Source: a virus | Taxonomy: Duplodnaviria > Caudoviricetes | Reading direction: 5' to 3' (one strand) | Length of the DNA stretch: 64,000 bases | Virus record (IMG/VR): IMGVR_UViG_3300021431_000012 | Location: 11,699-75,698 of that record | Shown: in pieces, positions 1 through 64,000 of the stretch | Numbering within the stretch: the first letter of the stretch is position 1 | Layout of the letters: the number at the start of each line of letters is the position of its first letter | Made by a program: the position numbers and the translations under genes | Notes under the pieces: model-generated | Databases searched by the model: none | The model's input: the letters and a program-made list of their open reading frames with translations, nothing else | Told to the model about the DNA's origin: nothing

Positions 1-228
1 GCATCCAGAGTGCGCACCGACCTTCCGCAAGTAAGACACCTGCTTTTGCCCATACACAAAGATTCTAACATAAGTCACTGGCTTTTGCCCTTCGGTTTCG
101 CTTTGCGTTTCCCTAAAATAAGATTGAATGCACAACGTGAATGTGGCATAGTTCTGCCCATTGCTTGCCGTGCCGTACTTGAAGTCACTACCGATAGTTC
201 CTTCAAGGTGAACAAAGTTTTTATCCAT
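1..228 (-). CDS. ssb: Single-stranded DNA-binding protein (OB fold), 3' end outside window
   Basis: Manual translation MDKNFVHLEGTIGSDFKYGTASNGQNYATFTLCIQSYFRETQSETEGQKPVTYVRIFVYGQKQVSYLRKVGAHSGC matches the SSB N-terminal pattern. Absent from the ORF track because it is truncated. Confidence 0.8.
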   Translation of the reverse strand, partial: MDKNFVHLEGTIGSDFKYGTASNGQNYATFTLCIQSYFRETQSETEGQKPVTYVRIFVYGQKQVSYLRKVGAHSGC

Positions 229-252
229 TGTTGTCTTGAAATAAAGTTGTTG

Positions 253-502
253 TGGAGCGAGGGGGAATCGAACCCGTTGTAAGAATCACTATAAAAAACA
301 AATTATATGCTACACTCTATCATATACAATATGAGTAAACTAATATAATATTATAACCACTAAAATAAAAAATTATGTTTAACTAAAAAATCTGAAATTT
401 GAGATGTATTTGAATAAATTCGGATATACAACAAGCCATTTCGCAACGGCCACACATTCTCACTTGAATGTGGCGTGTTCCATAACACGCAAACCTCGCC
501 CC
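253..502 (-). ncRNA. tRNA-like / tmRNA-like RNA with an Ala-type acceptor stem
   Basis: 5' GGGGCGA (502-496) pairs with 3' TCGCTCC (260-254), including G3-U70, with discriminator A (253). T-loop GGG-TTCGATT-CCC, three internal hairpins, and a GTTGTA/TACAAC helix enclosing an AT-rich insert. Confidence 0.5.
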
Positions 503-506
503 GTGT

Positions 507-539
507 AAAAGGAAAGCTATTTTCACAAACCGCCTCCCC
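507..539 (-). terminator. Terminator-like hairpin (GTGA tetraloop) plus U tract in the leader of the tRNA-like RNA
   Basis: Minus strand GGGGAGGCGGTTT-GTGA-AAATAGCTTTCC-TTTT, about 12 bp with G-U pairs and one mismatch. Confidence 0.4.
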
Positions 540-583
540 GCGTATTATTCTAACTTAAAACAATAAAAAGTTTTAATCAACCA

Positions 584-617
584 CAAAGATACGAAAAATC
601 GTGATTAGATTTGCAAT
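584..617 (-). promoter_or_regulatory. Bacteroidetes sigma-A promoter
   Basis: -7 box TATCTTTG at 591-584, with TTGC about 21 nt upstream. Confidence 0.6.
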
Positions 618-639
618 AAAACAAATATTTAACACGAAA

Positions 640-1011
640 TTAACATTCTAGTGATGATAAATCTTGCGCTACACATTCTTGTTGCTTGATATATGAGTTT
701 AGCGATTTTTCAAGTGTGTCTAATCTAGTCTGAAAAAGACGATGCCGCGAGACAAGTGACCGTATATGTTTTACACGTTCCTCGTCAATAGGTTCGCTAA
801 CTAGTTTATACCCCTCATTTAGCCAATAGTCTACGTTGTATTTTGCTACGCGGCCTTGCCACACCTTAAATGCAGCTATGGCTTTGTCGCGGTTTTCAAG
901 CTCGTTTTTTAGGTAGTCAATTTCGGATTTAAGTTGTCCATTTTCTATTAACACCTGCTTTAAAACCGCCTCAACAGGAACGTCTTTATTCGATAGTTTC
1001 ATATTCTTCAT
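640..1011 (-). CDS. Hypothetical coiled-coil protein
   Basis: ORF track; start moved to MKNMKLSNK. Confidence 0.65.
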   Translation of the reverse strand: MKNMKLSNKDVPVEAVLKQVLIENGQLKSEIDYLKNELENRDKAIAAFKVWQGRVAKYNVDYWLNEGYKLVSEPIDEERVKHIRSLVSRHRLFQTRLDTLEKSLNSYIKQQECVAQDLSSLEC

Positions 1012-1088
1012 AACACAAAAATTTTTGTGAGGTCGAACCACATATAGCATGATGCAACGCCATTTGCGATTCGACCTTTGTTGTCCTA

Positions 1089-1370
1089 CTAGTTTATATC
1101 CTCGTCGCTAACATCGCCGCCACCTTCTCGTTCAGTAATAAGATTAACCGCGTGCATAATGCCCATCGCGAATGCCACAAGCACGGCTCGTTTGGTTTTC
1201 TTGTCAATGCTCATGAAATCAAGCCACTGGTTGAGATACGTTACGACACCCGTGACGAGAACCGTTTGGTGTTCCGCTTCATCTTTCGGTGACGAAAGTT
1301 CCATTGATTTTGCAATGGCAAGAACTAGGTCTTTTACCATCTGCAAGTGTTTTTTCTCTTCGTTGTTCAT
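1089..1370 (-). CDS. Hypothetical protein, paralog of 1392-1664
   Basis: ORF track; shares the pattern L.LAIA..M....P....E...L..GV..YL..W..F. Confidence 0.75.
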   Translation of the reverse strand: MNNEEKKHLQMVKDLVLAIAKSMELSSPKDEAEHQTVLVTGVVTYLNQWLDFMSIDKKTKRAVLVAFAMGIMHAVNLITEREGGGDVSDEDIN

Positions 1371-1391
1371 GATTGTTTGTTTGTTTAATTG

Positions 1392-1664
1392 TTATTTGTC
1401 ATCAAAATCATAAAATTCCGACAAGTTATTAGAACACTGCGCAATCGTGCGCCCTAGATACCACAATGACATTTCGATGTCATCTTTTTCGAACTTTTGG
1501 AATTTCATCCATTCGACAAGATAGCTTGTTACACCAGCGGTAAGGATAACTTCTAACTCCACTTGGTTTTCTGGCTTAATTTCAGCCATCGCCTCTGCAA
1601 TTGCGAGGGATAATCTTTGCACGTCTTTACACTTTTCCGAATCGTTTTTCTTAATTGTTTCCAT
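1392..1664 (-). CDS. Hypothetical protein, paralog of 1089-1370
   Basis: ORF track; same shared pattern. Confidence 0.75.
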   Translation of the reverse strand: METIKKNDSEKCKDVQRLSLAIAEAMAEIKPENQVELEVILTAGVTSYLVEWMKFQKFEKDDIEMSLWYLGRTIAQCSNNLSEFYDFDDK

Positions 1665-1708
1665 AATAATGTTGTTTTGTTTAAATTGGTGTTGTTGTAC
1701 TATTTTGT

Positions 1709-1843
1709 TTAATATTCCTCCTCCTCATACTCATCAAGCCCTAACTCTCTGCGCTGGTATCGGGCAAATAATTCACACCTCATGCAGTTGCATCCACAGT
1801 CGGGATTGCGCTCGCACATCTTGTCAAGTTCATACTCTGTCAT
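1709..1843 (-). CDS. Small Cys-rich protein (44 aa)
   Basis: Manual translation MTEYELDKMCERNPDCGCNCMRCELFARYQRRELGLDEYEEEEY; overlaps the stop of the upstream gene. Confidence 0.55.
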   Translation of the reverse strand: MTEYELDKMCERNPDCGCNCMRCELFARYQRRELGLDEYEEEEY

Positions 1844-2051
1844 ATCTTTTCTTTGCTATTTGTTTGTCAATCCACCTTTCGGCCTCGGCAAAGGTGTTGC
1901 ATTCATATACTATATCAAAATCTGACAAGTGATAACCTTCTTGGCCGCTATACCCGAAAAGATACCCGTCACTTTCGAAATCCCAATAAGAGAAAACATT
2001 GTAAAGTCCATCGCCTTCGTCCGCGACAAAATAATTTTTCTTATGTTTCAT
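1830..2051 (-). CDS. Hypothetical protein
   Basis: ORF track; co-oriented with the operon. Confidence 0.65.
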   Translation of the reverse strand: MKHKKNYFVADEGDGLYNVFSYWDFESDGYLFGYSGQEGYHLSDFDIVYECNTFAEAERWIDKQIAKKRYDRV

Positions 2052-2063
2052 TGTTCTAAAATT

Positions 2064-2282
2064 TTAGTAATCTTTATAAAGTTCGTTGGCTCTATCCACA
2101 ATCTTCTGGCGGCATTCTACGTCAAGGCTCATGTAAAAGAAAAGCCTGTCGCAATTCCCCTGCAGGTATTGCGTGTACTTGCCCCAAACATGCTTGCCTA
2201 GCCATTCGCCAAAAACTCGCATGCATTCTTCTTGATTCCACTTGTTGAACATGTAGAAACCAAAATTCGTTACTTCATTCAT
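2064..2282 (-). CDS. Hypothetical protein
   Basis: ORF track; A-rich start context. Confidence 0.65.
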   Translation of the reverse strand: MNEVTNFGFYMFNKWNQEECMRVFGEWLGKHVWGKYTQYLQGNCDRLFFYMSLDVECRQKIVDRANELYKDY

Positions 2283-2294
2283 AGTTTTTTGTTT

Positions 2295-2507
2295 TTAATC
2301 GGTTATGTCTTTGTTTGTAATATCTATTGCTCTGCCGTCGGTAATGTCTTTCAACTTATACCATTCTACCTCAGGTTGTTCTAGTCCCCAAAAGCCGATT
2401 AAAAACTTTCTATTGGCACAACTAGAATGCCCCGAATACATAGGTCTAAGAATGTGGTCATTGCCACGCTCTTTGATTTCGGCAACTATCGTTCTATACT
2501 CTTTCAT
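2295..2507 (-). CDS. Hypothetical protein
   Basis: ORF track; A-rich start context. Confidence 0.65.
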   Translation of the reverse strand: MKEYRTIVAEIKERGNDHILRPMYSGHSSCANRKFLIGFWGLEQPEVEWYKLKDITDGRAIDITNKDITD

Positions 2508-2531
2508 GTTGTTTTGTTATTTGGTTGATTA

Positions 2532-2795
2532 TTATTTGATAATTTCGTGTTCACTTACAATGTAATAAACTTTTGTGTTTGTAAAATATAGCGCAACAAA
2601 AAATACGTCATCGGAACATTTTGCCGAGGCGTCAAGCAAGCCGCCATGCACGGATTGCGTTTGCAATGCACTATTGTTCGCTGCGTTTATTGCTTTTTCT
2701 TTGTCGGCATACACGCCAAGAATGTTTTGTGCTATCATTTCTGGAGCATAACTATCTCTTGTGTATGATTCTGTTCTAAAAATATACGCTTTCAT
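2532..2795 (-). CDS. Hypothetical protein
   Basis: ORF track. Confidence 0.65.
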   Translation of the reverse strand: MKAYIFRTESYTRDSYAPEMIAQNILGVYADKEKAINAANNSALQTQSVHGGLLDASAKCSDDVFFVALYFTNTKVYYIVSEHEIIK

Positions 2796-2936
2796 AATTA
2801 TTACTTTTTAAAAGTTATTTGCCACTATCGGCTAGCCACTTGTCGAAATGCTTGTCTATAGCTTCTTGCAAAGACACACACGAATGACCCATTCTTGTAT
2901 GCATTTATAAAAAAGTTGTAAACGCACCAAGCATAA

Positions 2937-3050
2937 TTAGACGTTAATTTGTCCATGTTGCCACTTTATTTGCTTTCTAGCGCGTTTTCTTTTGTCGGGT
3001 GGGTAGTTATCCCACAATGACAAAAAGCGCGTCACGCGTCGCTTATTCAA
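2937..3050 (-). CDS. Possible small basic protein (TTG start, MNKRRVTRFLSLWDNYPPDKRKRARK...)
   Basis: In frame with ORF 2937-3137; the TTG overlaps the upstream stop. Confidence 0.3.
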   Translation of the reverse strand: MNKRRVTRFLSLWDNYPPDKRKRARKQIKWQHGQINV

Positions 3051-3318
3051 CCTCGTCGCCGTAACACACCAAAACGTCACCAACAACGAAGTCGCCAGAG
3101 TAAGGATGGGATTCTTCAAGCACCGCGGTAGCTGCATCGTTGAAATCGAGCCCGTTCACTTTTCCTTCCTCGTTCACAATCATAATTCGACTATCTTTGA
3201 GATACACAATCTCAATAAAGCCACCTACTATGTTCTGCATTTCTTTCAACGAATAATGCTTTCCGTTCTTCGGTTCAACATTAATCTTTTCACCGTTTGT
3301 TTTTATAATTGTTCCCAT
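3043..3318 (-). CDS. DUF3846-like protein
   Basis: Motif SLKEMQNIVGGFIEIV...MIVNEEGK.NGLDFN..AT...GDVLV. Confidence 0.7.
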   Translation of the reverse strand: MGTIIKTNGEKINVEPKNGKHYSLKEMQNIVGGFIEIVYLKDSRIMIVNEEGKVNGLDFNDAATAVLEESHPYSGDFVVGDVLVCYGDEVE

Positions 3319-3325
3319 AGTCGTA

Positions 3326-3562
3326 TTAATTTTTGATAGTGTACTCGGTTACCCACTTGCCAGTGTTGGTCTTAATCTTGCAGGTGTTGATGTTGTAGCC
3401 ACGCTCGCGAAGGTCATGAATGCGGCTTGCCAAGCGCATGCACCCGAAAAGGTTCAATGCTTCAAGACTCGTAATCGAATAGCCTTTCTGCATCCATTTA
3501 AGAATCATGTTGCACTGCGTCTGTGATGACGCGGCATTGTCGTTAATATTTGCCATGGTCAT
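3326..3562 (-). CDS. Winged HTH DNA-binding protein (HTH_39-like)
   Basis: ILKWMQKGYSITSLEALNLFGCMRLASRIHDLRERGYNI pattern. Confidence 0.7.
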   Translation of the reverse strand: MTMANINDNAASSQTQCNMILKWMQKGYSITSLEALNLFGCMRLASRIHDLRERGYNINTCKIKTNTGKWVTEYTIKN

Positions 3563-3568
3563 ACTTGT

Positions 3569-3859
3569 TTAAAAGTTGTTGATGTCAATTTCTTCTACAC
3601 GCGTATAAGTCAGCTTACCTTCGTAGCCACGACGGGCAAGTTCCGCCATGAGCTCACGCGGCGTAAATTCAGTAAGCCGTGTATTCCTGGCCGCCTCAAG
3701 TTCTTTGTCTAGCGATGCGAGTTTTTTCTTGTTTTCCTTGCCCCGCGCAATTAGTTTTGCACGGCATTCCGTACATGTGTGTGATACACCAAAATGAGTT
3801 TTGGCAAACTTTTCGATGGGCAACTCCCTGTCGCATACCTTACAAACTTTTGTTTCCAT
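3569..3859 (-). CDS. Zn-finger protein (CxxC...CxxC)
   Basis: KVCKVCDRELPIEKF...TCTEC; C-terminal FTPRELMAELARRGYEG. Confidence 0.7.
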   Translation of the reverse strand: METKVCKVCDRELPIEKFAKTHFGVSHTCTECRAKLIARGKENKKKLASLDKELEAARNTRLTEFTPRELMAELARRGYEGKLTYTRVEEIDINNF

Positions 3860-3872
3860 GTCGTTTTGATTT

Positions 3873-4046
3873 TTATTTAGTTGTTGATGATAAAAGAAGT
3901 CTTGCTATACGAGCTGGCAATACACGCGATGCGTTGCATGCGTCACAGCACTTGCCTTCTTCCTTAATCGGCCACGGGTTGTTGCCCCAGCCCCAAAATA
4001 CATTGCCGCAGATGCAGCACCTTTGTTTGTTGTTGTCAGTGTTCAT
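3873..4046 (-). CDS. Small Cys-rich phage protein (CCICG...GNNP.P...CCD.CN)
   Basis: Manual translation MNTDNNKQRCCICGNVFLGWGNNPWPIKEEGKCCDACNASRVLPARIARLLLSSTTK. Confidence 0.7.
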   Translation of the reverse strand: MNTDNNKQRCCICGNVFWGWGNNPWPIKEEGKCCDACNASRVLPARIARLLLSSTTK

Positions 4047-4063
4047 GATGTTTGTTTTTTGAA

Positions 4064-4228
4064 TTAATAAGTGTTGAGATATTCCATGTAGCTACACACG
4101 GCGAACTCGTCATGGTGTCGCGTGCCTTTCGGCATCTTGAAAACCTTAAAGTAGTTGCAGTTGCTACGCTCGTTTCGTTGAGCACACACCTGCAATGCTT
4201 CCTTTCTTGTCTTGAAATACTTTTTCAT
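4064..4228 (-). CDS. Hypothetical protein (54 aa)
   Basis: Manual translation MKKYFKTRKEALQVCAQRNERSNCNYFKVFKMPKGTRHHDEFAVCSYMEYLNTY. Confidence 0.6.
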   Translation of the reverse strand: MKKYFKTRKEALQVCAQRNERSNCNYFKVFKMPKGTRHHDEFAVCSYMEYLNTY

Positions 4229-4293
4229 AATGCTATTTTAAATCGGAAATCCCCATGCGCTTGGCGATGTCTAGAATCTCCGTTGTAAGTCTT

Positions 4294-5106
4294 TTAACTG
4301 CACACTTGCCCGTAACTAAATGAATTTTTCAAGCCACGAATGTAGCCAGCTAGTTTTATTTGTAGCTTTCTATCATCACCGCTAAACTCCCAACCGCTAA
4401 ATAGCGACGAGTCAACGTCGTTGTAATCACGCATAAGCTGAAGAATCTTTGCACGATTTTCTTTGTGCGTGTTAATACGCCACCACCCGCGCCATGTGGT
4501 CGGGTCATCATTCTTGCATACGTCGGGAAACACATTGCGAAGCACTTTGATAAAAGCCTGCGTGTCGCGGCTATTCTTCTTGCGCTCGTTTTGTGTTTTT
4601 GCACGCCGTGCTATGATGTCCATTTTCTCTGCTTCGCTTTTTGCTTTCATTGCGGCAACATATTTCTCGTTGCTTGCCCCCAGCTTTTCACCTTTTGCCT
4701 TCAATGCCGATAGTGCTGCGGTCGTGCGTTGTGAACAAAGTTCGCGCTCGTACTGTGCAACACTAGCGAACACACCCAGCAAAAGAGTGTTTATCGTCGG
4801 CATGTCGCAAAAATGAATTTCGATTCCCGTGTTCACCACCTTAAAGCAAAACTCAACATCACGGGCGAGGCGGTCTAGCTTTGCAATAACAAGCGCACAC
4901 GCATTGCTCCTGCAATATTCTATCGCCGCAGCTAACCCTTTTCTATCGCGGTGCGTACCACTTTCCACGTCGCTAAATTCGGCGGCACACACGCCGCCAG
5001 AACGCTTGATAAAGTCCTCGCACATGGCTCTTTGTGCCGCCATACCTAAACCACCAGCGCCCTGCTTGCGTGTAGACACGCGAAGGTATATTGCAAATTT
5101 TTTCAT
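4294..5106 (-). CDS. Serine recombinase, resolvase/invertase family
   Basis: YLRVSTRKQ catalytic Ser motif, DVESG, LVIAKLDRLARD, ASVAQYERELCSQRT..AL...KAKG..LG. Confidence 0.9.
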   Translation of the reverse strand: MKKFAIYLRVSTRKQGAGGLGMAAQRAMCEDFIKRSGGVCAAEFSDVESGTHRDRKGLAAAIEYCRSNACALVIAKLDRLARDVEFCFKVVNTGIEIHFCDMPTINTLLLGVFASVAQYERELCSQRTTAALSALKAKGEKLGASNEKYVAAMKAKSEAEKMDIIARRAKTQNERKKNSRDTQAFIKVLRNVFPDVCKNDDPTTWRGWWRINTHKENRAKILQLMRDYNDVDSSLFSGWEFSGDDRKLQIKLAGYIRGLKNSFSYGQVCS

Positions 5107-5339
5107 AATTCTCCTCCGTAAAAACTTCCGTACAATATCACTTTTGTATCTTTGTGACGAAGCCTGCCGCATTTGTTTATGCGTATATTACTCACTCCAC
5201 AAAGGCTATAGACATCTGCCGCAGCTTCACGAGCATTTTCCAAATTGTCGCACTTGATTGCATAGTGTTTAGTTTGATAGCCCATTAACCTAAAATAGTT
5301 GTTAGGTCTTATCTGAAATGTTACATATATTTTTTTCAT
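5103..5339 (-). CDS. Hypothetical protein
   Basis: ORF track; 4-nt overlap with the resolvase start. Confidence 0.6.
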   Translation of the reverse strand: MKKIYVTFQIRPNNYFRLMGYQTKHYAIKCDNLENAREAAADVYSLCGVSNIRINKCGRLRHKDTKVILYGSFYGGEL

Positions 5340-5365
5340 TTTTAACTCCCTTTCTATAGCTTTAA

Positions 5366-5542
5366 TTAGATGATTCCGTTTTCCTTAAACTCCCTAACTA
5401 GTCCGTAACGCTTTGCATCTTTTTCTAGACGTGACGTAACATCTGCAATAAACGCCCACGACATTTCGGTGTTCGCTATGTCATACTGCCACACCATTGC
5501 ATGCGAACGAAGCTCTGATTTTCTTTGCTGGTACGTTTTCAT
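5366..5542 (-). CDS. Hypothetical protein (58 aa, C-terminal KRYGLVREFKENGII)
   Basis: Manual translation. Confidence 0.65.
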   Translation of the reverse strand: MKTYQQRKSELRSHAMVWQYDIANTEMSWAFIADVTSRLEKDAKRYGLVREFKENGII

Positions 5543-5759
5543 AATTCAAAGATTTTAATTTCGCAGGACTATTCCTGCTTGTGGGCGCGGGTGGCGTTGC
5601 TCTAATCTACCCATGTAGACACCCCGACCGCTTCGAACGGATGCGCCCTCACTTTCTAACTTAAAAACTTATTTATTCTTCAAGATACCTCCCGAAAGAA
5701 TGTACCCGATAAATCCGATAAATACGATAAACGTCATATAAACCTCGCTTTCTTTTACC

Positions 5760-5921
5760 TTACACGTACCCAAGACGATTCAAAACACTCAGCTTTTCCT
5801 CGTCGGTCATGTTGTTGTTAATAAACTGCGCAAGCACATCAAGAGCTCTGTCGCTGCCGATTTGCTCTGCCACTTGCATAACACACTCTATGAAATTTTC
5901 CCCGTTAAAATCTGAATACAT
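5760..5921 (-). CDS. Hypothetical protein (53 aa)
   Basis: Manual translation MYSDFNGENFIECVMQVAEQIGSDRALDVLAQFINNNMTDEEKLSVLNRLGYV. Confidence 0.55.
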   Translation of the reverse strand: MYSDFNGENFIECVMQVAEQIGSDRALDVLAQFINNNMTDEEKLSVLNRLGYV

Positions 5922-5943
5922 GGTTCACTCGTTTTTTGGGTTG

Positions 5944-6213
5944 TTATTTACACTTCACATAAAAGTGGGCATAACGCCCGCGCTCGCTATCACAGTTAAA
6001 ATATTCGTAGTTATTGCAAAGTTGGTCGAATGTAAAGCCGAGTGACTCGCCGACTTCTTTGCTAATTACTATCGGCGTCTGCCACGCGCTATCGAAATGC
6101 ATGTTGCACGGGCAAAGATAAATCATTTCGCCTTTATGAAACATATTTCTTGCTGTACGTTTTTGCACCTGCTGCATCATCGTGCCCATGGTGCTGGAAT
6201 AAAATTTCTCCAT
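5944..6213 (-). CDS. Hypothetical protein
   Basis: ORF track. Confidence 0.65.
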   Translation of the reverse strand: MEKFYSSTMGTMMQQVQKRTARNMFHKGEMIYLCPCNMHFDSAWQTPIVISKEVGESLGFTFDQLCNNYEYFNCDSERGRYAHFYVKCK

Positions 6214-6227
6214 GATGTTGTATTGCC

Positions 6228-6485
6228 TTAAATTGATAACCCTTTTGCTTTCATAAATTCCGATGCACTTTCAAACCTGCAAAGCGAAACAAGGTGCAAC
6301 CTAAATCCGCCTTCGAATATTATAGTGTCTTCATCTTGATATATACGCCCGACGTTAAACGTGTCGGCATACTCTTTCATCGCTTCTACTGCGTCATCGT
6401 AATGTGCAAATTCTGCAACATATTCAACAACGCTTTCGCAACCGCAAACCTTTTCGGTTGCTACAATAATATGAGCTAGTTCCAT
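6228..6485 (-). CDS. Hypothetical protein
   Basis: ORF track. Confidence 0.65.
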   Translation of the reverse strand: MELAHIIVATEKVCGCESVVEYVAEFAHYDDAVEAMKEYADTFNVGRIYQDEDTIIFEGGFRLHLVSLCRFESASEFMKAKGLSI

Positions 6486-6520
6486 GATGATAAATATTTA
6501 TTTATTTTGGTTGTTTGTTG

Positions 6521-6796
6521 TTAGTCGCAAAAGTAACCATCTACAATGGCAAACGTGAGTGTAGATTTGCCTTCGCTGTATTCCTTTTCAAGCGTAGCTT
6601 CGTACTCGTAGAAGCCTTTTTCGACGTTCATTCTGTCGAGTTTCCTAACTAGAGTAAAACCTCTTTTATTTGTGTATTCCTGCACCTCTTCGTTCATGAC
6701 TTTCTTCGCATTGTCCCACGAACGAAAATATCTGTCCCATGCATTTCTTCCATATTTGTCGGAATACGCAGCCCTCGTTAAAATACTAAATCCCAT
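6521..6796 (-). CDS. Hypothetical protein
   Basis: ORF track. Confidence 0.65.
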   Translation of the reverse strand: MGFSILTRAAYSDKYGRNAWDRYFRSWDNAKKVMNEEVQEYTNKRGFTLVRKLDRMNVEKGFYEYEATLEKEYSEGKSTLTFAIVDGYFCD

Positions 6797-6876
6797 ATTT
6801 GACTCGTTTTTTATTCGTTGATATTACTAAAAATCTGTTCCCACTCTTCGGGAGAAAATCGCCTAAACGCCGTTGA

Positions 6877-7155
6877 TTATTCTTCGTAGTAATAGTTAAT
6901 TTTTTGGATGTATTTTTTTGCATCCTCAAAAGGCCATACCATTTCGCCGAGTCTAAATTCCTTATATTTAAAGGACACTTTTACTTCTTTATGGTTGAAT
7001 TCTTCTATCCATCCACGAATCACTACGGCGTCACCTTTATATGGGCAAAATTCAAAGTAAGCGGTTTCCCCAGATGTTAACCTTATAGTGCAATGCATTG
7101 GAAGTTCGAAGTATTCGAAAAATTCTTCAAATGTGGAAAAATTTCTGTGTGCCAT
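6877..7155 (-). CDS. Hypothetical protein
   Basis: ORF track. Confidence 0.6.
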   Translation of the reverse strand: MAHRNFSTFEEFFEYFELPMHCTIRLTSGETAYFEFCPYKGDAVVIRGWIEEFNHKEVKVSFKYKEFRLGEMVWPFEDAKKYIQKINYYYEE

Positions 7156-7170
7156 AATTTAAGCCCTTTC

Positions 7171-7269
7171 TTATTCTTTTACGTTGTTAAAAATGTTTCT
7201 CCACTCTTCAGGCGTGTGGGCGGTGATGATTAACACCGCCACACTAATCACGATAAATGCTCCAAACAT
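7171..7269 (-). CDS. Small single-pass membrane protein (32 aa)
   Basis: Manual translation MFGAFIVISVAVLIITAHTPEEWRNIFNNVKE. Confidence 0.5.
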   Translation of the reverse strand: MFGAFIVISVAVLIITAHTPEEWRNIFNNVKE

Positions 7270-7296
7270 AATGTAATAAGTTTTAAGTGTCGTTTT

Positions 7297-7863
7297 TTAG
7301 CAGTCACTAAACACGCAGCCCGATTCTTCGTCAAAAGAATAATCAAACCGCATATCGCGCTCAAACGCTTCATAATCAAAATAGCGAGTAAAAAATTCTG
7401 GCACGCCACTAGATAAGCATTCGATTTGCTCGTTAGCACATTCGTCCGTGAAGTCGCGAAAGCTGTCATACTTCCCCATGAATCTATCCCGCGCCTTTTC
7501 AAGAATATCTTCAAAATCTTTCAGCTCGCAGCCATGAATGCGAACGTACGCCTCAACCATCTCGCGCTCGTCTTCGTCTAGTTCCAGCCAGTCAATAATA
7601 CGCTGCACGTCATCCGTACACATGGACTCGCTATAAAACTCTTCGGGAAATCCCTGAAAGTCCTGCATCATAAACTCTGGGTCTGCTTCGTCTTCGTGAA
7701 GACGGCGACACACCTCAAAAAATTCTTCAGCATCATTGCAGCTTTCGAGGTCTATCCACGCGCCTTCAATGCTGCCCTCGGCATACTTTTTGTACGTCCC
7801 AACATACAAACCGACGCCATCTGCATCTTGCATCAGGTAGTCGTTTACGTTTTCTTTTTTCAT
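7297..7863 (-). CDS. ardA: Antirestriction protein ArdA (acidic DNA mimic)
   Basis: YVGTYKKYAEGSIEGAWIDL, EFMMQD..GFP, YFDYEAFERD motifs; highly acidic; start moved to MKKENV. Confidence 0.9.
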   Translation of the reverse strand: MKKENVNDYLMQDADGVGLYVGTYKKYAEGSIEGAWIDLESCNDAEEFFEVCRRLHEDEADPEFMMQDFQGFPEEFYSESMCTDDVQRIIDWLELDEDEREMVEAYVRIHGCELKDFEDILEKARDRFMGKYDSFRDFTDECANEQIECLSSGVPEFFTRYFDYEAFERDMRFDYSFDEESGCVFSDC

Positions 7864-7979
7864 AACATAAACCTGTTTAAATTGTTTCGCGGAAATATCT
7901 CCGTTTGTGGGCTGGGCGGCGTTCCTCAACGCCCTGGCTGGTTTTAACAGACGAGCCCTCCTTTGTGTCGCGGCGCGGC

Positions 7980-8462
7980 CTACTTTGCGCTGTTGGCTTC
8001 GTCGCTTTCGTTTGTGTCTTCTTTTGTGTTTTGTGTTAGCATTTCTAGCCACGTGTCACACTCGGCTAGCATGTCGGCCAGCTTTTGTTCGTCATCAATT
8101 TCGTAACGCCGTGCGATACGGGCGCGAATATATTCCGCCTCGTTTTCATAATAACGTACGGCGGACTCGCGTGCTATTTCTATTTCGTCCGCGTCGGTGC
8201 ATTGTGCAATGTCATCAGCCCAAATAATCTCCGAAGTCCACTCCGCACCGTTTGCGGCACAATGTACGAAGCCGACACGCAGACCGTCGATAAAAATGCT
8301 ATCAACCATGCCGAACACGGGCGAGCCCTTTTTGTCGGTGTACTTTGCAAACGTGCCGACGCACCCGCTAAAATACACGGGGGTTTTGTTTGCTTTGGCG
8401 TTGTTTATTGTGTTAATGTTTTCGGCGCAAATTGCGCTTTCATTGTTGCTGTTCGTTTTCAT
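7980..8462 (-). CDS. Hypothetical protein
   Basis: ORF track. Confidence 0.65.
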   Translation of the reverse strand: MKTNSNNESAICAENINTINNAKANKTPVYFSGCVGTFAKYTDKKGSPVFGMVDSIFIDGLRVGFVHCAANGAEWTSEIIWADDIAQCTDADEIEIARESAVRYYENEAEYIRARIARRYEIDDEQKLADMLAECDTWLEMLTQNTKEDTNESDEANSAK

Positions 8463-8589
8463 ATATTAAAGCGTTTCGTTTTGTTCAAAAATAAGCGTGT
8501 TTATTTGTCGCGTGTTGCGTTGTTTTGGCGAGCACGGGCAACAATGCACCTGCGCCCGTGTCCGCCCGTCTAAACCCAAATAATGCGGG

Positions 8590-9399
8590 TTATTTGCGCC
8601 CGCATTGGTTTAGAATATATTTGCACACCTCCTCGGGCGTGCGGCTTCCGACTCGGCTGATATTCATGATAACGTCGGGCTTCACCTGAAGCTCATTTAG
8701 AAGTTTTCTTTCGACGTCTTCGCTATGAATAGCGTAACCGTAACCGCAAGCAAACGAAACTGGAAGACCTTCGAAAACCTCCATATAACGGAATAGGTGT
8801 CTGCGAAGCATAGACGGGTGAGCCATAGTGTACGCGCATTTTAGAGTATCTAAATGCTGCCTGCTATCTTTAATTAGTACAGCGATTGCTTCTTCTTCGT
8901 CGTTGTGAGATTCGCTCATTTCGCACAACACCACGTTACACCGCACTCCACTAGCTTCTAGTATTAAAACTGCGCCCAAAAATGACGCAGAGGCGTTTAC
9001 TATTCTGTCTGTAGAAACATCTCCGTTTACAGAACAGTTCCAGGCTAGCGTCAAAACTTTAGCGGGCACGCGCTTTTTTCGCGCGTCTATCATGGCGCAC
9101 GGAAGGCCAGCGATATAATTTGGCACATGTGCTGCCGCGCCAACGACGTTTGTAAAGATTTTTCTTTGTGGGGCAGTCTTTTTAATTTGCGCCCGCACGC
9201 GGCTCACGCCTGCGGCCTCTATTCGCTTTTGAATATCGGCTGCGCCGTACATTAAAAGCTGTTCGGCCTCCTCGTACGAGCGCGTCTTCGTAAAATCATA
9301 TGAGCCAATTATGCTTTTTTCACGAAAACCTGGCTGCGTTGTGCCGTTGTTTAGAAATGCACTAAACTCCGTTATTGATTTAAAATATTTTCCGTACAT
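8590..9399 (-). CDS. vWA/CobT-like partner of the MoxR AAA+ ATPase
   Basis: VVG...HVPNYIAG.P..M, NCSVNG...(MIDAS-like)...GVRCNV, AHPSMLRR; directly downstream of the AAA gene. Confidence 0.65.
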   Translation of the reverse strand: MYGKYFKSITEFSAFLNNGTTQPGFREKSIIGSYDFTKTRSYEEAEQLLMYGAADIQKRIEAAGVSRVRAQIKKTAPQRKIFTNVVGAAAHVPNYIAGLPCAMIDARKKRVPAKVLTLAWNCSVNGDVSTDRIVNASASFLGAVLILEASGVRCNVVLCEMSESHNDEEEAIAVLIKDSRQHLDTLKCAYTMAHPSMLRRHLFRYMEVFEGLPVSFACGYGYAIHSEDVERKLLNELQVKPDVIMNISRVGSRTPEEVCKYILNQCGRK

Positions 9400-9498
9400 A
9401 ATGCCGTTTATTTTGTTTGTGTTGCGTTGTTTTGTTGTGGTAAATACAACGGGCAAAGCATTATAACTTCGCCCGTTGTGCGTGTTGTGTTGCGTCGC

Positions 9499-10887
9499 TT
9501 ACTTTATCATGCTAGCAACGGCCTCTGCCCACTCATTCTCTTTGTGTTCGAGTGCGCCGTAAATCATGCGTACTTCGTCAGTGTCCAGACCCTTAAACAA
9601 CCCGCGACGGAGGGCTGCCTGTTTGTTTTCTTTGCGGGCTTCAAGATAACGCGTGGTACGATAGCTTGCCAGCATTGATACCTTCGTTTTATCAATGGCG
9701 CGGCGGACGTCCTCCATGAAGTCCACGAGCTCGGCGTCGTTGTTTGCCATAACGGGTAACTCCACGCGCCTGTCGTATTGCATGCGATAGAACACGAATC
9801 TGTCGCGGCTTGATGCGTCCACGACGTTTGCTGCCGTGTACTCTAAATCTGCGCCAGTCATGGCCGTGTTGCCCGCTGCAATTACGCGGAAGTTAGGGTG
9901 AGCCTTTTTGTTGCCAACGACGGGAAAATCGAAGGAGCCAGTTGCCATGGCGGTATTTAAAACCGTCGTACATTGTACCTCCGTTCTGTCCCACTCGTCC
10001 AAAAATAGAATGCCGCCCTTCGTGAAGGCGTTGTAGAACGGAGTCGGGACAAAGTTACCTGCGGCGTCCCCGTACCCCTTTACCTCGTGCGCAAATTGCA
10101 ACTGCGAACACTCATAAAAGTCGAGCCCGAGGGCGTCGGCTACCTGTCGCGCTGTGTGCGATTTTCCGCAACCTGCCGCGCCGAACATGTAGGGCGCGAA
10201 GCCTTCGTTGACGTCCTGCACAATATCGGCGAAGTCTGAACACGTCACACCTTCGACGTTATGCTCCTGTCCGTCGGCCGTTGTTACAACAACACGCTGG
10301 GCATGTGTTGCGGCCGTTGCTTTTAGCTCATCAATAACGGGCTGCAACTTTGCGAACACGGCAGCAACGACGTTCTTCTCCACACCTGCGAACAACGGCG
10401 TGAGTGCGCTGAACGCGTCCACAACGGCCGACTCTGTGGGCGTTGCGGCGGGCACGGGTGCAGCGTCGGCGGGTGTTGTGTCCGTCGTGGGCTGAACGTC
10501 TGCGGCTGGCTTCGTTGCACGCTTGCCACGACGCGGCTTCCGTGCTGGTTTCTCCTCCGTCGGTTTTTCGTCCGTCGGCACGGGCACAACATCGGGCTGT
10601 GCTGGCGTTGCTTCCGTCGGCGTTGCTTCGCTATCGGGCTCGGGCTTCGTTGCTGGCTTCGACGTGCGCGGCTTCCCTCCGCGGCGCGTCGTTAATTCGT
10701 ACCCGTCCATGATACGGAAGGCCTGACAGCCTTCTTCGTCCGTTGTTAACTCAAGAACGTGCGCCCAGTTTTTGATAAAGCGGGCAGTCATATCTTTGCC
10801 AGTGTTTGACTTCACCAGGCCGTTCTTCACTGTTACGTTTGACACATTGAAAACCTCACTCGTCTGAATGTTCTTTAAAGTAATCAT
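9499..10887 (-). CDS. MoxR/CbbQ/CobS-like AAA+ ATPase with a low-complexity N-terminal linker
   Basis: Walker A GAAGCGKS, Walker B LFLDEWD, HPNFRVIAAGNT, DASSRDRF. Confidence 0.85.
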   Translation of the reverse strand: MITLKNIQTSEVFNVSNVTVKNGLVKSNTGKDMTARFIKNWAHVLELTTDEEGCQAFRIMDGYELTTRRGGKPRTSKPATKPEPDSEATPTEATPAQPDVVPVPTDEKPTEEKPARKPRRGKRATKPAADVQPTTDTTPADAAPVPAATPTESAVVDAFSALTPLFAGVEKNVVAAVFAKLQPVIDELKATAATHAQRVVVTTADGQEHNVEGVTCSDFADIVQDVNEGFAPYMFGAAGCGKSHTARQVADALGLDFYECSQLQFAHEVKGYGDAAGNFVPTPFYNAFTKGGILFLDEWDRTEVQCTTVLNTAMATGSFDFPVVGNKKAHPNFRVIAAGNTAMTGADLEYTAANVVDASSRDRFVFYRMQYDRRVELPVMANNDAELVDFMEDVRRAIDKTKVSMLASYRTTRYLEARKENKQAALRRGLFKGLDTDEVRMIYGALEHKENEWAEAVASMIK

Positions 10888-10948
10888 AATTTTTTATTGT
10901 TTTTAAAGTTAGAAAATGTTGTTATTTATTGATTGTTGTTTTGTTTGT

Positions 10949-11260
10949 TCACCATAGCTCGGAATTTATAACTTCTTCCTGAACTGCGATTGATTCCTGA
11001 TTGAACAGCTTTTTAAGCGTGTCGCAAAGATTTTTAACTTGCATTTTTTCGGCAAATAACAACTCAATGCGCAGCGTTGTTTCGGTTACAATTTGCCCGT
11101 TTTCGTGCTTGTAAATACCTTTTGCCTCAAAAATTGTGCCTCCGTCAAAATCGGCAGAGATTAAGTTACTAACAATTTTGTAGGCTTCTACTGTCGCAAT
11201 TTGTTGCGTTTTTGTATCTTTGTCGTTGAGACCGAGATACAAAGTAAATTTTTTAATCAT
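10949..11260 (-). CDS. DUF3574-like protein
   Basis: LYLGLNDKD...GGTIFEAKGIY...E.TLRIE...LK..FNQESI. Confidence 0.6.
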   Translation of the reverse strand: MIKKFTLYLGLNDKDTKTQQIATVEAYKIVSNLISADFDGGTIFEAKGIYKHENGQIVTETTLRIELLFAEKMQVKNLCDTLKKLFNQESIAVQEEVINSELW

Positions 11261-11377
11261 AATAAAATACGTTTTAAGTTAGAATAAGTTAGAATAAATT
11301 TGCACCATATTCGCGGACTCGCACCGCTTCTGCCCGTCTAAAAATTTACGGGAAAGGGTAGTAAAAACTCCTTCGTT

Positions 11378-11393
11378 TGTTTCACGTGAAACA
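11378..11393. promoter_or_regulatory. parS palindrome 1
   Basis: Exact TGTTTCACGTGAAACA, the canonical chromosomal ParB-binding consensus. Confidence 0.8.
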
Positions 11394-11501
11394 TAAGAGT
11401 TTTAAATTATTTGGTACGTCTGCCCGCGGCCGTCGGCGTGTCGCGCTTTTCGGTTGACTATCGCCCGCCTGGTGAGTGTGCCATGTACGTGCTGAACTTC
11501 G

Positions 11502-11517
11502 TGTTTCACGTGAAACA
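11502..11517. promoter_or_regulatory. parS palindrome 2
   Basis: Exact TGTTTCACGTGAAACA. Confidence 0.8.
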
Positions 11518-11639
11518 AACAAAGAAATTTTCATATAATAAAATAATATGTTTCTTTCGTCGTTTTCCTTTGTGCATTTTGCTACATTCAACACTCTCCA
11601 AAATAACTTTTTTAATCGCTAGAAAATTAAAACGCTTTG

Positions 11640-12195
11640 TTTCGTTTTAGGTTTTTCGTCTTCGCGAAAAAGCTATTTTTCGCGGCTCTATTTTACTAGA
11701 GCCGAATTTTTCGCTCGCGGCATGCACTCGCCGCCGTTGTTTTTATTCGCGTCTATTAAGCACTCTCGCTGCCGTCTGGCTTCGTCCCGCCGTCGGGCTT
11801 CGGGTGATTTTACAACGAATTCCGCGCCATGTTCACCCCGTACTATCAAACGCCAAACCGTTCTCCCGTTTGGGATACCTCCGCCTGCTGCTATGCCTAC
11901 TCTATTACGCTAGTGAGCCTGCTCGGGTCTGCGTCGCGTTGTCTGTGGTCGTTAAATTATCATGTTTTAACCGCCGCCCGTTGGGCGTGCGTTGCGCGTT
12001 GTGTCAATAGGTTACAAAAAGCGGTGAGCCCGTATCAACTCACAAAAACAAATCACTCGCGCCGTGTTCGTTGCCTGGTGTCCTCGTTGCGACGCGTTGC
12101 ACGTCGTTTTAGTCTAAACCCTCGAGGGTGCCTGTCTCGGCGATGCGTCGGGTGTCCCCGTTGCGCTTTGTTGTAACCACTATTTCAAAGAACAC
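11640..12195 (-). ncRNA. Candidate large structured RNA / long leader of the early operon
   Basis: At least 8 stems directly downstream of a consensus promoter, no credible ORF, and G-U pairs that work only on the minus strand. Confidence 0.45.
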
Positions 12196-12199
12196 GATG

Positions 12200-12231
12200 C
12201 AAAGGTACGCATTATTTTTTAATCCACCAAA
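12200..12231 (-). promoter_or_regulatory. Consensus Bacteroidetes promoter driving the leftward early region
   Basis: TTTG (12231-12228), 20-nt spacer, TACCTTTG (12207-12200). Confidence 0.8.
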
Positions 12232-12273
12232 TTTTTTTGCAATTATTTTTTAAATATTTAAAGTACTTTTTTA

Positions 12274-12834
12274 TAACTCGTTGTAAATCAATGAGTTACG
12301 AATATTATTTATAATTAATCTAAATAAGCGTGTTTAGTGCGTAAAATACACGCTATTATTGCCCGTTGTTTGCATGTTCTTTTATATATACATTATTATA
12401 TATAATATATAGATATAATCTATCATGATATAATATTAATTAAATGTATCTTTTACACTATAAAACAAACGTATAACAAAGAAATATAAATAATAAATAT
12501 TATGATAAATAAAACACGTACATGGCAAACGTCCTATTTATCATAATACCTATTTAATCATGCAAAAAGCGGTTTTCACTGTGTGCGCACACAAAACGGC
12601 GATTTTTTCGGGTGTAGATATGTTCCCCACAAAACACCCGAAAACGCAACACGGGCAAAACAACGCGTTTTTCGTTTTTCTTGACACTGATAGAATCAAA
12701 ACGCATAACTAATTGAAAATCAATGAGTTATAATGTGCAAAAATAAAAAGGTACGTTAACTCGTTGACTATCAAGTAGTTACAAAAAATCACGCTTTAAT
12801 AGATGTTTATAACTAATTGAAAATCAATAACTTA
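12274..12834. repeat. Four copies of a 25-bp imperfect palindrome, consensus TAACT-N2-TTG-N4-TCAA-N2-AGTTA
   Basis: Copies at 12274-12298, 12706-12730, 12757-12781 and 12810-12834 (the last ends AACTTA). Confidence 0.8.
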
Positions 12835-12874
12835 AACCCAAATTTATGAAATGTAAATGTTTTTCATATAGCAT

Positions 12875-13090
12875 TATTTAGTGTATATATTACAATATAT
12901 TATAGTAATATTATAGTAATAATATAGAAATACTATTATAGTACTTTTATAGTATATCACAACATATTACTACAGTATATTATATAGTATTACGATAGTA
13001 AATAACAATCAAATAATAATATTATAATATTATAATCATGATAAAATAATAATAATATAATAGTAATAATATTATATATAATATATAGTG
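12875..13090. other. Extremely AT-rich low-complexity tract (candidate unwinding element)
   Basis: About 215 nt dominated by TAT/ATA/TAATA with almost no GC-rich stretch. Confidence 0.45.
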
Positions 13091-13124
13091 CCTTTACTAC
13101 TTTTTGCGAGTTTTGTGTTGTCAT

Positions 13125-13140
13125 TGTTTCACGTGAAACA
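13125..13140. promoter_or_regulatory. parS palindrome 3
   Basis: Exact TGTTTCACGTGAAACA. Confidence 0.8.
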
Positions 13141-13512
13141 TTTGTCGATTTTTTGCCCGTCCGCTTTCGTGCGTTGTGTGTTTTCCCGTTGTTGTTTTTG
13201 TTATATGTTCGTTTGTCAAAATCAAAACCGCGTATTTTGGCCGCGTGTCGGCGTTGTTGGCGGGCGTTGTGTGTGTGGACGCTCGCGACGTTTTAACGCA
13301 ACACGCGCAAAGAAAACGCCCAAATTTGCGACGTTTTGCCGTGCGGCAGAATCGCGTGAGGAGGTGTCGCTTTTTCGTGCGCTTTATTCAAGAAGGGGGG
13401 GCGGGGGTACGCGCCGCCGCAATGATGTGGTGCAAATCGTCCAATTTTTTCTGAAAAAATTTTTTTGAAAAATTTACGAATTACAAAAATATATTAAATT
13501 TCTAGTAATAAT

Positions 13513-13544
13513 ATTGCAATTGCTTATTAAATTTATTATATTTG
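13513..13544 (+). promoter_or_regulatory. Bacteroidetes promoter for 13599-14409
   Basis: ATTG, 20-nt spacer, TATATTTG (13537-13544). Confidence 0.6.
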
Positions 13545-13598
13545 CAAGCTAGTATTTCTTTACTATGCTAGTATAGTGTTAATATATATAGATAATAG

Positions 13599-14054
13599 AT
13601 GGCTGATTTTCAAGTTACAGGTCATATAAGTCGCATTCGTAGGAAGAACGGTGTTATTTGTGTGTACGTTGATGAGTACATGCGTGGTTTTCGTCGTTCT
13701 GATGGTGAGGTTGTTCAAGAGAAGCATTTGACGTGGTGTTGTGTGTTTAAGAATGCGTTTAGTAATTTTTTGGATAGGATTGGTATTGGTAGTTTAGTGA
13801 CGATAAAGGGCGAGATACTACCTTATGGTCGTAGTATAGATGAAAAGGTTGAAGGATATACGTTATTTGGTCAAGTGATAAATGTTGCTTCTTATCCGAA
13901 ATTTCTTCGTGTTGAGGAAAAGATGGTTCGTGATTCGTCAAAGGTTGTGGATGTGCAATCGTCTGATTCTGTTGTTAGTGATGAGGGTAGTGATAGTGTT
14001 AGTCGCAATATTGTTGTTCCTGACATATATGGGTTTAATGAGCCAGATTTTTAG
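13599..14054 (+). CDS. SSB-like OB-fold protein
   Basis: FQVTGHISRI...TW.CVF...IGSLVTIKGEI; acidic/aromatic C-terminus EPDF. Confidence 0.55.
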   Translation: MADFQVTGHISRIRRKNGVICVYVDEYMRGFRRSDGEVVQEKHLTWCCVFKNAFSNFLDRIGIGSLVTIKGEILPYGRSIDEKVEGYTLFGQVINVASYPKFLRVEEKMVRDSSKVVDVQSSDSVVSDEGSDSVSRNIVVPDIYGFNEPDF

Positions 14055-14085
14055 TATTTAATTTAAATAGTGATTACTTTGTGTT

Positions 14086-14409
14086 ATGGTAAAATTAGTT
14101 GATAGCGAATTGGATATTGTTCCCGTTGTGGGGTCTAACAATGATTTATCCAAAGAATTAACGAAGTTGCGTCGTTCAAATACTGCGTTACGCAATGTGA
14201 ACAAGGAGCGTGGCAATCGCATTAGTCTTTTGGAGTCAAAGATTGCCGAGTTGCATGATGAAAAGCGTGCAACGGAGTCATACATTGACACGCTTGTTGA
14301 TAGGGCGAAGCATTTTGAGGAGTTGTACGAAAATGTTCTTTGTGAGCTTGAGGATGAGCGTAGTAAGACGTTATGGGCGCGTTTTCGTGAGCGTTTTCTT
14401 CCGTACTAG
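14086..14409 (+). CDS. Hypothetical coiled-coil protein
   Basis: ORF track; heptad-rich. Confidence 0.65.
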   Translation: MVKLVDSELDIVPVVGSNNDLSKELTKLRRSNTALRNVNKERGNRISLLESKIAELHDEKRATESYIDTLVDRAKHFEELYENVLCELEDERSKTLWARFRERFLPY

Positions 14410-14504
14410 TATGTGCGGACTTTAGTTTTGTGTTATTTTGATTAATATTTGTCTGTTGTCTGAATAGATTTTTCATGTAAATGTAAGATGTTTAGAAATG
14501 ATGA

Positions 14505-14546
14505 GCCCACCCTATTGGTTGTGAAACCGTTGGGGTGGGCGTTTTT
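14505..14546 (+). terminator. Intrinsic terminator between converging units
   Basis: GCCCACCCTATTGGTT-GTGA-AACCGTTGGGGTGGGC-GTTTTT. Confidence 0.75.
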
Positions 14547-14569
14547 AATTAAGGAAAGGGATATATAAA

Positions 14570-14758
14570 CTAAGAAAACACAATCGTATCGCCTTCGACT
14601 TCTACTTTTGCGCCTTGCTGTTGTATTGCCTCGTTGAACGTAGCGTTTAGTTCTTGCTGTGTTTTGTTGAGGTTTGCATCTTTTATTTGTGCTGCGCGTG
14701 CTACAATGCCGTCGCCCGTTTGTGCGTGCAATGTGCCATAAACTTTGATGTCTGCCAT
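14570..14758 (-). CDS. Small virion/tail-associated protein
   Basis: IKVYGTLHAQTGDGIVARAAQIKD.NLNKTQQELN resembles the N-termini of Bacteroidetes phage fibre proteins; last gene of the tail operon. Confidence 0.55.
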   Translation of the reverse strand: MADIKVYGTLHAQTGDGIVARAAQIKDANLNKTQQELNATFNEAIQQQGAKVEVEGDTIVFS

Positions 14759-14784
14759 AATTCTTTCTTTGTTTTTGTTGTTTA

Positions 14785-15600
14785 TTATTCGATATAGAAC
14801 ACCATGCTGCCGCTTGCGATGGAGTTAGACGAGCGATAGCACTTGTACTTGCCGATAGTGATTGGCGTTTGCATGGGTACTTCGAAGCCAGATGATGTGA
14901 CTTTCATGATAGTAGCATCCGTGCATAGCCAAAGGTATGCCGTTGATGGTGTCGTTGTGGTGTACTTGCTAAATATTGCCGTTCCCGTCTTATGCTGCAC
15001 GTTTGTAAGCGATTCTATGTCCGTGGTCGTAGAAATCGTGCTTCCGCCAAATCCTGCATAGATTTCGTTTGTGTCCTCTGGTGTTGGTGTCGGTGGTGTT
15101 GGTACGGGTGGCGTTGGTGCTTCGTGTGCAATCATTTCCTCTAGCACATGTAGCTTGATAGTGCCCATGATATACGAATTACCTTGCCGTTGTAGCTTTT
15201 CCGTTGTCGGTTTGTACGATTCTAGGCATACACAATGTGCTTCTTTTAGTGTGTAGGTAGAGAAAACGTACACGTCGGAATCGGTAAGGAAAGACACGAA
15301 CTCGTCATGTTGTTCGCGAACGTCAATACCGCCCTCTGCGTATCTATTACCAACGATGAAAGTGATTTCGATGTCGGGGTTTTCGCGTATCACCACGGGG
15401 TTGTTATGCTCGTCTAGTGTGGCAATCTGAAAATCCTCCGTCTGGTTGTCTATCCAGTGTGCCGTATAGATGTTCACTGGCTTGCCTCGTTCCTCAAAAC
15501 CGTCAATTTTCAAGATTCTCACGCCGTCAAAGAGAGTTGTGATGTCTTGATAGTCGTTTATTTCGGAATTTTTGATAAAATACTTGTTTTTAAGTTCCAT
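14785..15600 (-). CDS. Distal tail (Dit)-like protein with a Pro-rich linker and extra C-terminal domain
   Basis: Position downstream of the TMP; APTPPVPTPPTPTPE linker. Confidence 0.5.
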   Translation of the reverse strand: MELKNKYFIKNSEINDYQDITTLFDGVRILKIDGFEERGKPVNIYTAHWIDNQTEDFQIATLDEHNNPVVIRENPDIEITFIVGNRYAEGGIDVREQHDEFVSFLTDSDVYVFSTYTLKEAHCVCLESYKPTTEKLQRQGNSYIMGTIKLHVLEEMIAHEAPTPPVPTPPTPTPEDTNEIYAGFGGSTISTTTDIESLTNVQHKTGTAIFSKYTTTTPSTAYLWLCTDATIMKVTSSGFEVPMQTPITIGKYKCYRSSNSIASGSMVFYIE

Positions 15601-15619
15601 AATGTGTATAGATTTTGTT

Positions 15620-16207
15620 TTATAGTCGTAGTTCTTTGTCAAACACCTTTATATCGTTGGATAGGCAGTATTTTTCTTGAATCACATTCGCCTTTTCGCT
15701 ATATCTGAACACGCGAATAGTGCTTTCATCATCCACGTCATCTAGATGTATGGTGCTATCGTCGAAGAGCATGATGCGGATGTTGTTATAGCCGCCACAA
15801 ACAAGATGTATGTTTGATGTGTTGCTAACGTAGATAGTCGGGCATTTGGTTTCTTCCACCTCTATAGTGATTCCCTCGCACCATATAAAGTGCGAAATAT
15901 CCACTTTTAGCGGCATCACATTCGCATGATAGTCAACGAACAAGCCATAGGTGTAGCCATGTACGCCGTCGCAGTCGTATAGTTCTCGTCCATTGACGTA
16001 ATCGGCGAACTCTTTTAGAATATACTCCTTGCTTAGTCCTTTGTGCCAATAGCAGTATGATGCAAAGAATGGAATTGATTGCTGTGCGAGGCACAAGGAA
16101 ACCAATTTCTCCTTGTCCTCGCCAGCGGATTTCCAATAGCCTTTATACTCATCGCATAGGTTGTTAAGCAATGCTTCTTTGTAGAATGAAAACATTTCCT
16201 TGTCCAT
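15620..16207 (-). CDS. Hypothetical protein following the TMP
   Basis: ORF track. Confidence 0.75.
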   Translation of the reverse strand: MDKEMFSFYKEALLNNLCDEYKGYWKSAGEDKEKLVSLCLAQQSIPFFASYCYWHKGLSKEYILKEFADYVNGRELYDCDGVHGYTYGLFVDYHANVMPLKVDISHFIWCEGITIEVEETKCPTIYVSNTSNIHLVCGGYNNIRIMLFDDSTIHLDDVDDESTIRVFRYSEKANVIQEKYCLSNDIKVFDKELRL

Positions 16208-16221
16208 GTTGTATTTCGCTT

Positions 16222-19200
16222 TTAAACCATTTCACATCGTACTGCCAAGCCATTAGCACTGCTCCATCCAATCAAGATGTTCTGTATTGCCGTTTGCACT
16301 TGATAGCTATATTGTAGCTGCAAAAGTATTTGTGCTTGCGTGCCAAGTTGTGCGTCATTGTCTGCGGCAACCACTGCATCGCGAATCTGCGTCAACAAGT
16401 CCGTATGAACATATTGTTGTTGTGTGTTTGCATTCCAATATGCTTCTAGTGCGCCAGCCTGGTCTTCGGTGATTCCTTGTATGCCTTGTTGTAGTGCCGA
16501 TAGGTTGCTTTGTGTCGTGCTACTACTACCATAGGCAACACCAAGTGCGTTATAAAGGTTTCGCAAATCCTCGTTGATGGCTTCGCTAATGCTCTTGTCG
16601 CCAATAAGCTGCCGTATGCGCATGAGTTCGCTTTCCGTGATGTCAGTGCCACCTGCACTATCTTCGCCCGTGATTTGCTCCACCAAGTCCCAAATCGGTT
16701 GAAGTCGTTTAGCGACAAGTCGTGATGCTACCGATTTCATAATCATTTGGTCAATCATGTCATCAAACTTGCTACTTAGTGCATCCATGGTGTCCTCACC
16801 ACTTCGCCATGCGCCTACCCATGTGCTTACAAAGTCCTCTGCGGCCGATTTGATGTCGCTACCGAGCAATGTAGTGGTAATGCTTTCCGTCAAGTCCTCA
16901 ATTTCGTTCTTTAGGCTTTGCATCGTTTCCTCGTTTTGCTTGATAGTTTCATCGTCGCGGTCTTTTGAGCGTTTAGAGCGTTCAAGTCGTGTCTGACGTT
17001 CAATCTCCGCAAGTTCTGCTTGCTTATTCGCAATGGCAAGCTTCCTTGCGCGTAATTCCTCATTGCCCATGGCTTTATCAACACTCCTTTCAAGGTCGTT
17101 GTATGCCATTTGCAACCGCCTTACTTCCTCTTGGCTCTTGGTGATTTCCTTGTTGATGCGCTTTGTTCTTGCTGCGCCGTCACCAAATGCACTTGCAATG
17201 GCATCGCCAAGCCCGCCGACGGTCTTTAGGACGCCCGTTACCGCGCCAACCACATTGCCACTTTGCAATGATGATACCGTTTGGTTCAAGCCTTCGCCCA
17301 TTGTGCCCAAGTCATCAATGACTGCGTTTAGCTCATTGCCAAGGTCTACGCCGAACATATCATGCAATGTGTCACGCAACTCGCCAAGTGACTGTAGGTT
17401 CGCGGCTACGATTTGCACAACTTTTGCGATTCCACTTGCCTGGTCATCGAATATCTTGCGCATGAGGTCGTATTGTTCATTAAGTTCCTCTGCTGCGGCA
17501 AGTTCTTCCTTTAGCTTTTGGAGCTTTTCTTCCTCCATGGAAAGCTGGCCCTCCAAAGCCGTGCGAATAACCACGTTCCACGGTTGTTGTGCCTTTAGCT
17601 GTTCAAGTTGTACTTTCTTTGCTTCAACAATCTTTTCTTGTTCATCATAGTTTATTTGTGCTTGAACAAAGTCTTTTTGCGCCTGCTTGCCTTGTTTTCC
17701 TACCGCCCTAGCATAGTCCCGCACGTTCTTTATAAGCCCCTTGAACGGGTTTCTATCTATCAATTCGGCGTTGATTTTCTCAAATTGTTGTGTGACCTGC
17801 TTGAGTTGTTCGGGCGAGAGCGTTCCCATTTCGTCTTTCAGTTCGATAAGACGTTGGCGAATCGCCATTAGTGTGGATTGTGAAAGCGTGTCAAGATTTT
17901 CAAACATTGCGATATACAATCTGCTTTGCTTGAATTCGTCAAACTTTGCCGCACCCTTTTCCCTTTGCGCACCACTTTCAATGGCATTTAGCTTTGCTAT
18001 GTATTCGGGTCGCTTGCGCATTTCCTCGGTATAGTATGCTTCGTTGAGCTTTTTAACCTTTTCAAGTCTATCTGCTTCAATTTCGGCTATCTTATCCGTG
18101 TAGTCACCGTATTTCTTTACATAGTCATCAAGCATCTTTTCCGTGTCTTCAATGTTTTTCTTGAACATGTCACGGAATGATTTTTGCCATTGTATTAGCT
18201 TTTGCATGGGTTCGCTTTGCGTGTCTATACCCATCCATGTATCGCCGCTTAAATCGGTTCGCATTAGGTCAAACGGGGTGTTTACACCTAGCTTTGCAAG
18301 TTCCTTTTTGGCAATTTCATTTGCGCGGTGCAATGCTTCGCCAAAGGTGTGTGGCAACGCCTCTAAATCAATGTCGAATAGGTTGGCAAACACATCACCA
18401 AGTTCGGGATTTGCATCCAATTCTACGGCAAGCTCATATTCATCCTTTAGCTTTGAAAGTTCGTTGTTTAGACCCTCGGTGATTTTCTTGTGGTCATAGG
18501 AGATGGCGTCAATCTTGATTTCCTTGATTTTCACCTCCAAGTCCTTGATTTCTGCAGGCTTTGCTTTTCCCGATGCAACAAGTGAATCAAGTTGCGTTTG
18601 CAACATGTTCATGATTTCACGAGGATTGGCTACGCCTGCAAACTTTTTCAATTGCAATTCACCAAGACCAAACTTTTGGAAAGTCTTGTTGATAGATGTT
18701 ACCGACTTATCGTAGCCATCAATAGACTCTTGTATTGCGGTTTCCGAATCAACGCCCTCCTTGACAAGTTTCTTGTATGTAGAACGAACCTTGTCAATAA
18801 GTGAAAGTTCCTCGCGCAAGGCTTTTTGTAACTCGCTTTCCTCTTGCCGTTGCTGCTTTGCCGCATCACGGCGCGATTTGGCTTCGTCTTTCCTATCTTT
18901 TGCTTCTTGTTTCTTGTCATGGCCACCTTGGGCTTCTGCTCTAGCAAGGTCTTTTTCGTTGTCTTCTATTTCTTTAATGACTTGCGCGTATTCCTTTGCT
19001 GTTTTATAGTCACCTTTTAGACCACCAGCCTTTGCAAGTTCATCCCTACGTCGCTTTAGACGTTCAATATTTGATGTTGCCTTTTGTACTTGTGAATCAG
19101 CCTCGTTAAGAATATCTATAACACGTTTTTCTTCGCCAGTTCCAATAGTCAATGGGATAAATATGCTCCATTGGTTTGCGTTCAAGATGTAGTTTCTTAA

Positions 19201-22200
19201 TTGGTTGAACACATTTTCGTATGATTCGCCATTTTGCTTTGCATACTGACGTGCAAGGTCACTAACCCACTTGTAGTATTCGCCTTTTTGGAAATCAAGT
19301 GATTTGATTTGTTTTGCATCCATTCCTCGGAACATTTCCGTCATTTCTGACATGTGCTGTTCCTTCATCCACTTGGTAAAACTTGCCCAATGCACACGGC
19401 TTTCGGCGGTGTTGCTATTGAAGAACTTTTGTTCCTCTACTAAAGCATCTATTCTTGCTTGAATATCCGCACGGGCATTTTCATCTCTAGCATGTGCAAG
19501 CGCGGCTTTTTCATCGGCAATACGAATCTTGTATGCTTCTTGCATCGCCTTCGTCTTTTGCTCTTCGACGAGCATTTGCAATGTAAAAGCATGCTGCGGG
19601 TCAAGTTGGTTTTCGGCAACAAGTTTGCTTGTGATTTGCGAGAACACCTCTGTAATCCTATCAGTATTACCTCCCCAACCTTTCATGTTGATAAAATCAA
19701 TAATTGATTGGGTGGTTTCTGCCACATCTTCCCTTACCTTGTAGAATGCTTCCGACAAGCCTCGTACATCATTCTTATAGCTATTTGCAACATTCGCCGC
19801 AAGCGTCCTTGTGCCGTCTTTTTGTAGTACCGTAGACTTTTCTAACAAAGCATTAACACTACCATACTGCTTAATAACCTTGTTGAGTTCGCCTTGGTAG
19901 TCTTTAAGGTTGCCAATCAAACCGTCTGGCGCAGCCCATAGATTCCACCATTTAGACCAATCCTGTGTTACCTTAATAGTTTCGTCATCAATTTCTTTTA
20001 AAGCTGCACTTACAACGCTAATTTCATTGATTATCTTAAAGCCTTGGCGTAATCTTTCGCTTACATTTTCAATTTGCATTAAGCGACTAATATGTTCATC
20101 GGCAGCTTTAGATGTAAGTTCGATTTGTTCGCGCATGGCTTCCCATGCCTTGTTAGCCTCATCCTCATTGATGTCTTGAGGAATCAATGTGTCGGTGTAA
20201 ACTGGCTTTCCATTTTTTGTGCCATACTGCCTTTTTTCTGTCCTATATAGACTATTGGCAACATCTTGGTATCGCTCGCCAAACTTTGCAAGGTCATCAT
20301 AGTTGCTTTTTGCACCTTCTCGTATGGATTGGTTTAGCTGCTTGGTTGCTTCATCACAATTTGATATTGCTTGAACAACATCAACAATGGCAAGGGCAAG
20401 CAAAGACCACCATGTTAATGGCGTTCTTACAAGTGCGCCAATAGACTTGCCAACCATGGATATTCTTTTTGAAGCCCATGAACCAGCAATTCCAGCGGTT
20501 GTCATTTCCTTGCTAAGAATACGCCATTGCAGACCACTTTTAACAAGTATGACGTTTAATGCTCTAAAGGCGACAACGATTCCTGCAGCCCATGCGACAT
20601 TTTTAAGTGCCCTGTCGAATTCGCGCCAATGCAAAAATAATGTTTTTAATGCATTAATGCCAGTAGTGAGCATTCCTTGGCTTTCCTTACCGATTTCATT
20701 AAGCATGTTGTTCCATGCAAGCGTAAGGTTTGCCAATCGCACCTTTAGCGTGTCGGCCATCTTTGCTTGGAAGTTGAAATACTTACCACCCTCATCGGTT
20801 AGGCGTGTTACAACGGTCATTACATCATTGTAGCTAATTGCCTTTTTCTTGATTCTATCGTAGACATCGGCAACGCTAACCACTTTTCCTTCAAGTTCCG
20901 AATAGGTGTTTGCAAGTTCACGAACGAGAGGGATACCTGCGTTGGCAAACATACGAGCATCACGTGCATTGAGATAGCCGTAAGCCTTTACCTGTCCCAA
21001 TGCGTATGTAAGACGGTCAATAGGTACACCAACTGCCGACGCCATATCTGCCAAACGACGCGTGGTATCAACAACATCCTTTGCCGCAACATCATAAGCC
21101 GTAAGCTGCTTTGCTGCTTGCGAAAGTTCAATTAGTGTGTACGGCGAGATAAGTGCCATTTGCGATAGTTCTTGGAATATCTCAGAACCACGCTCTGCGC
21201 TATCAACAAGAATGCCCAATGCGCGTTCGGTCATTTCATATTGACCTCGAATCTCAATAAGACCCTTTACAAATTGCGTGCTAGCACCAATGGTAAGGTA
21301 GAATGCCATACGATTTTTCATGTAGTTCCATGAACGTGTAAGGGCATTTGTGACCTCGTTGGCTTGTTTGGTCGATGCTGTGAACCTATCCATGTCCCTA
21401 GTCAACTTGACAATGGCATCATCAACCTTTTTTATTTCGCCCGCCTGCTTTGGGTCTGTGACATTGATTCCTCGTTTGTATGCTTGCAATTGCTTTAGCT
21501 TGTAAGCCATTTCGTCAAGAGTTCTAACGGGTAGGCTTTCGATAAAGCTCATGTTTATAGGGCGCGACATTTCAGATTTAGTCATGTGAATGGCTTGCTG
21601 TAAATATTGCATCCTATCAATTGTGTGCTTACCTAAAGGGGATTGCCTTTCGGTAGCCGTCATTTTTTTGTAGGCACTTTCAAGCTGCTTGTACTCACTA
21701 GTGATTTTTTCCAAAGAATCGGAATACATTCTAGAATTAATTACCTCTTCTCTGCTAATTCCTAGTTTATTTGCGAGCATGTTGTTAAATGCGCCTTGAT
21801 TACCTATTTCGGCATTTGGAGAAATGTATTTATTGCGCTTTTGCTGCTCTTGTGTTATTTGTTGTTCAATAACAAGCCTTTGTTGTGCTGCACTAACTTC
21901 TGCTTGCGCATTTTGTTGTTCAATTTGTGACGCACGTTCACGCTTTTGTCTTTCGGCGGCAAGTTGCTGTTCAATTTTAAGGATTTGTTCCTCAACGGAT
22001 AATGTTGATTTCGCATATATTGGCATAGAAGCCAACTTGCGTACATCATCTTCGGTGACCCATGTCGAATAGTAGCCTACGCCTTTTTCTTTCCAAGATG
22101 TGCTTTCACGAATGGCTTGTGCTTGCCGCCTAATTTCTTCGGTCTTTCTTTGTTCTTGTGACGTTTGCGCCGCTGACGCCTCGGTTGCGCTTCGTTGTTC

Positions 22201-22890
22201 AACCGTAAGTTCGCGCAATGCTTGGCGTTGCTTGTCATATTCGGCTTGCTTTGCGGCAAGTGCTGCCTTTTCTTCTTGTGCAATCCTACTAGTGCTTTGT
22301 AGTTGTTCCGATGTTAATTGCTTGATTTTTTGTTGCAAAAGGTCAATTTCATCGGTAATAGCTTTAACCTCCATTCTTGACCTGTCAGGATTTGAATACA
22401 ATGTATTGAGTTGCGCTCGTAGTTCTTGAATTCTATTTTGCACCTCAATTATTTGTCTTTCAAACCTTTGGTATTCCGAAAATTGCCTATCAAGGCTAAT
22501 ACCAGGCATTGATGTAATCTCTGCTTTTAGCTTTGAAAGATTATCCCTATAGCTTTGAACAAAGACATAGAAACTATCTTGTGCGCTTTTCGGGCGCATG
22601 GCATTTTGTTGCGCATTGGCAAGTGCATCAAATGTTTGGGTAGTGGTTTTAACGGCTTGTGTAAGGCGTTCTTGTTGCACTATTTGTTGCGTGTTTGCAT
22701 TAGCACTACCTGCATCAATCTTGACATTGTTCAATTGACGAACTTTTTGCAACATTCCGTCAATCGTTGTGTCAAAATTATGTTTCATCTTTTGCGTGCC
22801 GTCAGCAACCGCTTGCACAAGTTCTTGGATAGACTTTTTTATCTGGCTATCGTCCAAACTTCCAACAATGATTGTCGCTTCGTTTTGCAT
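16222..22890 (-). CDS. Tape measure protein
   Basis: 2222 aa, helical/coiled-coil; tape-measure N-terminal-type domain (IRGQYEMTERALGILV...SPYTLIELSQAAKQLTAY); follows the tail chaperones. Confidence 0.95.
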   Translation of the reverse strand: MQNEATIIVGSLDDSQIKKSIQELVQAVADGTQKMKHNFDTTIDGMLQKVRQLNNVKIDAGSANANTQQIVQQERLTQAVKTTTQTFDALANAQQNAMRPKSAQDSFYVFVQSYRDNLSKLKAEITSMPGISLDRQFSEYQRFERQIIEVQNRIQELRAQLNTLYSNPDRSRMEVKAITDEIDLLQQKIKQLTSEQLQSTSRIAQEEKAALAAKQAEYDKQRQALRELTVEQRSATEASAAQTSQEQRKTEEIRRQAQAIRESTSWKEKGVGYYSTWVTEDDVRKLASMPIYAKSTLSVEEQILKIEQQLAAERQKRERASQIEQQNAQAEVSAAQQRLVIEQQITQEQQKRNKYISPNAEIGNQGAFNNMLANKLGISREEVINSRMYSDSLEKITSEYKQLESAYKKMTATERQSPLGKHTIDRMQYLQQAIHMTKSEMSRPINMSFIESLPVRTLDEMAYKLKQLQAYKRGINVTDPKQAGEIKKVDDAIVKLTRDMDRFTASTKQANEVTNALTRSWNYMKNRMAFYLTIGASTQFVKGLIEIRGQYEMTERALGILVDSAERGSEIFQELSQMALISPYTLIELSQAAKQLTAYDVAAKDVVDTTRRLADMASAVGVPIDRLTYALGQVKAYGYLNARDARMFANAGIPLVRELANTYSELEGKVVSVADVYDRIKKKAISYNDVMTVVTRLTDEGGKYFNFQAKMADTLKVRLANLTLAWNNMLNEIGKESQGMLTTGINALKTLFLHWREFDRALKNVAWAAGIVVAFRALNVILVKSGLQWRILSKEMTTAGIAGSWASKRISMVGKSIGALVRTPLTWWSLLALAIVDVVQAISNCDEATKQLNQSIREGAKSNYDDLAKFGERYQDVANSLYRTEKRQYGTKNGKPVYTDTLIPQDINEDEANKAWEAMREQIELTSKAADEHISRLMQIENVSERLRQGFKIINEISVVSAALKEIDDETIKVTQDWSKWWNLWAAPDGLIGNLKDYQGELNKVIKQYGSVNALLEKSTVLQKDGTRTLAANVANSYKNDVRGLSEAFYKVREDVAETTQSIIDFINMKGWGGNTDRITEVFSQITSKLVAENQLDPQHAFTLQMLVEEQKTKAMQEAYKIRIADEKAALAHARDENARADIQARIDALVEEQKFFNSNTAESRVHWASFTKWMKEQHMSEMTEMFRGMDAKQIKSLDFQKGEYYKWVSDLARQYAKQNGESYENVFNQLRNYILNANQWSIFIPLTIGTGEEKRVIDILNEADSQVQKATSNIERLKRRRDELAKAGGLKGDYKTAKEYAQVIKEIEDNEKDLARAEAQGGHDKKQEAKDRKDEAKSRRDAAKQQRQEESELQKALREELSLIDKVRSTYKKLVKEGVDSETAIQESIDGYDKSVTSINKTFQKFGLGELQLKKFAGVANPREIMNMLQTQLDSLVASGKAKPAEIKDLEVKIKEIKIDAISYDHKKITEGLNNELSKLKDEYELAVELDANPELGDVFANLFDIDLEALPHTFGEALHRANEIAKKELAKLGVNTPFDLMRTDLSGDTWMGIDTQSEPMQKLIQWQKSFRDMFKKNIEDTEKMLDDYVKKYGDYTDKIAEIEADRLEKVKKLNEAYYTEEMRKRPEYIAKLNAIESGAQREKGAAKFDEFKQSRLYIAMFENLDTLSQSTLMAIRQRLIELKDEMGTLSPEQLKQVTQQFEKINAELIDRNPFKGLIKNVRDYARAVGKQGKQAQKDFVQAQINYDEQEKIVEAKKVQLEQLKAQQPWNVVIRTALEGQLSMEEEKLQKLKEELAAAEELNEQYDLMRKIFDDQASGIAKVVQIVAANLQSLGELRDTLHDMFGVDLGNELNAVIDDLGTMGEGLNQTVSSLQSGNVVGAVTGVLKTVGGLGDAIASAFGDGAARTKRINKEITKSQEEVRRLQMAYNDLERSVDKAMGNEELRARKLAIANKQAELAEIERQTRLERSKRSKDRDDETIKQNEETMQSLKNEIEDLTESITTTLLGSDIKSAAEDFVSTWVGAWRSGEDTMDALSSKFDDMIDQMIMKSVASRLVAKRLQPIWDLVEQITGEDSAGGTDITESELMRIRQLIGDKSISEAINEDLRNLYNALGVAYGSSSTTQSNLSALQQGIQGITEDQAGALEAYWNANTQQQYVHTDLLTQIRDAVVAADNDAQLGTQAQILLQLQYSYQVQTAIQNILIGWSSANGLAVRCEMV

Positions 22891-22895
22891 ATCTT

Positions 22896-23258
22896 TTACT
22901 TTTTAATCGGAACATCGAATTCTTCGCCATCTTCAAGTTCGGGTGCATTAAGACCGTTAAAGAACTTGTCCAACTGCTTTTGTGAATCAAGTGCCTCCTT
23001 GTAGTTTTTCCACGTCTTTTTGTCCGCGCCTTTCAAATACTTTGTGTGCGTGTTATCAATTGCCATAAATTGAATCCTTGCACAACTTAGCCGATATAGA
23101 TAGTCATCAAGCGTGTATTGCGTGAACACCTTTAGGAAGTCGGCTGCATCCGCAATGATTGTGCTTCCGTAAACAGTGAGGCTGTCTCCATTGACTTCTT
23201 CTTCCTCGTCAGAAGAGAATCCGTAAGCATACTCACCGATTTTTTGAGTAAAAAAAAA
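22896..23258 (-). CDS. Tail assembly chaperone GT-like extension (-1 frame)
   Basis: The -1 frame is open from the slippery run at 23258-23249 to the stop at 22896, with no ATG start of its own. Confidence 0.75.
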   Translation of the reverse strand, partial: FFFTQKIGEYAYGFSSDEEEEVNGDSLTVYGSTIIADAADFLKVFTQYTLDDYLYRLSCARIQFMAIDNTHTKYLKGADKKTWKNYKEALDSQKQLDKFFNGLNAPELEDGEEFDVPIKK

Positions 23259-23719
23259 CCAGACAAGTCAATGCTTTTAATGGCGGCAAGCACAATTCCT
23301 GCCCATTGGTTCACCTCAAATGTGCTATTCATCACTTTCATCTTCATCACGGAAACATAATGGTCATTGCGCGATTTCCCCTCCTCGTTGGTCATGTTAC
23401 CTTCTGGCGTGAACAAATGGTTACAAAGAATAATGGCAACAATCTCACACATGGCATCAAGGTCGGTGCATAATGCCGTGAGAATTTTGTTGTCATCGTC
23501 TAAATTTTCGTCGGCTTGGCGCATATCCAATGCTAGCCTACAAATGCGATACAGCGAATAATAACGCATATTTTGGATGCGAAATTCGCCATCACCTAAC
23601 TTGACAATGGTAGGAGTATCATTTAGGATGTCAATAATGTCCCTTTTGATGTCAATGGGAAAGTCTTGAAGTTCCGTTATTGGTTCGCTTGTTTTTATTT
23701 CCTTTTCCTTTTTTTTCAT
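23132..23719 (-). CDS. Tail assembly chaperone (gpG-like)
   Basis: Lies between the major tail gene and the TMP; contains GGT TTT TTT TTA slippery site; start moved to MKKKEKEIK. Confidence 0.8.
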   Translation of the reverse strand: MKKKEKEIKTSEPITELQDFPIDIKRDIIDILNDTPTIVKLGDGEFRIQNMRYYSLYRICRLALDMRQADENLDDDNKILTALCTDLDAMCEIVAIILCNHLFTPEGNMTNEEGKSRNDHYVSVMKMKVMNSTFEVNQWAGIVLAAIKSIDLSGFFLLKKSVSMLTDSLLTRKKKSMETASLFTEAQSLRMQPTS

Positions 23720-23759
23720 ATTCGTAAACGTGTTTAAATTTTTATACAACATCTTCGTG

Positions 23760-23804
23760 AAAACAAAAGGGAGCGTCACTGGGGTGTCCCCAATAAACGC
23801 TCCC
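23760..23804 (-). terminator. Terminator after the major tail protein gene
   Basis: GGGAGCG...TTGGGG-ACA-CCCCAG...CGCTCCC-TTTTGTTT. Confidence 0.7.
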
Positions 23805-23828
23805 CACGTTCACGAAAACGAAAAGTTT

Positions 23829-24338
23829 TTAAGCACTTGTTTTCTTACCGATAATCTTGTAGAGGTGGTCTGTCTCGTTGCTATCTGTGTAGACAAGCGA
23901 GCTAATGGTAACTGAATAGTTCAGTGCGCCATCCTCGTCCTTCTTGATAGTACCGATGGTAAGACCACGATAGATGACAAGCGATGCATTACCACGGCTA
24001 AAGTCAAGTTTCCACTCGAACTCGTTAGTGGTGGCGGCAACGGCTGCCTCATACTCGTCGGCTGCGCTAGATGTAGCGGCGGTAGCAGAACCACCGAATA
24101 CTGCTGGAAGCTCCGCGAGGTCGTAGTTTGCAAGTTCAAACGTCATGGTGACGGGATTACCCTGATAGAAGATGTCGAAGGGTGAATCGTAGAACTCGGC
24201 TTCAATCTCGGTGCTATCTGGTTCGTCCTGACCAATGGTAAGACCCTTCAGAACGCCCATAAACTTGGTGTAATCATCACTAGAACCTACTGCGCGATAG
24301 CCCAACTCAATAGGCTTCAAAGTTGTTCTCTTTGCCAT
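23829..24338 (-). CDS. Major tail (tube) protein
   Basis: 169 aa, beta-rich, synteny between neck genes and chaperone, followed by a terminator. Confidence 0.8.
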   Translation of the reverse strand: MAKRTTLKPIELGYRAVGSSDDYTKFMGVLKGLTIGQDEPDSTEIEAEFYDSPFDIFYQGNPVTMTFELANYDLAELPAVFGGSATAATSSAADEYEAAVAATTNEFEWKLDFSRGNASLVIYRGLTIGTIKKDEDGALNYSVTISSLVYTDSNETDHLYKIIGKKTSA

Positions 24339-24366
24339 AATTGCTAAATTTTGTTTGGTTTATTTG

Positions 24367-24801
24367 TTATTTGTTTATTACTACAATGAAAGATTTCACA
24401 AACAAGAAAAATTGGTTGTCTGCGTTAGAATTTTCATTCGTGTCCATAGACAACACGCTTTGTTCTTGTATGCTAAATTCACCATCATCATTGCCAATCG
24501 CATTTGCAATCACAAGATTTATAGCATCCTCGTATTCCTGATACTTGGTGTAATCAAGCCGTCCGCGACTAAGTGGCGGGACATAAGCCTCAACATAAAC
24601 ACGCGCCCATCCGTAAGCAGAACAAGTGAACTCGCTTTCATCATACAAATCACCGACTCGGATAACAAGGAAGCCGTCGTTTGTGTCACTAGTCGTAAGT
24701 TCTTGTGGCTCAAACATTGAATACACATTCTTAGTTACAACATCGTAAAAGAGGTTGTAAACATAATCATATATATCAATTCTTGAATATCGTTCCGTCA
24801 T
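24367..24801 (-). CDS. Tail terminator/completion protein
   Basis: Synteny, size, acidic composition. Confidence 0.6.
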   Translation of the reverse strand: MTERYSRIDIYDYVYNLFYDVVTKNVYSMFEPQELTTSDTNDGFLVIRVGDLYDESEFTCSAYGWARVYVEAYVPPLSRGRLDYTKYQEYEDAINLVIANAIGNDDGEFSIQEQSVLSMDTNENSNADNQFFLFVKSFIVVINK

Positions 24802-24806
24802 ATTAC

Positions 24807-25343
24807 TTATCTAGGCACATAGTTTTTAAATGTAACTTTGGCGGGGGATAGGTCTTTTTTCACCACATCATAATATTGCGTCATCACCGCAAAATGCTGG
24901 AATCTGCCATTTCTAATGTTTCGGTGTCCTTTTTCCCAATATCCCCAATAAGGTGCAAGCACTGCAAAAAACACTTCCCATCCATGGCTTTGTGGGTTGT
25001 AGCTATTGATGAACTTTGCCGCTCTTAGGTGGCCGTCTATTTCCTCACCTTTTGGTGTTTGCCATTCGTGTAGGTGGGAATTTTCATAAGCCTCGCTACT
25101 GCGGTAATATCCAACCTTTTTCGCTTTGCCACCATAGTAAACACCCCAACATAGACTATCTAGTAATGTACCTGTCCTATCCATGTGGTTTGCACCATGA
25201 TAGTTGTTTATGCTAGCACCAATAACACCAATTGTTCTTTCGGCATAGGCAATCAGTCTTCGTGTTTGTTCGGCAATGATAGGTGTAAGAATTGCTTTTT
25301 CCACCTTTTTCTTTGCGAATATAACTCTTGTACCTCCTGACAT
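24807..25343 (-). CDS. HK97 gp10-like neck protein
   Basis: DRTGTLLDSL...APY..YWEKG pattern; synteny. Confidence 0.6.
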   Translation of the reverse strand: MSGGTRVIFAKKKVEKAILTPIIAEQTRRLIAYAERTIGVIGASINNYHGANHMDRTGTLLDSLCWGVYYGGKAKKVGYYRSSEAYENSHLHEWQTPKGEEIDGHLRAAKFINSYNPQSHGWEVFFAVLAPYWGYWEKGHRNIRNGRFQHFAVMTQYYDVVKKDLSPAKVTFKNYVPR

Positions 25344-25349
25344 AGCTTC

Positions 25350-25685
25350 CTACCAACTTGTTCTTGTCGCGAATACGCTAACACCACCCAATTGCGAAGG
25401 GTCTGCGTTATCTACTACCAACGTGAATGTTTCACCATAACGGGTAACGGAAACCTTGTCACCTTTCAATGGCACTATCCATTCTCCATTTTCCTTTTTG
25501 GTCAACGGAATGGAAATCACATAGGATGCCGTCTGCAATGTGCGTCCGTCCTTGTAGGTAACAAGATGTTCGTCCATAACACCTTGGTAAAGTAATTCCT
25601 CGGTGTCGGGATTGCGACCTGTCCCCGTGATAACCCTTGTGATTGTGCCAGTGTAGGGATATTCTAAGATTTCGCTCCTTTTCAT
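25350..25685 (-). CDS. Head closure/stopper protein
   Basis: Synteny and size. Confidence 0.55.
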   Translation of the reverse strand: MKRSEILEYPYTGTITRVITGTGRNPDTEELLYQGVMDEHLVTYKDGRTLQTASYVISIPLTKKENGEWIVPLKGDKVSVTRYGETFTLVVDNADPSQLGGVSVFATRTSW

Positions 25686-26062
25686 AGGCTTTCCACGTCA
25701 ACAATAGGTACAAACTTGATTCTTTTCTTCACACTATCAAGGATGTCGGCTCTATCATCTTGGTATTGATTGTAAATGCGAATCGCATACGTTATCTTGT
25801 CGTCTTGGTAATAGTCGGTTTCACTACCAATGGTCTTTTGATAACCATTGTGTGATTGTTGCAATGACGATGTACTTGAAGGGCTTAAAAGCACGGCAGT
25901 AAAAATGATGTCGGCAGTCATAAGTTCCCTTTGCTGCTTCGTCACACTACTACCATACACGTCGTCATCGGGATTGCAACCCCTATCGAGTGCTATCTTT
26001 GTAAACGTCTGTTCATCAAACGTATAACGTGTGGATGCTTCAAGCCATTCAAGTACGGTCAT
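25682..26062 (-). CDS. Head-tail adaptor (DUF6706-like)
   Basis: First gene after the major capsid gene; helical N-terminus. Confidence 0.55.
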   Translation of the reverse strand: MTVLEWLEASTRYTFDEQTFTKIALDRGCNPDDDVYGSSVTKQQRELMTADIIFTAVLLSPSSTSSLQQSHNGYQKTIGSETDYYQDDKITYAIRIYNQYQDDRADILDSVKKRIKFVPIVDVESL

Positions 26063-26107
26063 ACAACACTTTACCTTAAATCATTTATTATGAACAACAA
26101 CAAAATT

Positions 26108-27391
26108 TTAAGCGTCTGCGGTGGCAATGTCCACTACAACGTGGTACGGCGACTCGGTGAGGACGGGTGCATAGCGACCGATAACGTCGGTGTGATAGGA
26201 CTTCAACATTCCATTCGGTGTGACCTTGTTAATCACATAGAGGAAATTCTGAACCTTTGCCAACGAGAACTGGATGCCGCTGTTGACCTCGCCCGACTGC
26301 ATGAGCTGAACGTCTGCGGTCTTTGCGTGAACAACAACACCTGCCATGCCAAGAGGACGGAGTACAACCGTGTTGGGCTTCCAACCACGAACCGTAGTAG
26401 TAGTGGTGATACCTTGGACGGTTTGCTGCTCGCGAACAATGCGAATCGGCGAAATCTTGGAAATCGGCGAACGGCTATATTCAACAAGTTGCTCCCATGT
26501 GATAGAAGAAACCTGCGTCGAGGACTGACCATTCTGAACGATAACCACCTTGTCCGTGCCATAAAGGGCAATGTAGCGATTGACCTCGGCAATGAAAGCG
26601 GCGTTCTTCAGAAGAACATTCACTACGGTATCCCAAGGAATATCCCACTCGAACGGAGTGCCATCAGGGATGTAATTAGCGTTCTTAAAGTCTTCCTCAA
26701 TCTTGCGCATCTGCTCGGGGATGTCGGCTGCGGCGGCTGTCCACACCGATGCGCCTGCGGTCTTGTAGTTGGCAAGGGGAATGTAGGCATTTTGGTTGGT
26801 GATAACACCGCTAAAGCCTTGTGTGGTAGCCGTACCACCGCCAACTTGTGTAAGTGCGGTTGTGTTGCTATAAGCACCACCACGCGAAAGAACCATAGCT
26901 GCCATGTTCGACAGGCGGAGGTTGTGCGACTTGATAAGGTCGGCAACGCCACGAACAAAGCCTACAACAAGATTTTGGTCGCTTGCGTTGAGTTCGCGAA
27001 GACGAGCCTGGAGTTCCAACTTGGACATAGACGTTTCGAAAAGACCCTTACCATACTGGTAGATAGAGCCCGTTTTCTCCGTCCAACCCTCGTTGTCAAG
27101 TTGCATCGTTTCGGACAGAGGAGCCATTGCGTCTGCCATAGGAATGGCGCGGTTGATGCGTTGGCGAACAGTCCATGCGGGATTCTTCTTGAGGTCGGCA
27201 AGTTCAACGTCATACTCGTTACCTTCTACGGCAAAATGCTCCTGCCAGAAGAAAGAATTCTCTTCGATTTCGATAGTGTTGTCAATAAGCGTCTGGAGGA
27301 AACCTACGTTTGTTCCGTCCATAAAGCCACGCTGATAGAGCTTTTCAATAGCCTCATCGGGTGTCCATGCGTATTTATAAGCGTTAGGCAT
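26108..27391 (-). CDS. Major capsid protein (HK97 fold)
   Basis: 427 aa, downstream of scaffold and decoration genes, strongly biased high-expression codon usage. Confidence 0.85.
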   Translation of the reverse strand: MPNAYKYAWTPDEAIEKLYQRGFMDGTNVGFLQTLIDNTIEIEENSFFWQEHFAVEGNEYDVELADLKKNPAWTVRQRINRAIPMADAMAPLSETMQLDNEGWTEKTGSIYQYGKGLFETSMSKLELQARLRELNASDQNLVVGFVRGVADLIKSHNLRLSNMAAMVLSRGGAYSNTTALTQVGGGTATTQGFSGVITNQNAYIPLANYKTAGASVWTAAAADIPEQMRKIEEDFKNANYIPDGTPFEWDIPWDTVVNVLLKNAAFIAEVNRYIALYGTDKVVIVQNGQSSTQVSSITWEQLVEYSRSPISKISPIRIVREQQTVQGITTTTTVRGWKPNTVVLRPLGMAGVVVHAKTADVQLMQSGEVNSGIQFSLAKVQNFLYVINKVTPNGMLKSYHTDVIGRYAPVLTESPYHVVVDIATADA

Positions 27392-27413
27392 ATTTTACTT
27401 CTCCTTTCTTTAA

Positions 27414-28076
27414 TTAAATCCAGAAAATGCCGTCAATGTAGGAACGGTTCTTGGCAAGAACGTACGAGGGGAGCGGCTGCATGCGAGCGACCCATGCTTC
27501 CTTGTCATGTACGGTGCTAATCGAGTAGTTGGCATTCTCGATACCATATCCCTCGGTGGGAAGGAGGTCGCGGTCTGCCTCAATGAAAGTGTTCGGGTTC
27601 TTAACGAGAACCTCGGCGGACTGGCTAGCGGCGGTTCCTGCTGCTTCAACAAGAATTGCACCAGCACTTGCGGTAAGAGCCGTGTCCGTGGTCACAACAA
27701 ACTTTGCGTTTGCTGCATCATAGCTTACTGCGGTCACCTTTGCCGACTGGCCAGTACCCGTAGCGGCGTTGGGTGCTACCATAAGGAGCATGCCAACCTC
27801 GGGTGCATCTGAATAACCGTCAGCCTTGATGTTGATTGTGGTGCTACTTGCGGAAATCACCTCGAACGAACGGAAGATGTAGCATCCTACGCCAGGCTTG
27901 TATTCTACAAGCTGAGCAGCCCACAAGTGACCAAATCCCTTGTTCGGATTAAGAATAGTGCCGCCGAGAAGCACGTTCTTGCGCGACTCGCCATTGCTAT
28001 CTTTAACCCAAACCCACTTACCACCACGCACCTTGCGCGATGTTTCAAAGAAATAGGCTAAATTTGTTACTTGCAT
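27414..28076 (-). CDS. Head decoration/cement protein
   Basis: Lies between scaffold and MCP; Ala/Thr-rich beta protein. Confidence 0.6.
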   Translation of the reverse strand: MQVTNLAYFFETSRKVRGGKWVWVKDSNGESRKNVLLGGTILNPNKGFGHLWAAQLVEYKPGVGCYIFRSFEVISASSTTINIKADGYSDAPEVGMLLMVAPNAATGTGQSAKVTAVSYDAANAKFVVTTDTALTASAGAILVEAAGTAASQSAEVLVKNPNTFIEADRDLLPTEGYGIENANYSISTVHDKEAWVARMQPLPSYVLAKNRSYIDGIFWI

Positions 28077-28098
28077 AAAATTAATAAATTGGTTTAAC

Positions 28099-28734
28099 TT
28101 AAACTTTTACCTTGGGAATCTGTCCGAGGATTTCTTCATCACGCTTGTTTGTCTGTTTCGGTGCTAAAGGCTTGATGTCACCAATGCTATCTTTGAAAAT
28201 CTCTTGAAAGCGAGTGGTTAGCTTCTTTGCTTGCTCCTCATCAGTTTCATCCAACGTGATTGCAAAGTCCGCTGCGTAGTTTTCAAGCGACTTGTGCAAA
28301 TCCTGTCGAACACGTTTCTTTGCCATTTCCAAAACCGACTTGTACTTGTCTTGTTTGCGTTGTGCATCCTTGAACTTTTCCAACTCATCCAATTTCTCCT
28401 GCAATTCTTTCGGAATTTTCGGTTCATCATTGTCTTTTTTCGGTTCTTTACTGGCTTTTTTGCTTAACTCCTCAATCTGACGCTTAAAGTCATTCTCTTT
28501 TGACTCAAAACTTGTTCGCTGTCTAGCAAGACCTTTGACTGCTGCGCTTCGTGCCGTGTCAAGATTAAATTTTAACTCGTCAACAATGCCATCGTCATCA
28601 ATTCCTGCGTCGGGATGCCTTTTTACAAAGAAATCCGCAAACTTGTCTTTAAAATCGTCCGTAAGGGTTTCGCTGTCGTAACTTCTCTCGTTACAATAGT
28701 CGTTTGCTCTCTGCAAAACTTCTTCTTTGGTCAT
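28099..28734 (-). CDS. Capsid scaffolding protein
   Basis: Charged coiled-coil; first gene of the head operon. Confidence 0.65.
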   Translation of the reverse strand: MTKEEVLQRANDYCNERSYDSETLTDDFKDKFADFFVKRHPDAGIDDDGIVDELKFNLDTARSAAVKGLARQRTSFESKENDFKRQIEELSKKASKEPKKDNDEPKIPKELQEKLDELEKFKDAQRKQDKYKSVLEMAKKRVRQDLHKSLENYAADFAITLDETDEEQAKKLTTRFQEIFKDSIGDIKPLAPKQTNKRDEEILGQIPKVKV

Positions 28735-28771
28735 AGTTCTCTCCTATTAAAAATAAAACAAAAAGTTTGTG

Positions 28772-28895
28772 CAAATATAGCAACATGCGTGCATCAAAAA
28801 GAAATAATGTGTTTGTTTCTTGTTTGGAATTAGTCTAAATAGTAAAACAAACAAACCAAATTTCTATATATAGCATTGTGTGCAATTTAACTTTG
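28772..28895. promoter_or_regulatory. Divergent promoter pair (head/tail operon leftward, terminase operon rightward)
   Basis: TATATTTG on the minus strand at 28779-28772; TAACTTTG on the plus strand at 28888-28895. Confidence 0.6.
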
Positions 28896-28937
28896 CATTG
28901 GAATAAAGTCACCATTGTAGTAAAAGAACATTTAGTT

Positions 28938-30704
28938 ATGGCTAGAAAGAAAAACGATATTGTATTAGCTCCCTTGGAGGATGGCAACCAAAAGTATGCC
29001 ATTCGCTCTAATGCAGACATCGTTTGCTTTACTGGCAACACTGGTGGCGGCAAATCGGTTGCGTTGTATTATGCGCCTGCTGGGTATCTAGCGCAAAACG
29101 ACAATGCAAAGATAGTTTGCTTTATGCGTAACATTAGTGACTTTTGGGGCGCAGGTAAGGTAAACGACACGCTAAAGAAAATGTACCCGTTGATTGATAG
29201 AACTATCAAGAAACAACCGCATGACCCTATTGGAGAAATCATTCGTAACCAAACCGACATGGGTATGAAATGGTACAATGGTAGTGAAATCAAATTCCAA
29301 CAACTTGACAACGAAAACCCAGTAGTCATTGATAAGATTGCAAAAGGTTTACAGGCAAAGAAACTTATCTTTGACGAATGCAATAAGTTTGAATGGCGCA
29401 CGGTAACATCATTCATGCCGCGTTTGCGTTCCGACGCTTCTGGCAAGGCGCAAATATATCTCGCCCAAAACCCTGAACGCGAATGCTTCTTGCGCACTCT
29501 ATGCGGAAAAGGCATTCATGGTGGCGGGTGGATTAATGATGATGGGTCTATTGATAAAAGCATGGACGGTGTTGTGATGTTCTTCAACATGCAAGATGGT
29601 GACCCAAACAAGACGTACTTCGGTAGAACAAAGAAAGAAGTTTACGAAAAATGCAAGGAACACATTGATTCCTTGATAGCTCACGACCCCGATATGTCAT
29701 ACGAGGACTTTATTCTTTCAATGGTCTTTTATTCCTTTGATGTTCGTGATAACAAGAAAATGTTGTCCAAGAACAAGGCATATCGTGGTCTTGCAGCAAA
29801 TTCTGCTACAGCACAGTCATCTTTTTCCGCTAATTGGAACTATTCCCTTACGGATGACGAGTACGAAGAAGAATCGGTAAATACACAAGTAACAACAACC
29901 GATATTGAACGAATGTTTGTCCCTAGTGAAATTCCACACAATTCGGAATTGCTAAAGCGATTCATGACGGTTGACATGGCAACCACTGGTTTTGACAATC
30001 TCGTTATGAAATATTGGGAACTATGGTCACATTACGGGTTCGTTTGTAAGGACATCAAATATTCGGTAAAGAATAGCAACCGCGAAGCCGTAATGATGAT
30101 AACCGATTTTAGAGATAGGCACGAACTACAAGAAAAGGAAATGATTCTTGATGTTCAAGGCTTTGGATTTCTTCGTGATTGCTATCCACGGGCAATGTGC
30201 TTTTCTGGCGCATCGCAACCAAGCAAACGTAGCAAGCAACAATACAAGACGTTGAAAGACGAGGCAGCACACATCGCAATGGAAATGATTCTTGGTGGTC
30301 TTGTTCATTACTCGCCAAATCTTGCCAACATGCGATACGTTCATCAAAACATGAAACGCGAGGGTGCTACATCTATTCTTCGTCACATGAAATTTGAAAG
30401 TGTTATATTCCAATTCGATAGGACACCAAACGGTCGCATCACGGTTCTTGAAAAAGAAAAGCAGAAAAAGCTATTAAAGGGAATGTCACCAGACCTTACC
30501 GACAACTTGATAATGCTTTGTGGTGCTACTTGCTATGATTGCTATCGCATGTTAAGGGATGATGCTGGTGTGGCAAGAAAAGCCCTACAATCGCAAGATA
30601 TGTTGTCAATGCTACATGTGGACACGGACATGGTAGATACGCGATTACAACGGAAAAGAATACGCAATGCAAGCGAAATATTAAATGTTTTAAGTAATAT
30701 ATGA
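28938..30704 (+). CDS. terL: Terminase large subunit
   Basis: Walker A GNTGGGKS, Walker B LIFDE, coupling motif LAQNP, RNase H-like VDMAT..FD...DLTD; start moved to MARKKND. Confidence 0.9.
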   Translation: MARKKNDIVLAPLEDGNQKYAIRSNADIVCFTGNTGGGKSVALYYAPAGYLAQNDNAKIVCFMRNISDFWGAGKVNDTLKKMYPLIDRTIKKQPHDPIGEIIRNQTDMGMKWYNGSEIKFQQLDNENPVVIDKIAKGLQAKKLIFDECNKFEWRTVTSFMPRLRSDASGKAQIYLAQNPERECFLRTLCGKGIHGGGWINDDGSIDKSMDGVVMFFNMQDGDPNKTYFGRTKKEVYEKCKEHIDSLIAHDPDMSYEDFILSMVFYSFDVRDNKKMLSKNKAYRGLAANSATAQSSFSANWNYSLTDDEYEEESVNTQVTTTDIERMFVPSEIPHNSELLKRFMTVDMATTGFDNLVMKYWELWSHYGFVCKDIKYSVKNSNREAVMMITDFRDRHELQEKEMILDVQGFGFLRDCYPRAMCFSGASQPSKRSKQQYKTLKDEAAHIAMEMILGGLVHYSPNLANMRYVHQNMKREGATSILRHMKFESVIFQFDRTPNGRITVLEKEKQKKLLKGMSPDLTDNLIMLCGATCYDCYRMLRDDAGVARKALQSQDMLSMLHVDTDMVDTRLQRKRIRNASEILNVLSNI

Positions 30705-32236
30705 TACGCGAACATGATATAAAATGGTTTTTGGAAAACCCCGAAAGGCTAATGGTAATGAAACCTTTCACCCGTGGCGGTAGCTTGAATAGTCACGGGT
30801 ACGAAGGTGGTGACATTAAAAACAATGCCTTAATTGAAACTGGTTTTGCCAACCTTACACTACACCCAATTTCGCAAGACACCTATATAACGGAATATAG
30901 ACCTGACTTGCACCACATCATTTTGAACAAGACAATTCCACACATCAAGGTCGTTCTTGATGGAATGGAAATGCCTGCAAACATGATGGAATTAACACAA
31001 ACGGCGGCATTCCAAAAGCTCATTCATTCGGCGCACACGCGAAACCTTACCGTCAACCCTCTTGAATTCAATCTTTGCAACATCAATCCCGATGATAGCG
31101 AAAAGCAAGTGTTTAGCGAAATTAAGCAAGAGTGGCTTTGGCGCGGTTGTGAGTGGAATCGCTACATGGCTATCAACACATGCAAGCAACTTGGTAATTG
31201 TGCCACATTGTTCTCTTATGACAAGCAGCAAGGTAGGTATGTTATTAGTGATTATTCATATGAAGATGGCTACCAAATCGTGCCAAACTATGACGAATAC
31301 GGACTTGAGGTTGCACGTTCATTGATTTATGAGGTGGACGGTCAACGCGTCATAGACACCTATGATGCAAAGTTCCATTATCGCACAAAAGAAAGCGCAA
31401 ATGGATGGGAAATCGAACGTGAGGTTCATGGTTTCTCGCGTTGCCCGTTGCTTTGCAAGCGCGGAAAGGTGGCATGGGAATATGCAGAAAGCACCATTGA
31501 AATGTGGGAACTTATGGCAAACATTCAAGCTATTGCCCTAAAGCGTTTCGGTACGTTTGCTTTGGTTCTTATTGGTGACATGGACACCGAATCATTTAAG
31601 CGCGATTCAAGCACTTTGGTCATCAACCTTTCTAGTGATACCACAAACGGCAAACAAGACGCAAAGATTTTGGATTTCCCAGAGCCGCAGACAATGGACG
31701 GCTACTTAAAGACGTTGGAAGAAAAGATTTCTTTGTTTAGTTCTACGTCATTCATCACGCCAAAAGATATTACAACGAGTAATAGTGGTGGTAATGGTAT
31801 TGCTTTGGCAATGTCTAACGACTATGCACTTGCCACACAAGGTGCGCTAGATTGGAAGAACTATGTGAACGAAATGGTTCGCCTGCACCAAGAGGGACTT
31901 GACCTAGAAACAAATGGTGTAAGCAAGTATGCACAGTTGAAGATTGGTGCAAACATCATTCCTTGGTCGCTTGAAACCAACAACACCAAAATTACGAACC
32001 TATCAATGGAAGGTGTTTACTTGTCAACGCAAACTATCATTGAAAGGTGTCCCGATGCAGCACCCGATGAAATTGATAGGGTCATGCGCGAACGTGGTGC
32101 TATCGTTACTCGTGACAATGCACTTGCGCAACAAAACGCAGACAAGGCGCATAATATTGCCGTGAATAGAAATAATGAGATTGTTGACAATATGACAAAA
32201 GTTGTTGACATTGAACCTGTAACAATTAATTCTTAG
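30701..32236 (+). CDS. Portal protein
   Basis: 511 aa directly after terL (ATGA overlap); SPP1-like helical pattern. Confidence 0.8.
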   Translation: MIREHDIKWFLENPERLMVMKPFTRGGSLNSHGYEGGDIKNNALIETGFANLTLHPISQDTYITEYRPDLHHIILNKTIPHIKVVLDGMEMPANMMELTQTAAFQKLIHSAHTRNLTVNPLEFNLCNINPDDSEKQVFSEIKQEWLWRGCEWNRYMAINTCKQLGNCATLFSYDKQQGRYVISDYSYEDGYQIVPNYDEYGLEVARSLIYEVDGQRVIDTYDAKFHYRTKESANGWEIEREVHGFSRCPLLCKRGKVAWEYAESTIEMWELMANIQAIALKRFGTFALVLIGDMDTESFKRDSSTLVINLSSDTTNGKQDAKILDFPEPQTMDGYLKTLEEKISLFSSTSFITPKDITTSNSGGNGIALAMSNDYALATQGALDWKNYVNEMVRLHQEGLDLETNGVSKYAQLKIGANIIPWSLETNNTKITNLSMEGVYLSTQTIIERCPDAAPDEIDRVMRERGAIVTRDNALAQQNADKAHNIAVNRNNEIVDNMTKVVDIEPVTINS

Positions 32237-32248
32237 GAGGGAACGCGT

Positions 32249-32608
32249 ATGGGATGGCTTGAATTTGGATTAAGTATTGCCACATTGGTTTTCGGAGGCG
32301 GTTGGTTTGTGTACTATCGAGCCAACAAAATGAAAGCCTATGGTGATGCTTGGGAATCACAACAACATGTGTACCAAAACACTATTTCCGACTTGGAGCG
32401 TTCTTGTGAGTTCATTCGTAATGATAGGGATTTGCTTCGTAGAGAAAATGAGGAACTTAGACGTGAAAATAGAGAATTGCGTGAAAAGATAAACCATCTT
32501 GAAACAGTGATTCTAGACATTCGCAAAGAAATGGCTAGGCAAGGAAGGCGCATCGAATCTCTCACAAATAAAACCAAGAAATCAAAGAAAAAAGAGGAGG
32601 AAGAATAA
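32249..32608 (+). CDS. Holin-like membrane protein (N-terminal TM plus coiled coil)
   Basis: LSIATLVFGGGWFVYY TM segment; coupled to the endolysin by a TAATG overlap. Confidence 0.45.
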   Translation: MGWLEFGLSIATLVFGGGWFVYYRANKMKAYGDAWESQQHVYQNTISDLERSCEFIRNDRDLLRRENEELRRENRELREKINHLETVILDIRKEMARQGRRIESLTNKTKKSKKKEEEE

Positions 32609-33051
32609 TGGAATTACTATTAAAAAGGATAGCACGCAAACCTACCTATACCATTGGCAACCTATATGTCAATGGAAAGAAAGTTTGTGACACGCTAGAA
32701 GACTATGATAGAATCCATTTTGGCGGCTCTAAAATCCCAGGAAAGACTGCAATCCCATGTGGGCGATACGAAGTGGTGTTGAACAACTATTCGCCCAAAT
32801 TCGGCAGCAAAGAGCCTTATCGCTCAATATGTGGCGGATGTGTGCCATTGATTAGCAATGTGCCAAACTTTGTTGGCGTGCGCATTCACATTGGAAACAA
32901 GGAAAGTGACACAGACGGTTGCCCGTTGGTAGGCTACAACAAAAGAGTCGGCATGGTTCTAGATTCGCGACAGGCATTCGCAATGCTTATGAACAAGTAT
33001 CTTACGCTAGCGCGTAATAGAAAAGAAAAGGTATATATAACAATAAAGTAG
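32608..33051 (+). CDS. Endolysin, DUF5675 family
   Basis: YTIGNLYVNG...CDTLED...KIPGKTAIP.GRY...GVRIHIGN...DTDGCPLVG. Confidence 0.8.
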   Translation: MELLLKRIARKPTYTIGNLYVNGKKVCDTLEDYDRIHFGGSKIPGKTAIPCGRYEVVLNNYSPKFGSKEPYRSICGGCVPLISNVPNFVGVRIHIGNKESDTDGCPLVGYNKRVGMVLDSRQAFAMLMNKYLTLARNRKEKVYITIK

Positions 33052-33052
33052 T

Positions 33053-33220
33053 ATGGCAAACGTAAGCAAAGCAAGGGTAAAAGGCACTACATACAATATT
33101 GTTGATAGTGGGCGTGGGCAAGCTAATGGCGTTGCCACACTAGATACAGATGGGAAAGTGCCAGTTGAACAATTACCAGATAGCGTTATACAGATGATGG
33201 AGGATATTTTTTATTACTAA
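33053..33220 (+). CDS. Small tail-fibre-like protein (55 aa)
   Basis: Manual translation; NGVATLDTDGKVPVEQLP matches NGVASLNASGKIPSEQLP in 34383-35189. Confidence 0.6.
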   Translation: MANVSKARVKGTTYNIVDSGRGQANGVATLDTDGKVPVEQLPDSVIQMMEDIFYY

Positions 33221-33234
33221 CAAAGTGAAAAAAC

Positions 33235-33552
33235 ATGGATGAACTTGATAGATATTGGATTGGCACAGACCTAAAATTTGCTTTTAGGGTAAAAGCAAAA
33301 AGTACACAGGAATTGTTGGATAATTTCGACATTTGGCTTGTGTGTGGCACAAAGAAAGAGCAAGTTGGTTCCGAAAATATCATTTACGATGATGAAAACG
33401 AACAACATGTTCTTCTTGTAGATTCCGAACGATTCCCTAGTGGCACACTTGTAATGGTCGTAAAAGCACGCGTCAATGATTCGGACTTTACGAGCGGAAT
33501 AAGACGCGAAGTAGGACGTATAGAACTTTGTAAAATCAAACACCCATGGTAG
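33235..33552 (+). CDS. Hypothetical virion protein (BppU N-terminal-like)
   Basis: GTDLKFAFRV pattern; located in the tail-fibre cluster. Confidence 0.55.
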   Translation: MDELDRYWIGTDLKFAFRVKAKSTQELLDNFDIWLVCGTKKEQVGSENIIYDDENEQHVLLVDSERFPSGTLVMVVKARVNDSDFTSGIRREVGRIELCKIKHPW

Positions 33553-33851
33553 AAATAGCTGGATGCCTTGCACTAGAACTCACGCCAATAGATAACGGAA
33601 TATCTATTGAAACGGAAAACAAAAATGGAATCGTTGTTGATGCGGAAAACATTGACAATGGTCTTATTGTCGTTCTAACAAAGCAACCAGACTTTCTTGA
33701 TATTGATGTTGAACCATTAAATAGCGGAATCATCATTGAAGCTGGCTTAATATGCGCAACATCATTGGGTGGTGACATGGAAGTTCTTTGGGTAATAGAC
33801 CAACCATTGCTCACAATAGATGGTGGTTATCTTCTTGTTAATAGAAATTAA
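33546..33851 (+). CDS. Hypothetical protein
   Basis: ORF track. Confidence 0.6.
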   Translation: MVEIAGCLALELTPIDNGISIETENKNGIVVDAENIDNGLIVVLTKQPDFLDIDVEPLNSGIIIEAGLICATSLGGDMEVLWVIDQPLLTIDGGYLLVNRN

Positions 33852-33861
33852 ATAAGCAGTT

Positions 33862-34359
33862 ATGGCAAAGGTAGGATATGAACTAGATAGAACGGGCGAT
33901 GATGTCAAACGATTGCTGGACAAGATTGACAACATGACCGATGATTTTGTACTCTTTCGTGGGTGCGGTGATAGGTGGATAGATAACAATCCGCAAAACG
34001 GGAAAGAAAGCTATTTCAACTTTTCCTATGACGAATTGCTTGCGCCTATACTAGAAAACAAGGTTGTGTGCTTGATGTGGGAGGATAAGGTTGACCATTT
34101 TATGCCGTCATTAGCTTATGCGTTCTACAATTCCTTTGGCTATAGTGGCATTAGCCTCATGCACAACTTGGGTGTGTCGGCAAAATTACGAGTTCAATTC
34201 CTTGCGCAAAATGATAACGCTATTTATGTCGAAAATGAATATGAGTTGAATCTTTTGGAGGAGGAGGTTGACCCAATGTTTGAGGATTGGTTTACTAATC
34301 ACCCAGAAATCGCTGATAAAGAATTGACTATTTCGGAAATCAAAGATATATTTAATTAA
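33862..34359 (+). CDS. Hypothetical tail-associated protein
   Basis: N-terminal YELDRTGDDVKRLLDKI is typical of Bacteroidetes fibre N-termini. Confidence 0.6.
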   Translation: MAKVGYELDRTGDDVKRLLDKIDNMTDDFVLFRGCGDRWIDNNPQNGKESYFNFSYDELLAPILENKVVCLMWEDKVDHFMPSLAYAFYNSFGYSGISLMHNLGVSAKLRVQFLAQNDNAIYVENEYELNLLEEEVDPMFEDWFTNHPEIADKELTISEIKDIFN

Positions 34360-34382
34360 ACATAATCAAAAAAACAAAGAAA

Positions 34383-35189
34383 ATGGCAAAGTACATTGGA
34401 AAATCGGGTTTAACCTATGCATGGACACAAATAAAGGCTTTTTTAGCCAATTTTGTGAAAATCACAGTTGTTAATGACGTGAAAACGCTTACAGTTGGCA
34501 ATGTGTCAGTGGTGATTGCTGGTAAAACATCACAATTAACCAACGATTCGGGTTTTATTACTATTGATGATGTGCCAGAAGGCGCATCTGCATCATCTAC
34601 TACGCCTAAAATGGATGGAACTGCTGCCGTTGGTACGGAAACTGCTTTCGCTCGCGGTGACCATAGACACCCAACGGACACCTCACGGCAAGCCGTCATT
34701 GACGACCTTGACACCATTCGTAGTGGTGCTGCGGCGGGCGCTACTGCTTACCAATTGCCGTCAACGGGTATTCCAGAATCTGCACTTGCAGATGCGGTTC
34801 AAAACAAACTTACGGCGGCTAGCAATGCTATTCCGTCAAGTGCAAAAGGCGCGGCTAACGGTGTTGCATCGCTAAATGCAAGTGGCAAGATTCCTTCGGA
34901 GCAGCTTCCGTCTTATGTGGATGATGTCATTGAAGCCTATGCCCGTAGCGGTCAAACGGAATTGTCGTCAACATGGCTTGCAAGCGATTCGGCTGGTTCA
35001 AGCGTTATCACACCCGAGTCTGGAAAGATTTACGTTCTTATGGCGGACTATCCAAATGCCACAAATCCAACCTATACGGCAAACACACAATTCCGTTGGG
35101 GTGGGTCTACCTACATCAAGCTAAATGATGGTGGCATAAGTGAAATGTCTACCGACGAAATGGATGAGGCGACAAACAATTGGACATAA
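34383..35189 (+). CDS. Tail fibre protein
   Basis: TPKMDGTAAVGTETAFARGDHRHPTDTS motif, SYVDDVIE motif. Confidence 0.7.
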   Translation: MAKYIGKSGLTYAWTQIKAFLANFVKITVVNDVKTLTVGNVSVVIAGKTSQLTNDSGFITIDDVPEGASASSTTPKMDGTAAVGTETAFARGDHRHPTDTSRQAVIDDLDTIRSGAAAGATAYQLPSTGIPESALADAVQNKLTAASNAIPSSAKGAANGVASLNASGKIPSEQLPSYVDDVIEAYARSGQTELSSTWLASDSAGSSVITPESGKIYVLMADYPNATNPTYTANTQFRWGGSTYIKLNDGGISEMSTDEMDEATNNWT

Positions 35190-35235
35190 CACCACGTCTT
35201 ATCCCGTGACTTAAAATTACAATAACAAAAAGTTT

Positions 35236-36114
35236 ATGGGAAATTTTATAGGACAAAATAGGCTCGCATACCTATGGGAGAAGACAAAGGGCACATTCGC
35301 CAAGAAGAGCGACCTGGAGGCCCATCCTACTGCAAGGGTCTACGTGGGTTCCTGCTCTACTACTGCTGCCACAAATCCGAAGATATGCAATGTTGAGGAT
35401 TTCCCTCTTGATGCTGAAGGCAAGCCACTTGTGGGTACGCTTATCTCCGTGAAGTTCTCTGCTACGAATACTTCGACAAGTACTACTCCACAGCTGAACG
35501 TGAATGACACGGGAGCCATCAGGATTTGGTATAACAATGCTGTACTGGCTGCTGCGAAGAGTGCTTATGCTGGCTATGCCAACAGGTATATCAACTATAT
35601 GTATGACGGCACATACTGGGTGTTCCTGGGGCATAGCACGGATAACAACACTACCTACTCGGCACTCACTCAGGCGAAGATTGATGCTGGAACTGAAACA
35701 ACTGGAAGGCTTATCTCGGCAGACTTGCTGAGGGATAACTTCTATACGGAGAGTGAAGTGGATGGTCTGCTTGCTTCAAAGGCTAACTCTAACGACTTAG
35801 CAACGGTGGCAACAAGTGGCAGCTATAAAGACTTGTATAATAAGCCAAAGCTTCTTGACTATTACCCAGAAACTGATGATGTTCCAAATGTAACATCTGT
35901 GGGTAGTGCTTCTACATGGAGCTTTGCAATGGGTACTGGTAATGATGAGCATACTCTTATTATTAGTGGTAGCAATGGTACTGCTCCAAGTTTAGGAGCA
36001 GCAAAAACAGTTGCTACAGGTAAACTTGGTAGGATAAGTGATGGGGCAATACCTGCTATGGTACGTATATATTCACCAAACGAAGTTCCTGCTTCTGGTG
36101 GTAGTAACGATTAA
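35236..36114 (+). CDS. Tail fibre protein
   Basis: CSTTAATNPK...VKFSATNT...LNVNDTGA...YDGTYWV module; LATVATSGSYKDL..KP motif. Confidence 0.7.
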   Translation: MGNFIGQNRLAYLWEKTKGTFAKKSDLEAHPTARVYVGSCSTTAATNPKICNVEDFPLDAEGKPLVGTLISVKFSATNTSTSTTPQLNVNDTGAIRIWYNNAVLAAAKSAYAGYANRYINYMYDGTYWVFLGHSTDNNTTYSALTQAKIDAGTETTGRLISADLLRDNFYTESEVDGLLASKANSNDLATVATSGSYKDLYNKPKLLDYYPETDDVPNVTSVGSASTWSFAMGTGNDEHTLIISGSNGTAPSLGAAKTVATGKLGRISDGAIPAMVRIYSPNEVPASGGSND

Positions 36115-36125
36115 ACAAGACTATT

Positions 36126-36776
36126 ATGGCATACTTAGATAAAATAAAAGTAAACAATACGAATGTAGATGTCCATGACAGTCGCATTCCTAATGAGCCA
36201 GTAACAAGTGTTAATGGTAAGACGGGTGATGTTACTCTAACAATTCCAACAAAGGTTTCTAAGCTGGAGAATGACAGTGGTTTTACTACGAATACTGGTA
36301 CCATCACTGGCATCACGATGAACGGTGTTTCCAAAGGAACATCTGGAAACGTGAATCTTGGCACTGTGCTTACTGAGCACCAAAGCCTTGCAGGTAAGCA
36401 GGATGTGATTAGTGACTTGGCAACTATCCGTAGTGGGGCAAGTGCTGGTGCAACGGCTTATCAGAAGCCTTCCACGGGGATTCCGAAGACGGACTTGGCA
36501 AGTGCCGTGCAGACGAGTCTTGGAAAGGCAGACACGGCGTTGCAGAGCCATCAGGACATCAGCGGTAAGGCTGACGTGGCTGCGCTGGCAGGCTATACGC
36601 CTACGGCTAACTTTGCCACTATCAATGGTGCAAGCATCACTGGTGGTGGTGACATCATCATCACGGCAGGAAGCAGTAGTATCACTACTATTGATGCTGT
36701 GCCGACGAAGAACAGTACGAACCCCGTGCAGAGTGGAGGTGTCTACGATGCCATTGAGGGGGGATTTTATTATTGA
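36126..36776 (+). CDS. Tail fibre protein
   Basis: VTSVNGKTGDV, PTKVSKLENDSGF, PTKNSTNPVQSGGVY modules. Confidence 0.7.
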   Translation: MAYLDKIKVNNTNVDVHDSRIPNEPVTSVNGKTGDVTLTIPTKVSKLENDSGFTTNTGTITGITMNGVSKGTSGNVNLGTVLTEHQSLAGKQDVISDLATIRSGASAGATAYQKPSTGIPKTDLASAVQTSLGKADTALQSHQDISGKADVAALAGYTPTANFATINGASITGGGDIIITAGSSSITTIDAVPTKNSTNPVQSGGVYDAIEGGFYY

Positions 36777-36822
36777 GTTAAGTGTTATTAGTTTGTGGTC
36801 TACTAAAAGAATATATTAAGAT

Positions 36823-39366
36823 ATGGGACAAATAATTGGTTCAGCGGCGAAGCCGAAAAGATGCAATCTTTCCAAGTTATCACAACTCGGAACACCAGCG
36901 GCAGGGGAGCATATTCTTGTCAGCAGCGACAACTCCATGAATGCGGCAGGACAAGGGAACTTTGACTGCTACATCATGGGCAACGGAAGAACGGCTGCGA
37001 CGGCGTTGCCGCTTCATTACCTTGCAGATGAAGAGCCAGTAGCGGGAAGTACGCAGGGCATTATGAGCGGATGGGCGCACAAGTACGTGAAGCCTATTAC
37101 CGACGAGATGGTTGAGGTGTCGCAAACGACCGAAGATGTGACACAAGTATATGATGACAGAATTACGGAAGCATACATTGCCTCAAATGGGCGAATTTAT
37201 GGCGCAAGCAGAGGTTCTACGCTTGTAGTGAATCTTAAACAATTTGCCGTAGATACGACTCTTTCCTATTCAATAACAGGCGGCAGTATTGGCATCGTGT
37301 TAAGCGTAACCAAACCTGCAAAAAATGGAACGTACACAGTTGTTGCTACTTCGGGTAGTGGGCAGGTGACCGTGCCTGCTGGCTATTGGCTTGGATGGGG
37401 ACGAAACGAACCCGCAGGTGCTGCGCTGACCCAGCAGGTTGAAACGATAGTCGTGAAAACACCTCTCTTTCCTTCAGACGTTGAGGACGAAGTAACGGAG
37501 GAATCCACCGCACCCGTCACAAGTGCTGCCATCTATTCGGCTATTCAAGCAGGCAAGGGTCAGAAGACTGAATATGCCAATATAGTGCCCGACGGCTCGC
37601 TTGTTGACTACTACATTGCTTCGAGCAATAGCAAAGTGTATGCTGGAAACAATTATACGATTAATTATAAATATCTAACGGAAGACACCACAATTCGGTA
37701 TAACGTAGGCGAGAGTACTGAAAGCGTCGCATACCATTCCTCGATTCCATCTGCAAACACGCAGGTTACGCTTGTGGCTACTTCTGGCAATTCGGGTGAA
37801 GCCGTTATCCCTGCTGGCAATTATCTGCTTTGGGTAGTATATAGGGAACAAATTAGTTGCTTTGTGGGCGAAAAGGCGGAAGTGCCTTTGCAATATATTA
37901 ACGCTGACACACTTGTTGTAGCGGAGAACATCAAGCAGAGAAAGGAAACACGGAGCGCAATCATCGTGGATGGCTCGATGCCTCTCGGATGGTGCAAGAA
38001 TAGTTGCAAGGACATATTCGACGTTACCGCGGCAACGGCAGACACTATCAGTGTGTCATCGGCTGATGCCGCATCTTTCGATAGCACGGAAGGACTTGTA
38101 GCCGTGAAGCATAGCAACGGGAACTATACCTGCCACCTCTTCACGATTTCGGGCAACGTGCTGACCATTCTGCGAAAGAAAGGATATGACGATGATGTGA
38201 GCCTTGCGGATGTCGTGAAATGCCAAGGAGTGTATGATACGAATAATAGCGGTATGGGGCAGCACCTTTCTGCTTTCGGCTATCTCGCCTATGCAAACTA
38301 TATCGCGCAGGCAATCCACGCACGATGCAGCATCAAGCAAGACAACCTTGTATACGGCTTGCATTTCACGGAGCAGGGAGTCAACTCTTCTGCACCTTAC
38401 TACAAGTCGGGACTGCTCTATGATACGGACATGAATGTCATTGCCGTTCCGAGGTATCACCAAGCAAAATTTACGGGAACGCTCGCAAGTGGAATTTCAG
38501 CCCATGCTGGCGTACTGCAAAACAACCAATACGACAAGATACGCGCTTGCGCCCTAAAATATTTTGCGTTCGTTCAGAACACTCAAGGAACGTGGGTTGA
38601 ATTTGACCTACCGAGCGACGGGTGTCTTGGTAACGGCTATGTGGAAATCACGGGCGGTTGTTATATAGATGAAACAAGGACGGGGCACATTCGCGTGGAT
38701 GTACTCGCAAATGGTGTGTCAGTATATAACACAATGCTTGCCAATAGCAACGAGGGAAAGATTGCCTGCGACAACCTCGACTTGCAAAAGCATATATCTG
38801 TAAGGTTTACGCTGACCGATGCAGCACTAACCGTTATGTTGCTAACCGATATTCGCTTATATCAAGCAGCCGAAGGCAAGACTGCCGTTCCCACCATTAA
38901 GACAACCGACAAGATTGCTATCATCGGTGATTCATGGACTCAATTCCCGACTACCAGCGGTGTGGTTGAAAGCGATAACACGTATAACACCATTGACACG
39001 CTTGCCAATGGTCAGCAGGCTGGAGGCTATTGCTATCTGCCAAAGGAGTTGTCGCGCCTGCTCGGTGTTGAGATTGACAACTACGGCAAAAGCAACATGA
39101 CGGCAAGTTACGGCATTGAGCAGATGGCTGACATCATCAAGAGTGGCAAGCACTACGACTACATCATCCTCGAATACTATATCAATGACCGCACGGCAAG
39201 CGTGGATGCAAATATTTGGCTTTCGAAGATGGCGCAACTTGTGACAATGTGCAAGAGCATTAATGCGAAGCCTATCATCCTCGGACCGACTGCAACAAAT
39301 AGTATCAACCAGTCCGTAGGCTTGATTTCGTGGTGGCATCAACTTGTAAAAGGGTTGAATCTATAA
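36823..39366 (+). CDS. Receptor-binding/tail spike protein with SGNH (GDSL) esterase motifs
   Basis: IIGDSW (aa 702-705 GDSW), NYGKS, YIND, and an upstream GQHLSAFGY..YA..IA segment. Confidence 0.65.
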   Translation: MGQIIGSAAKPKRCNLSKLSQLGTPAAGEHILVSSDNSMNAAGQGNFDCYIMGNGRTAATALPLHYLADEEPVAGSTQGIMSGWAHKYVKPITDEMVEVSQTTEDVTQVYDDRITEAYIASNGRIYGASRGSTLVVNLKQFAVDTTLSYSITGGSIGIVLSVTKPAKNGTYTVVATSGSGQVTVPAGYWLGWGRNEPAGAALTQQVETIVVKTPLFPSDVEDEVTEESTAPVTSAAIYSAIQAGKGQKTEYANIVPDGSLVDYYIASSNSKVYAGNNYTINYKYLTEDTTIRYNVGESTESVAYHSSIPSANTQVTLVATSGNSGEAVIPAGNYLLWVVYREQISCFVGEKAEVPLQYINADTLVVAENIKQRKETRSAIIVDGSMPLGWCKNSCKDIFDVTAATADTISVSSADAASFDSTEGLVAVKHSNGNYTCHLFTISGNVLTILRKKGYDDDVSLADVVKCQGVYDTNNSGMGQHLSAFGYLAYANYIAQAIHARCSIKQDNLVYGLHFTEQGVNSSAPYYKSGLLYDTDMNVIAVPRYHQAKFTGTLASGISAHAGVLQNNQYDKIRACALKYFAFVQNTQGTWVEFDLPSDGCLGNGYVEITGGCYIDETRTGHIRVDVLANGVSVYNTMLANSNEGKIACDNLDLQKHISVRFTLTDAALTVMLLTDIRLYQAAEGKTAVPTIKTTDKIAIIGDSWTQFPTTSGVVESDNTYNTIDTLANGQQAGGYCYLPKELSRLLGVEIDNYGKSNMTASYGIEQMADIIKSGKHYDYIILEYYINDRTASVDANIWLSKMAQLVTMCKSINAKPIILGPTATNSINQSVGLISWWHQLVKGLNL

Positions 39367-39419
39367 CGTGTTTCAGAGTAACTAATAATAGGTAAAAAGG
39401 CATTAAAATGGTGTTGAAT

Positions 39420-39821
39420 ATGAAAAAAGCATTGGTATTTATAACAATAGCATTCATGGTGCTATCTTGTGCAACCAAAACCAAAATCGAATATGTAGAT
39501 AGGGAGGTTGTTAAGGATAGAATGCATTATGTTCATGACACGTTAAGGGAAATCACCCGTGACACCATTGAACATAATGTGTTTATGCGTGGTGACACCG
39601 TGTTTGATGTCAAGTATGTCAAGAGCGTACAATGGAAAGACAAAATTGTTGAAAAAACCGACACGATTATCCGTGATTCTATCCAAGTGCAAGTGAAAAA
39701 AGAAATTGTAGAAAAGAAAGTAATTCCAAAATGGTGCTACATTTCTTTGCTTATTTGTGGATTATTTGCTATCTTTGCAATTATTAAGTTGATTTTATGG
39801 AAACAAGTTCATTCGGTTTAA
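39420..39821 (+). CDS. Putative unimolecular spanin
   Basis: Lipobox VLSC after a signal peptide, beta-rich middle, C-terminal TM WCYISLLICGLFAIFAIIKLIL. Confidence 0.6.
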   Translation: MKKALVFITIAFMVLSCATKTKIEYVDREVVKDRMHYVHDTLREITRDTIEHNVFMRGDTVFDVKYVKSVQWKDKIVEKTDTIIRDSIQVQVKKEIVEKKVIPKWCYISLLICGLFAIFAIIKLILWKQVHSV

Positions 39822-42800
39822 ACCAAAATTTCCAGATATACAAGGATGTGGACGGTGTGCAAACGCCGTTCCACAATCTTGTTTTAAGAAAGTCGGTAGT
39901 TGATAGTGTAGTAATGTCATTGGGTGACAAAATCACTGGTGATGTCTATTACATTAACAACCACTTAGATGTATCAATGCAAGAATATGTCGTTTACAAT
40001 GGCATTAAGTATTCATTGGTAAATCCACCTACAATTGTAAAGGAAGGCATTGTTAGCGACAATTCGGAGTTGCGTGGCATGACCAAATACTCGTTTGAAT
40101 TCTACCACCCGATGTATATGCTATCAAGCATTCCTTTTACTGATGTTGCGGTTAGTAACGATGAAGCAAGGTATCTTTCCGAGAATCGCAACTTTAGTTG
40201 GATGGGTTCACTTGTTGACTATGTTGCAAAGCTAAACAAGAATCTTGAAAACACGGAATGGGTAGTAGCCATTAGTGATGATAGTGGCGTGCAAGCCAAA
40301 AGATTCGTTCTAAGCGACGTTCTTTCTTTCGACAATAACTTTATAAGCGACGCGTTAAAAACCGCTTACGACACGTGGGAAGTGCCTTTTGTGATAGATA
40401 AGACCGATGCTTATGGTAACAACAAAAAGTTTTTGATTCTTTTTGGCTTGCCTAGCAATGAAATCTATGAAACAGATTCGCATGGTGACCCAACCGAAAC
40501 GCCCTTTGTTTTCCACTACGGAAAAGGCGTCGGCTTAAAGAATAATTCTCGCACACCGAAGAACAACAAGATAGTTACACGCATTGTTGGCTATGGTAGT
40601 GAAAACAACATTCCCTATGGCTACCCACAAATTATTTGGCAAGGTGACCAATCATGGGAATACACATTGAACAACACGCCTGGTGTTCAAGAAATAAGCA
40701 TTGGTGGCGAACTTGTTTCGGCAACATCATATCCTATCTATGACGGCATTGTTGGTGGTAGGCATGTAAGACTAATCAAGCACCCGTTCCAAAGAAACCA
40801 CCTTATGCCTAGTGTCTACACGGATAGGGTGAACAAAAAGGTAAATCCTTTTGCCGCGAATTTCAATCCTAACATTGAACTTGTAGACTACTATGATGCG
40901 GACGGCACTTATCCAAACGAGATTAATCCGCTAGCCCCGTCTTGCGAAATACACGAATTTGAAAAGATAAAGCCAGAACTTGGAACGGCAAAAATTATAA
41001 GTGTTGCGCCTTATGATGAAGCAGCAGAAAAATACATTTCATACTCCACATTTGAACAATACATCAATGCTATTATTGATGGCGACAACACGCCACAACG
41101 GGAGCATGATGTGCTAACAACACTTCTTGACGAAATTAACCATGGTACGGAAACTTACCACGACTCTTTCAATGGCGGCACATACGGCTACGAACTAGAC
41201 ATGACTAGCGATGAAACATATTACTACATCAAGTATGTTTCTAGCAATAGCAACTTTGAATACATCGTTCTAAAAGATGCGCATGCAGTTCCGCCCGTTG
41301 TTTGGGATGACACAATGGATGATGACGGCAACTATAAGCAAAGCTATTTTAAGCTAACATTGCCGCGTCTTGACTTTGACATTTACGCTTGTGCATCTAT
41401 CACGGAAGAAATGTCTATTGCCATGCGTAGTGGTGCATGCATTGGCTGCACATTCCAAGTGCAAGTAGATTGGGAGGATTACAAGAAGAATTTCTTTAAT
41501 GTCGATGGCGTTTTCGACCCGATTCCACATACAACCGACGATGACGGTCACGTTCGCGACATTAATAAGTACCCGAATAGCGAAAACGGTTCTATCACAC
41601 TTATTGTTCAAAAGGACAACAATACTTTTGGCATATTAATGCCTAACACATACCAATATCCGAAAGCGGACGATGACTTTGTGATTCTTGGTATATCATT
41701 GCCTACATCATACATCACAAACGCTGAGGAAAGACTAGATGAGGCTATGCGTGAATACATGTTGGAAAACAATGTGTATTACTACGACTACCCTTTGAAA
41801 TTTGACGAGCATTTCCTTGCCACACACCTTGGCATTCTTCGCCAAATGCGAAACAACACTATTGTGCGATTCCAATTTGGCAACGAACCACCGATGGCAC
41901 TATATATCAAGCAGCTTACGGTTAAGTTCGGTGAAAGTGTATTGCCGCAATATGACATCACGCTCACCGATGATGTTGAAATTGTTCTCAATCAAATTGG
42001 ACAAGTAACGGAAGATGTCAGTCGCCTTCGTGTGCAATTAGCAGAAATCCAAAAATATTATCTTGGTGACTATGTTGATGCCATGAATGGCAAGCTATCA
42101 CGCATTGTTGATGACGTTGCTCTTGGTCGTATCACATTCCAACAAGGATTGAATTCTATTGGCAACATAATCTTGCATAGCGAAATCAAATCCAACGGCT
42201 TTGTTTCTGGCATGGATGGTACTGGCCGTGGATGGCGAATAGACCAACTTGGTAATGGCGAATTAGAAAGTCTTCGCGTCCGTTCCTACTTGGAGGTTGT
42301 GGAATTGCTTATCAATCGTCTTCAAGCACAAGAGGGTGATACATTGTTCACAGACAATGACCAAATTGAATACGTCAAAGAGAAAGTAGTCAATGATGTA
42401 ACGTACTACATTCTAACACTAAAGGAAAAGTGGGAAGGTTACTTTACGTCGCAACAAGAAGGAAATATTGTCAAAGGAATTATCAACACGTTGGCAGCAA
42501 ACTATGGTAATGTAAGTGATATTACCGAAGCGCAATGTGTTGAAGCAGATGGACAAAACAAATACTACACATCATGGATGCGTGTTGTCAACCCGTCACT
42601 TGCCGAAGAAACCGTTGGTAGAAACCAAATTGTTGTAGTCCTTTATGGTGATTCAGATGTTCCAGCACAAAGGAATTTCCCGCCATGCGAATTGATGACT
42701 ATTGCTAGGTTTGGTTGCGAGGATGCGCCCGATGGCGCTACCGATGCTCAAAAGGCTAGCGTGGAACGTAGACAAAGACTTTTTTCTATTTCCGTTTCTG

Positions 42801-45800
42801 ACGGTCGTATTTCAAAGCTAACGGGTGTCAACAAGCCGATTCTTGAAGAATGGAACTATGGAACAACGCTTGGCGTTATTCCTGATTTTATCAACAATTG
42901 GGCTATCAAGGAGCGTCTTATTGAGGGACGTGATTACTTGTATGCACAAGGTGTTATTGTCGGCGATTTTATCAAGGTAGACATCAATGGAGCGCCGCTT
43001 GTCAACTATGTTGATGTTGGCGAATGGGTAGACGGGCAAGAATATCTTCACAACGAGTACAATCCCGTAAACCTACAATGGGAAACGCATGATGTATGGC
43101 ACAATCAAGCCAAATGGCGTTGCGAACAACACCAACCCGTTAAAAGTGGCTCTACATTGAGGTATTACGAGCCGCAAGACAATTCGCCCTATTGGACAAA
43201 GCTACTTAGTAGTGGCGAAGGTTCACCAGTGCCATACTACCATGACCAATTCTATAGCTGGTCGGCTTATGCTTCAACTAATTCGCAAACAACGCCTCCG
43301 TCCGATGCCGTTTGGTCACGTTCCATTCCAACCGCAACATCGGGCAAGCCGTACCTTTGGTTAAAAGACCAATTAATGACATGGAATGATAGCACAAAGG
43401 AATACGACGCAGGTGCTATCTACTACACAAGAATCACTGGTGAGGATGGAACGGGTATTGCCGTTAAAGGCTCTGTTGTTGCCGTTGTAGGTAATGTTTC
43501 AAGCCTTCCGTCAACCGCAAACAACGGCGACCTTGCTATCGTCACGTCAAGTCCATACATCTACATCTATCAAAATGGGCAATGGCAAGAGCGTGGCGAT
43601 ATTGCCGACGTGGGCGATTGCTATGTTTATGATGGTGATGGTCACTTGTGGGTATGGAATGGTTCATCATGGCAAGATGTCGGTGTGTTTAGGGGAGAAC
43701 CAGGCGTGTCAAGTTACATCCACATTGCTTGGGCTAACGAACTTGATTTAACCGACCAACAAACTGGCAAAAAATACCCGTCAACATTCGTTGTAACAAA
43801 AGAGCCTAATGAAGAATTTCGTTACATGGGTGTTTATGTTGATGACAATGCTGGGGCTGACTCATCTGATGGTACGAAATATGATTGGTCTGAAGTAAAA
43901 GGTAGCGACGCTCCTTATGTGACTAGTTCGCAATCCATATTGCTTTTTGACACAAACAACGATGGGGTTGCGACCTCGACATCTTCGCAGCAATGCACCA
44001 TAAAATTATTCGTAGGTGGCAGTCAAGTTGATGTGACAAATGTTACAATACAAAAGCCTATTTATAGCACAGCAACATATGTTATCGACAATGGGGCTGT
44101 TGTGTTAACGATTTCTGTAAATATTAGCACGCCAGAATCGGCATTTGGAGGTCTTTATGGCATTACGGTTAAAGGCACTAAAGATGGCAAAGAATACACG
44201 GCATACGCATCTATTACGGTTGCGGCAAATAAGGCTGGTGCAGGTGCCATTTTCCTTGACCTTGACAATGAAAACGATTCCATGTTGTATGGTTCTAGTG
44301 ATGACGAAACACCCGTTAGCGGCAATGTTATTTCACAAGGCTACATGTATGACAATGGCAATGATGTCACAAGCCAAGTGTCGCAATGGTCAATTGTTGA
44401 ATCATATGGCTGTACCTATAGCACATCTATTCAGAATGGAAAGATGACCATTACTGGCATGACGGCAACATCTGGATATGCCGTTCTTGAAGCAACTTAT
44501 TTAGGGGTTAAATATCGTGCAAAGCTAACCCTCAAAAAGCTCGTTGGTGTAGATAAATACGAAATCATTGTCAACCCTAACGCATTAGGATATTCTACCG
44601 ACACAATATCTACACCACAGCAAATCCAAATACAAGTTTATAAGACTACGATAACAGGTGAAAGACAAAGAATAACGGCTGCAATACCAGCCGATTATGG
44701 TCTGTATTACTATCAAGGAAATTCAACGTCTGGCACACGAATCACAAGCTATAGTTCTAGTGGCGATTATTGGTATTTTGTGGCAACCGACGTGTCTTCA
44801 TTGACGCAATATCGTGTGGCATTGCTTGATGAAAACAATGAAATTCTTGATTCGGAAACAATTCCCATTACAAAGGTTTCAAAGGGCGCGGATGGTGATG
44901 CTGCGGTGGCTTACCAACTTCTACCCACAGCAACCGCATTGAACTTTTCTCGTGGCAATGATGGTGAAACGTTTGTGCCAAGTTCATTGAACATTTCTTG
45001 CGGCTACATGAAAATTGTTGGCGAAGAAATCAAAGACAAGGATGACGGCACAAACGTGCAAGGCACTGGGCTTACCATTGATGGCTACAACTTGTATTTC
45101 CGTAGGCTTAACCAAAATGGAGTGCCGATTGCTTCATCATACACAACGGAAGGTTGGGATTGGACTGGCGGCACTGGAACTACCGCATATTTTATAAAGC
45201 ATAATGGTGTTATTGAGGTTGATGCATATAGTAGTCAAAGTGCTATTGAATTTTGTCTTAGTAGCAACACTCCAAATGCCACAACTAGTGATGACATTAT
45301 TGCTATACTAACCGTTCCAATTACGCGAAGTGGCGAAAAAGGTAGCATCGGCAAAATGGGAAAAAATTTCTATTATGCTGGTGAGTGGAATGAAAGTGAT
45401 GGTGGTTCGTTTGAGGTAACCGACTATGAAACCCCGTATTTCATGTATAACAACAAGTATTGGGTGTGGGTAGGTGACAATGGCACATACTCTATTAATT
45501 CCACTAACCGCCCATCTAGTAGTAATTCCGATTGGGAACTTATGGTTACCGATTTCAAATACCTTATTACCGAGGCTATGTTCACAAAATTCGCCAAACT
45601 TGGTGCTGGTATTTTTAACGAAGATTGGATGTTTTCTAGTCATGGAAATGCCTTAGTGACTATCGCCCTTACAGCTAGTACATCATCTAGCGAATCATGG
45701 GCACGAATAAGTGGGCAAACGGCAATTCAAGTCAAGCAGGGGGCTACTTATTCATTTGTCATTAATTGCAAGACTACGGCATCTGGAAATACATATTCTA

Positions 45801-46909
45801 TTCGTCCGTATATTGACGATGGTTCTGGCTATGAACAATCACAAGCACGAATTTGGATAACGTCAACGACGGCGCAAAATTACACATTCAATTTTGTTGC
45901 TGAAAGAACTGGTACATTACTATTCTATCATTATGGCAATGGCACAACATATTCCATAAGAACATATAATAGTTCGGAATACAACAAGGTTACTCCGTCA
46001 TTTATGAATGCCGATGAAAGAATATTGCTTGATGCACCAAGAGAAATTAACACAACAACACACACAAGGATTGTTGAAACATCCGTGACTGTTGTTAGTG
46101 GTCTCACGTATAGAATTACGGTAAAAGGATATGCAAATAGTGGAACTTTGCGCGTTAGACCATATTTTAAAAATAGTGGTTCTGCCGCATCTTCTAGTTA
46201 CTTGTCAATATCATATAGAACATCAACCACAATCACATACACGTTTACACCAACGTCAAGTGGTGATATAACAATAGATGGCTATATGGCTACATCTGGA
46301 ACGTCGGGGTATGTGGAATATATGTCAATAAAAGCAACCAATCCTTTCATTCCTCGTGTCGCTATTGATTGGCGTAGTGGTTATGCCCACTTCGGCGGTG
46401 ACAATATTCGCTTTAACCCAGACGGCAGCGGTTTCCTTGCAAACAAGAATATTACTTGGGACGAAAACGGCAATTGTATCTTTAGCGGACTGCAAATGAA
46501 ACGAAAGACGGTTGTTAATTCAAGTAATTATCTAAATTATTTAAAGCCAGATGATACATGGGGTTATTCGGAATATGTTTTTGACTTTGAAAAAGCATCA
46601 ACTTGGATGGAAATAGAGTCTTTGCCAAGCAACTTTTCTGGCATTTTAATGCCTATTAGCGGTGATTTTGTCCGTTCACTAGTTGGACAGTCTATATTAT
46701 TATACAACAAGTCTAGCGTTACGATTCCAATCACTGGGAGAACATTTTGGGAAAATGGGAAAACAACAATCCCCGTAACAAACCCTAGCTTTAATAGCAC
46801 GACAATAGCGCCTAATTGCTTTGTGAGATTTGAATGTAAAATTACTATTGACGGGAATGACAATGAATTACTTTATTGGAGTTGTGTAAAAGGAAACATA
46901 TCTTCGTAA
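39797..46909 (+). CDS. Large tail protein (Tal/central fibre, 2370 aa)
   Basis: N-terminal hub region (GVGLKNNSRTPKNNKIVTRIVGYGSENNIP), Ig-like and CBM-like repeats toward the C-terminus. Confidence 0.8.
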   Translation: METSSFGLNQNFQIYKDVDGVQTPFHNLVLRKSVVDSVVMSLGDKITGDVYYINNHLDVSMQEYVVYNGIKYSLVNPPTIVKEGIVSDNSELRGMTKYSFEFYHPMYMLSSIPFTDVAVSNDEARYLSENRNFSWMGSLVDYVAKLNKNLENTEWVVAISDDSGVQAKRFVLSDVLSFDNNFISDALKTAYDTWEVPFVIDKTDAYGNNKKFLILFGLPSNEIYETDSHGDPTETPFVFHYGKGVGLKNNSRTPKNNKIVTRIVGYGSENNIPYGYPQIIWQGDQSWEYTLNNTPGVQEISIGGELVSATSYPIYDGIVGGRHVRLIKHPFQRNHLMPSVYTDRVNKKVNPFAANFNPNIELVDYYDADGTYPNEINPLAPSCEIHEFEKIKPELGTAKIISVAPYDEAAEKYISYSTFEQYINAIIDGDNTPQREHDVLTTLLDEINHGTETYHDSFNGGTYGYELDMTSDETYYYIKYVSSNSNFEYIVLKDAHAVPPVVWDDTMDDDGNYKQSYFKLTLPRLDFDIYACASITEEMSIAMRSGACIGCTFQVQVDWEDYKKNFFNVDGVFDPIPHTTDDDGHVRDINKYPNSENGSITLIVQKDNNTFGILMPNTYQYPKADDDFVILGISLPTSYITNAEERLDEAMREYMLENNVYYYDYPLKFDEHFLATHLGILRQMRNNTIVRFQFGNEPPMALYIKQLTVKFGESVLPQYDITLTDDVEIVLNQIGQVTEDVSRLRVQLAEIQKYYLGDYVDAMNGKLSRIVDDVALGRITFQQGLNSIGNIILHSEIKSNGFVSGMDGTGRGWRIDQLGNGELESLRVRSYLEVVELLINRLQAQEGDTLFTDNDQIEYVKEKVVNDVTYYILTLKEKWEGYFTSQQEGNIVKGIINTLAANYGNVSDITEAQCVEADGQNKYYTSWMRVVNPSLAEETVGRNQIVVVLYGDSDVPAQRNFPPCELMTIARFGCEDAPDGATDAQKASVERRQRLFSISVSDGRISKLTGVNKPILEEWNYGTTLGVIPDFINNWAIKERLIEGRDYLYAQGVIVGDFIKVDINGAPLVNYVDVGEWVDGQEYLHNEYNPVNLQWETHDVWHNQAKWRCEQHQPVKSGSTLRYYEPQDNSPYWTKLLSSGEGSPVPYYHDQFYSWSAYASTNSQTTPPSDAVWSRSIPTATSGKPYLWLKDQLMTWNDSTKEYDAGAIYYTRITGEDGTGIAVKGSVVAVVGNVSSLPSTANNGDLAIVTSSPYIYIYQNGQWQERGDIADVGDCYVYDGDGHLWVWNGSSWQDVGVFRGEPGVSSYIHIAWANELDLTDQQTGKKYPSTFVVTKEPNEEFRYMGVYVDDNAGADSSDGTKYDWSEVKGSDAPYVTSSQSILLFDTNNDGVATSTSSQQCTIKLFVGGSQVDVTNVTIQKPIYSTATYVIDNGAVVLTISVNISTPESAFGGLYGITVKGTKDGKEYTAYASITVAANKAGAGAIFLDLDNENDSMLYGSSDDETPVSGNVISQGYMYDNGNDVTSQVSQWSIVESYGCTYSTSIQNGKMTITGMTATSGYAVLEATYLGVKYRAKLTLKKLVGVDKYEIIVNPNALGYSTDTISTPQQIQIQVYKTTITGERQRITAAIPADYGLYYYQGNSTSGTRITSYSSSGDYWYFVATDVSSLTQYRVALLDENNEILDSETIPITKVSKGADGDAAVAYQLLPTATALNFSRGNDGETFVPSSLNISCGYMKIVGEEIKDKDDGTNVQGTGLTIDGYNLYFRRLNQNGVPIASSYTTEGWDWTGGTGTTAYFIKHNGVIEVDAYSSQSAIEFCLSSNTPNATTSDDIIAILTVPITRSGEKGSIGKMGKNFYYAGEWNESDGGSFEVTDYETPYFMYNNKYWVWVGDNGTYSINSTNRPSSSNSDWELMVTDFKYLITEAMFTKFAKLGAGIFNEDWMFSSHGNALVTIALTASTSSSESWARISGQTAIQVKQGATYSFVINCKTTASGNTYSIRPYIDDGSGYEQSQARIWITSTTAQNYTFNFVAERTGTLLFYHYGNGTTYSIRTYNSSEYNKVTPSFMNADERILLDAPREINTTTHTRIVETSVTVVSGLTYRITVKGYANSGTLRVRPYFKNSGSAASSSYLSISYRTSTTITYTFTPTSSGDITIDGYMATSGTSGYVEYMSIKATNPFIPRVAIDWRSGYAHFGGDNIRFNPDGSGFLANKNITWDENGNCIFSGLQMKRKTVVNSSNYLNYLKPDDTWGYSEYVFDFEKASTWMEIESLPSNFSGILMPISGDFVRSLVGQSILLYNKSSVTIPITGRTFWENGKTTIPVTNPSFNSTTIAPNCFVRFECKITIDGNDNELLYWSCVKGNISS

Positions 46910-46957
46910 TAGCGCACAAAGAAAACTTTCTGTTCTTGTACTATATCTATATTGTTG

Positions 46958-46989
46958 AAGGTGTTAGATTTTGGTCTAGCACCTTTTTT
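46958..46989 (+). terminator. Intrinsic terminator
   Basis: AAGGTGTTAGA-TTTTGG-TCTAGCACCTT-TTTT. Confidence 0.7.
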
Positions 46990-47109
46990 GCTTTTTGACA
47001 CTTATGGACACAAAGTAGTCCAAGCATGCTATAATGTGTTTTTGGCTTACATTTGCAAAAGTAACGCGTTATGTAGTCAAAATTTAAATCATTTAAAACA
47101 AAAAACATT

Positions 47110-48078
47110 ATGGCAGAAATTTATCAACTTCCCGAAAATGGGAACAATGGTAATGCAACCATTCCTTTCTCTATTCCTATTGGCTTTGGTGGCTATGGAA
47201 ATGGTGGCATGTTTGGCAATGGTAATGGCTTTAACTCCATCGCCGACCTCTTTGGTCTTGCAATCATCGCATCCATGTTTGGATGGGGTGGTAATGGCTT
47301 TGGTGGTCTTGGCGGTGGATGGGGCGGCAATGGCGGCGCAGGTTTCATCAGTAATCAGCTCAACAACGATTCTGGCCGCGAGTTGCTCATGAATGCTATC
47401 ACCAACCAAGGCGAAGCATCGCGCACGGCAATTCAAACTCTTTCCACAATGCTTGGTCAGGACTTTAACCTTGTGAACGCAGGTATTCAGTCGGCTCAGA
47501 ACACGCTCAACCAAATTGCGAACACACAGGGCATGTCAACCTTGCAACTGATTAACGCCGTCCAGGCTGGCGATGCCAACCTTGCTAGCACCATTCAAAA
47601 GTGTTGCTGTGAGCAACAGCTTGCCACATGTCAGCAGACAAATGCTTTGCAAAATAGCATCAATGGCGTAGGTCAGCAAGTTGCCGCAAAAGCAGCAGCA
47701 GACCAGCTTTCGATGTGCCAGCAGACGTATGCGCTTACCGACACCATGAACCGTAACTATCTTGCTCTTGACAACAAGATTGATGCTCTTGAGTCTAGTC
47801 GCAAAGACCGTGAAATCACTAGCCTTACGGCGCAGGTTGCCAAACTTGAATCGCAGAATTTTACTGCAGGCATCGTTCAGCAAGCCGTTGCTCCACTCAA
47901 CGCATCACTTAACTCGCTTGCCCGCGAGGTTGATGACATTAAGTGCAAGCTCCCCGAAACCGTAAACGTGCAATACCCCAATCTTGTTGCCATAAACGCC
48001 ACTCCGTATGTTAGTGGTGGTTTCTACCCCAATGGGTATTACGGCAACGGCTTCGGTGGCAATAACTTTGTGTTCTAA
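47110..48078 (+). CDS. Gly-rich/coiled-coil protein with CCC motif, function unknown
   Basis: Gly/Asn/Phe-rich N-terminus with a hydrophobic segment, QKCCCEQQ, long heptad region, Tyr/Gly/Asn C-terminal tail. Confidence 0.85.
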   Translation: MAEIYQLPENGNNGNATIPFSIPIGFGGYGNGGMFGNGNGFNSIADLFGLAIIASMFGWGGNGFGGLGGGWGGNGGAGFISNQLNNDSGRELLMNAITNQGEASRTAIQTLSTMLGQDFNLVNAGIQSAQNTLNQIANTQGMSTLQLINAVQAGDANLASTIQKCCCEQQLATCQQTNALQNSINGVGQQVAAKAAADQLSMCQQTYALTDTMNRNYLALDNKIDALESSRKDREITSLTAQVAKLESQNFTAGIVQQAVAPLNASLNSLAREVDDIKCKLPETVNVQYPNLVAINATPYVSGGFYPNGYYGNGFGGNNFVF

Positions 48079-48102
48079 ATTTATGGCATAGGAGGTAAAA
48101 GC

Positions 48103-48447
48103 ATGAGTTGTAATTGTAATAACTGCAATATAACAATTAACGCAGGTGGTGAGCCGTATATTGCGAATACACAAGTTGTCGTAGGAACTGACACCGTGAA
48201 CATTGCACTTGGTTGGAGGCGTATTCAGCCGATAGGCAAATTCATTGTACGCATGGAGAATCCTATTCCGTCTGATGCAACAACTACATCTCCAATAACA
48301 CTTACATTGAATGGTGTTACACGTCCACTAACCCTTCCAAACGGTACGGCAGTGACTGTGGCGGATATTCTAAACGTGAGTGTTTTCGAGGTTCTGAATG
48401 ACAAGTTCAACGGAATCTTGGCTCTTATGTCAAGAACTATTGTGTAA
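48103..48447 (+). CDS. Small beta-rich protein (MSCNCNNC N-terminus)
   Basis: ORF track. Confidence 0.75.
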   Translation: MSCNCNNCNITINAGGEPYIANTQVVVGTDTVNIALGWRRIQPIGKFIVRMENPIPSDATTTSPITLTLNGVTRPLTLPNGTAVTVADILNVSVFEVLNDKFNGILALMSRTIV

Positions 48448-48479
48448 AACTAGTGATTAACAATTAAAACAAAACAAAA

Positions 48480-48992
48480 ATGGACTTTCAAAGTTTAGGT
48501 AACGGCAATCCGTTTTATGTTCTCAAAAAAGGAGAAAAGCCAATCCTTGAGGTTGGTGTGGTGAAATCAAAGTCGCAACCACGCGCGAAGTTTCCGACGC
48601 AAACGCCAAACATCATGGCTGGCGTTCAAATGCAGCAGGTTGTTGACGTAGTAGTAACAATCAATGGTCGCGATGAAACATTTAGCGAAATACCTATCAA
48701 TGTAGAAATCGCAGCCCGTGGAAATGACACGTTTAGCGGTAGTCGTGAAGCTATGTTGCAAGCCGTAGATGCTATGTTACAAACATCTAAAAAAGCACTT
48801 GACCAAATCCCTTACCACAAGGCGGTAATCTCCGAAAGCGAGAAAATGCTTGAAGTGCTTAATCCACGTTATGCCGAGGAAAAGAAACAAGCAAGGACTA
48901 TCAAAGCATTAGAGGAAAGGCAAACCGCTACCGATGCAAAGTTGGATAGCATTCTTTCTATCTTGCAAAAACTTGATTCACCGTCTGCTTAG
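48480..48992 (+). CDS. Hypothetical protein (beta N-terminal domain plus coiled coil)
   Basis: ORF track. Confidence 0.8.
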   Translation: MDFQSLGNGNPFYVLKKGEKPILEVGVVKSKSQPRAKFPTQTPNIMAGVQMQQVVDVVVTINGRDETFSEIPINVEIAARGNDTFSGSREAMLQAVDAMLQTSKKALDQIPYHKAVISESEKMLEVLNPRYAEEKKQARTIKALEERQTATDAKLDSILSILQKLDSPSA

Positions 48993-49029
48993 TCTTTTGA
49001 AAGTCCAATCTAAAAAAACATCAAGAACT

Positions 49030-49272
49030 ATGGCATGGATTTTTGTTGACAAGGAAGATGGTGGCTCACAGGAGAAGATGCGCCAGCAGATGCGTCGTTC
49101 AATGCGTAGCGGTGGTTATCGCTCTTATGGCGGAACTAGTGGCGGTAGTGGAAGCTATCGTGATGGTTATCGCCAAGGCTATAAGCACGGATGGGATGAC
49201 AAGGAGATGGAAATGGAAGATGATGACATGGAATATCGCCGTCAGCGTGATAGCCGTGGTCGTTATATGTAA
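49030..49272 (+). CDS. Disordered Arg/Gly/Ser/Tyr-rich protein (80 aa)
   Basis: MAWIFVDKEDGG...RSGGYRSYGG...YRRQRDSRGRYM; start moved from 48934. Confidence 0.75.
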   Translation: MAWIFVDKEDGGSQEKMRQQMRRSMRSGGYRSYGGTSGGSGSYRDGYRQGYKHGWDDKEMEMEDDDMEYRRQRDSRGRYM

Positions 49273-49289
49273 TCTATCTTATTCAAATG

Positions 49290-49317
49290 GGGTGGGGTTC
49301 TTGCCCTACCCTTTTTT
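49290..49317 (+). terminator. Intrinsic terminator inside the cassette
   Basis: GGGTGGGG-TTCTTG-CCCTACCC-TTTTTT. Confidence 0.7.
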
Positions 49318-49344
49318 ATTTATCAATTAACAAAAAAAAAGAAA

Positions 49345-49761
49345 ATGGGAAATACATTATCTAACTATTGCATACCAGAGGACATGGAGCAATATTTATC
49401 TTTCTATGGTTGGCATTTCAACAAGAACTTGTGTAAGTTTGCAACCGATATGATGAAAAGGGAAGATAATGCGTCTGGAATGCTCAAGAAAATTACTCCA
49501 ATGAAAATGGAGGAATTGAAAGAATTGCTAGAAAAGCATAAAATAGAACTAGAACCGAATGATTGGTATGATGCACTTTATCTAGCAAACATGGTAAAGG
49601 CTGACTATTGGGGAAGTAGCATTGAAGACGAGGAACACATGGCGCGTTACATTGAAGATGTTATTTGCGATGTAGACGGCTATGAGGGAATCGTGTTTTC
49701 GCGCTTTCTTGCCGATTGTACTTGTAAAGGCGTTGTAATATTTTGGGACATGATGATTTAG
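49345..49761 (+). CDS. Conserved hypothetical protein (YLSFYGWHFNKNLC...KADYWGSSI)
   Basis: ORF track; motif recalled from Bacteroidales prophages. Confidence 0.8.
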   Translation: MGNTLSNYCIPEDMEQYLSFYGWHFNKNLCKFATDMMKREDNASGMLKKITPMKMEELKELLEKHKIELEPNDWYDALYLANMVKADYWGSSIEDEEHMARYIEDVICDVDGYEGIVFSRFLADCTCKGVVIFWDMMI

Positions 49762-49765
49762 GCTT

Positions 49766-50152
49766 ATGATTACAAAGTATTTAGAGGTCGGTGACGGTGA
49801 TTGGGGAATCTTGTTGAACTACAATTTCGACGAAACGGATTACGAAGACATTTATGCCGCATTATATTCTTTTGGCATGAATGACAAGAATATTCGCAAG
49901 TCCCTTAACATTCTTTCCGCGCCGAACACTGGTATGACGATTTCCAATGATGCTTTGCGCATGACAAACATATATATTGGAAAGCAAACGTCGGTAGGTG
50001 AATTTTGGAGCACCATAAACCACGAACTATATCATGCCACAACCGCGATTATTGATTACTATGGTGAACCATACGACCAAGAGCCAGCGGCATACCTACA
50101 AGGCGAATTAATGCGGCTAGTGGTAGAGGAAATTGGCGAGCCATGCTATTAA
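49766..50152 (+). CDS. Small HExxH (zincin-like) protein
   Basis: INHELYHAT followed by EPAAYL. Confidence 0.6.
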   Translation: MITKYLEVGDGDWGILLNYNFDETDYEDIYAALYSFGMNDKNIRKSLNILSAPNTGMTISNDALRMTNIYIGKQTSVGEFWSTINHELYHATTAIIDYYGEPYDQEPAAYLQGELMRLVVEEIGEPCY

Positions 50153-50204
50153 ATTCCTTTCTAAGCGACTTTTATAATCAAAGGTGGGTGGTTATAGGGA
50201 AAGG

Positions 50205-50254
50205 CAAAGGAAAGCCGTTAGACGCAAAATAAACGCGGTCTACGGCTTTCCTTT
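50205..50254. terminator. Bidirectional terminator between converging operons
   Basis: AAAGGAAAGCCGT (50205-50217) pairs with ACGGCTTTCCTTT (50241-50253). Confidence 0.8.
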
Positions 50255-50263
50255 TATGTGTTA

Positions 50264-50485
50264 TTATAATTTTAAAGGCTTGTGACTATACACAAATCGC
50301 CATAATGCTCTCATTTCACTCATCAAATGTGGCGTGCCAAAAGTCGAACATGGCATCGGGTAGTTAATCTTTTTGCCATTTTTTGCCATAATAAACAAAG
50401 CCATAATAAATGCTTCATATGTATCTATCTTGCTTTGCATGTGCGCAATTTCTCTAACAATGTTGTTGTCTAAATCTTTTTCCAT
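50264..50485 (-). CDS. Hypothetical protein
   Basis: ORF track. Confidence 0.6.
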   Translation of the reverse strand: MEKDLDNNIVREIAHMQSKIDTYEAFIMALFIMAKNGKKINYPMPCSTFGTPHLMSEMRALWRFVYSHKPLKL

Positions 50486-50490
50486 AATTG

Positions 50491-51111
50491 TTATAGTTTA
50501 ACTGGTTGTGGGTAAAATCTTTCTTGTACTTCATCCCAAATAAACTTACAACCGCAGAATGGGCAAATACTACTAACTCCCCTTGCGACATCTATTTCAT
50601 GATTACAAGATGGACACATTGCCGTAAATGGTGGATAAACATTGATAAAATGCTTTTGAAAACCGTCACCGCCCTCTAATGCGCCTTGTGATGCAAGTTC
50701 ACGAATAAGCGCAGTAATATCACGCACGCTTGCTTCTTCAAGGTTTTCACTTCTTGATGCAAGCAAGTTGGAAAGCATCTGAACAATTTCTTCTGCAGAA
50801 AACTTGTAGTTTTTAAGGTTTGTTGCCCGCTTTTGGATTTCTGCGCGAAATTGTTCCTCGATAAGTTCTTTGAGTTGTTGGCATTCTTGTGATTGAATGG
50901 CAAGTTCCGCATCTTTCTTTATTTTTGATAGATATGCTGCCTCATCCTCCGTTCCAATAACTCTTTTGAATTCTTTCGTGTCAAAAATCATTGCGTAGGC
51001 AACTTCTATATCCTCGCCTAATGCCGTTTGTAACACGAAAAGGTATTGTTTTTCCGTGAACGTGATACTTCTTGTGTGTAGTCTTTCTACATTGTCAATA
51101 TAACTAAGCAT
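50491..51111 (-). CDS. Terminase small subunit-like protein with a C-terminal Zn ribbon
   Basis: FTEKQYLFV...G.DIEVAY and FSAEEIVQMLSNL echo TerS patterns; CPSC...CPFC. Confidence 0.45.
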   Translation of the reverse strand: MLSYIDNVERLHTRSITFTEKQYLFVLQTALGEDIEVAYAMIFDTKEFKRVIGTEDEAAYLSKIKKDAELAIQSQECQQLKELIEEQFRAEIQKRATNLKNYKFSAEEIVQMLSNLLASRSENLEEASVRDITALIRELASQGALEGGDGFQKHFINVYPPFTAMCPSCNHEIDVARGVSSICPFCGCKFIWDEVQERFYPQPVKL

Positions 51112-51116
51112 AAATC

Positions 51117-51518
51117 TTAAAATAATTCTGGTTGTTTACTATTTTTTGTTTCCACACCGCCAACTTCGACCAACGTGAATTCAATGCGAGGATTATTCTT
51201 GTCAATAAATTTATTGGCAACAATCTTTACGCAGTTTCGGTCATTCTTTATTGCGTTGCACGTTTGTAGACAGTCAAGCAAGCATTTTAATGAGTTGTCA
51301 AGGTCTGGTTGGTTGGAATGAAAATACACGTCAACATAAAGTTCAAAAAAGCCATTAATATTCTTGTTGCGATACGCTCCGCATTGAAGATAGAACTTTT
51401 CTTCGTATTCTTTTAATGCTTTCGTTTTCGCCAAGCTACCGTGCCCCTTAATAGTGATAATTTTATATTGGTTGGCTTTAGACGGCGCGTTACCCAAAAT
51501 AACTTGTTCGTGTTTCAT
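51117..51518 (-). CDS. rusA: RusA-like Holliday junction resolvase
   Basis: PSKAN, PDLDNSLKCLLDCLQ, IKNDRNCVKIVANK. Confidence 0.85.
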   Translation of the reverse strand: MKHEQVILGNAPSKANQYKIITIKGHGSLAKTKALKEYEEKFYLQCGAYRNKNINGFFELYVDVYFHSNQPDLDNSLKCLLDCLQTCNAIKNDRNCVKIVANKFIDKNNPRIEFTLVEVGGVETKNSKQPELF

Positions 51519-51551
51519 ATCTACTTAACTACATAATAATTACTCTGAGAG

Positions 51552-52199
51552 TTATAGGGTGAAGAGTGAAGAGTGAAGAGTTTGCTGCCGCACCAGTTTG
51601 AAGGTGTAGGCGAACACCCACGGGTTGCTCTTCCATGTACCTGTGCCGCTCACCTTGTCGATGAGATAGGCAAACGCATATCGGGCAGAGCAGCGGTATA
51701 TCAGATTATCGCTATCCCATTTGTATGGTTTAACGTATGGCGGCCACGGTGCAAACATATCCATCTCGTGATGAAGTGGTGGCTTGTCGTACTTGAACAC
51801 ACCTTCGCGCATAGCATCCTCTTCGCTGATGTCTTGCAATCGTTCCAACTTGATGTTGGTGATGCGGATGCGGTAGGGCATGTATTCAGCCTTAACGAAC
51901 ATCTTATTGCTCCATCCCTTCGAGTGGGTTATCGCTTTCCAGTCGATGCCTGGAAGTGCAGGCCACCGAAGTGTTTGGTATGCTTGTGCGATTGCTACGA
52001 TTTCACCTTCTTCGTAGCCAGGTTTCACTTCCACGGAATCCCCGTCGCTTGTGTCAGCAATGAAATGCCAACCACCATTTGCATGATACGCCTTGATGTC
52101 TTCAAAATTCCCTTTGATGATGCGCCGCGTCGTCTTCTTCTTTTCCTCTAATACGGCTTGCATCAGCCCGTAGCGGTCGTTAAACATTATCTTCTTCAT
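51552..52199 (-). CDS. ASCH-like domain protein
   Basis: IMFND...AVLE.KK.TTRR, N.MFVKA..MP.RIRIT.IK.ERLQDISEEDA.REG, W.SNPWVFAYTF. Confidence 0.75.
   Translation of the reverse strand: MKKIMFNDRYGLMQAVLEEKKKTTRRIIKGNFEDIKAYHANGGWHFIADTSDGDSVEVKPGYEEGEIVAIAQAYQTLRWPALPGIDWKAITHSKGWSNKMFVKAEYMPYRIRITNIKLERLQDISEEDAMREGVFKYDKPPLHHEMDMFAPWPPYVKPYKWDSDNLIYRCSARYAFAYLIDKVSGTGTWKSNPWVFAYTFKLVRQQTLHSSLFTL
51559..51591 (+). repeat. 3x GTGAAGA tandem repeat plus GTTTGCTGCCGC
   Basis: Read directly; lies in the last codons of 51552-52199. Confidence 0.8.
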
Positions 52200-52211
52200 A
52201 GTTCCTTGATA

Positions 52212-52244
52212 AATTCGTGTATAATTCGTGTATAATTCGTGTAT
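52212..52244 (+). repeat. 3x AATTCGTGTAT tandem repeat
   Basis: Read directly. Confidence 0.85.
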
Positions 52245-52276
52245 AAAATAAATGCAGAGCTGTAGCCTATTATTAG

Positions 52277-52756
52277 TTACTTTTTTAAAATTTCCACCTC
52301 AATATTGGACGAAATCGGTATGTTTACAACAATCTTTTGCTTTTTGTTTTCGTCATCTTTTTTGTATTTTAGCTTGATGATATGTTTGATAAGTTTCCAT
52401 CTATTTGCCCATATATAATCGGTTTCAATTAACATGGCTATTTTTTGGCAACCGACGCGTATTGATTCACTTGAAAACTTACATCTTTCCATTGATGTTT
52501 TTTGCGCTATCCTTTCATATGTTTCATTTGTCATGTACCGCACGGCATACCAAAACAGCCATCTAGCTTGCGAAAGATACACTTTATCACATGATGAAAG
52601 CATATCTGACACATCAACATCGCACATTGCAGAAATATGGTATGCAAGAAAGTTAATGCATACATAATCGTACTTTGAAACAACGTGTTCTATTTCGGAA
52701 ACAACGGTTTGTTCTACACCTTCCCATTCGGAAAGCATTTCATTTTCTCCTTTCAT
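52277..52756 (-). CDS. Protein with a DnaA domain IV-like HTH
   Basis: ISAMCDVDVSDMLS...LSQARWLFWYAVRYMTNETYERIA parallels the DnaA C-terminal pattern. Confidence 0.55.
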   Translation of the reverse strand: MKGENEMLSEWEGVEQTVVSEIEHVVSKYDYVCINFLAYHISAMCDVDVSDMLSSCDKVYLSQARWLFWYAVRYMTNETYERIAQKTSMERCKFSSESIRVGCQKIAMLIETDYIWANRWKLIKHIIKLKYKKDDENKKQKIVVNIPISSNIEVEILKK

Positions 52757-53171
52757 CGCTTTTCCTTTTGTTTATGTTATTAATAATAGTTTGTTCACCC
52801 ATTGGCTTTCTTTCAACAAAAAAGTTTAGACGTTGCTTTTCTTTTCCTATCACGGAATCAATGATGGCTACAATGGTATAGCAAAACCGAAAAAAGACGA
52901 ATTCGCCTTTAAAGGATAAAACACCTTTTGGCTGTTTCTTTAAATATACCTCCCACATCGGTTCACGCCTTTTATTGTAGTATTCGCCAGTTTCTAAATT
53001 ATATTCTAGCATGGGTTTCCTCTTTAGCCACAAATAAGTATCGCCTTTTTCGTCTTTAAAGAAAACACCTTCAATCGGCGACAAGTCAACACCGTCTATT
53101 TCTATTTCACCTTCATACTTTCCGCCAGCTTTGCGTTGTATGAAACCGTTGTTGTAGCCACGTTCTTTCAT
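52740..53171 (-). CDS. Hypothetical protein
   Basis: ORF track. Confidence 0.7.
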   Translation of the reverse strand: MKERGYNNGFIQRKAGGKYEGEIEIDGVDLSPIEGVFFKDEKGDTYLWLKRKPMLEYNLETGEYYNKRREPMWEVYLKKQPKGVLSFKGEFVFFRFCYTIVAIIDSVIGKEKQRLNFFVERKPMGEQTIINNINKRKSDERRK

Positions 53172-53863
53172 TCCTTGTAGAAATTTAAAAATTCATATAG
53201 CTTATAAAAGTCGTTGTCACCAAACATTTCTTTTGCTATTTCGGTTAGCTTAATAGTGTTCGTTAGTGTAGATTTCATTCTTTTAGGTATCACGCCATAC
53301 TTGTAGGCATTTTCAAAAATCTTGTCATTGCATGGCAACAATCCGATGCTTGCATATTTCCAAATCTTTAGCTTATATGTAAGCCAATAGAAAAGAAGAT
53401 TATAGCGATAGAATGTTCCATTGTTTCTTGTTGTTGGAAATCCAGTGTTTCCGCTAAAAATCAACGACAATGCATCGTGGGCATATTTGCATTTATGTCT
53501 TTTGTAATTTTGGAAATACTTGTAAAAAGCATGCTCCAAATCTTCATTCATGATGTACGTTTCGTACAGCTTTGTTAGCAGGTTGTGAAGATTTGAATAC
53601 GTCAAGATTCCAATCATGCTAGCACTACCTTTTTCTTTCCATTTCCCATCTTTTCCATAGTTAAGGACGTATGGTAACACCCAAATCATTTCCGACAAGA
53701 CAAAGTTTTCAAACACAACATCTTCGTACTTAAAACCGTTGTCCATCCAAGCACCTAGCACGGCAACAACCTCGGCATTACGCTTTTCAGTAAAAGTGGA
53801 AATGAATAGCGACTTTTCGTTATCGCTATCCACTCCACACATTATGATTTCTTCTTTGGTCAT
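53168..53863 (-). CDS. Divergent DUF2400 (TIGR02757)-like protein
   Basis: NAEVVAVLGAW, PY.., RYNLLFYWL...IW...LLPC......A.KYGVI..R......IKLTEIAK pattern. Confidence 0.45.
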   Translation of the reverse strand: MTKEEIIMCGVDSDNEKSLFISTFTEKRNAEVVAVLGAWMDNGFKYEDVVFENFVLSEMIWVLPYVLNYGKDGKWKEKGSASMIGILTYSNLHNLLTKLYETYIMNEDLEHAFYKYFQNYKRHKCKYAHDALSLIFSGNTGFPTTRNNGTFYRYNLLFYWLTYKLKIWKYASIGLLPCNDKIFENAYKYGVIPKRMKSTLTNTIKLTEIAKEMFGDNDFYKLYEFLNFYKE

Positions 53864-54306
53864 ATTGGCTCGATTTCAGTTTCAATAAGTTCCCAATCGC
53901 TAGCCTCGTCAAGCAGGTATGAAAGGTGCGAAATATGCTTTATCTTTGCACGCGTTTCTTTTGAGGAAACATCTTCGTTTTTTATTTCCGACATTTCTTT
54001 TTCTTTCAAAGCAAGAATTTCGTTTGCCATTGCGGTGATAAGGTCTAATGGGTCAAGATGTTTAGATGAAGCCAATTCTTGTTCCCAATTTATATCATCG
54101 TCAAACTCAAAACAATGGCATCCAAAATCATCTGGTTCACATGGAGGTTCAATGATTTCACGATACATCGTCGTAGGAATTGACATGCATTTACAAAGCG
54201 TGCATGTAACGTCGCAGTCAAAATCCTTAGTTTCATTTTCCACTTGGTTGTACGGCGCATTGGAGTCGAATTCTGCGCCAGGCGGGTAATAACCTGATTC
54301 TCTCAT
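53860..54306 (-). CDS. Hypothetical protein (YYPPGAE.D.NAPYNQ N-terminus)
   Basis: ORF track. Confidence 0.7.
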   Translation of the reverse strand: MRESGYYPPGAEFDSNAPYNQVENETKDFDCDVTCTLCKCMSIPTTMYREIIEPPCEPDDFGCHCFEFDDDINWEQELASSKHLDPLDLITAMANEILALKEKEMSEIKNEDVSSKETRAKIKHISHLSYLLDEASDWELIETEIEPI

Positions 54307-54326
54307 AACTTTTCGTTTTTTGTGTT

Positions 54327-55466
54327 TTAATTGATAAGCATCGGCATTAATAGCGAAAGTGTATTGATATTGTCATCACTATCCTTTGCCATAAACAAAG
54401 CGGACTTTTCTGGTGCTGACATCGCCATTACAATATCGCTAGATTTAATATTTTGAACAACTTGTAACAACACGCTTCCCTTAAAACCGATATTGATAGC
54501 TTGCATGTTGTATGCACATTCTACTATTTCTTTTGCACTAGTGGCAAAATCAATATCCTCGGCATTAATCGTTAAGCTATCATTTTCAAATAAAAGAACA
54601 ACAAGTTCACTAGTTGAACTACCCATTGGCAACACTCGTTTCAATGCCGCGACAAACTGCTCTTTAGGCAATGTCGCTACAAGATTATTGTTTGTTGGAA
54701 TTACGCTATTGTAATTTGGGTAGCGACCTTCTTGTAGTCTTGTGATAAGCCTAAAGTCGTTTTGCATAAAACGAACACATGATTCGTTGTACGAAATATA
54801 AATGTCCTCACTAGAAGAAAGAACATTTTTTAGGATTTTTGCTGGTTTAGACGGAAGTGTGAACCAGCTATTAGCATCACTTGTAACCATGGCATTTGAA
54901 TGTTTTACCATTTTGTGACCATCCGTAGCCACAACAAACATGCCATCCTTAAAGAAATCAAAATGAATGCCGTTCATAACTGGGCGCAACACGTCGTTAC
55001 CTACTGCATAATCCGTTACCGCAATACTATTTGCAAGATATTCACCTTTTATTGCTTTGTCTATTTTTGTACTGCTTTCCAAACTTTTGTTGACAACATC
55101 TGGCTTTGGATAGGCGTCCGCATCCTCATAGGGGATTGAAAAATGCCCGTTTTCATAATTTCCTTTAAGCGTGTTGGATTCTTTTTGCACCTCTAGTGTA
55201 ATTACACTACCAACAAGATTTCTAAGCGCAGATGCAATATTTTGGGCGTTTATGCAAAAGCTACCCTCAAAAGTACTTTCTAGTGGGTCAACATAAGTTG
55301 TTAGCCATGTGTCATTATCCGATGATGTGATTTTAATTATGCCATCATCCGTAGATTCAAACAACAATGTGTCTAGAATCGGTAAAGCTGATTTTCCATT
55401 GATAACCGATGAAACCAATTGCAACCGTGGCAATAGTTCGTCAACATTAAACTTAATTGTTTCCAT
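54327..55466 (-). CDS. dnaN: DNA polymerase III beta sliding clamp
   Basis: LPILDTLLFE, DVLRPVMNGIHF, VATDGHKM, RLQEGRYPNY..VIP, IGFKG, LLMPM. Confidence 0.95.
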   Translation of the reverse strand: METIKFNVDELLPRLQLVSSVINGKSALPILDTLLFESTDDGIIKITSSDNDTWLTTYVDPLESTFEGSFCINAQNIASALRNLVGSVITLEVQKESNTLKGNYENGHFSIPYEDADAYPKPDVVNKSLESSTKIDKAIKGEYLANSIAVTDYAVGNDVLRPVMNGIHFDFFKDGMFVVATDGHKMVKHSNAMVTSDANSWFTLPSKPAKILKNVLSSSEDIYISYNESCVRFMQNDFRLITRLQEGRYPNYNSVIPTNNNLVATLPKEQFVAALKRVLPMGSSTSELVVLLFENDSLTINAEDIDFATSAKEIVECAYNMQAINIGFKGSVLLQVVQNIKSSDIVMAMSAPEKSALFMAKDSDDNINTLSLLMPMLIN

Positions 55467-55557
55467 ACTTTAAAATTTTCGTTTAGTGAATTTTGGTGCA
55501 AATATAAATAATAATTTTGAATATACCAAATAATTGTTTTCTAATTGTGATTTTTTA

Positions 55558-57654
55558 TCAAAATGGTGCTTCATCAAGCGTAGGAGCATCAAATGGCATA
55601 CCACTTGTTTTTGGCGGTTCATCTTTAATAAACGGCATAGTGCTTTGTTCAACTTTTTGTTCCCACCCATAACGCACTTCCTCGTCCATTGTGTTTTTGA
55701 ATCGTCTACTTTCGATTTCATAATGAAAACCGACAAGATAATCAACAACGCCATACATTCTATTTTTGGCAACCTCTAGAACATTTCCAAAACCTTGGAA
55801 CTTTTGAATTTCGCCATTACCAAAGAATTCTGCGCCTGAACGGAAAAAGTCTTGATTCACACGATGAATGATAAACACATTATCAACGGCATTCGTCAAA
55901 TCACTACTACCGCTAATATCTGTCTTTCGTAGGAATGTTGTAACCTTTCTTGGGTGTGCAACAAGAATGATGTGAACTTGATTTTTCTTCGCAAAGTCTT
56001 TTACTTGAAGAATTAGTTCGCGCTGCTTATTGTTTTTATCACCTTCCAATAGGTCAATATTCAAGCTAAACAAGTTATCAAGAATAAACACTTTTACGCC
56101 ACCTTTCAACAACTCCGTCATATCATGGAATATTTGTTCCCATGTGTTGCCATATTCGTTGTTGTAAAGAAAGAACTTTCCGTTCATCCATTCGTCAATC
56201 TTTTCGGCAATGTTGTTTGGAACAAAATACTTTCCATCGCCATATTGTGACGGCTTTAACCATCTTTTCCCTGCCGCTACCATCTGAATCCATGCCTTTA
56301 GGATGTCTGGGCGTAATTCGCCAGACCACAATGCAACCTTAAAGTCTTTTTGGATAATGTTAAGTATCAAAGTATTTAACCACGATGATTTACCGCTAGA
56401 ATTGCTACCACTAAGGATTGTGACCTCCGACATGTTCAAACCGACAATCTCTTTATCCAAGCCAAAGAAACCAGTTTTTACATTTTCAATCTGCGTGATG
56501 TCTATTTTCTTTATGTCACTCATCGAAAGCCACTTTTCGCCAAGTTCTGGCAATTCATCCTTGATTTCATACTTTGGCTTTTGTTGTGGCATGTATTGGC
56601 GTGGTTGATAATACGCTTGTGGTTGCCATTGCGGTTTAGAATACGCATCTGGTTCGTAGAACACACGAAAGTCATGCCACGTCTTATCCTTGCAATGTGA
56701 ATGCTGGCAATTAAACGTGATTTTACCTTCCGTGTCCAAGAATAATGCGCTATCCCATTTCTTGTGGTCTGAATGTGTATCTACCCATGGGCAATATTCA
56801 AGTGTAAACCTAGTGCTTGCGCCTTGCTTTTCCTCCTTGTAGACAATGCCGTGATTATTTAACCATGACCGTAAATCAAAAGGCATTGCGCTTTGCCGAT
56901 ATGGGTTTCGCACGATAGTTGCGGTCTTAGGTTCTTCTTTGGGCAACAAGTCTGAAAGTTCCTTGAACTTTTCTATCGGTGTAGCCTTAATTTCCTTTGG
57001 TACATAGATAATCGTTGACTCACGCCATGGTCTATCTTGTAAGTTTGCTCCTTTCTTTGCAATCGTACCATACAGCTTGCATAGACGTGCCAAATTAAAA
57101 TTCTTTTGGTCAAATTCAACTTTTTCATCTGAAAACTTTTCGCCCATGAACTTAAAGAAACCACGAATGATTTCTGTAGTTTCTTCATCATTTGGCAAGT
57201 CCACATGATAGTCTAGATGAATACCATTACCACTTTTGCATATCACTGGTTCGCTAAATCCGTGGTCGCGCAAAAACCTAAACACGTCTTGCGCTTTCTT
57301 GTATGCAAAGTTAAATTCTTCGTCACTAGCATTAACGCCCGACTTGCGAACTGGGTCAAAATCACACATTACCCACAAACGCCGTGTAATGTCGTTGTCG
57401 TTCGTTGTAATCTTTGGCGATTTGACAAACTTTTCGCTTTGCTGCCTACCATAACATGCGTCATCAATCCTATTTAGTACAAAATAAATTTGTTCGTCAT
57501 CCATATTACCATATGGTTCGATTTGTGCTAATAGGTTGTCAACGGATTTAAAGTAGCCGCTATATTGGTAGCGACCAAGTATGCGGACTTCGGTAAAATT
57601 ACCATCGCCCACAAACACCTCCCACCACCGCCTTATTGTATCTTTATTTATCAT
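55558..57654 (-). CDS. Primase-helicase (AEP-like N-terminus, SF4 DnaB/Twinkle-like C-terminus)
   Basis: DFD...SGNG.H primase motifs, Cys/His Zn module, Walker A SGSNSSGKS, LDNL, ILVAHPRK, EVAKNR. Confidence 0.9.
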   Translation of the reverse strand: MINKDTIRRWWEVFVGDGNFTEVRILGRYQYSGYFKSVDNLLAQIEPYGNMDDEQIYFVLNRIDDACYGRQQSEKFVKSPKITTNDNDITRRLWVMCDFDPVRKSGVNASDEEFNFAYKKAQDVFRFLRDHGFSEPVICKSGNGIHLDYHVDLPNDEETTEIIRGFFKFMGEKFSDEKVEFDQKNFNLARLCKLYGTIAKKGANLQDRPWRESTIIYVPKEIKATPIEKFKELSDLLPKEEPKTATIVRNPYRQSAMPFDLRSWLNNHGIVYKEEKQGASTRFTLEYCPWVDTHSDHKKWDSALFLDTEGKITFNCQHSHCKDKTWHDFRVFYEPDAYSKPQWQPQAYYQPRQYMPQQKPKYEIKDELPELGEKWLSMSDIKKIDITQIENVKTGFFGLDKEIVGLNMSEVTILSGSNSSGKSSWLNTLILNIIQKDFKVALWSGELRPDILKAWIQMVAAGKRWLKPSQYGDGKYFVPNNIAEKIDEWMNGKFFLYNNEYGNTWEQIFHDMTELLKGGVKVFILDNLFSLNIDLLEGDKNNKQRELILQVKDFAKKNQVHIILVAHPRKVTTFLRKTDISGSSDLTNAVDNVFIIHRVNQDFFRSGAEFFGNGEIQKFQGFGNVLEVAKNRMYGVVDYLVGFHYEIESRRFKNTMDEEVRYGWEQKVEQSTMPFIKDEPPKTSGMPFDAPTLDEAPF

Positions 57655-58730
57655 TTTTTAATCCACTTTCTTTCTTGTTTGCACCATGTTACAACACCCC
57701 TGCCATTGTTTAGTGTTACTTGCGCACCATCTGGACGTTCTTCATCAGAATACCCATCTGGAATGTGACCATCCCAATATCCTGTAAACATAAAGCATTT
57801 GTAATAATCGTTCCACCATAGACTACCACCGCATTCTGGTGAATACGGCGCATCCTTACCTAACATTATTGTCGAAAATGCTTGTGGATTTTCTAGATGC
57901 ACTTTTCCTTCCAACGCTTTAGTAAGCCATCCATTTGTATTAGCGAGCCACCAATCAAAATCTGGTTTCCAATTAGCATGTTGTTTGTTTGGATTGTAAA
58001 GCCACTTGTCTGCAAATGGCAATGTTTTGAAAAACTGTATTAGTTGTTCTTGCGTAATATCATTGTCATCTAAAGCTCTTTTAATTGCTCTTTTGCGTTT
58101 GTCGGTTATTTTTGTTACTTTACCAAGTTTCTTTCCATTATGTTCGTTCCAACAATCAACTATTTCTTGAAAATCATTTTTCTTTAAAGGTATGTTAATA
58201 CCTTTTTCTTTATTATTGTTAATAGTAGATGAGTTGTTATTATCTATATTATTATTATTATTATTTATATTGCACTTGTATTCAGCTACTTTTGCACTTG
58301 TATCTAAATACTTGTGCGAATGATTTTCCATACTTATGATAGAATATTCATTGTTATAAACTATATCTTCGTAGGCTTTTCCTATACGAAAAGCCGTATA
58401 ACTACCAGATTGGTTTTTTACAATTGCTTTTTCCAATAAGCCAAAATCACATAATTTCTTTAGTCTATCGCTTAATGCTTGTTGTTTTATGTTTAGTATT
58501 GGTAGGTCGTTAATGATAACTTGATACTTAATGCTAAAGAATGTTTTTTCGTCTATCACATACTTTATGATGTTGCGCCTATTCATAAAGTCGGCGACGT
58601 CTTGCAATATGAGAAGGTCTACAACATCAATTCTTTTTATAACTTTTGTTTTACCAAAAATTTCATCTACAATTGTTTCTTGTAGCTCCAATACTTTTTC
58701 TTGGTTAAATCCCAAAATTGAATATTTCAT
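57651..58730 (-). CDS. Phage replication initiator (N-terminal wHTH, Asn-rich linker, C-terminal helical domain)
   Basis: Start MKYSILGFNQ; I...WNE...KVTKITDKRKRAIKR...WKPDFDW pattern; coupled to the helicase gene. Confidence 0.7.
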   Translation of the reverse strand: MKYSILGFNQEKVLELQETIVDEIFGKTKVIKRIDVVDLLILQDVADFMNRRNIIKYVIDEKTFFSIKYQVIINDLPILNIKQQALSDRLKKLCDFGLLEKAIVKNQSGSYTAFRIGKAYEDIVYNNEYSIISMENHSHKYLDTSAKVAEYKCNINNNNNNIDNNNSSTINNNKEKGINIPLKKNDFQEIVDCWNEHNGKKLGKVTKITDKRKRAIKRALDDNDITQEQLIQFFKTLPFADKWLYNPNKQHANWKPDFDWWLANTNGWLTKALEGKVHLENPQAFSTIMLGKDAPYSPECGGSLWWNDYYKCFMFTGYWDGHIPDGYSDEERPDGAQVTLNNGRGVVTWCKQERKWIKK

Positions 58731-58733
58731 ATT

Positions 58734-58857
58734 ATGACCGTTTAAAAACCTAACGGGCAATGCTACTTGTTGCGGTCATTCAACTTTCACATTGCCCGTA
58801 TCGGCAAAATTAGTATATACTTATATTTTTATCTTTTGCGCCTATATGACCGACAAC
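58734..58857 (-). promoter_or_regulatory. Structured leader with three mutually complementary ATGACCG/CGGTCAT boxes
   Basis: Boxes at 58734-58740, 58773-58779 and 58846-58852; 10-bp stem 58753-58762/58790-58799. Confidence 0.7.
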
Positions 58858-58876
58858 GCATTACGATTTTCTGGTG

Positions 58877-58907
58877 CAAAGATAATGATAATATTTCAAT
58901 AAACAAA
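58877..58907 (-). promoter_or_regulatory. Consensus promoter of the replication operon
   Basis: TTTG (58907-58904), 19-nt spacer, TATCTTTG (58884-58877). Confidence 0.75.
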
Positions 58908-58911
58908 CAAA

Positions 58912-59802
58912 TTATTCTTGTTTTTTAAACATTAATATATTTTGATGCACTTTAACCAACTTGCCGCTTTTCATATTTCCTGCCGCTCTTAATGCCGCAC
59001 TAGCCAAAGATGTTGCCAATATACCTTCGTTGTAATATTTCATATTTTTGCATCTTTGCATAAGTTTAACCGTGTCTGCCGTGAACCCGTAATAATTTCC
59101 TTTTTTACAACGAACTTCACCGACGACAACTACGGCCATTCCATTTACTTTAAGTAATTTACATGCTTTACGCATAATGCTTTCAAAAGTAAATATGAAA
59201 TCATCATAATCCATGTTTGATATGTCTCCTTGAATATCGCTATAAACTTCTAAATCTGCGTACGGAGGGCATGTGAAAACAAGGTCAAAATCTTGTTGTT
59301 TAATTTGGTCGAGAACAATATTACTATCGCCGCAATACCATGTCGGTATATTATCTACTAGTATTTCTTTCGCTTGCGCTATGTTGCTATCTATTTGTTC
59401 TTGTCGTATATCTATACCAGTATAATGGTAACCAAGATAATTTGCAATGATTCCGCGAACGCTACCTCCCGCAAACGGGTCTAGAATTTTTCCTCCACTT
59501 GGGCAATACCAACGGTAAATTAACTCACAAAGAACTGGGTCGAATATAGAAGTGTCACTTGGTAATTTATTTCCTCGTAAAGTACCTTCTTCACCTTTTT
59601 TGTCTGCCCAATTTTTCATATGATAAGTTACGGCATCGCGGCCAACTTCTGACTGAATGCCTAGCCCAATCCATTTCTTTTTTCTAGCTTGCCACAATCC
59701 ATCTTTTGTGTCTAGAATAGAAAACGGGTTTGCACCAAATTCTTTTTTTAGGTCACCTTTTTCTTGAATAGGGTTACCAAATAAATCAAATTGTTGTTCC
59801 AT
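58912..59802 (-). CDS. DNA amino-methyltransferase (N6-A/N4-C type)
   Basis: Motif I ILDPFAGGS precedes motif IV FTCPPY; start moved to MEQQFD. Confidence 0.85.
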   Translation of the reverse strand: MEQQFDLFGNPIQEKGDLKKEFGANPFSILDTKDGLWQARKKKWIGLGIQSEVGRDAVTYHMKNWADKKGEEGTLRGNKLPSDTSIFDPVLCELIYRWYCPSGGKILDPFAGGSVRGIIANYLGYHYTGIDIRQEQIDSNIAQAKEILVDNIPTWYCGDSNIVLDQIKQQDFDLVFTCPPYADLEVYSDIQGDISNMDYDDFIFTFESIMRKACKLLKVNGMAVVVVGEVRCKKGNYYGFTADTVKLMQRCKNMKYYNEGILATSLASAALRAAGNMKSGKLVKVHQNILMFKKQE

Positions 59803-59809
59803 GTTGTTT

Positions 59810-60595
59810 TTAATTTTGTAATTTTTTACCAATTATCCAAAGTAAATCATTGTCTTTTATAAAAGGGATACATTTTGCTTCATATATTTCGTCAAGTTCT
59901 ATTCCGTCTATAGTTGTTTTTTGCGGTTTTGCATGATAATCAAACGGTGAGTTATTGAAAGAATATTTTACGTTTGTGTTGCCAAACAAGTCGTTTTTTG
60001 CTGGATATAAATTATATTTTTTAAATACATCTTGCGGGTTTTTCCCAACTACAATGCCAACAACTTCTTTGTCAATCATTCCGTAATATTCAAGACCTTT
60101 TATTATTGCAATCATATTCATGCCGCCACCACACGGAACAACAATTCGTTTAACGTGGTTTGGGATGTTTTGAACTTGATGCATATTTATATCAATAGTC
60201 AATTGGCATTCTAATCCAAAAGGTATGTATAAATAATTATTCTCTTTAGCGTACAAAGTAGATTGTGCTATAAGAACATTGTTATATCCGACTTTTGTTC
60301 TGTGTATTGTCGCGCCAGAAGTTCTTGATATTGATTCTATTATATTTGTATCTTTTCCGCTTGGCATAAAGATGTGGCTATTTACGCCCATTGTTTCGCA
60401 CACTTTAGCAACTACTTCGCATTGTCTGCTATCTCTACTGCCACACGTCACAAAGTTGCTTACGCCGTAATCTATCCCTTTTTTTATAAGTTCAAGGGCT
60501 ACACGAGCCTTGCCGCCGCAAACGCCATTTATTACAAATTCGTCTTCACGTTTGTAATAATGATTTCCAATTTTTTCAATTTTTGTTATTTCCAT
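59810..60595 (-). CDS. PLP-dependent enzyme, fold type II (ACC deaminase/D-Cys desulfhydrase/Cys synthase-like)
   Basis: KRED...GGKAR (Schiff-base Lys), VVPCGGG phosphate loop, LDEIYEAK. Confidence 0.8.
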   Translation of the reverse strand: MEITKIEKIGNHYYKREDEFVINGVCGGKARVALELIKKGIDYGVSNFVTCGSRDSRQCEVVAKVCETMGVNSHIFMPSGKDTNIIESISRTSGATIHRTKVGYNNVLIAQSTLYAKENNYLYIPFGLECQLTIDINMHQVQNIPNHVKRIVVPCGGGMNMIAIIKGLEYYGMIDKEVVGIVVGKNPQDVFKKYNLYPAKNDLFGNTNVKYSFNNSPFDYHAKPQKTTIDGIELDEIYEAKCIPFIKDNDLLWIIGKKLQN

Positions 60596-61628
60596 AATCT
60601 TTTATTTGATTGATTTTGTAATAAATTGCATTGTCATACCATGATTGTTTGTGTATCAACTGTGATTTATCACCGTGAACTCCATCCACAAATATAGCAT
60701 CACACAAATAATGCTCAAAAAGGTAGTCTTTAATATATTCTGAAGAAAGACATCCTAGATAATCTTTTATTTTTTTGGCAATTACAATGTCGCATTGTGT
60801 ATATGCAACTATTTTTTCTAACGAAAAAGACGTTATATTTTTACCACAATGTAAAAAATACGCATTTTTGTAATCTTTGCTTAATATTTCAATTCCTATA
60901 AGTTTGTCATTATAATAAAAAGCAAATGCGATGCCGCAATCTTTATTGATACATAAATCCAACATCCTATTCGCCGTTTTTGTGTTAAACTTGAATCTAT
61001 TTTCTATAAAATATTTATATAGATTATTTGCTTCGTATGAAACGGCTTTTATGTTAGTTTTATCTACAATAACAATCTTTACGCCATTTGATAAAAGTTC
61101 ATTTGCGTGACGATAATGTTTTCTTTGTCTTTTTTTTCTTTTATAACTTTTTGTAACATAGAAATTGCAGTTATCCCAATTATCGTTTTCTGTACATATT
61201 ACTTCGTATGTTTTTACCCTTTCAAAGTTCTTAAAAAATGGGATAACAACTTTATTTCCTGATATGTTTGCATTGTTACACAAAACTTTATAAGATATTG
61301 AAAAATATTGAGAATGAAACATTATTCCGACAATACGCAACATAACAAGAAATATGTTGTCTTGATGTTCTATCAACATGTATCTTAACTTATAGTTAGA
61401 TGTTGCTTCACCCCAATAACAAGACGTGTAATATTGCGGGATTTCGTTTATAGGGATATTATTAACATTAAAAAAGAAATCAAAAATTGGCTTGGAATTT
61501 ATGTCAATTCTTTTAGAATTTTTTTTAACCCATTCAAAGTTTTGGTTATTTTTAATAAATAATTCGTCAGACTTTATAGCATTGTCTTTGATTATGTCAA
61601 ATAATCCGAATAAATTTTGTTCATGCAT
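60576..61628 (-). CDS. DUF2156/MprF-C-like GNAT-fold (aminoacyl) transferase, tentative
   Basis: NFYV...KKRQRKH...N, AFYYNDKLIGIEI...LHCGKN, ...DG..GDKSQLIHKQSW pattern; very AT-rich; start moved to MHEQNL. Confidence 0.45.
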   Translation of the reverse strand: MHEQNLFGLFDIIKDNAIKSDELFIKNNQNFEWVKKNSKRIDINSKPIFDFFFNVNNIPINEIPQYYTSCYWGEATSNYKLRYMLIEHQDNIFLVMLRIVGIMFHSQYFSISYKVLCNNANISGNKVVIPFFKNFERVKTYEVICTENDNWDNCNFYVTKSYKRKKRQRKHYRHANELLSNGVKIVIVDKTNIKAVSYEANNLYKYFIENRFKFNTKTANRMLDLCINKDCGIAFAFYYNDKLIGIEILSKDYKNAYFLHCGKNITSFSLEKIVAYTQCDIVIAKKIKDYLGCLSSEYIKDYLFEHYLCDAIFVDGVHGDKSQLIHKQSWYDNAIYYKINQIKDYGNNKN

Positions 61629-61660
61629 AATTATAAAGTTTTTAGGTGAAAAATAAATTG

Positions 61661-61731
61661 TCAGGGTGTCAAGATTTGAACTTGAACTAATAGAACCAAA
61701 ATCTATTGTGCTACCATTACACCACACCCCG
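61661..61731 (-). tRNA. tRNA-Gln (anticodon TTG)
   Basis: Cloverleaf: acceptor CGGGGTG/CACCCTG, D arm GTGT-AATGGT-AGCAC, anticodon stem ATAGA/TCTAT with loop TT-TTG-GT, T loop TTCAAAT; CCA not encoded. Confidence 0.9.
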
Positions 61732-61837
61732 ATGTCCCCACCGCCGTGGGGAATTTACATAATTAATTCAAACTAACATAAATTATTTCGATTATGACTT
61801 TTTCGCCCATCACGGGCTAATCTTTTTGACCACGATG

Positions 61838-61868
61838 CAAAGTTAGCAATAAACGTTGAATATGCAAA
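61838..61868 (-). promoter_or_regulatory. Consensus promoter of the tRNA/modification cassette
   Basis: TTTG (61868-61865), 19-nt spacer, TAACTTTG (61845-61838). Confidence 0.8.
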
Positions 61869-62003
61869 CTTATAGGCGTGTTATTTTCGAAATTTTATAA
61901 GTTACAATAACATGGGGCGTTTGAATTTTGCCACTTTTCTTTTGTTTTAAGCGACTTTCTATTGAAATGTGATAACTTGTACCACAAAGCAAAAGAAATC
62001 GTC

Positions 62004-62288
62004 TTACGCGCCATTTCTTTGCCTATCTATTTCCATGATAGTCAACACGCAATAGTTTGCGATGTCCATAAGGTTATCGCGCATACTTTCATCATAGTTC
62101 ATTTTTTCGCCTTTCACCATTTTCTTGATGCGGTTCAATTTGTCATTGATACGCGCCACAGCTGGTATAAAACCGAATTCTTTTATGGTGTCGCCAAAGC
62201 TATTTCCGTAGTCGGCATTTTTCTTTTCATACGTTTCGCGCATTTCCAAAAGAATTTCGCTAAACTTGCTAACATTACTATTTTCCAT
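62004..62288 (-). CDS. DUF1599 / nucleotide modification associated domain 1 (Nmad1)
   Basis: YEKKNADYGNSF...RINDKLNRI...ESMRDNLMDIANYCVL; start moved to MENSNV. Confidence 0.85.
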   Translation of the reverse strand: MENSNVSKFSEILLEMRETYEKKNADYGNSFGDTIKEFGFIPAVARINDKLNRIKKMVKGEKMNYDESMRDNLMDIANYCVLTIMEIDRQRNGA

Positions 62289-62685
62289 TTTCTTTTTCTT
62301 TTTCGTAGTTAAACAACGTACTAACAATATGCCTGCATAGGTCATATGTGGAAACATTTCTGGGTATTTCGTCCCAATGCTGAGAAAGATAGTGTGCAAG
62401 TCTTTCCATTCCACCTAATTTCGCCAAAGAAACATCTTGAATGTCTCCTGCTTTTAGGCACATGTATTTTTCAAGCATATACTTGCCATTAGTGATGGAC
62501 TTTGAACCATAGTGCTTAACAACAACCCAAACGCCTTCTGGTAGGTCATTTGTCATTAGCATTGAACACGGTTCGTATTTATTACCAATCTTTCGATATA
62601 GCTTGTTGTCATGTTTTTGTACTGGCTCAACGTATTCAACATATCTGCCTTTTTCGTTCTTAACATAAAGTTTTGGCGTCTTCAT
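62278..62685 (-). CDS. Hypothetical protein
   Basis: ORF track. Confidence 0.7.
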   Translation of the reverse strand: MKTPKLYVKNEKGRYVEYVEPVQKHDNKLYRKIGNKYEPCSMLMTNDLPEGVWVVVKHYGSKSITNGKYMLEKYMCLKAGDIQDVSLAKLGGMERLAHYLSQHWDEIPRNVSTYDLCRHIVSTLFNYEKEKENGK

Positions 62686-63019
62686 CTTTTTGTTCGTGTT
62701 TAAATAATAGTGCGCTTACTTTGCTATAAGTTCCAACATGACCTAATTTTTTGATTTTGTCAAAATCACCTTTAGATTCACATTGGCGATAGGATTTACC
62801 GAATAGCTTTGGAATATCATTTCTAGCTATCCTGTCATCGTTTACGCAACGTGCAAGTAGTTCGACTTCTTCTTCCGTACCTTGACACTTTTCTTGTCGG
62901 TTGAGTTGAATGGTTTCTTTAATAAAACCACCCAACCCATATTTGCTAGCCAACGTGTATAGCCTTGCTAAATATTCCCGACACAATGATTGTAGTGCTT
63001 TGTTCCTAGCATCATTCAT
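62660..63019 (-). CDS. Hypothetical protein
   Basis: ORF track. Confidence 0.7.
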   Translation of the reverse strand: MNDARNKALQSLCREYLARLYTLASKYGLGGFIKETIQLNRQEKCQGTEEEVELLARCVNDDRIARNDIPKLFGKSYRQCESKGDFDKIKKLGHVGTYSKVSALLFKHEQKDEDAKTLC

Positions 63020-63021
63020 AA

Positions 63022-63399
63022 CTAGAATGGTATATCATCTTGTTCTTCAAACGGGTTTGTTTGCGTTACTTGTGGTGCTTGTTGTGGCACAACTTGCTGA
63101 GGTGCTACTTGTTGATTTTGATACACTTGTTCCGTTGGCTTGATGTTCCACACATTACATGATGTGTACCACTTGCTATTCCATTCGCGACTTTCGATGT
63201 CAAAGAAAACTGTTCTAGTTTGTCCCACATGAACATTCCAATGTGCCCACTTTTCATCACCCAGTGCATCAAACTTAATAATTTTCGGATAACGCTCGTC
63301 TTCATTCGAAAGGACGAATCCATAACGCTTCATTGTACCATTCTTCCCATTGAATGTGATTGGTTCTAAAACCTTTGTAATTTTACCTTGAATTTCCAT
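63022..63399 (-). CDS. DUF3127 SSB-like OB-fold protein
   Basis: MEIQGKITKVLE...YP..I.FD..G...FDIESREWN.KWYTSCN.W; acidic tail DDIPF. Confidence 0.85.
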   Translation of the reverse strand: MEIQGKITKVLEPITFNGKNGTMKRYGFVLSNEDERYPKIIKFDALGDEKWAHWNVHVGQTRTVFFDIESREWNSKWYTSCNVWNIKPTEQVYQNQQVAPQQVVPQQAPQVTQTNPFEEQDDIPF

Positions 63400-63416
63400 G
63401 ATGTTGTTTTGTTTTG

Positions 63417-63692
63417 TTATTCAAATATATCTAATAGAATGCTATCTACTTGTTGGTGTACCATGCGCTTGTTCCTTTCGGCACAAAAGCGGCAGTTGCC
63501 TTTGTGAGCGAGCAGATAAGTTCCTCGTATATATTCGCAGCTATCAATAACGACTATTTTATAGCCATCAACAATCCTTTTTGATTGATGTTCTTCCTCA
63601 CAGCTCATCAGCAGGAGAACTGCAAGGATGACGGTGATTGCCACTACTAAGGTGACGATGATTCTGTCTTTTATTCTTTCAATTTTCTTCAT
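63417..63692 (-). CDS. Putative lipoprotein (IDSCEYI...LAHKGNC..C)
   Basis: Hydrophobic N-terminus ending LMSC. Confidence 0.65.
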   Translation of the reverse strand: MKKIERIKDRIIVTLVVAITVILAVLLLMSCEEEHQSKRIVDGYKIVVIDSCEYIRGTYLLAHKGNCRFCAERNKRMVHQQVDSILLDIFE

Positions 63693-63999
63693 GTTTTTGG
63701 TTTGTTATTTCAGTTGTAAGACAATCTAATTGCTTTTTCAAATCATTCACTTTCATAAGTTCGCCATCCATCTTTGAAACTACTGCATCAGTAGCTTGGA
63801 TAGCCTTTTTCAAAGATTTTATTTCTTCATTTAAAGAAATGACGGCATCATACATGCTATTAATAAACTTATAATTTATTAGCATCCTTTCCCTCAAATT
63901 ATCAATACGAATGTTAGAATACCTAACATCACGTTCTATTTCGTTAATCTTAAAAGATACAAGATAAATACCTATTGTAAGAACAAAAATTGCTGTTGT
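63679..63999 (-). CDS. Membrane-anchored coiled-coil protein, 5' end outside window
   Basis: The frame is open to the window edge: TTAIFVLTIGIYLVSFKINEIERDVRYSNIRIDNLRERM... Confidence 0.6.
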   Translation of the reverse strand, partial: TTAIFVLTIGIYLVSFKINEIERDVRYSNIRIDNLRERMLINYKFINSMYDAVISLNEEIKSLKKAIQATDAVVSKMDGELMKVNDLKKQLDCLTTEITNQKHEEN

Positions 64000-64000
64000 T

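What the first reader, a model, noticed from the sequence alone, without database searches (positions are those of the whole stretch)
253..502. 250-nt tRNA-mimic RNA with Ala identity (G3-U70, A73) and a tmRNA-like layout but no canonical tag
Seen: the 3' end GGGTTCGATTCCCCCTCGCTCCA is a T-arm plus acceptor strand. 250 nt upstream, GGGGCGA pairs with it at all 7 positions, including G3-U70. Between them are three stacked hairpins (GCGTGTT-ATGG-AACACGC; CACATTC-AAGTGA-GAATGTG; GGCCGTT-GCGA-AATGGCT) and a GTTGTA/TACAAC helix closing an AT-rich insert just before the T-arm, where tmRNA has helix P2. It has its own promoter (584-617). Known: G3-U70/A73 is the AlaRS identity element of tRNA-Ala and tmRNA, and some phages carry tmRNA. 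Against a normal tmRNA: the T-stem has only 3 bp, the GGxTTCGAC D-loop motif is absent, and none of the three insert frames ends in an (A/L)AA-type tag. Inference: a novel alanylatable tRNA mimic, such as an SmpB/AlaRS decoy, a decoy for anticodon nucleases, a divergent tmRNA, or an RNase P/Z processing element in front of ssb.
Basis: partly seen in the sequence, partly recalled or inferred. Interest (0 to 1): 0.8.

Follow-up and report, generated by a model that had tools for sequence, protein, structure and literature searches.

The report
Expressed phage tRNA look-alike, not tmRNA
A cattle-gut phage makes a stable RNA of about 250 bases that folds like an unusual "9/3" alanine-type tRNA but has no normal anticodon loop and carries a large, fast-evolving extra arm; it is a real, selected gene for a little-known kind of phage tRNA mimic, it is not a tmRNA, and its job is still unknown.

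Summary
On the minus strand of window 253-502 lies a 250-nt RNA with these parts:
- a 9-bp acceptor stem (G3-U70, A73) stacked on a 3-bp T stem with a canonical T loop
- three 7-bp hairpins
- a 6-bp helix closing a 145-nt AT-rich region

Ten natural variants from other samples support the fold. Six base pairs in four helices change on both sides and stay paired. The core diverges about 1% while flanking genes diverge 7-11%. The AT-rich region drifts at about 12%, with indels that rule out a tag ORF.

Two metatranscriptomes from different studies each hold one 219-nt contig covering only RNA positions 9-227 and none of the flanking 2.5 kb. So this is a discrete, abundant RNA that keeps the insert.

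It is not a tmRNA: it has the wrong topology and no tag, and ARAGORN and Rfam do not call it. It is not an attP either. The closest known kind is the 9/3 allo-tRNA (Mukai 2017), some of which carry G3:U70, but this RNA has a 6-nt "anticodon" loop and a sixth arm.

It sits behind a Bacteroidota-type promoter and a conserved leader hairpin that also precedes ordinary phage tRNA genes. The slot upstream of ssb holds other odd tRNA look-alikes in related phages. Earlier work in this scan found phage tRNA look-alikes on other DNA. Function: probably a non-decoding tRNA mimic that can be charged (inferred).

The parts
584..616 (-). Putative Bacteroidota-type promoter: -7 box at 584-591 and a -33-like TTG at 613-616, about 21 nt apart
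   Evidence: Read from the sequence. The same kind of -33/-7 promoter sits directly upstream of ssb in relatives that lack the element. No transcription start was mapped.
511..538 (-). Leader hairpin with a 7-bp outer stem, a small internal loop and a 3-bp inner stem capped by a GUGA tetraloop. It ends 8 nt before G1 of the RNA
   Evidence: Invariant in all variants. The same apical motif with different, complementary outer stems precedes tRNA-like elements in L071, L088, L063 and L117, and canonical tRNA genes in IMG/VR phages. It is not part of the accumulated RNA.
253..502 (-). The tRNA-shaped RNA, 250 nt (G1 = 502, discriminator A = 253)
   Evidence: Fold, covariation, RNA contigs covering 276-494 in two metatranscriptomes.
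494..502 (-). Acceptor stem, 5' strand (RNA 1-9), with G3 of the G3-U70 pair
   Evidence: 9 of 9 positions pair with 254-262. Invariant in all variants except one C5>U, which keeps a U-G pair.
473..490 (-). Hairpin 1, D-arm analogue: 7-bp stem and AUGG tetraloop (RNA 13-30)
   Evidence: One pair changed on both sides and one G-C>G-U change in L163. The loop is invariant.
453..472 (-). Hairpin 2, in the anticodon-arm position: 7-bp stem and 6-nt loop AAGUGA (RNA 31-50)
   Evidence: Two pairs changed on both sides. The U-A > U-G > C-G series at pair 36-45 is seen in separate lineages. The loop reads AAGCGA in L163, and there the closing pair is lost.
434..451 (-). Hairpin 3, variable-arm analogue: 7-bp stem and GCGA tetraloop (RNA 52-69)
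   Evidence: One pair changed on both sides and two G-U>A-U changes.
427..432 (-). 5' strand of the 6-bp helix that closes the extra arm (RNA 71-76)
   Evidence: Pairs with 276-281. Two of the six pairs change on both sides in L163.
282..426 (-). AT-rich interior of the extra arm (RNA 77-221), hypervariable
   Evidence: 18-21 substitutions plus 5 indels against 1-2 substitutions in the 105-nt core in the same lineages. It is largely unalignable in L163. It is retained in the RNA contigs.
276..281 (-). 3' strand of the closing helix (RNA 222-227)
263..275 (-). T arm: 3-bp stem and 7-nt UUCGAUU loop (RNA 228-240)
   Evidence: Matches tmRNA/tRNA T-loop consensus positions. Only loop position 59 varies, in L163.
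253..262 (-). Acceptor stem, 3' strand (RNA 241-249, with U70 equivalent) and discriminator A (253). No encoded CCA
1..228 (-). Start of ssb (ATG at 226-228), 24 nt after the discriminator. Head of the ssb-exonuclease-recT block
   Evidence: Pfam SSB E 1.4e-08; gene order.

Best explanation
This is a phage gene for a stable, non-decoding, tRNA-shaped RNA of the 9/3 allo-tRNA type.

Proposed pathway:
1. It is transcribed from the early promoter that also serves ssb-exo-recT.
2. It is cut out of the transcript like a tRNA: RNase P at G1, just after the conserved leader hairpin, then 3' trimming after the discriminator and CCA addition by host enzymes.
3. It accumulates as a ~250-nt RNA that keeps its extra arm.

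Its acceptor/T minihelix (12 layers, canonical T loop, G3-U70, A73) is conserved at the sequence level, so the RNA is probably alanylated by the host AlaRS. Hairpin 2 has a 6-nt loop (8 nt if its closing pair opens) in place of a 7-nt anticodon loop, so the RNA cannot read codons normally. The AT-rich arm is tolerated ballast at the variable-region position.

I therefore read it as a trans-acting tRNA mimic that engages host tRNA-binding factors, whether enzymes, sensors or tRNA-directed defence proteins.

Shown: the fold, the selection, the expression, and the context it shares with real phage tRNA genes.
Inferred: the processing enzymes, CCA addition, alanylation and the mimic or decoy role.
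For: Structure and selection:
- 6 compensatory pairs in 4 helices, 99% of cells paired, none of 500 shuffles as high.
- Core 1 of 105 nt changed against 18 of 145 in the insert in the same lineages (Fisher p 4e-4). Flanking genes differ by 7-11% (binomial p 6e-4).
- In the divergent L163, the acceptor plus T arm changed at 1 of 32 positions against 19 of 73 in the rest of the core (p 0.006). The minihelix is therefore constrained in sequence, not only in shape.

Expression:
- Two metatranscriptomes from two studies each hold a single 219-nt, 100%-identical contig at 276-494 and nothing else of 2.5 kb. DNA runs cover the whole stretch.

Context:
- The conserved GNRA-capped leader hairpin lies 4-36 nt before canonical tRNA genes (Ala, Thr, Met) in other phages.
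- The same slot upstream of ssb holds other tRNA look-alikes in relatives. These have 9/3, 8/4 and 8/3 splits, and one has an encoded CCA.

Blueprint:
- 9/3 branch, long D stem with tetraloop, long anticodon stem and long V arm match allo-tRNAs.
- Allo-tRNAs occur in phages and rumen bacteria. Some carry G3:U70 and were shown to insert Ala in E. coli. Some are five-stem and translationally inactive (PMC5389517; PMC7609411).
Against: - No end mapping. The contigs stop 8 nt inside the 5' end and at the T-arm boundary, so the exact termini, CCA addition and charging are unproven.
- The acceptor and T stems show no covariation within this type.
- The closest sister cassette (L152, 99% identical SSB) has a different 9/3 acceptor strand that implies G3-C70. 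Other slot occupants also lack G3-U70. Alanine identity is therefore not a property of the slot and may be inherited rather than functional.
- All compensatory changes come from one lineage.
- No partner protein is encoded by the phage (no SmpB, Ro60/TROVE, RtcB or CCA enzyme).
- A purely cis role (transcript punctuation) would also select for the tRNA shape.
Confidence: 0.6

Rival explanations
1. Cis-acting punctuation. The tRNA shape exists only so that RNase P and the 3' tRNA endonuclease cut the early transcript. This releases an ssb-exo-recT mRNA with a short unstructured 24-nt leader and leaves the upstream RNA capped by the leader hairpin. The excised RNA is a by-product.
For: The element lies inside the transcription unit with no terminator, 24 nt before the ssb ATG. 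Relatives without it have the promoter directly at ssb. The conserved hairpin just upstream of the cut site would protect an upstream 3' end. The occupant of the slot is interchangeable.
Against: A by-product need not accumulate far above its flanking mRNA, yet only the element is seen in two RNA libraries. Punctuation needs only the acceptor/T minihelix, yet three further hairpins, their loops and the acceptor sequence itself are conserved.
Confidence: 0.15
2. Scaffold for the arm. The tRNA-like core is a processing and stability scaffold, and the AT-rich arm is the working part, either a base-pairing small RNA or, at DNA level, an internal promoter or AT-rich element for ssb.
For: The arm is kept in the accumulated RNA. 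Its closing helix covaries. A U-run followed by a GUUA-type motif is shared with the L071 element. A near-match to the -7 promoter box lies about 45 nt before the T arm (sequence reading only).
Against: The arm evolves at or above the background rate with frequent indels. Predicted inner pairs break without compensation. It is largely unalignable in L163. That is the signature of little sequence constraint.
Confidence: 0.1
3. A working but unorthodox decoder. Hairpin 2 opens its closing pair to give an 8-nt loop, or the RNA is further processed, and it then inserts alanine at particular codons, as recoding allo-tRNAs do.
For: Allo-tRNAs with G3:U70 insert Ala in E. coli, and 9/3 forms are translationally competent (PMC5389517). 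The closing pair of hairpin 2 is lost in L163.
Against: There is no 7-nt loop and no U33-type context. The central loop base differs between lineages (U versus C), which keeps a GNRA-like GYGA and would change any 'anticodon'. No joint or spliced form appears in the RNA or DNA contigs. ARAGORN finds no tRNA even after the extra arm is removed in silico.
Confidence: 0.05
4. A divergent phage tmRNA that rescues stalled ribosomes, or an SmpB decoy.
For: G3-U70/A73 and a T arm identical to many tmRNA T arms. The 3' 22-mer recurs in ~85-nt tmRNA-TLD-like genes of Patescibacteria.
Against: Wrong topology: three hairpins lie outside the closing helix. There are no pseudoknots and no resume codon or tag. 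Frame-breaking indels occur between near-identical variants. RF00023 gives 10.9 bits against a threshold of 47. ARAGORN tmRNA mode finds nothing. It has a structured D arm where tmRNA has an open D loop. The phage has no SmpB. Sister elements lack G3-U70.
Confidence: 0.03
5. attP or remnant. The 3' 23 nt are a copy of a host tRNA/ssrA end used for integration, and the rest is chance.
For: Phage attP sites often copy tRNA 3' ends. A small serine recombinase lies 4 kb away.
Against: There is no tyrosine integrase. The 22-mer occurs in only 10 loci (9 contigs) among 185,579 species genomes, none a plausible rumen host tRNA. The whole 250 nt is selected and expressed.
Confidence: 0.01

Closest known systems
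Allo-tRNAs with a 9/3 acceptor/T split, including G3:U70 forms (Mukai et al. 2017, NAR; PMC5389517; review PMC7609411)
   Same: 12-bp acceptor branch split 9/3. tRNASec-like D arm with a long stem and tetraloop. Lengthened anticodon-position stem. Long variable arm. G3:U70. Occurrence in phages and bovine rumen samples. Some published members have five-stem junctions, do not work in translation, and were suggested to be regulatory RNAs.
   Different: A 6-nt loop where the 7-nt anticodon loop should be. A sixth arm of 157 nt (6-bp helix plus 145 nt of AT-rich, hypervariable sequence) between the variable arm and the T stem. 250 nt long rather than about 90. Sits in the leader of a phage ssb operon. 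No sequence-level homology to published allo-tRNAs was tested, because no sequences were at hand.
tmRNA (Rfam RF00023; ARAGORN tmRNA model)
   Same: Alanine acceptor identity (first five pairs and A73 as in tmRNA and tRNA-Ala). Canonical T loop. A large non-tRNA insert between the acceptor strand and the T arm.
   Different: Three hairpins sit outside the helix that closes the insert. No pseudoknots, resume codon, tag or tandem stops that are conserved. 9/3 rather than 7/5. A structured D arm. Not detected by either model.
Phage T4 RNAC and RNAD, small stable RNAs from the tRNA region with unknown role (PMC3014915). That they are tRNA-like is from my own knowledge
   Same: Phage-encoded stable small RNAs made in a tRNA-gene context, longer than a tRNA, non-decoding, function unknown.
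   Different: No sequence relation was tested. Different host phylum. This RNA has an explicit 9/3 allo-tRNA layout and an Ala identity set.
YrlA / bacterial Y RNAs (tRNA-mimicking partners of Ro60/Rsr). Lead from earlier scan notes and my own knowledge
   Same: A non-coding RNA that contains a tRNA-like module.
   Different: In YrlA the RNA termini form the Ro-binding helix and the tRNA-like part is internal. Here the termini are the acceptor stem. The phage has no TROVE/Ro60 gene. No Rfam hit.

Membership tests
tmRNA | Acceptor stem with G3-U70 and discriminator A (alanylation) | tested here: met
   Sequence reading. Invariant in 10 variants.
tmRNA | T arm with a 5-bp stem on a 7-bp acceptor, and an open D-loop analogue without a stem | tested here: not met
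   9/3 split. A 7-bp D-type hairpin supported by covariation.
tmRNA | Helix P2 enclosing the whole mRNA-like and pseudoknot domain | tested here: not met
   Three covariation-supported hairpins lie between the acceptor strand and the closing helix.
tmRNA | Tag reading frame with a resume codon and stop codon(s), conserved among relatives | tested here: not met
   No Ala-rich or conserved frame. Indels of 1, 2 and 4 nt between close variants. Insert unalignable in L163.
tmRNA | Recognised by RF00023 or ARAGORN tmRNA mode | tested here: not met
   10.9 bits against a threshold of 47, T loop only. ARAGORN finds nothing.
tmRNA | SmpB binding | not testable with these tools
   The phage encodes no SmpB. 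Host SmpB binding was not tested.
allo-tRNA (8/4 or 9/3) | 12-bp acceptor branch split 8/4 or 9/3 | tested here: met
   9 + 3 contiguous pairs. 7/5 is impossible. The L152 sister cassette is also 9/3. No covariation is available for these two stems.
allo-tRNA (8/4 or 9/3) | tRNASec-like D arm: long stem with tetraloop | tested here: met
   7 bp plus AUGG. One compensatory pair. Feature as described in PMC5389517.
allo-tRNA (8/4 or 9/3) | Long variable arm | tested here: met
   7 bp plus GCGA. One compensatory pair.
allo-tRNA (8/4 or 9/3) | Lengthened anticodon stem carrying a 7-nt anticodon loop | tested here: not met
   The stem is present (7 bp, two compensatory pairs), but the loop is 6 nt, or 8 nt if the closing pair opens. 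The central loop base varies.
allo-tRNA (8/4 or 9/3) | tRNA-sized cloverleaf (four or five stems) | tested here: not met
   Six helices meet at the junction. There is an extra 157-nt arm.
allo-tRNA (8/4 or 9/3) | Aminoacylation (Ser, or Ala when G3:U70 is present) | not testable with these tools
   G3:U70 and A73 are present. Charging is inferred only.
canonical tRNA | Recognised by RF00005 or ARAGORN | tested here: not met
   No hit at E<=10. ARAGORN finds nothing at default settings, even with the arm removed in silico. A forced low-threshold 7/5 fold contradicts the covariation.
Y RNA / YrlA | Ro60-binding terminal helix, and a Ro60 (TROVE) partner nearby | tested here: not met
   The termini form the acceptor stem. 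No TROVE gene in the phage. No Rfam hit.
phage attP at a tRNA/ssrA gene | Identity to the 3' end of a host tRNA/tmRNA gene, plus an integrase | tested here: not met
   The 22-mer is found in only 10 loci from 9 contigs, mostly Patescibacteria and none a called tRNA. No tyrosine integrase.

The most novel reading that the evidence does not exclude
The RNA is a dedicated off-ribosome tRNA mimic. It is matured and alanylated like tRNA-Ala but barred from decoding. The phage makes it at the very start of infection to occupy or mislead a host factor that reads the acceptor/T 'top half' of tRNAs, for example a tRNA-directed defence toxin or sensor. The interchangeable look-alikes in the same ssb-upstream slot of related phages would then be alternative decoys matched to different host factors.
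Probability: 0.15. Interest if true: 0.8.

Novelty: new variant of a known kind. Interest (0 to 1): 0.6.

Why it matters
Phage tRNA genes are usually explained by codon supply or by replacing tRNAs that defences cut. This RNA cannot decode, yet it is expressed far above its neighbours and kept under clear purifying selection, including on the sequence of its alanine-type acceptor end.

It extends the allo-tRNA idea (9/3 tRNAs, some non-translating) to an expressed phage RNA with a sixth arm. It also belongs to a set of interchangeable tRNA look-alikes at one locus of rumen phages.

If the mimic or decoy role holds, it gives a tractable model for what non-decoding phage tRNA-like RNAs do, a question still open for T4 RNAC and RNAD. 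The conserved leader hairpin shared with ordinary phage tRNA genes is a second lead, not found in Rfam here, for how phages process or mark their tRNA transcripts.

Tried and rejected
Detectors and homology searches:
- ARAGORN and Rfam at gathering and at E<=10 gave no tRNA or tmRNA call for the element.
- ARAGORN on the RNA with the extra arm removed in silico found nothing at default settings. At low threshold it forces a 7/5 'Met' fold that contradicts the covariation.
- megablast and blastn against GenBank phages found no homologue.
- Exact or degenerate pattern scans of IMG/VR found nothing for the 3' 23-mer, a leader-H1-T-loop pattern or an H1-hairpin 2 pattern.
- An SSB-based and an exonuclease-based locus search in IMG/VR found no relatives.
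- blastn of the element against 4 + 80 RecT-related loci gave no hit. Homologues came only through contigs that encode the same or nearly the same SSB.
- A covariance model of leader plus three hairpins (R1), searched over 97 loci, found only further copies of the leader hairpin and no new own-type core.

Analyses that did not help:
- A MAFFT alignment of the shorter slot occupants (A2) was too poor to test a common body structure. Homology between the 250-nt type and the 118-143-nt types therefore rests on the shared slot, leader hairpin, H1 shape and 9/3-8/4 split, and is not proven.
- A permissive scan (one mismatch and G-U allowed, up to 420 nt) produced many chance 'acceptor' pairings inside genes. 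Such pairing alone is weak evidence. The strict criteria, covariation and RNA data carry the case.

Ideas tested and dropped:
- Tag-peptide idea: three frames of 15-23 codons, none Ala-rich, all broken by indels in variants.
- Intron idea: no joint in any RNA or DNA contig, no RtcB in the phage, and too small and AT-rich for a group I intron. No Rfam intron hit on the element itself. One search scanned only the seven relative loci and found no intron there either.
- Partner genes in the phage (SmpB, TROVE, RtcB, CCA enzyme, tyrosine integrase): none found.

Limits of the data:
- Parts of the stretch without RNA cover, and the exact contig ends at 276 and 494, come from assembled contigs at depth 3-5. 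They cannot fix the RNA termini.

Full report
WHAT IS THERE

The window is part of a complete 75.7-kb IMG/VR virus with direct terminal repeats. DNA runs that hold it are cattle-gut and rumen-type metagenomes. Genes around the finding run on the minus strand in this order: a 136-aa ORF, the element, ssb (Pfam SSB), two small ORFs, a YqaJ-like exonuclease and recT.

RNA position n corresponds to window position 503-n.
- The acceptor pairing is 9 bp, not 7: RNA 1-9 with 241-249, including G3-U70. The discriminator is A and there is no encoded CCA.
- It abuts a 3-bp T stem with a UUCGAUU loop. The two bases 5' of the T stem cannot pair, so the 12-layer acceptor branch is split 9/3, not 7/5.
- Then come hairpin 1 (7 bp, AUGG loop), hairpin 2 (7 bp, AAGUGA loop) and hairpin 3 (7 bp, GCGA loop).
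- A 6-bp helix closes 145 nt of roughly 80% A+T.
- The MFE fold returns exactly this (z -3.3). The three-hairpin block is a well-defined fold (z -3.6, 65% of the ensemble).

IS IT REAL

Contigs from other samples that encode the same or nearly the same SSB gave ten further copies. They fall into three close haplotype groups plus one divergent form, L163.

On an alignment of eight distinct sequences:
- 99% of cells are paired.
- Six pairs change on both sides and stay paired: one in hairpin 1, two in hairpin 2, one in hairpin 3, two in the closing helix. None of 500 shuffles reached this, and slid controls gave 0-1.
- At pair 36-45 the path U-A, U-G, C-G is seen in separate lineages.
- All six double changes come from L163, so they are six events on one branch.
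- The acceptor and T stems do not vary.

Rates:
- In lineages whose flanking genes differ by 7-11%, the 105-nt core has 1-2 changes, and three of the four seen keep pairing. The binomial p for at most 1 change in 105 nt at a 9% rate is 6e-4.
- In the same lineages the 145-nt arm interior has 18-21 substitutions and five indels (Fisher p 4e-4).
- In L163 the acceptor plus T arm changed at 1 of 32 positions against 19 of 73 in the rest of the core (p 0.006). The minihelix is therefore held in sequence as well as in shape.

IS IT EXPRESSED

I laid four runs on window 1-2500.
- Two metatranscriptomes from different studies, one from the sample the phage was probably assembled from, each hold exactly one contig. 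It is 219 nt, 100% identical, at 276-494 (RNA 9-227), with nothing else of the 2.5 kb.
- Two DNA runs cover the whole stretch.
- The flanks serve as the silent control, so DNA carry-over does not explain this.
- The RNA is much more abundant than the neighbouring mRNAs. It keeps the AT-rich arm (no joint was seen), and its ends lie within 8 nt (5') and 23 nt (3') of the predicted tRNA-type ends.
- Contigs at depth 3-5 cannot fix the termini.

CONTEXT

About 80 nt upstream is a Bacteroidota-type promoter: a -7 box at 584-591, read from the sequence only. Relatives that lack the element have the same kind of promoter directly at ssb.

Eight nt before G1 lies a hairpin (511-538) with a GUGA-capped apex.
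- The same apex, with different but complementary outer stems, precedes the tRNA look-alikes of L071, L088, L063 and L117.
- Its exact 16-mer occurs in 26 IMG/VR loci. About 15 of these have flanking stems of at least 5 bp. In four of them a canonical tRNA gene (Ala, Thr/Met, Met, Cys) follows, at 4-36 nt in three and at 125 nt in the fourth. Model R1 found more copies.
- So the element sits where a phage tRNA gene would sit. The hairpin is invariant in the variants and is not in the accumulated RNA.

The slot upstream of ssb holds different things in RecT-related phages:
- nothing (L004, L006, L164)
- a 74-nt tRNA-like gene with a 10-nt anticodon loop (L007/L056, RF00005 37.5 bits)
- 118-143-nt look-alikes with 9/3, 8/4 or 8/3 branches, one with an encoded CCA (L117/L118/L166, L071, L063, L088)
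- the 250-nt type described here

L152 has an SSB 99% identical to this one but carries a different 9/3 acceptor strand that implies G3-C70. The cassettes are therefore swapped, and alanine identity is specific to this type.

WHAT IT IS NOT

- tmRNA. The topology is wrong and there are no pseudoknots or conserved tag. Indels of 1, 2 and 4 nt occur between close variants. RF00023 matches only the T loop, at 10.9 bits against a threshold of 47. ARAGORN tmRNA mode finds nothing, and the phage has no SmpB.
- attP. There is no tyrosine integrase. The 3' 22-mer occurs in only ten loci from nine contigs among 185,579 species genomes, mostly Patescibacteria and none a called tRNA.
- A canonical tRNA.
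- An intron-bearing tRNA. No joint was seen, and the phage has no ligase.
- A Y RNA.

WHAT IT RESEMBLES

Mukai et al. (PMC5389517; review PMC7609411) describe allo-tRNAs as follows:
- a 12-bp acceptor branch split 8/4 or 9/3
- a tRNASec-like D arm with a long stem and tetraloop
- a longer anticodon stem and a long variable arm
- found in bacteria and phages, including bovine rumen material
- some with G3:U70 that insert Ala in E. coli
- some with five-stem junctions that do not work in translation, suggested to be regulatory RNAs

The core here fits that blueprint feature for feature except two: the 'anticodon' loop has 6 nt (8 if its closing pair opens, as in L163), and a sixth arm is inserted between the variable arm and the T stem. 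The central loop base differs between lineages (GUGA against GCGA). That suits a structural GNRA-like loop, not an anticodon.

HOW IT MOST LIKELY WORKS

Shown: fold, selection, accumulation, and the tRNA-gene context.

Inferred from established tRNA biology:
- RNase P, the CCA-adding enzyme and EF-Tu read the 12-bp acceptor/T branch and the elbow.
- AlaRS reads G3-U70 with A73, even in minihelices.
- So the RNA is probably cut at G1, trimmed after the discriminator, given CCA and alanylated, but it cannot decode.

I commit to a trans-acting tRNA mimic (0.6 for the whole statement; the identity part alone I would put near 0.85). Rivals are cis punctuation of the ssb transcript (0.15), a scaffold whose arm is the active part (0.1), an unorthodox decoder (0.05), tmRNA (0.03) and attP or chance (0.01).

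The arm's near-neutral evolution argues against the scaffold reading. The conservation of three extra hairpins, their loops and the acceptor sequence argues against pure punctuation.

NOVELTY

This is a new variant of a known kind (allo-tRNA-like or phage tRNA-like stable RNA). The sixth arm, the 6-nt loop, the expression evidence and the swap-slot upstream of ssb were not found described in the papers searched. T4 RNAC and RNAD remain the classic unexplained parallel (PMC3014915). Earlier notes of this scan report several phage tRNA look-alikes without anticodons on other DNA. I treated these as leads only.

Noticed in passing
window 511-538 (minus); also L071:~588-617, L088:~4206-4233, L117:~2022-2051 and ~2498-2525, L063:~4240-4267, L128, L143, L145, L148, L138, L140, L144, L146, L065:3727, L055:4716: A conserved hairpin with a GNRA-capped apex (UUU-GUGA-AAA with a GG/UA internal loop; variants CUU-GUGA-AAG and UUC-GCGA-GAA). 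Its outer stems covary. It lies a few nt upstream of phage tRNA and tRNA-like genes, and several copies can occur per phage. It gave no Rfam hit. It may be a processing, stability or protein-binding signal of phage tRNA transcripts.
   Followed up: partly
L117:2058-2175 (=L118, L166), L071:632-774, L063:4316-4438, L088:4242-4363, L007:5533-5606 (=L056), L104:1968-2097 (=L105, L106): Other odd tRNA look-alikes (74-143 nt) with 9/3, 8/4, 8/3 or 7/5 acceptor branches, sometimes no anticodon arm, and one with an encoded CCA. Most sit in the same slot upstream of ssb (or recT) in related rumen phages.
   Followed up: partly
L152:1-40: A contig whose SSB is 99% identical carries a different 9/3 tRNA-like 3' end (G3-C70 implied) at the same place. 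The contig is cut, so the 5' half is unknown. This points to cassette exchange at the tRNA-like/ssb boundary.
   Followed up: partly
L079:4537-4770, L098:300-437, L110:2252-2423: tRNA genes with canonical acceptor, D and T arms but 60-160 nt inserted at the anticodon or variable region. L098 matches RF00005 end to end at 37.5 bits. L079 lies next to a normal tRNA.
   Followed up: no
L027-L035 (Patescibacteria and relatives), L036:5784-5856 (Prolixibacteraceae): Genes of ~85 nt with the same acceptor and T-arm sequence as the element and a tmRNA-like 5' end, some with encoded CCA. ARAGORN and Rfam do not call them. In several, the segment between the arms is complementary to a short upstream transcript that ends in a terminator, which suggests a two-piece arrangement.
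   Followed up: no
L025:~855-925 (G001) and L026:~975-1040 minus (G002): Weak tRNA-like hits (22 and 16 bits) in two related phages. The first has a CAU anticodon arm but degenerate D and T arms.
   Followed up: no
window 61660-61731 (minus): The only canonical tRNA of the phage, tRNA-Gln(UUG), 64 bits.
   Followed up: no
window 4294-5172 (minus): A small serine recombinase (Resolvase domain, E 1.6e-23) in a phage with no tyrosine integrase.
   Followed up: no

Follow-up and report, generated by a model that had tools for sequence, protein, structure and literature searches.

A tailed phage whose likely host is a gut or rumen member of the Bacteroidales carries three perfect copies of the bacterial chromosomal centromere site parS in one intergenic region, and we found no partition protein encoded in its genome. 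Because the sites are identical to the universal parS, because no ParB is encoded by the phage, because the position of the sites is conserved among relatives, and because the variants in those relatives match variants of the host, it is very likely that the phage recruits the ParB protein of its host.

parS sites and gene content of the phage

The window analyzed here is a stretch of 64,000 nucleotides, corresponding to bases 11699-75698 of a complete 75,698-bp phage genome (G000) that has a 127-bp direct terminal repeat. A sequence search identified exactly three copies of TGTTTCACGTGAAACA, at window positions 11378-11393 (parS-1), 11502-11517 (parS-2) and 13125-13140 (parS-3), confirming the count and positions given in the first-pass annotation of this DNA, which had placed all three in one large non-coding region. 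Each copy is a perfect 16-bp palindrome that agrees with the parS consensus at all 16 positions; the consensus is the version used in PMC10197239, which cites Livny 2007 for it. The first-pass annotation had also judged three copies to be far beyond chance, and in line with this none of 100 dinucleotide-preserving shuffles contained an exact match. Allowing up to 3 mismatches, we found no sites besides these three in the complete genome. Judged by sequence, the palindromes are canonical chromosomal-type parS sites, as originally proposed: the consensus is matched, and the putative host family has the same sequence and its variants (see below).

All three sites fall within a 2.3-kb gap (11261-13598) separating two divergent gene blocks. 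This early intergenic control region consists of an AT-rich, repeat-rich core flanked by GC-rich leaders. parS-1 and parS-2 are located 118 nt and 242 nt, respectively, upstream of the first gene of a leftward early operon (10949-11260, minus strand), which encodes a 103 aa DUF3574/SAM-lyase-like protein. parS-3 flanks the AT-rich core on the right, and the first rightward gene (13599-14054, plus strand) begins 459 nt downstream of it; the 151 aa product of this gene has no family. Because this gene is conserved in relatives regardless of whether they have parS, it is not a parS-specific partner. The larger ORFs within the gap (11829-12176 and 13088-13468) had no Pfam match, and comparison with a 97%-identical relative fragment showed 62-69% conservation of ORF 13088-13468 versus 96-98% for the flanking genes, as expected for non-coding DNA. 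Stop-codon recoding was considered as a cause of the ORF-poor stretches and was not supported. Searched at the nucleotide level against GenBank phages, the region had no match.

Bacteroidales -7 boxes (TAnnTTTG) are dense across the intergenic region. One of these, TACCTTTG (12200-12207, minus strand; a motif match only), has a TTTG approximately 21 nt upstream and is kept in the relative G001; the promoter block conserved between G000 and G001 reads CACGnTGCAAAGGTAC. We presume that this box is the leftward early promoter, in which case its leader would hold parS-2 and parS-1. A second box, TATATTTG (13537-13544, plus strand; motif only), is the presumed promoter of the rightward genes at 13599-14409. 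Four copies of an imperfect palindrome, TAACTnnTTGAAAATCAATnAGTTA, adjoin minus-strand -7 boxes between 12270 and 12834; they may be operators or iterons recognized by a phage protein. They are followed by an AT-rich array with an 11-bp period (12887-13083), one block of which is kept in G001.

Other elements of the region were noted in passing. The AT-rich core contains a second GC-containing palindrome, TGTGTGCGCACACA (12580-12593), and a similar palindrome is present in two copies in the relative G004, TGTGTGCGTACACA and TGTGTTCGCACACA (L219 88-102 and 183-197). A short way upstream of the rightward promoter is a conserved G-run, GGGGGGGGCGGGGG, followed by a T/A-run palindrome beginning TTTTTTGAAAAA (13393-13475), an arrangement in common with G001 (L022 8148-8230). 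On the plus strand, three overlapping terminator-like hairpins with T-tails fall at 11662-11734, inside the GC-rich leader; terminator-like sites in 10900-13700 number 10, versus 3.5 in shuffles.

The genome encodes a large terminase, a DnaB-like primase-helicase, an O-like initiator and a sliding clamp, and additionally ArdA, a MoxR-like AAA ATPase, DUF7192, a small serine recombinase, RecT, a DNA methylase and a PAPS-reductase-domain protein; many of the phage ORFs are without a family. The MoxR-like (AAA_5) ATPase gene (9499-10887, minus strand) is a syntenic anchor beside the parS cluster in G001 and G004. The serine recombinase, of the resolvase/invertase type (4294-5172, minus strand), is present also in relatives without parS and is possibly a multimer resolvase. 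Together with the O-like initiator, the DnaB-like helicase and the clamp, this resolvase makes up a set of plasmid-like accessories. We did not find an integrase-type recombinase in the genome, and no repressor or addiction module was recognized. The PAPS-reductase-domain protein adjoins an N6/N4 DNA methylase outside the window (L245 2875-4659, in genome bases). Elsewhere, phage PAPS reductases pair with ParB-like (IbrB-type) proteins; in this phage, no ParB-like domain exists in the genome to accompany it.

The first-pass annotation had reported no ParA or ParB gene in the window and had proposed searching the full genome for parB. We found that the absence extends to the whole genome: six-frame searches retrieved neither ParB_N (PF02195) nor HTH_ParB (PF17762), and the ParA-type domains AAA_31 (PF13614) and CbiA (PF01656) gave nothing at E<=1. 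ParB_N and HTH_ParB were likewise missing from all six frames of the parS-bearing relatives G001 and G004. As a positive control, the same domain searches do find matches in control bacteria. With its own ParB and its own ParA both absent, the phage is by its gene content not a self-encoded parABS type such as P1 or N15.

Occurrence of parS in related phages and on host chromosomes

Searching IMG/VR for exact matches to the 16-mer identified G001, a 76,969-bp contig that is a syntenic relative of the phage (tblastn identities of 81% for MCP, 74% for TerL, 38% for the AAA ATPase and 65% for the recombinase). An MCP profile recovered 80 relatives, and the parS search covered 43 records, among which only G004 added further good sites. 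Proteins of G001 and G004 are 30-80% identical to those of G000. The corresponding intergenic region of G001 is 2.2 kb long, adjoins the AAA-ATPase operon, and holds every parS of this contig: one exact site plus two abutting copies with one mismatch (TGTTTCACGTGGAACA). G004 has two sites (A/CGTTTCACGTGAAACA) with a perfect 14-bp core, at 603 and 718, placing them 228 nt and 113 nt upstream of the AAA-ATPase gene; the G000 counterparts are 242 nt and 118 nt from the first ORF. When the intergenic regions of G000 and G001 were compared by short words, parS scored highest among the conserved elements; outside it, only the promoter block and a few AT-rich repeats had escaped divergence. Standing out against diverged flanks, and syntenic in both G001 and G004, the parS sites on these phages appear to have been kept by selection.

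Counting parS in related phages, another check proposed at the outset, gave two to three sites at the same spot in G001 and G004, and none in 13 of the 16 relatives with near-complete genomes. parS is also missing from Bacteroides phage C3_41T2LP, the cultured phage nearest to this one, and these absences indicate that parS is dispensable for the lineage. One further relative (G006) has a single 2-mismatch site in the equivalent region. A 2-mismatch site in another (G007) was set aside, as it is far from the syntenic region and within chance (approximately 0.7 such matches are expected in the 2.5 Mb searched). In an MCP tree the parS-positive phages are not monophyletic, and the tree gives no support for a single gain of parS in one clade. 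On this sampling the parS trait is accessory and patchy; where present, it occupies one place and has the exact sequence.

We compared six genomes for genes that co-occur with parS, and the only one was a RusA-like resolvase. The initiator/helicase module was rejected as a partner, as many relatives that have no parS carry it too. This module is directly to the right of the parS-bearing region in G001 (L130 12492-14986) and on the opposite side of the circular map in G000 (window 55558-58760), and the differing positions indicate that the replication module moved relative to the control region. No substitute palindrome was found in relatives without parS. Scanning for close relatives with the AAA ATPase retrieved nothing, and scanning with the 151 aa protein retrieved only a 4.3-kb fragment that ends before parS-3.

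The host is likely a member of the Bacteroidales on the basis of a cultured relative, the promoter motifs and MAG binning. The closest cultured relative, C3_41T2LP (TerL 54% identical), was isolated on B. uniformis, and a contig of a related phage was binned in a rumen Prevotellaceae MAG. Related phage was found in only two MAG contigs, and no isolate genome carrying the phage as an episome was found. We treated the family of the Prevotellaceae MAG as the putative host family. Within it, 46 of 61 genomes have parS with <=1 mismatch, compared with 4 of 61 for a reversed control, and sites number one or two per genome and never more than two across the 61. TGTTCCACGTGAAACA and NGTTTCACGTGAAACN, the variants that occur most often, are also those of G001 and G004. 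Two complete genomes were checked for the location of the site: in both it is flanked by gidA (mnmG) and apt, with uvrC adjacent, at a distance of 0.27-0.63 Mb from parAB. In the MAG it is just upstream of uvrC (host-family loci L241, L243 and L235). The TGTTTCACGTGAAACA-type site is thus predicted to be the centromere of the chromosome in the putative host family, and by the counts above the phage would carry more and better centromeres than that chromosome does.

A suitable ParB is encoded in this family. ParB_N proteins of approximately 300 aa were present in all five of the genomes checked, and the one MAG examined (G046) has a parA-parB operon. The ParB of this MAG contains ParB_N, HTH_ParB and ParB_C, has Caulobacter ParB as its best match (6t1f, E 1e-53), and keeps the equivalents of R173 and G201, residues that are invariant in parS-specific ParBs and define parS specificity (Jalal et al., PMC7383237). 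Phage and host parS loci have no similarity beyond the 16-mer, and there are no phage genes in the host loci. A recent capture of host DNA is excluded, as nothing is similar outside the 16-mer.

Possible roles of the phage parS sites

Virulent-looking Bacteroidales phages persist with their hosts for years, and this persistence is unexplained. Proposals to account for it include carrier states and even life as a phage-plasmid (PMC10983915, a crAssphage preprint); the preprint reports no partition mechanism and does not mention parS or ParB. Host-type parS sites without a cognate phage gene would supply partition without any phage protein. Our preferred reading, which we hold tentatively and put a little short of an even proposition, is that the sites are genuine host-ParB loading sites that position or partition the unintegrated phage genome; we infer both the binding of ParB and the partition role. 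Under this model, a phage without a partition protein would keep three host-ParB loading sites by selection. After infection, ParB-CTP clamps of the host would nucleate at the sites bracketing the early control region. The ParA of the host would subsequently move the unintegrated genome along with the nucleoid as the latter divides, thereby positioning or partitioning it. In this way, a phage that looks lytic could pass to daughter cells while in a delayed or carrier state.

We rank partition first because of the unexplained persistence and the preprint's silence on parS and ParB, because of the plasmid-like replication and resolvase of the phage, and because positioning or partition is what parS has been demonstrated to do on phi29 (PMC2731898) and SGI1 (PMC10954446). 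Counting against partition, parS is absent from most relatives, its carriers are not monophyletic, no repressor or addiction module was recognized, and no isolate genome had the phage as an episome; the sites are moreover in a presumed transcribed leader and at no demonstrated origin, a placement that fits regulation equally well. The first-pass annotation had suggested that the phage borrows the host ParABS and SMC. The ParABS part stands as the best reading, given the lack of phage ParB and ParA, the conserved positions, and the presence of both parS and a canonical ParB in the host family. The SMC part fared worse: two Bacteroidetes studied by Hi-C have ParABS, with no known condensin homologue reported (PMC10197239), and SMC loading via the phage parS is doubtful. 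A more far-reaching version of the partition model, in which a lytic-looking Bacteroidales phage lives as an unintegrated episome on host ParABS with its three perfect centromeres outcompeting the one or two of the host, is possible, though we lean against it. If true, it would explain in concrete molecular terms how Bacteroidales phages of the gut and rumen persist in a carrier or pseudolysogenic state, which has long been debated. The location of parS in the leader of the early operon could also couple the choice between a silent, partitioned state and a transcribed, lytic one.

The sites may instead act at the expense of the host. Three perfect sites per genome, amplified by replication, could outcompete the one or two often imperfect chromosomal sites and strip ParB from the single host centromere, resulting in takeover or incompatibility; host segregation and ParA/ParB-linked cell-cycle control would be disturbed, from which the phage would profit, much as the SGI1 mimics destabilize IncC plasmids. 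The numbers suit such a sink, with one or two sites, many of them with one mismatch, in host-family genomes against three perfect sites on the phage, and SGI1 offers a precedent for dose-dependent incompatibility (PMC10954446). The phage also looks lytic: its genome yielded neither a repressor nor an integrase-type recombinase, and plaques were the source of the cultured relative. However, the trait is absent from most relatives, it is hard to see a gain from disturbed segregation within one lytic cycle, and titration of ParB is expected also as a by-product of partition. We consider a dedicated ParB sink a live rival but an unlikely one. Somewhat less likely again is that loaded ParB blocks early transcription and ties phage development to the ParB/CTP status of the host. 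Spo0A boxes in phi29, and KorB and ParB near their sites, are analogues of such silencing. The parS pair is indeed downstream of a -7 box and close upstream of the first ORF in both G000 (118/242 nt) and G004 (113/228 nt), the exact parS of G001 is wedged between two divergent -7 boxes, the nearer of which is at a distance of 1 nt, and the G000 sites bracket the promoter-rich core. Also in favor of silencing, ParB-dependent repression beside parS is reported for P. aeruginosa (10.1101/151340). Against it, the silencing exerted by chromosomal ParB is usually weak, the promoters are known only as motif matches, and the placement of parS relative to the -7 boxes differs among the three phages.

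The remaining explanations do not involve host ParB. The palindromes could be operators of an unrecognized phage DNA-binding protein, for which the many ORFs without a family leave room, or they could form an RNA or DNA hairpin, their identity with parS being coincidental. Extended outward by 14 nt, parS-1 and parS-2 make up a 30-nt inverted repeat (90%, 108 nt apart; 11364-11531), and the minus-strand RNA of this repeat is predicted to fold into a helix of approximately 32 bp (z = -3.16). However, the extended inverted repeat is not kept in G001 or G004, a terminator scan did not call parS, and an Rfam search returned nothing meaningful. An operator would in addition have to match the universal parS at all 16 positions and vary among relatives just as the host chromosomes do, with RusA resolvase as the only co-occurring gene and no substitute palindrome where parS is missing. 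We regard this explanation as improbable. An artefact, either misassembled host DNA or chance occurrence, has to be raised a priori for metagenomic assemblies, and we give it almost no weight. The shuffles contained no exact match, the sites recur at the syntenic position in three assemblies made independently from different samples, the host loci resemble those of the phage only in the 16-mer and have no phage genes, and the genome is closed by terminal repeats. Misassembly, which the first-pass annotation had named as one way in which its proposal could fail, is effectively refuted by the three assemblies and the lack of similarity beyond the 16-mer; a phage-encoded ParB, which it had named as another, was not found in G000, G001 or G004.

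Wider occurrence and comparison with known systems

Orphan parS sites are not confined to this group of phages. We identified 17 IMG/VR viral contigs with 2-5 exact parS, all without ParB_N. Several of these are complete 15-18-kb genomes, two of which have inverted terminal repeats, giving them a phi29-like look; the set includes L009, L016, L023, L024, L063, L067, L073 and L075. A further search identified 32 viral contigs with parS pairs at a similar spacing, of which only G004 is related to G000. These counts suggest that orphan parS is recurrent in phages, and that parS piracy may be a phage strategy well beyond phi29. Because no phage protein would be needed, gene-based predictors of lifestyle are blind to such a mechanism. 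In Bacteroidaceae and Prevotellaceae, where the data suggest that chromosomes have only one or two parS, a phage with three would be a serious competitor for ParB. The first-pass annotation knew of no description of this for a Bacteroidales phage, and our literature search likewise found no paper describing host-type parS on one.

The principle itself is already known from phi29 with Spo0J and from SGI1 with IncC; what is new is the non-sporulating Bacteroidales host, with a pay-off that is necessarily different. Bacteroidales are not spore formers, so that use in the forespore cannot apply and the functional outcome must differ from that in phi29. According to PMC2731898, which draws on Meijer et al. 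2005, phi29 has five host-type parS used through the host Spo0J. The likeness to phi29 and Nf, both virulent Bacillus phages, is in the combination of several host-type parS with no parB, and in phi29 the host Spo0J/ParB moves the phage genome with the chromosome, with the sites serving forespore entrapment. The phages themselves also differ, phi29 being a 19-kb protein-primed podovirus and G000 a 76-kb tailed phage. Unlike those of phi29, the sites in G000 are perfect, they group around the early control region, and they are more numerous than the one or two of the host.

In SGI1, parS mimics hijack the ParABS of IncC plasmids (PMC10954446). As proposed for our phage, orphan centromeres on a mobile element use the ParAB of another replicon to keep the element stable and also compete with that replicon. 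However, SGI1 is an integrative mobilizable element, it mimics a plasmid system rather than a chromosomal one, and it adds a helper protein, Sci. The parABS systems of P1, N15 and actinobacteriophages are similar in that centromere sites on a phage serve extrachromosomal inheritance; those phages have their own ParA and ParB and private centromeres, whereas G000 lacks both proteins and has the universal chromosomal site. A further counterpart is the chromosomal parS of Bacteroidaceae and Prevotellaceae at gidA-apt-uvrC, which has the identical 16-mer or the same one-mismatch variants and is presumably bound by the same ParB. The chromosomal sites occur in one or two copies in a conserved housekeeping context, whereas the phage has three in an otherwise unrelated regulatory region.

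Follow-up and report, generated by a model that had tools for sequence, protein, structure and literature searches.

A candidate folded leader RNA at the head of the early operon of a probable Bacteroidales phage, in a slot filled by unrelated leaders in related phages

The ORF-free stretch behind the early promoter of this phage is reasonably likely to be a folded non-coding leader RNA, with a two-domain core under selection and a fast-changing tail, carried as a cassette that is swapped among related phages. It is probably a real structured RNA family and a new one, and on sequence grounds is presented here as a candidate family from three metagenomic contigs, within an under-described pattern of swappable early leaders in Bacteroidales phages. 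The stretch of DNA analyzed, hereafter the window, is 64,000 nucleotides (nt) long and corresponds to bases 11699–75698 of a virus record that spans 75,698 bp, has a GC content of 41% and carries direct terminal repeats of 127 bp; positions given without a contig name are those of the window. A first-pass annotation had proposed a hairpin-dense transcript of about 550 nt behind a consensus promoter, as either a large ncRNA or an antiterminator leader, on the basis of nine inverted repeats. All nine repeats and the promoter sit exactly where it had placed them.

Promoter and control region

The large terminase of the phage shared 53.6% identity with its counterpart in Bacteroides phage C3_41T2LP, the nearest cultured relative, which is missing from the phage-collection matches to DUF3574 or the ATPase. 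The MAGs holding relatives of the first early gene were from Bacteroidales and Muribaculaceae, and the host of this phage is probably a member of the Bacteroidales. The leader lies in an ORF-free zone of 2.3 kb (11261–13598) with a leftward early operon on one side and a rightward gene on the other (Table 1). The operon is apparently at least 11 kb long, its minus-strand ORFs reaching the left edge of the window.

The promoter was assessed against the Bacteroidota rule of a −33 TTTG and a −7 TAnnTTTG, which the promoters of this phage obey. Its sequence, TTTG-N20-TACCTTTG, matches this −33/−7 consensus (the first-pass annotation had called it a consensus promoter) and would place the transcription start at about 12196. 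The promoter was conserved in four related contigs (L018, L017, L009 and L010).

Table 1. Coordinates of the leader and of neighboring features in the window.
Feature	Position	Strand	Details
Operator-like 26-nt palindrome	12273..12298		One of four copies; directly 5′ of the promoter
Early promoter, Bacteroidota type	12200..12231	-	−33 TTTG 12231–12228; −7 TACCTTTG 12207–12200
Type A leader core, ~385 nt	11812..12196	-	Closed by helix H1 (12196–12190 with 11822–11812); alignment A4 and RNAalifold
Domain 1, multi-stem, nearly invariant	11999..12188	-	Closed by H3, an invariant 17-pair long-range helix (12182–12164 with 12023–12005); includes the hairpin 12043–12024
Window-specific 34-nt insertion	12084..12117	-	Tip of a domain 1 arm; holds CGACG-N7-CGTCG
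Terminator-like hairpin and U-run	12013..12043	-	GUGAGUU-GAUACG-GGCUCAC 12043–12024, CGC, U-run 12020–12016; terminator scan
Domain 2, helices H10–H17	11823..11998	-	All 10 compensatory pairs
Variable tail	11640..11811	-	Hairpins 11786–11797, 11684–11703 and 11663–11684; no covariation signal
A-rich linker	11518..11639	-	Contains a block conserved in type A loci; reaches the first parS
parS pair around a GC-rich spacer	11502–11517 and 11378–11393		Two perfect TGTTTCACGTGAAACA sites; downstream boundary of the swapped cassette
DUF3574 protein gene (PF12098)	10949..11260	-	First gene after the leader

Several DNA elements share the zone. Three perfect chromosomal-type parS sites (TGTTTCACGTGAAACA) were found, the pair listed in Table 1 and a third (parS3) at 13125–13140; the two left sites were kept, some imperfectly, in L009, L016, L017 and L018, and a search of the phage genome for ParA (AAA_31 type) and ParB (ParB_N) genes gave none. 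Between the second parS and the start codon, the consensus fold was weak. The operator-like palindrome AACTnnTTGAnnnTCAAnnAGTT recurs at 12705–12730, 12756–12781 and 12809–12834 in addition to the copy next to the promoter, with no others within the window and similar sites in L041 and L009; these palindromes are probably binding sites of a repressor or initiator. AT-rich repeats with an 11-nt period and 13–19% GC (12886–12954 and 13008–13090) lie between the operator cluster and parS3 and, judged by sequence, are origin-like or resemble bent DNA in character. A second GC-rich, U-poor island (13141–13440, minus strand) is found 3′ of a minus-strand TAnnTTTG (13491–13484) and ends at parS3; it is unrelated to the leader described here, since nhmmer found no homology between them.

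The early operon also has a gene for an ArdA-like anti-restriction protein and one for a serine recombinase or invertase (7297–8052 and 4294–5172, minus strand), and their presence together with the parS sites and operators fits a temperate or plasmid-like lifestyle. An exact 17-mer, TTATTCTAACTTAAAAC, occurs just 5′ of the DUF3574 start codon (11271–11287, minus strand) and again at 545–561 (plus strand), where it adjoins a tRNA-like region near 250–500; a related stretch is also present 5′ of the ATPase gene in L018.

Coding capacity, homologs and the conserved core

The leader has a GC content of 52–56% against 19–31% in its flanks, bearing out the contrast that had been reported, and its minus strand is poor in U (A.31, C.24, G.28, U.17). 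Evasion of Rho through composition was considered and is unsupported, as the leaders do not differ from the coding early genes in C/G ratio or in pyrimidine content. No credible ORF was found in the leader stretch under table 11, TAG=Q or table 4, and the insertions and deletions that separate it from its homologs (34, 28, 1 and 3–4 nt) show that no reading frame is preserved; the first-pass annotation had noted that the overlapping ORFs look spurious. In single-sequence folding, the whole-region MFE gave a z-score of −2.36 for the minus strand and −0.21 for the plus strand. The number of local hairpins is at chance level for such a composition, with six on the minus strand versus 4.9 ± 2.2 in dinucleotide shuffles (106 of 300 shuffles equaled or exceeded the observed count); the description of the region as hairpin-dense does not hold.

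Two homologs of the leader were reached by walking from neighboring proteins to their contigs, both from metagenomes: L018, with 85% identity over 12329–11285, and L017, with 76% identity over 12276–11820 and a diverged tail. An nhmmer profile of the leader, run on the window in full and on over 60 related loci, recovered only the window itself, L018 and L017, with no paralog. There was no match by blastn among 50,697 phage records, a single-protein locus search in IMG/VR gave nothing, exact-pattern scans of IMG/VR with conserved leader segments gave only a 20-nt chance match, and a JGI metagenome pattern scan returned the L018 contig again and no other. By BLAST, the leader was absent from the 401 sampled Bacteroidales genomes and three MAGs searched. 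With the Rfam 15 covariance models at gathering scores, the sole match in the 64 kb was a tRNA-Gln, leaving the leader outside any Rfam 15 family (including GOLLD, ROOL, 6S and the Bacteroidales motifs); relaxing the search to E ≤ 10 over 11000–13700 produced only noise (≤23.6 bits, far under gathering scores). No self-cleaving ribozyme of the hammerhead, twister, pistol or hatchet classes was found over the same interval, even at E ≤ 10, and the window's leader is thus not a ribozyme-terminated phage leader.

The leader of the window and its two homologs is termed type A. In the three-way alignment, the promoter and the first ~200 nt were nearly invariant, the next 180 nt had diverged and the last 170 nt were riddled with indels. 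The larger changes comprise the 34-nt insertion in the window (12117–12084), a 28-nt deletion in L018 and a replaced tail in L017; the insertion occupies an arm tip, like those of expandable RNA helices. The RNAalifold consensus contains two domains, 17 helices and 109 pairs, with 96.3% of cells paired.

Pairs in which both sides had changed with pairing retained numbered 10, versus 4.1 ± 1.5 with shuffled partners (none of 500 shuffles reached 10) and 0–2 with slid partners, and re-folded column shuffles gave means of 2.6–2.8 compensatory pairs and maxima of 6–8 (none of 100 reaching 10); the sample is three sequences, all 10 pairs come from the L017 lineage and the structural model derives from the same alignment, which together count against the reading of a selected fold. 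Covariation among homologs, on which the first-pass annotation had staked its proposal, is thus present in this three-sequence alignment. The alignment-fold z-score was −2.62 for the minus strand and −1.27 for the plus strand, with values of −2.24 for domain 1 and −2.77 for domain 2. Domain 1 showed no compensatory changes because its sequence is ~93% conserved. In addition, nine G-U pairs were invariant and about 11 one-sided changes kept the pair by wobble, and these features together with the z-scores favor the minus strand. Most likely, judging from the alignment, the fold of the ~385-nt core is kept by selection.

The hairpins listed at first pass fared unevenly. Only three of the nine (12043–12024, 11975–11987 and 11864–11875) were kept in both L018 and L017, and the other six were missing or unsupported as RNA elements. 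Specifically, ACCCTCGAGGGT lacks palindromy in both homologs, the CGACG-N7-CGTCG hairpin falls inside the insertion specific to the window, the CCCG-N4-CGGG hairpin (11786–11797) was deleted in L018, and the two 3′ hairpins (11684–11703 and 11663–11684) were identical in L018 and absent in L017. The proposal of a structured, non-coding RNA of ~550 nt is supported in part, on the minus strand, with the conserved unit shortened to ~385 nt and most of the listed hairpins set aside as conserved elements. Its broader form, a large ncRNA or leader, is backed by the compensatory substitutions, the promoter and the missing frame, and matches neither GOLLD, ROOL nor any other Rfam family.

The pentamer CAACG was counted nine, nine and seven times in the three type A copies, versus ~1.5 expected (0 of 200 shuffles), and by eye it seems to recur in the non-homologous L017 tail of the alignment. 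Most occurrences lie across helix junctions, with CAA unpaired and CG opening the next helix, so that the motif may be a structural grammar and not a protein-binding site.

Unrelated leaders in the same slot

By their flanks, the closest phages are L009 and L010: across the parS pair and DUF3574 they share 88% identity with the window, and in the sequence preceding the promoter 74%. From 12195 to the parS pair their sequence (type B) is dissimilar to the window, with homology resuming at parS; on the promoter side, similarity is lost 5 nt past the −7 box, where transcription is inferred to start. Conversely, in L018 the type A leader precedes a different, Kyano_Gp96-like first gene. In all, five non-homologous leader types were found in the slot. 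In the relatives of type E it is filled by proteins (200 and 143 aa) giving no informative family. Types B and C share no motif with type A.

The type B leader alone gave no folding signal (z −0.45), and folding is thus not universal in the slot. Additional leaders without homology to these were found in more distant relatives (L004–L007, L021, L039 and L040). The type C leader (L005–L007 and L040), by comparison, is GC-rich, ~330 nt long and shows a very strong consensus fold (z −7.2) with four compensatory pairs; it had no match in Rfam and is a better-supported candidate for a new RNA family than the window's own leader. Its coordinates are L005:2870–3210, with equivalents in L006 and L007, and it is also present in L040.

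Ribozymes accompany the leader in some relatives. A Hammerhead_II (56 bits) follows the type C leader 30 nt before the DUF3574 start codon (L005:3403–3470 and L006:3404–3471), and a Pistol ribozyme (50.6 bits) is located in the leader of L021 (1500–1574). A twister-P1-like match in L004 (335–405) scored 48.5 bits, under the gathering score of 67.2. A weak Hammerhead_3-like site was also observed just 3′ of DUF3574 in L002 (3803–3854).

Four of the five leader types (A to D) have a composition in common (A.27–.33, C.24–.29, G.27–.30, U.16–.19; GC ~50–55%) in a genome of 41% GC, and L039 carries another GC-rich leader whose per-window values look similar. That unrelated leaders have nearly the same composition speaks for selection acting on the transcript rather than for neutral spacer DNA, which would drift to the AT-rich composition of intergenic regions. 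This bears on the alternative that the stretch acts as DNA within the 2.3-kb control region (as an origin, a ParB element or an operator) or is a functionless GC-rich spacer with chance hairpins. Such an explanation would suit a zone with the three perfect parS sites, the four operator-like palindromes and the AT-rich repeats of 11-nt period, and also the hairpin count at chance and the absence of a folding signal in type B, both of which speak against a folded leader. However, the compensatory changes in nested long-range helices point to pairing in RNA, and transcription is directed away from the AT-rich repeats, making a primer or origin-activating role unlikely. An element acting as DNA, or a mere spacer, is on this evidence improbable.

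Possible roles and comparison with known systems

For a folded leader RNA, the proposed course of events is as follows. The host RNA polymerase would start at ~12196, and 12196–11640 (minus strand) would form the non-coding 5′ part of the early transcript, its first ~385 nt folding into two domains followed by a hairpin tail. Action at the RNA level, as a folded, nuclease-resistant head of the early message, is suggested by a promoter-proximal non-coding element with conserved pairing, its boundary at the transcription start, the composition common to the leader types and the ribozymes of relatives. In those relatives a ribozyme would sever this head; in the present phage, which has no ribozyme there and only the weak hairpin and U-run at 12043–12016, it probably remains attached or is trimmed by host RNases. 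The leader may thereby set the stability or output of the early genes while encoding nothing. A role in cis would be one in stability, insulation or attenuation and a role in trans that of a decoy or sponge. A fixed single task in cis predicts conservation among near-identical phages, yet the leader is swapped, and this swapping suggests action in trans.

One form of action in cis is antitermination or attenuation, either by a put-like modification of the polymerase or by the hairpin and U-run at 12043–12016 gating read-through. The leader sits directly 3′ of the promoter of the long operon, and the terminator-like hairpin, ~155–185 nt after the start, is conserved. In Bacteroides capsule operons, leader-dependent antitermination takes place via the NusG paralog UpxY. 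The hairpin (helix 9) was kept in all three type A sequences, with an A-U pair becoming G-U in one homolog and U-U in the other, but it is weak, with two G-U pairs and a 3-nt spacer before the U-run, and the U-run (12020–12016) doubles as the 3′ strand of H3, with no conserved competing helix found. Moreover, terminator-like sites in the operon are only in mild excess (27 versus 17.4 ± 4.9, both strands), a NusG-like gene is absent from the phage, and the leaders of types B and C lack any motif of type A. The suggestion that the RNA lets polymerase read through the operon thus gained no specific support, with the leader swapped in the closest phages, and this mechanism is distinctly improbable.

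A different role would be that of a stand-alone early ncRNA acting in trans, released from the message as a decoy or sponge for a host defense or an RNA-binding factor and exchanged as an arms-race cassette. Unrelated cassettes in the same slot of phages with 88%-identical flanks are consistent with this, as are the enrichment of CAACG in all three type A copies and the place of the slot at the start of the early region in which the ArdA-like protein is also encoded; in relatives, the ribozymes would free the leader from the mRNA. In the window, however, neither a ribozyme nor a clear terminator ends the RNA, the placement of CAACG mostly at helix junctions may make it structural, and antisense matches to the phage genome do not exceed chance. 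We regard a free trans-acting RNA as unlikely. Extended to the whole group, the tentative proposal, which we also hold at low probability, is that the first transcript of these Bacteroidales phages would deliver large structured RNAs that can replace one another (types A, C and others; 300–550 nt). Their action on the host would be in trans, as decoys against defense systems or RNA-binding factors for instance, and ribozymes would release them in some lineages.

Protein anti-defense genes are usual at the head of phage early operons, and trans-acting leader cassettes, if real, would be their RNA counterpart and a new class of phage tools for host takeover in the dominant gut phylum. If the folded leader serves mRNA stability only, it would still provide a well-defined setting in which to study how 5′ leaders work in Bacteroidota, whose rules of translation and RNA decay differ from those of E. 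coli.

Among known systems, the leader resembles GOLLD (RF01998) and ROOL (RF03087) in being hundreds of nt long, multi-domain and phage-associated, but it is smaller, has no Rfam match, is known from three contigs and is a 5′ leader, whereas theirs is a free-standing gene near tRNAs. The HK022 put RNAs are RNA-only processive antiterminators. Like put, the leader is a cis-encoded RNA directly 3′ of an early promoter and heads a long operon; however, put is ~70 nt with two stem-loops as opposed to a ~385-nt core with 17 helices, and unrelated sequences take the place of the leader in sister phages. P4 CI and P1 C4 are immunity RNAs that arise by processing of the leader of the operon under their control. 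Like the present RNA, they are regulatory RNAs encoded in an operon leader, the operon being an early or immunity one and the phage a temperate one of plasmid type, a lifestyle at which the parS sites and operator-like palindromes hint here, but they are only ~70–80 nt, and neither P4-like internal complementary boxes (of the seqA/B/C type) in the leader nor antisense targets in the phage genome exceeded chance.

ColE1 RNA II, a structured replication primer of ~550 nt, likewise lacks an ORF, starts at a strong promoter and belongs to a control region of the replication/partition type. A replication primer of this type was considered and rejected: the AT-rich repeats (12886–13090) are upstream of the promoter and transcription runs the opposite way, from the repeats toward the early genes, so that a primer role is unlikely; no antisense promoter was found, and the link to replication is purely positional.

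Closest are the phage leaders that end in a ribozyme. In the haloviruses HF1 and HF2, an ‘HHphage’ hammerhead precedes the first early gene by 13 nt and its cleavage site coincides with the mapped 5′ end of the mRNA, and prophages carry clustered hammerheads (Perreault et al. 2011, PMC3088659). Like these, the window has a long non-coding stretch that separates the early promoter from the first early gene, and such a stretch fills the corresponding slot in related phages; it differs in lacking a detectable ribozyme of the four classes searched, and in a folded body that is not described in the hammerhead-phage literature (PMC3088659). That literature keeps yielding long non-coding leaders heading phage early operons. 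The present analysis adds that the folded body appears to be selected in its own right, that near-identical phages exchange it from the transcription start onward and that it is paired with ribozymes in some relatives. The leader is thus not a member of the GOLLD, ROOL, put or CI/C4 RNA types and, by analogy, appears to resemble most the ribozyme-ended non-coding leaders of phage early operons, minus the ribozyme and with the folded body as the conserved part.

Follow-up and report, generated by a model that had tools for sequence, protein, structure and literature searches.

The 64,000-nt window analysed here (positions refer to this whole stretch of phage DNA) carries a cassette of six predicted open reading frames, g1 to g6, all on the plus strand and accompanied by a promoter-type box and terminator-like hairpins (Table 1). 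Our ORF check of the window recovered all six genes where an initial annotation of the sequence had placed them, and the same holds for the TACATTTG box and for the terminators, both those at the flanks and the internal one. None of the six proteins matched a characterized family in Pfam, PHROGs, NCBIfam, PADLOC or the PDB. The only informative matches were to DUF7841 (g5), to the HExxH...E zincin signature (g6) and to a Tudor/SH3-like barrel with a coiled coil (g3), and no PADLOC defence model was matched at E ≤ 0.1. Because a signal peptide was found in none of the six proteins, the earlier idea that they are secreted is unsupported; g2 to g6 also have neither a lipobox nor a TM helix.

Table 1. 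Genes and regulatory features of the cassette, in window coordinates.
Feature	Position	Strand	Basis or remark
Terminator-like hairpin and T-run, 13-bp stem followed by TTTTGCTTTTT	46957..46996 (hairpin 46957-46986)	+	End of the transcript of the tail genes upstream
Bacteroidetes-type -7 promoter box TACATTTG (TAnnTTTG)	47048..47055	+	Sequence read directly
g1, 322 aa, acidic, pI 4.5	47110..48078	+	ORF
g2, 114 aa, small beta-rich protein, Cys close to N-terminus	48103..48447	+	ORF; PHROG 31654 (unknown function)
g3, 170 aa, N-terminal SH3/Tudor/EF-P-domain-I-like beta barrel, then three helices (coiled coil)	48480..48992	+	AlphaFold2 pLDDT 85
g4, 80 aa, Arg/Gly/Tyr/Met-rich peptide with acidic patch	49030..49272	+	ORF
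Internal terminator-like hairpin and T-run	49289..49319 (hairpin 49289-49312)	+	Divides g1-g4 from g5-g6
g5, 138 aa, acidic helical protein, Pfam DUF7841 (PF25223)	49345..49761	+	E = 3e-25
g6, 128 aa, zincin-like metallopeptidase candidate (HELYH)	49766..50152	+	ORF; PHROG 1365 (unknown function)
Long hairpin, candidate bidirectional terminator	~50204..50256	.	Convergent junction with minus-strand replication genes

The TAnnTTTG box occurs 55 times on the plus strand of the window compared with ~34 expected, and a lone box could be a chance match. A box of this form recurs, however, 60–80 nt 5′ of g1: 61 of the 69 distinct related loci have it there, and the background frequency is 0.07 per 150 nt. 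Hairpins with T-runs comparable to the internal one precede g5 in 24/64 loci, g3 in 2/67 and g6 in 4/64, and the hairpin at the convergent junction is predicted to fold with −27 kcal/mol (z = −4.99), a value equalled by none of 200 shuffled sequences. The arrangement is best explained as two transcription units, g1–g4 and g5–g6. When 49 ORFs were scored for codon usage against the putative capsid gene (26108–27391), g1 ranked third and g4 fifth, with g2, g3, g5 and g6 average; the remark in the initial annotation that the first gene resembles the capsid gene in codon usage thus held.

Co-conservation across genomes, on which the initial annotation had staked its reading, is what we found: gene order is kept in ~95 viral and 58 genome loci (about 150), with g1 identity down to ~30% and with differing flanking genes. 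The operon is common to thousands of gut and rumen Bacteroidales phages, crAss-like phages included. Carriers comprise Crassvirales, unrelated Bacteroidales phages of 60–75 kb and a temperate element of B. thetaiotaomicron BFG-119, in which the cassette lies at the end of the late region and adjoins an integrase gene. It was also found in large contigs from isolates of Bacteroides, Parabacteroides and Paraprevotella grown in culture. For the Firmicutes prophages named in the initial annotation there was no firm case: a few contigs assigned to Bacilli, Clostridiales, Treponema or Synergistales have the genes, but they come from MAG bins or are short. In some lineages an HTH gene lies 5′ of the cassette. 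Since the carriers have unrelated capsid, portal and endolysin types, the cassette is independent of any one virion architecture. It is absent from crAss001 and present in cr116_1, which belongs to the same subfamily. Its placement between tail and replication modules, as first described, applies to the present phage but not elsewhere, where it adjoins holin/endolysin genes or the capsid gene. In recoded crassviruses, g1 and g3 contain in-frame TAG codons (up to 6 in g3 of cr109_1), a mark of late lytic genes in these phages (review PMC10136315). The cassette is best explained as an accessory operon of Bacteroidales phages that is portable, belongs to the late genes and has a promoter of its own. 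The initial description of a coherent undescribed system is supported, in that the genes travel together across otherwise dissimilar phages, share a conserved promoter and have no characterized relative.

The six genes might instead be syntenic neighbours with separate functions, split as g1–g4 and g5–g6 or with g3 and g5 as a pair of their own, a view to which we give little credence. It would account for the internal terminator, for the occurrence of g5 without g1 in Parabacteroides and B. fragilis phages, for the presence of g6 without g5 in cr116_1 and of g5 without detectable g6 in cr273_1, and for the two allele classes of g5 (~70% and ~35% identity), which vary independently of g1. It sits less well with the fact that g5 and g6 accompany g1–g3 in lineages with rearranged genomes. 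In Suoliviridae the DUF7841 gene has switched to the other side of g1 and still adjoins it (immediately 5′ of g1 in cr109_1 and cr1_1), and g3 and g5 remain paired even in a phage that lacks g1.

In public metagenomes, the family of the g1 protein (PHROG 16490, unknown function; 3.7e-24) comprises >6300 clusters when sequences are grouped at 90% identity and 731 when they are grouped at 50%. A short hydrophobic helix (residues 44–56) lies between Gly/Phe/Asn-rich arms and is followed by a strongly conserved helical block (residues 83–125), a coiled coil of ~200 residues that carries C165-C166-C167, and a C-terminal part with a Pro-containing motif and a Gly/Tyr/Phe tail. The CCC motif is retained in 93 of 104 full-length family representatives. 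Both ends are disordered in the AlphaFold2 model (pLDDT 45). Insertion of g1 into a membrane is plausible, although its most hydrophobic 19-residue stretch reaches a Kyte-Doolittle score of 1.42, short of the customary TM threshold of 1.6, and lacks a basic flank. In distant homologues the hydrophobic core is a Trp/Ile/Leu/Phe block with a hand-estimated Kyte-Doolittle value of ~1.57, and Gly/Cys/Asn-rich tails take the place of the aromatic tail.

A remote full-length match linked g2 to a 180-aa gene at the equivalent position in phage C3_41T2LP. The g3 model resembles EF-P domain I and Tudor domains in a generic way (VIA Z 6.5), its only matches in BFVD were uncharacterized crAss proteins, and homologues are encoded by cr1_1, cr109_1 and Parabacteroides phage PD691P3. 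For g4, the start codon is backed by an M-x-x-I-F-V-D stretch conserved in homologues, and the motifs MRxxMRRxMR, GYRxGYKHGWED and YRRxRDSRGR are conserved; it is the least conserved member of the cassette, detected in 53/95 loci.

Aromatic/Gly-rich ends together with an Arg/Tyr-rich partner are the kind of composition that drives phase separation in FUS-type proteins. On this basis g1 could be a multivalent scaffold with Gly/Phe/Tyr/Asn 'sticker' ends that forms a cytoplasmic matrix or condensate with g4, and this dense phase would organise late infection, for example assembly or packaging. We consider this decidedly unlikely. In its favour, the two low-complexity products are also the two most codon-adapted of the cassette, the ends of g1 are disordered in its model, no cassette protein has an export signal, and first reports of phage-driven phase separation exist for SPO1 (PMC13401047). 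Composition is, however, the sole basis of the proposal, g4 is poorly conserved compared with the other members, and the Gly/Cys/Asn-rich tails and far more hydrophobic core of distant g1 homologues point to a membrane or to cross-linking.

The DUF7841 match of g5 (89.1 bits) exceeds the curated cut-off of 25.2, and g5 also adjoins the endolysin gene in Parabacteroides phages without g1. In g6, H86, E87, H90 and E106 are invariant in 29 sequences, as are W13 and G113, so that the HExxH motif and a downstream Glu as third zinc ligand, the zincin/gluzincin pattern, are found family-wide. Matches of the family to Pfam were all sub-threshold (SprT-like 3/29, DUF6782 2/29, Peptidase_M78 1/29; best E 0.01), and MPTase-PolyVal was not among the matches listed. 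The homologue in phage C3_41T2LP is annotated as 'PolyVal metallopeptidase superfamily'. Because the HExxH...E residues are invariant, the earlier suggestion of a processing peptidase fits g6 as a candidate.

We tentatively favour the view that the cassette products form, in abundance, a membrane-associated assembly of coiled coils that works at the cell envelope in the late phase of infection. In such a scheme g1 would be made in capsid-like amounts, oligomerise through its ~200-residue coiled coil and be locked by the Cys-Cys-Cys cluster, and its short hydrophobic core and glycine-rich arms would keep it on or in the host cell membrane. The small beta protein g2 and the barrel and coiled-coil protein g3 would be partners of g1, the Arg/Gly/Tyr peptide g4 an abundant co-factor, and the DUF7841 protein and the putative peptidase would mature or regulate the assembly. 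The shared gene order, the conserved box and terminators, the in-frame TAG codons, the codon usage of g1 and g4 and the retention of CCC are consistent with this reading, as are the hydrophobic core of distant homologues, the holin/endolysin adjacency and the varied virion architectures of the carriers.

Such an assembly would act in the final stage of infection, on the timing of lysis, on the break-up of the envelope or in release; we place it there because the cassette so often adjoins holin and endolysin genes. One or both adjoin it in cr1_1, cr109_1, cr116_1, cr273_1 and Dulem virus 40, and in Bacteroides sp. ET71 a Pfam-confirmed holin lies two genes 5′. A small holin-like ORF with at least 2 TM segments was found within 3 kb on the 5′ side in 52/116 loci and on the 3′ side in 21/104. 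Lysis genes typically lie at the end of the late operon, and the adjacency may reflect position only. Several observations count against a link to lysis: the endolysin gene of the present phage is 14 kb away, its lysis genes show low codon adaptation, in contrast to g1, and crAss001 lyses its host without the cassette. No structural or sequence link was found between any cassette protein and a known lysis factor. The cassette does not serve as the lysis set of the present phage. A complete set is encoded elsewhere in the window: a DUF5675 endolysin, a gene of holin-like or Rz-like type and, as candidate unimolecular spanin, ORF 39408–39821, which has an N-terminal lipoprotein signal and a C-terminal TM helix. 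The best explanation places the cassette outside both the core virion and the lysis set of this phage.

Alternatively, and in our view possible but doubtful, the products are virion-borne. In one version g1 would be a non-essential coiled-coil fibre on head or tail; g2 and g3 would serve as its adaptor or cap, and g5 and g6 would help in assembly. In the other, g1–g4 would be internal cargo that is ejected into the host, with the core of g1 in the membrane and its rod across the periplasm. In favour of this, the cassette shares its strand with the late structural operon in which it lies, the codon usage of g1 and g4 is like that of the capsid gene, and g1 is laid out as a long coiled coil with a Cys cluster of interchain type and with short end motifs that contain Pro and are conserved. 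Homologues of g1 are labelled 'outer capsid protein/viral fiber' or 'spike protein' in public records. The proven head fibre gp29 of crAss001 is encoded between holin and endolysin, a slot filled by the cassette in cr1_1. No record was common to the 35 phages with gp29 homologues and the best 25 of 27 with g1 homologues, although this may be just phylogenetic; and cr116_1 has the cassette and no gp29. Uncharacterized proteins may substitute for gp21 and gp29 in other crassviruses (Bayfield et al, PMC10172136), and the crAss001 cargo protein C1 likewise has a TM segment. On the other hand, g1, often with its conserved ends, occurs in phages of unrelated capsid and portal types, and Trp/Ile/Leu/Phe cores are unusual for external fibres. 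The host-type promoter, the terminators, the upstream HTH gene of some lineages and the integrase neighbour in the temperate phage look more like traits of a moron than of a structural module. The cassette proteins have no sequence similarity to gp29, gp21 or gp27: alignment of the g2 and g3 profiles with gp29 (hhalign) gave a probability <1%, and gp29 and gp21 as queries found no match in the cassette.

The same promoter-genes-terminator architecture with a host sigma-type box, together with the integrase neighbour in BFG-119 and the occurrence in contigs of cultured isolates, could indicate a moron expressed from the resident phage, with a role in lysogenic conversion, superinfection exclusion or a carrier state that alters the host envelope. 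We judge this very unlikely, since the cassette is widespread in virulent crassviruses, in-frame TAG in recoded phages implies translation only in the late lytic phase, PADLOC gave no match, and capsid-like codon usage is unexpected for a lysogen-expressed gene. A bolder proposal, which we hold to be unlikely, is a late-infection machine of an undescribed kind, in which a Cys-locked g1 with membrane-active glycine/aromatic ends would work with its own adaptors and protease, either as a trans-envelope or fusogen-like device for release or entry or as an Arg/Tyr-Gly/Phe condensate scaffold. If true, a kind of system without a characterized counterpart would be carried by a substantial proportion of the gut phages that are most abundant.

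The g1 family spans several families of Crassvirales, the dominant human gut phages, and occurs in many phages of the rumen. Six genes that are conserved as a unit, move from phage to unrelated phage and show capsid-like codon usage must be of general benefit in the late stage of Bacteroidales infection. Their role would fill a gap in what is understood of crAss-like phages, whether in egress, virion decoration, entry or cell organisation, and the existence of two culturable carriers makes the question directly testable.

Among known systems, g6 resembles the minimal zincins (SprT-like, M78 ImmA/IrrE and minigluzincins) in its HExxH motif, a Glu 16 residues downstream and a length of ~130 aa. 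It differs from the MPTase of polyvalent proteins (Iyer et al, 2017; PMC5512222) in that it stands alone, outside any polyvalent protein. With class I viral fusion proteins and the gp26 tail needle of P22, g1 shares a Gly/Phe-rich hydrophobic N-proximal segment, long heptad-type helices, an aromatic-rich C-terminal tail and a Cys cluster near its middle, CCC-x7-C, which recalls the CX6CC chain-reversal loop. This layout probably explains the public label 'spike protein/glycoprotein', but the likeness is one of layout only, and g1 has neither a C-terminal TM anchor nor a cleavage site. The head fibres gp21 (trimer) and gp29 (dimer) of crAss001, T4 fibritin and phi29 gp8.5 are late, abundant and non-essential appendages to which g1 can be likened, whereas its Gly-rich hydrophobic arms, five accompanying genes including a putative protease and unrelated capsid types set it apart. 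Like spanins of the Rz type, g1 has a hydrophobic segment close to its N-terminus, conserved Cys and a long coiled coil, and the cassette often lies beside holin/endolysin genes. The hydrophobic segment of g1 is, however, weak and without basic flanks, the protein is twice as large as Rz, and its codon usage points to strong expression. No lipobox of an Rz1-type lipoprotein partner was found in g2–g6 or in plus-strand ORFs embedded in g1. A unimolecular spanin of the T1 gp11 type was rejected for g1, which has neither the N-terminal lipoprotein signal nor the C-terminal TM helix, and the present phage has its separate candidate for that role. Phage morons such as lambda bor and lom, self-contained units of promoter, gene and terminator within late operons, offer a parallel in organisation. 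The cassette likewise has a host-type promoter of its own, is bounded by terminators, sits at the end of the late operon or inside it and moves between otherwise unrelated phages, and some close relatives do without it, as crAss001 does in contrast to cr116_1. The cassette differs from morons in that no protein resembles a known moron product, in that it has six genes, arranged in two units, where they have one or two, and in that it is carried by virulent phages, in some of which recoding confines its use to the late lytic phase.

All six open reading frames of the cassette, g1–g6, and the punctuation that the initial annotation had described for it (hairpins, an internal terminator and a −7 box) were located where it placed them, every ORF on the + strand. 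The window covers bases 11699–75698 of the 75,698-bp virus record, which carries direct terminal repeats. Upstream of the cassette lies a tail-type gene, and the cassette is convergent with minus-strand replication/recombination genes such as that for a RusA-like resolvase.

Features of the cassette and other genes of the window discussed in the text
Feature	Position	Strand	Length	Remarks
Ig-domain gene	23829-24338	-		codon-usage score 0.67; candidate Ig-domain head decoration protein
Putative capsid gene	26108-27391			reference for codon usage
Neighbour of capsid gene	27414-28076	-		codon-usage score 0.72; candidate scaffold/decoration protein
ORF with hydrophobic N-terminus and coiled coil	32249-32608	+	119 aa	weak Rz-like/'hol-like' PHROG matches
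DUF5675 protein	32608-33051	+	147 aa	44% identity to crAss001 gp30, L,D-carboxypeptidase endolysin
ORF matching crAss001 gp29	34383-35189		268 aa	weak match at 34485-34808, E 0.002, 25% identity; also matches minor-tail and peptidase PHROGs
Candidate unimolecular spanin (T1 gp11 type)	39408-39821	+	137 aa	N-terminal lipoprotein signal (lipobox ..VLSC), C-terminal TM helix
Tail-type gene	39797-46909		2370 aa	
Hairpin + T-run	46957-46986			upstream of g1
Box TACATTTG (TAnnTTTG)	47048-47055			upstream of g1
g1	47110-48078	+	322 aa	
g2	48103-48447	+	114 aa	
g3	48480-48992	+	170 aa	
g4	49030-49272	+	80 aa	
Hairpin + T-run	49289-49312			separates g4 from g5
g5	49345-49761	+	138 aa	
g6	49766-50152	+	128 aa	
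Strong hairpin	about 50204-50256			-27 kcal/mol, z = -5
RusA-like resolvase	51117-51518	-		

Neighbourhood conservation, a check put forward with that annotation, was examined by tblastn in related loci (79 viral for g1, 13 viral for g5 and later 58 in bacterial genome assemblies). The order g1-g2-g3-(g4)-g5-g6 was shared by almost all loci of sufficient length, down to ~ 30% g1 identity, while the flanks (tail C-terminus, a 206-aa gene and RusA) mostly differed between loci. The single box in the window has little meaning because TAnnTTTG, the Bacteroidetes-type −7 motif, occurs 55 times on the window strand against about 34 expected. Among relatives, 61 of 69 distinct loci carry the box 60–80 nt 5′ of g1 (background 0.07 per 150 nt), and a hairpin with T-run precedes g5 in 24/64 loci, g3 in 2/67 and g6 in 4/64. 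Taken together, the kept order, the recurrent box and the hairpin before g5 indicate that the cassette is a conserved operon with two predicted transcription units. The g1 family is very large: at 90% identity, over 6300 clusters scored out of the 8000 candidates examined, and at 50% identity the family had 731 representatives, all of its members being unnamed or misnamed. The cassette genes are already catalogued, as PHROGs 16490, 31654, 28898, 38431 and 1365, as Pfam DUF7841 and under HHpred-type labels in 2021 crAss records; we found no paper treating the cassette in the literature on DUF7841, the cassette PHROGs, phage C3_41T2LP or crAss spanins.

Within Crassvirales, g1 homologues were found in Suoliviridae (genomes cr273_1, cr109_1 and cr1_1), in Steigviridae (cr116_1) and in one epsilon crAss-like phage; further carriers are the cultured phage C3_41T2LP of B. 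uniformis (74 kb; host strain MB20-41), Dulem virus 40 and a circular, integrase-bearing element of 61.9 kb from B. thetaiotaomicron BFG-119. No cassette gene was found in crAss001. Judged by its capsid gene, the phage under study is itself not a crassvirus; crAss001 protein gp32 gave no match in it, an empty search being weak evidence, and its portal is SPP1-type. In cr109_1 and cr1_1, the gene for DUF7841, the family of g5, is on the opposite side of g1 and still adjacent to it, and Parabacteroides phage PD691P3, which lacks g1, still has a homologue of g3 next to a DUF7841 gene, two genes ahead of its endolysin. This adjacency, which outlasts rearrangement in genomes otherwise sharing little, is our main argument that the cassette genes work together.

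In the BFG-119 element, the cassette ends the late region and adjoins int. This 'Plasmid unnamed1' (L176, NZ_CP103284.1 14254–38889) encodes BACON tail proteins, a GH108 endolysin, a holin and the integrase, beside which the whole cassette lies; by its genes, the element looks like a temperate phage, and it offers a culturable test system for the cassette. Such a carrier suits a moron function of a resident phage, the lysogenic conversion raised in the initial annotation, but the recoded virulent carriers do not, and we regard this role as improbable and rank it fourth. Some contigs binned as Bacilli also carry cassette genes. One of them (L155, 66.6 kb) encodes at 5001–6254 a reverse transcriptase (PHROG 1423, 1e-92) beside a tail protein gene and looks like a cassette-bearing phage with a diversity-generating retroelement, its host being uncertain. 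In several lineages, an HTH/excisionase-like or repressor/antirepressor gene lies directly 5′ of g1 (L155 7296–7595; L098 5975–6614; L101 4170–5530), which hints at dedicated control of the cassette.

In the alignment, the N-terminal stretch of g1 is rich in Gly, Phe and Asn, with charged residues nearly absent and basic ones absent. A short hydrophobic helix, IADLFGLAIIASMFGW in the phage under study (best 19-residue hydropathy window 1.42, residues 40–58) and a Trp/Ile/Leu/Phe block in distant homologues, is followed by a second Gly-rich arm and then by the most conserved block (residues 83–125). The protein further has ~ 200 helical residues that include an invariant Cys-Cys-Cys (present in 93 of 104 full-length representatives), and a C-terminal Pro-containing motif before a Gly/Tyr/Phe tail, which is Gly/Cys/Asn-rich in distant homologues. 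Tandem GFNGVQMGLN-like units are inserted mid coiled coil in some homologues (L059, L064, L067 and L072; columns 240–265 of alignment A1), so rod length would differ among lineages. AlphaFold2 with a 29-sequence alignment returned helices only for g1 (pLDDT 44.7), a poor model that is the expected result if g1 must oligomerise. Sequence and profile searches of the PDB gave no significant match for g1, g5 or g6, and no informative longer fused forms of g1 and g5 were found. A scaffolding role for g1, suggested by a weak match to PHROG 3017 (E 0.004), was rejected because g1 is missing from crAss001, because unrelated capsid genes are found in genomes with the cassette and because the ORF next to the capsid gene is a better scaffold candidate.

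The second protein, g2, is small and beta-rich. AlphaFold2 predicts g3 (pLDDT 85) as an SH3/Tudor/EF-P-domain-I-like barrel with three helices C-terminal to it; for this model, Foldseek found no match in the PDB at E ≤ 0.001, BFVD returned only uncharacterised crAss proteins and a VIA-wide search gave a generic Tudor/EF-P barrel (Z 6.5). In the ESM Atlas, no named neighbour of g3 or g5 scored 0.9 or more. A DUF7841 member in Pfam, g5 is followed by g6, in which H86-E87-x-x-H90 and E106 are invariant, the signature of a putative zincin/gluzincin; none of the curated peptidase families was reached with g6. Scans of all six proteins with Pfam, PHROGs, NCBIfam and PADLOC gave nothing beyond DUF7841 and PHROGs without an assigned function, and profile searches of Pfam and the PDB did not bear out the labels 'PolyVal metallopeptidase' and 'RNA polymerase sigma factor' found in public records. 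The peptide g4 is rich in Arg, Gly, Tyr and Met and has an acidic patch and conserved motifs. Composition is the sole basis for reading the cassette as a cytoplasmic matrix or condensate, which we rank third and think quite unlikely.

In TAG-recoded crassviruses, one or two in-frame TAG codons were found in g1 (cr109_1 and cr273_1) and six in the g3 homologue of cr109_1 (TAG-bearing cassette genes: L001/NC_055892.1 50529–51017 and 49102–49998; NC_055904.1 12163–13038). TAG recoding in Crassvirales marks late structural and lysis genes (review, PMC10136315); the cassette genes of these phages therefore belong to the recoded late class. When 49 ORFs were ranked by codon usage with the putative capsid gene as reference, g1 came third, in agreement with the capsid-like usage first noticed for it, and g4 fifth; g2, g3, g5 and g6 scored average, as did the lysis genes, and the other top ORFs were the neighbour of the capsid gene and the Ig-domain gene. 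Such usage suggests that g1 and g4 are probably made in structural-protein amounts. The cassette moves among unrelated capsid, portal and endolysin types, which sits badly with a virion-borne fibre or ejected cargo, even though it would be expressed late and abundantly, g1 has a layout like a fibre, and g1 does not overlap with gp29, a crAss001 head fibre, among the phage records listed. The moron-like punctuation, the HTH gene 5′ of the cassette in some lineages, the hydrophobic core of g1 and the fact that the cassette also encodes a putative protease, the acidic helical g5 and the low-complexity g4 count against a virion component as well, which we rank second and consider rather unlikely. 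Comparisons of g1, g2 and g3 with crAss001 gp27 and gp29 by hhalign were negative. The gp29 match elsewhere in the window probably reflects a common Ig-like domain.

Lysis genes recur beside the cassette. The order is pholin-x-DUF7841-g1-g2′-g3′-x-endolysin in cr1_1 and holin, LysB-like, DUF7841, g1 in cr109_1, and the endolysin lies two genes 5′ of the cassette in cr116_1 and just 3′ of it in cr273_1. A holin is found 5′ of the cassette in Dulem virus 40 and, Pfam-confirmed and two genes away, in Bacteroides sp. ET71; a DUF5675 endolysin lies 1.3–2 kb 5′ in several viral loci. By a crude count, 52 of 116 distinct loci had a small ORF encoding two or more TM segments within 3 kb 5′ of g1, whereas only 21 of 104 had one 3′ of the cassette. 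This neighbourhood, the membrane-type core and coiled coil of g1 and the independence from virion type lead us to rank first, tentatively, an envelope-associated late assembly acting as a late-lysis accessory, although codon usage points to high expression, the hydropathy of g1 is weak in the phage under study, g2–g6 lack export signals and a complete lysis set is present elsewhere in the genome. The remaining probability falls to another explanation, or to the six genes not being a single system.

The two ORFs at 32249–33051 (+) form a probable lysis pair immediately 3′ of the portal gene. Homologues of the candidate spanin come directly after a DUF5675 endolysin in related loci (L037 and L075); to our knowledge, spanins in Bacteroidales phages are essentially undescribed. 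With the lysis genes of the phage sited elsewhere, the cassette is thus not essential lysis machinery. We also rejected it as an essential spanin, the phage having a unimolecular-spanin candidate and no lipoprotein partner. The adjacency of the cassette to lysis genes may partly reflect a shared position at the end of the late operon. In crAss001, the proven head fibre gp29 is encoded between holin and endolysin, and such a position alone is therefore no proof of a lysis role.
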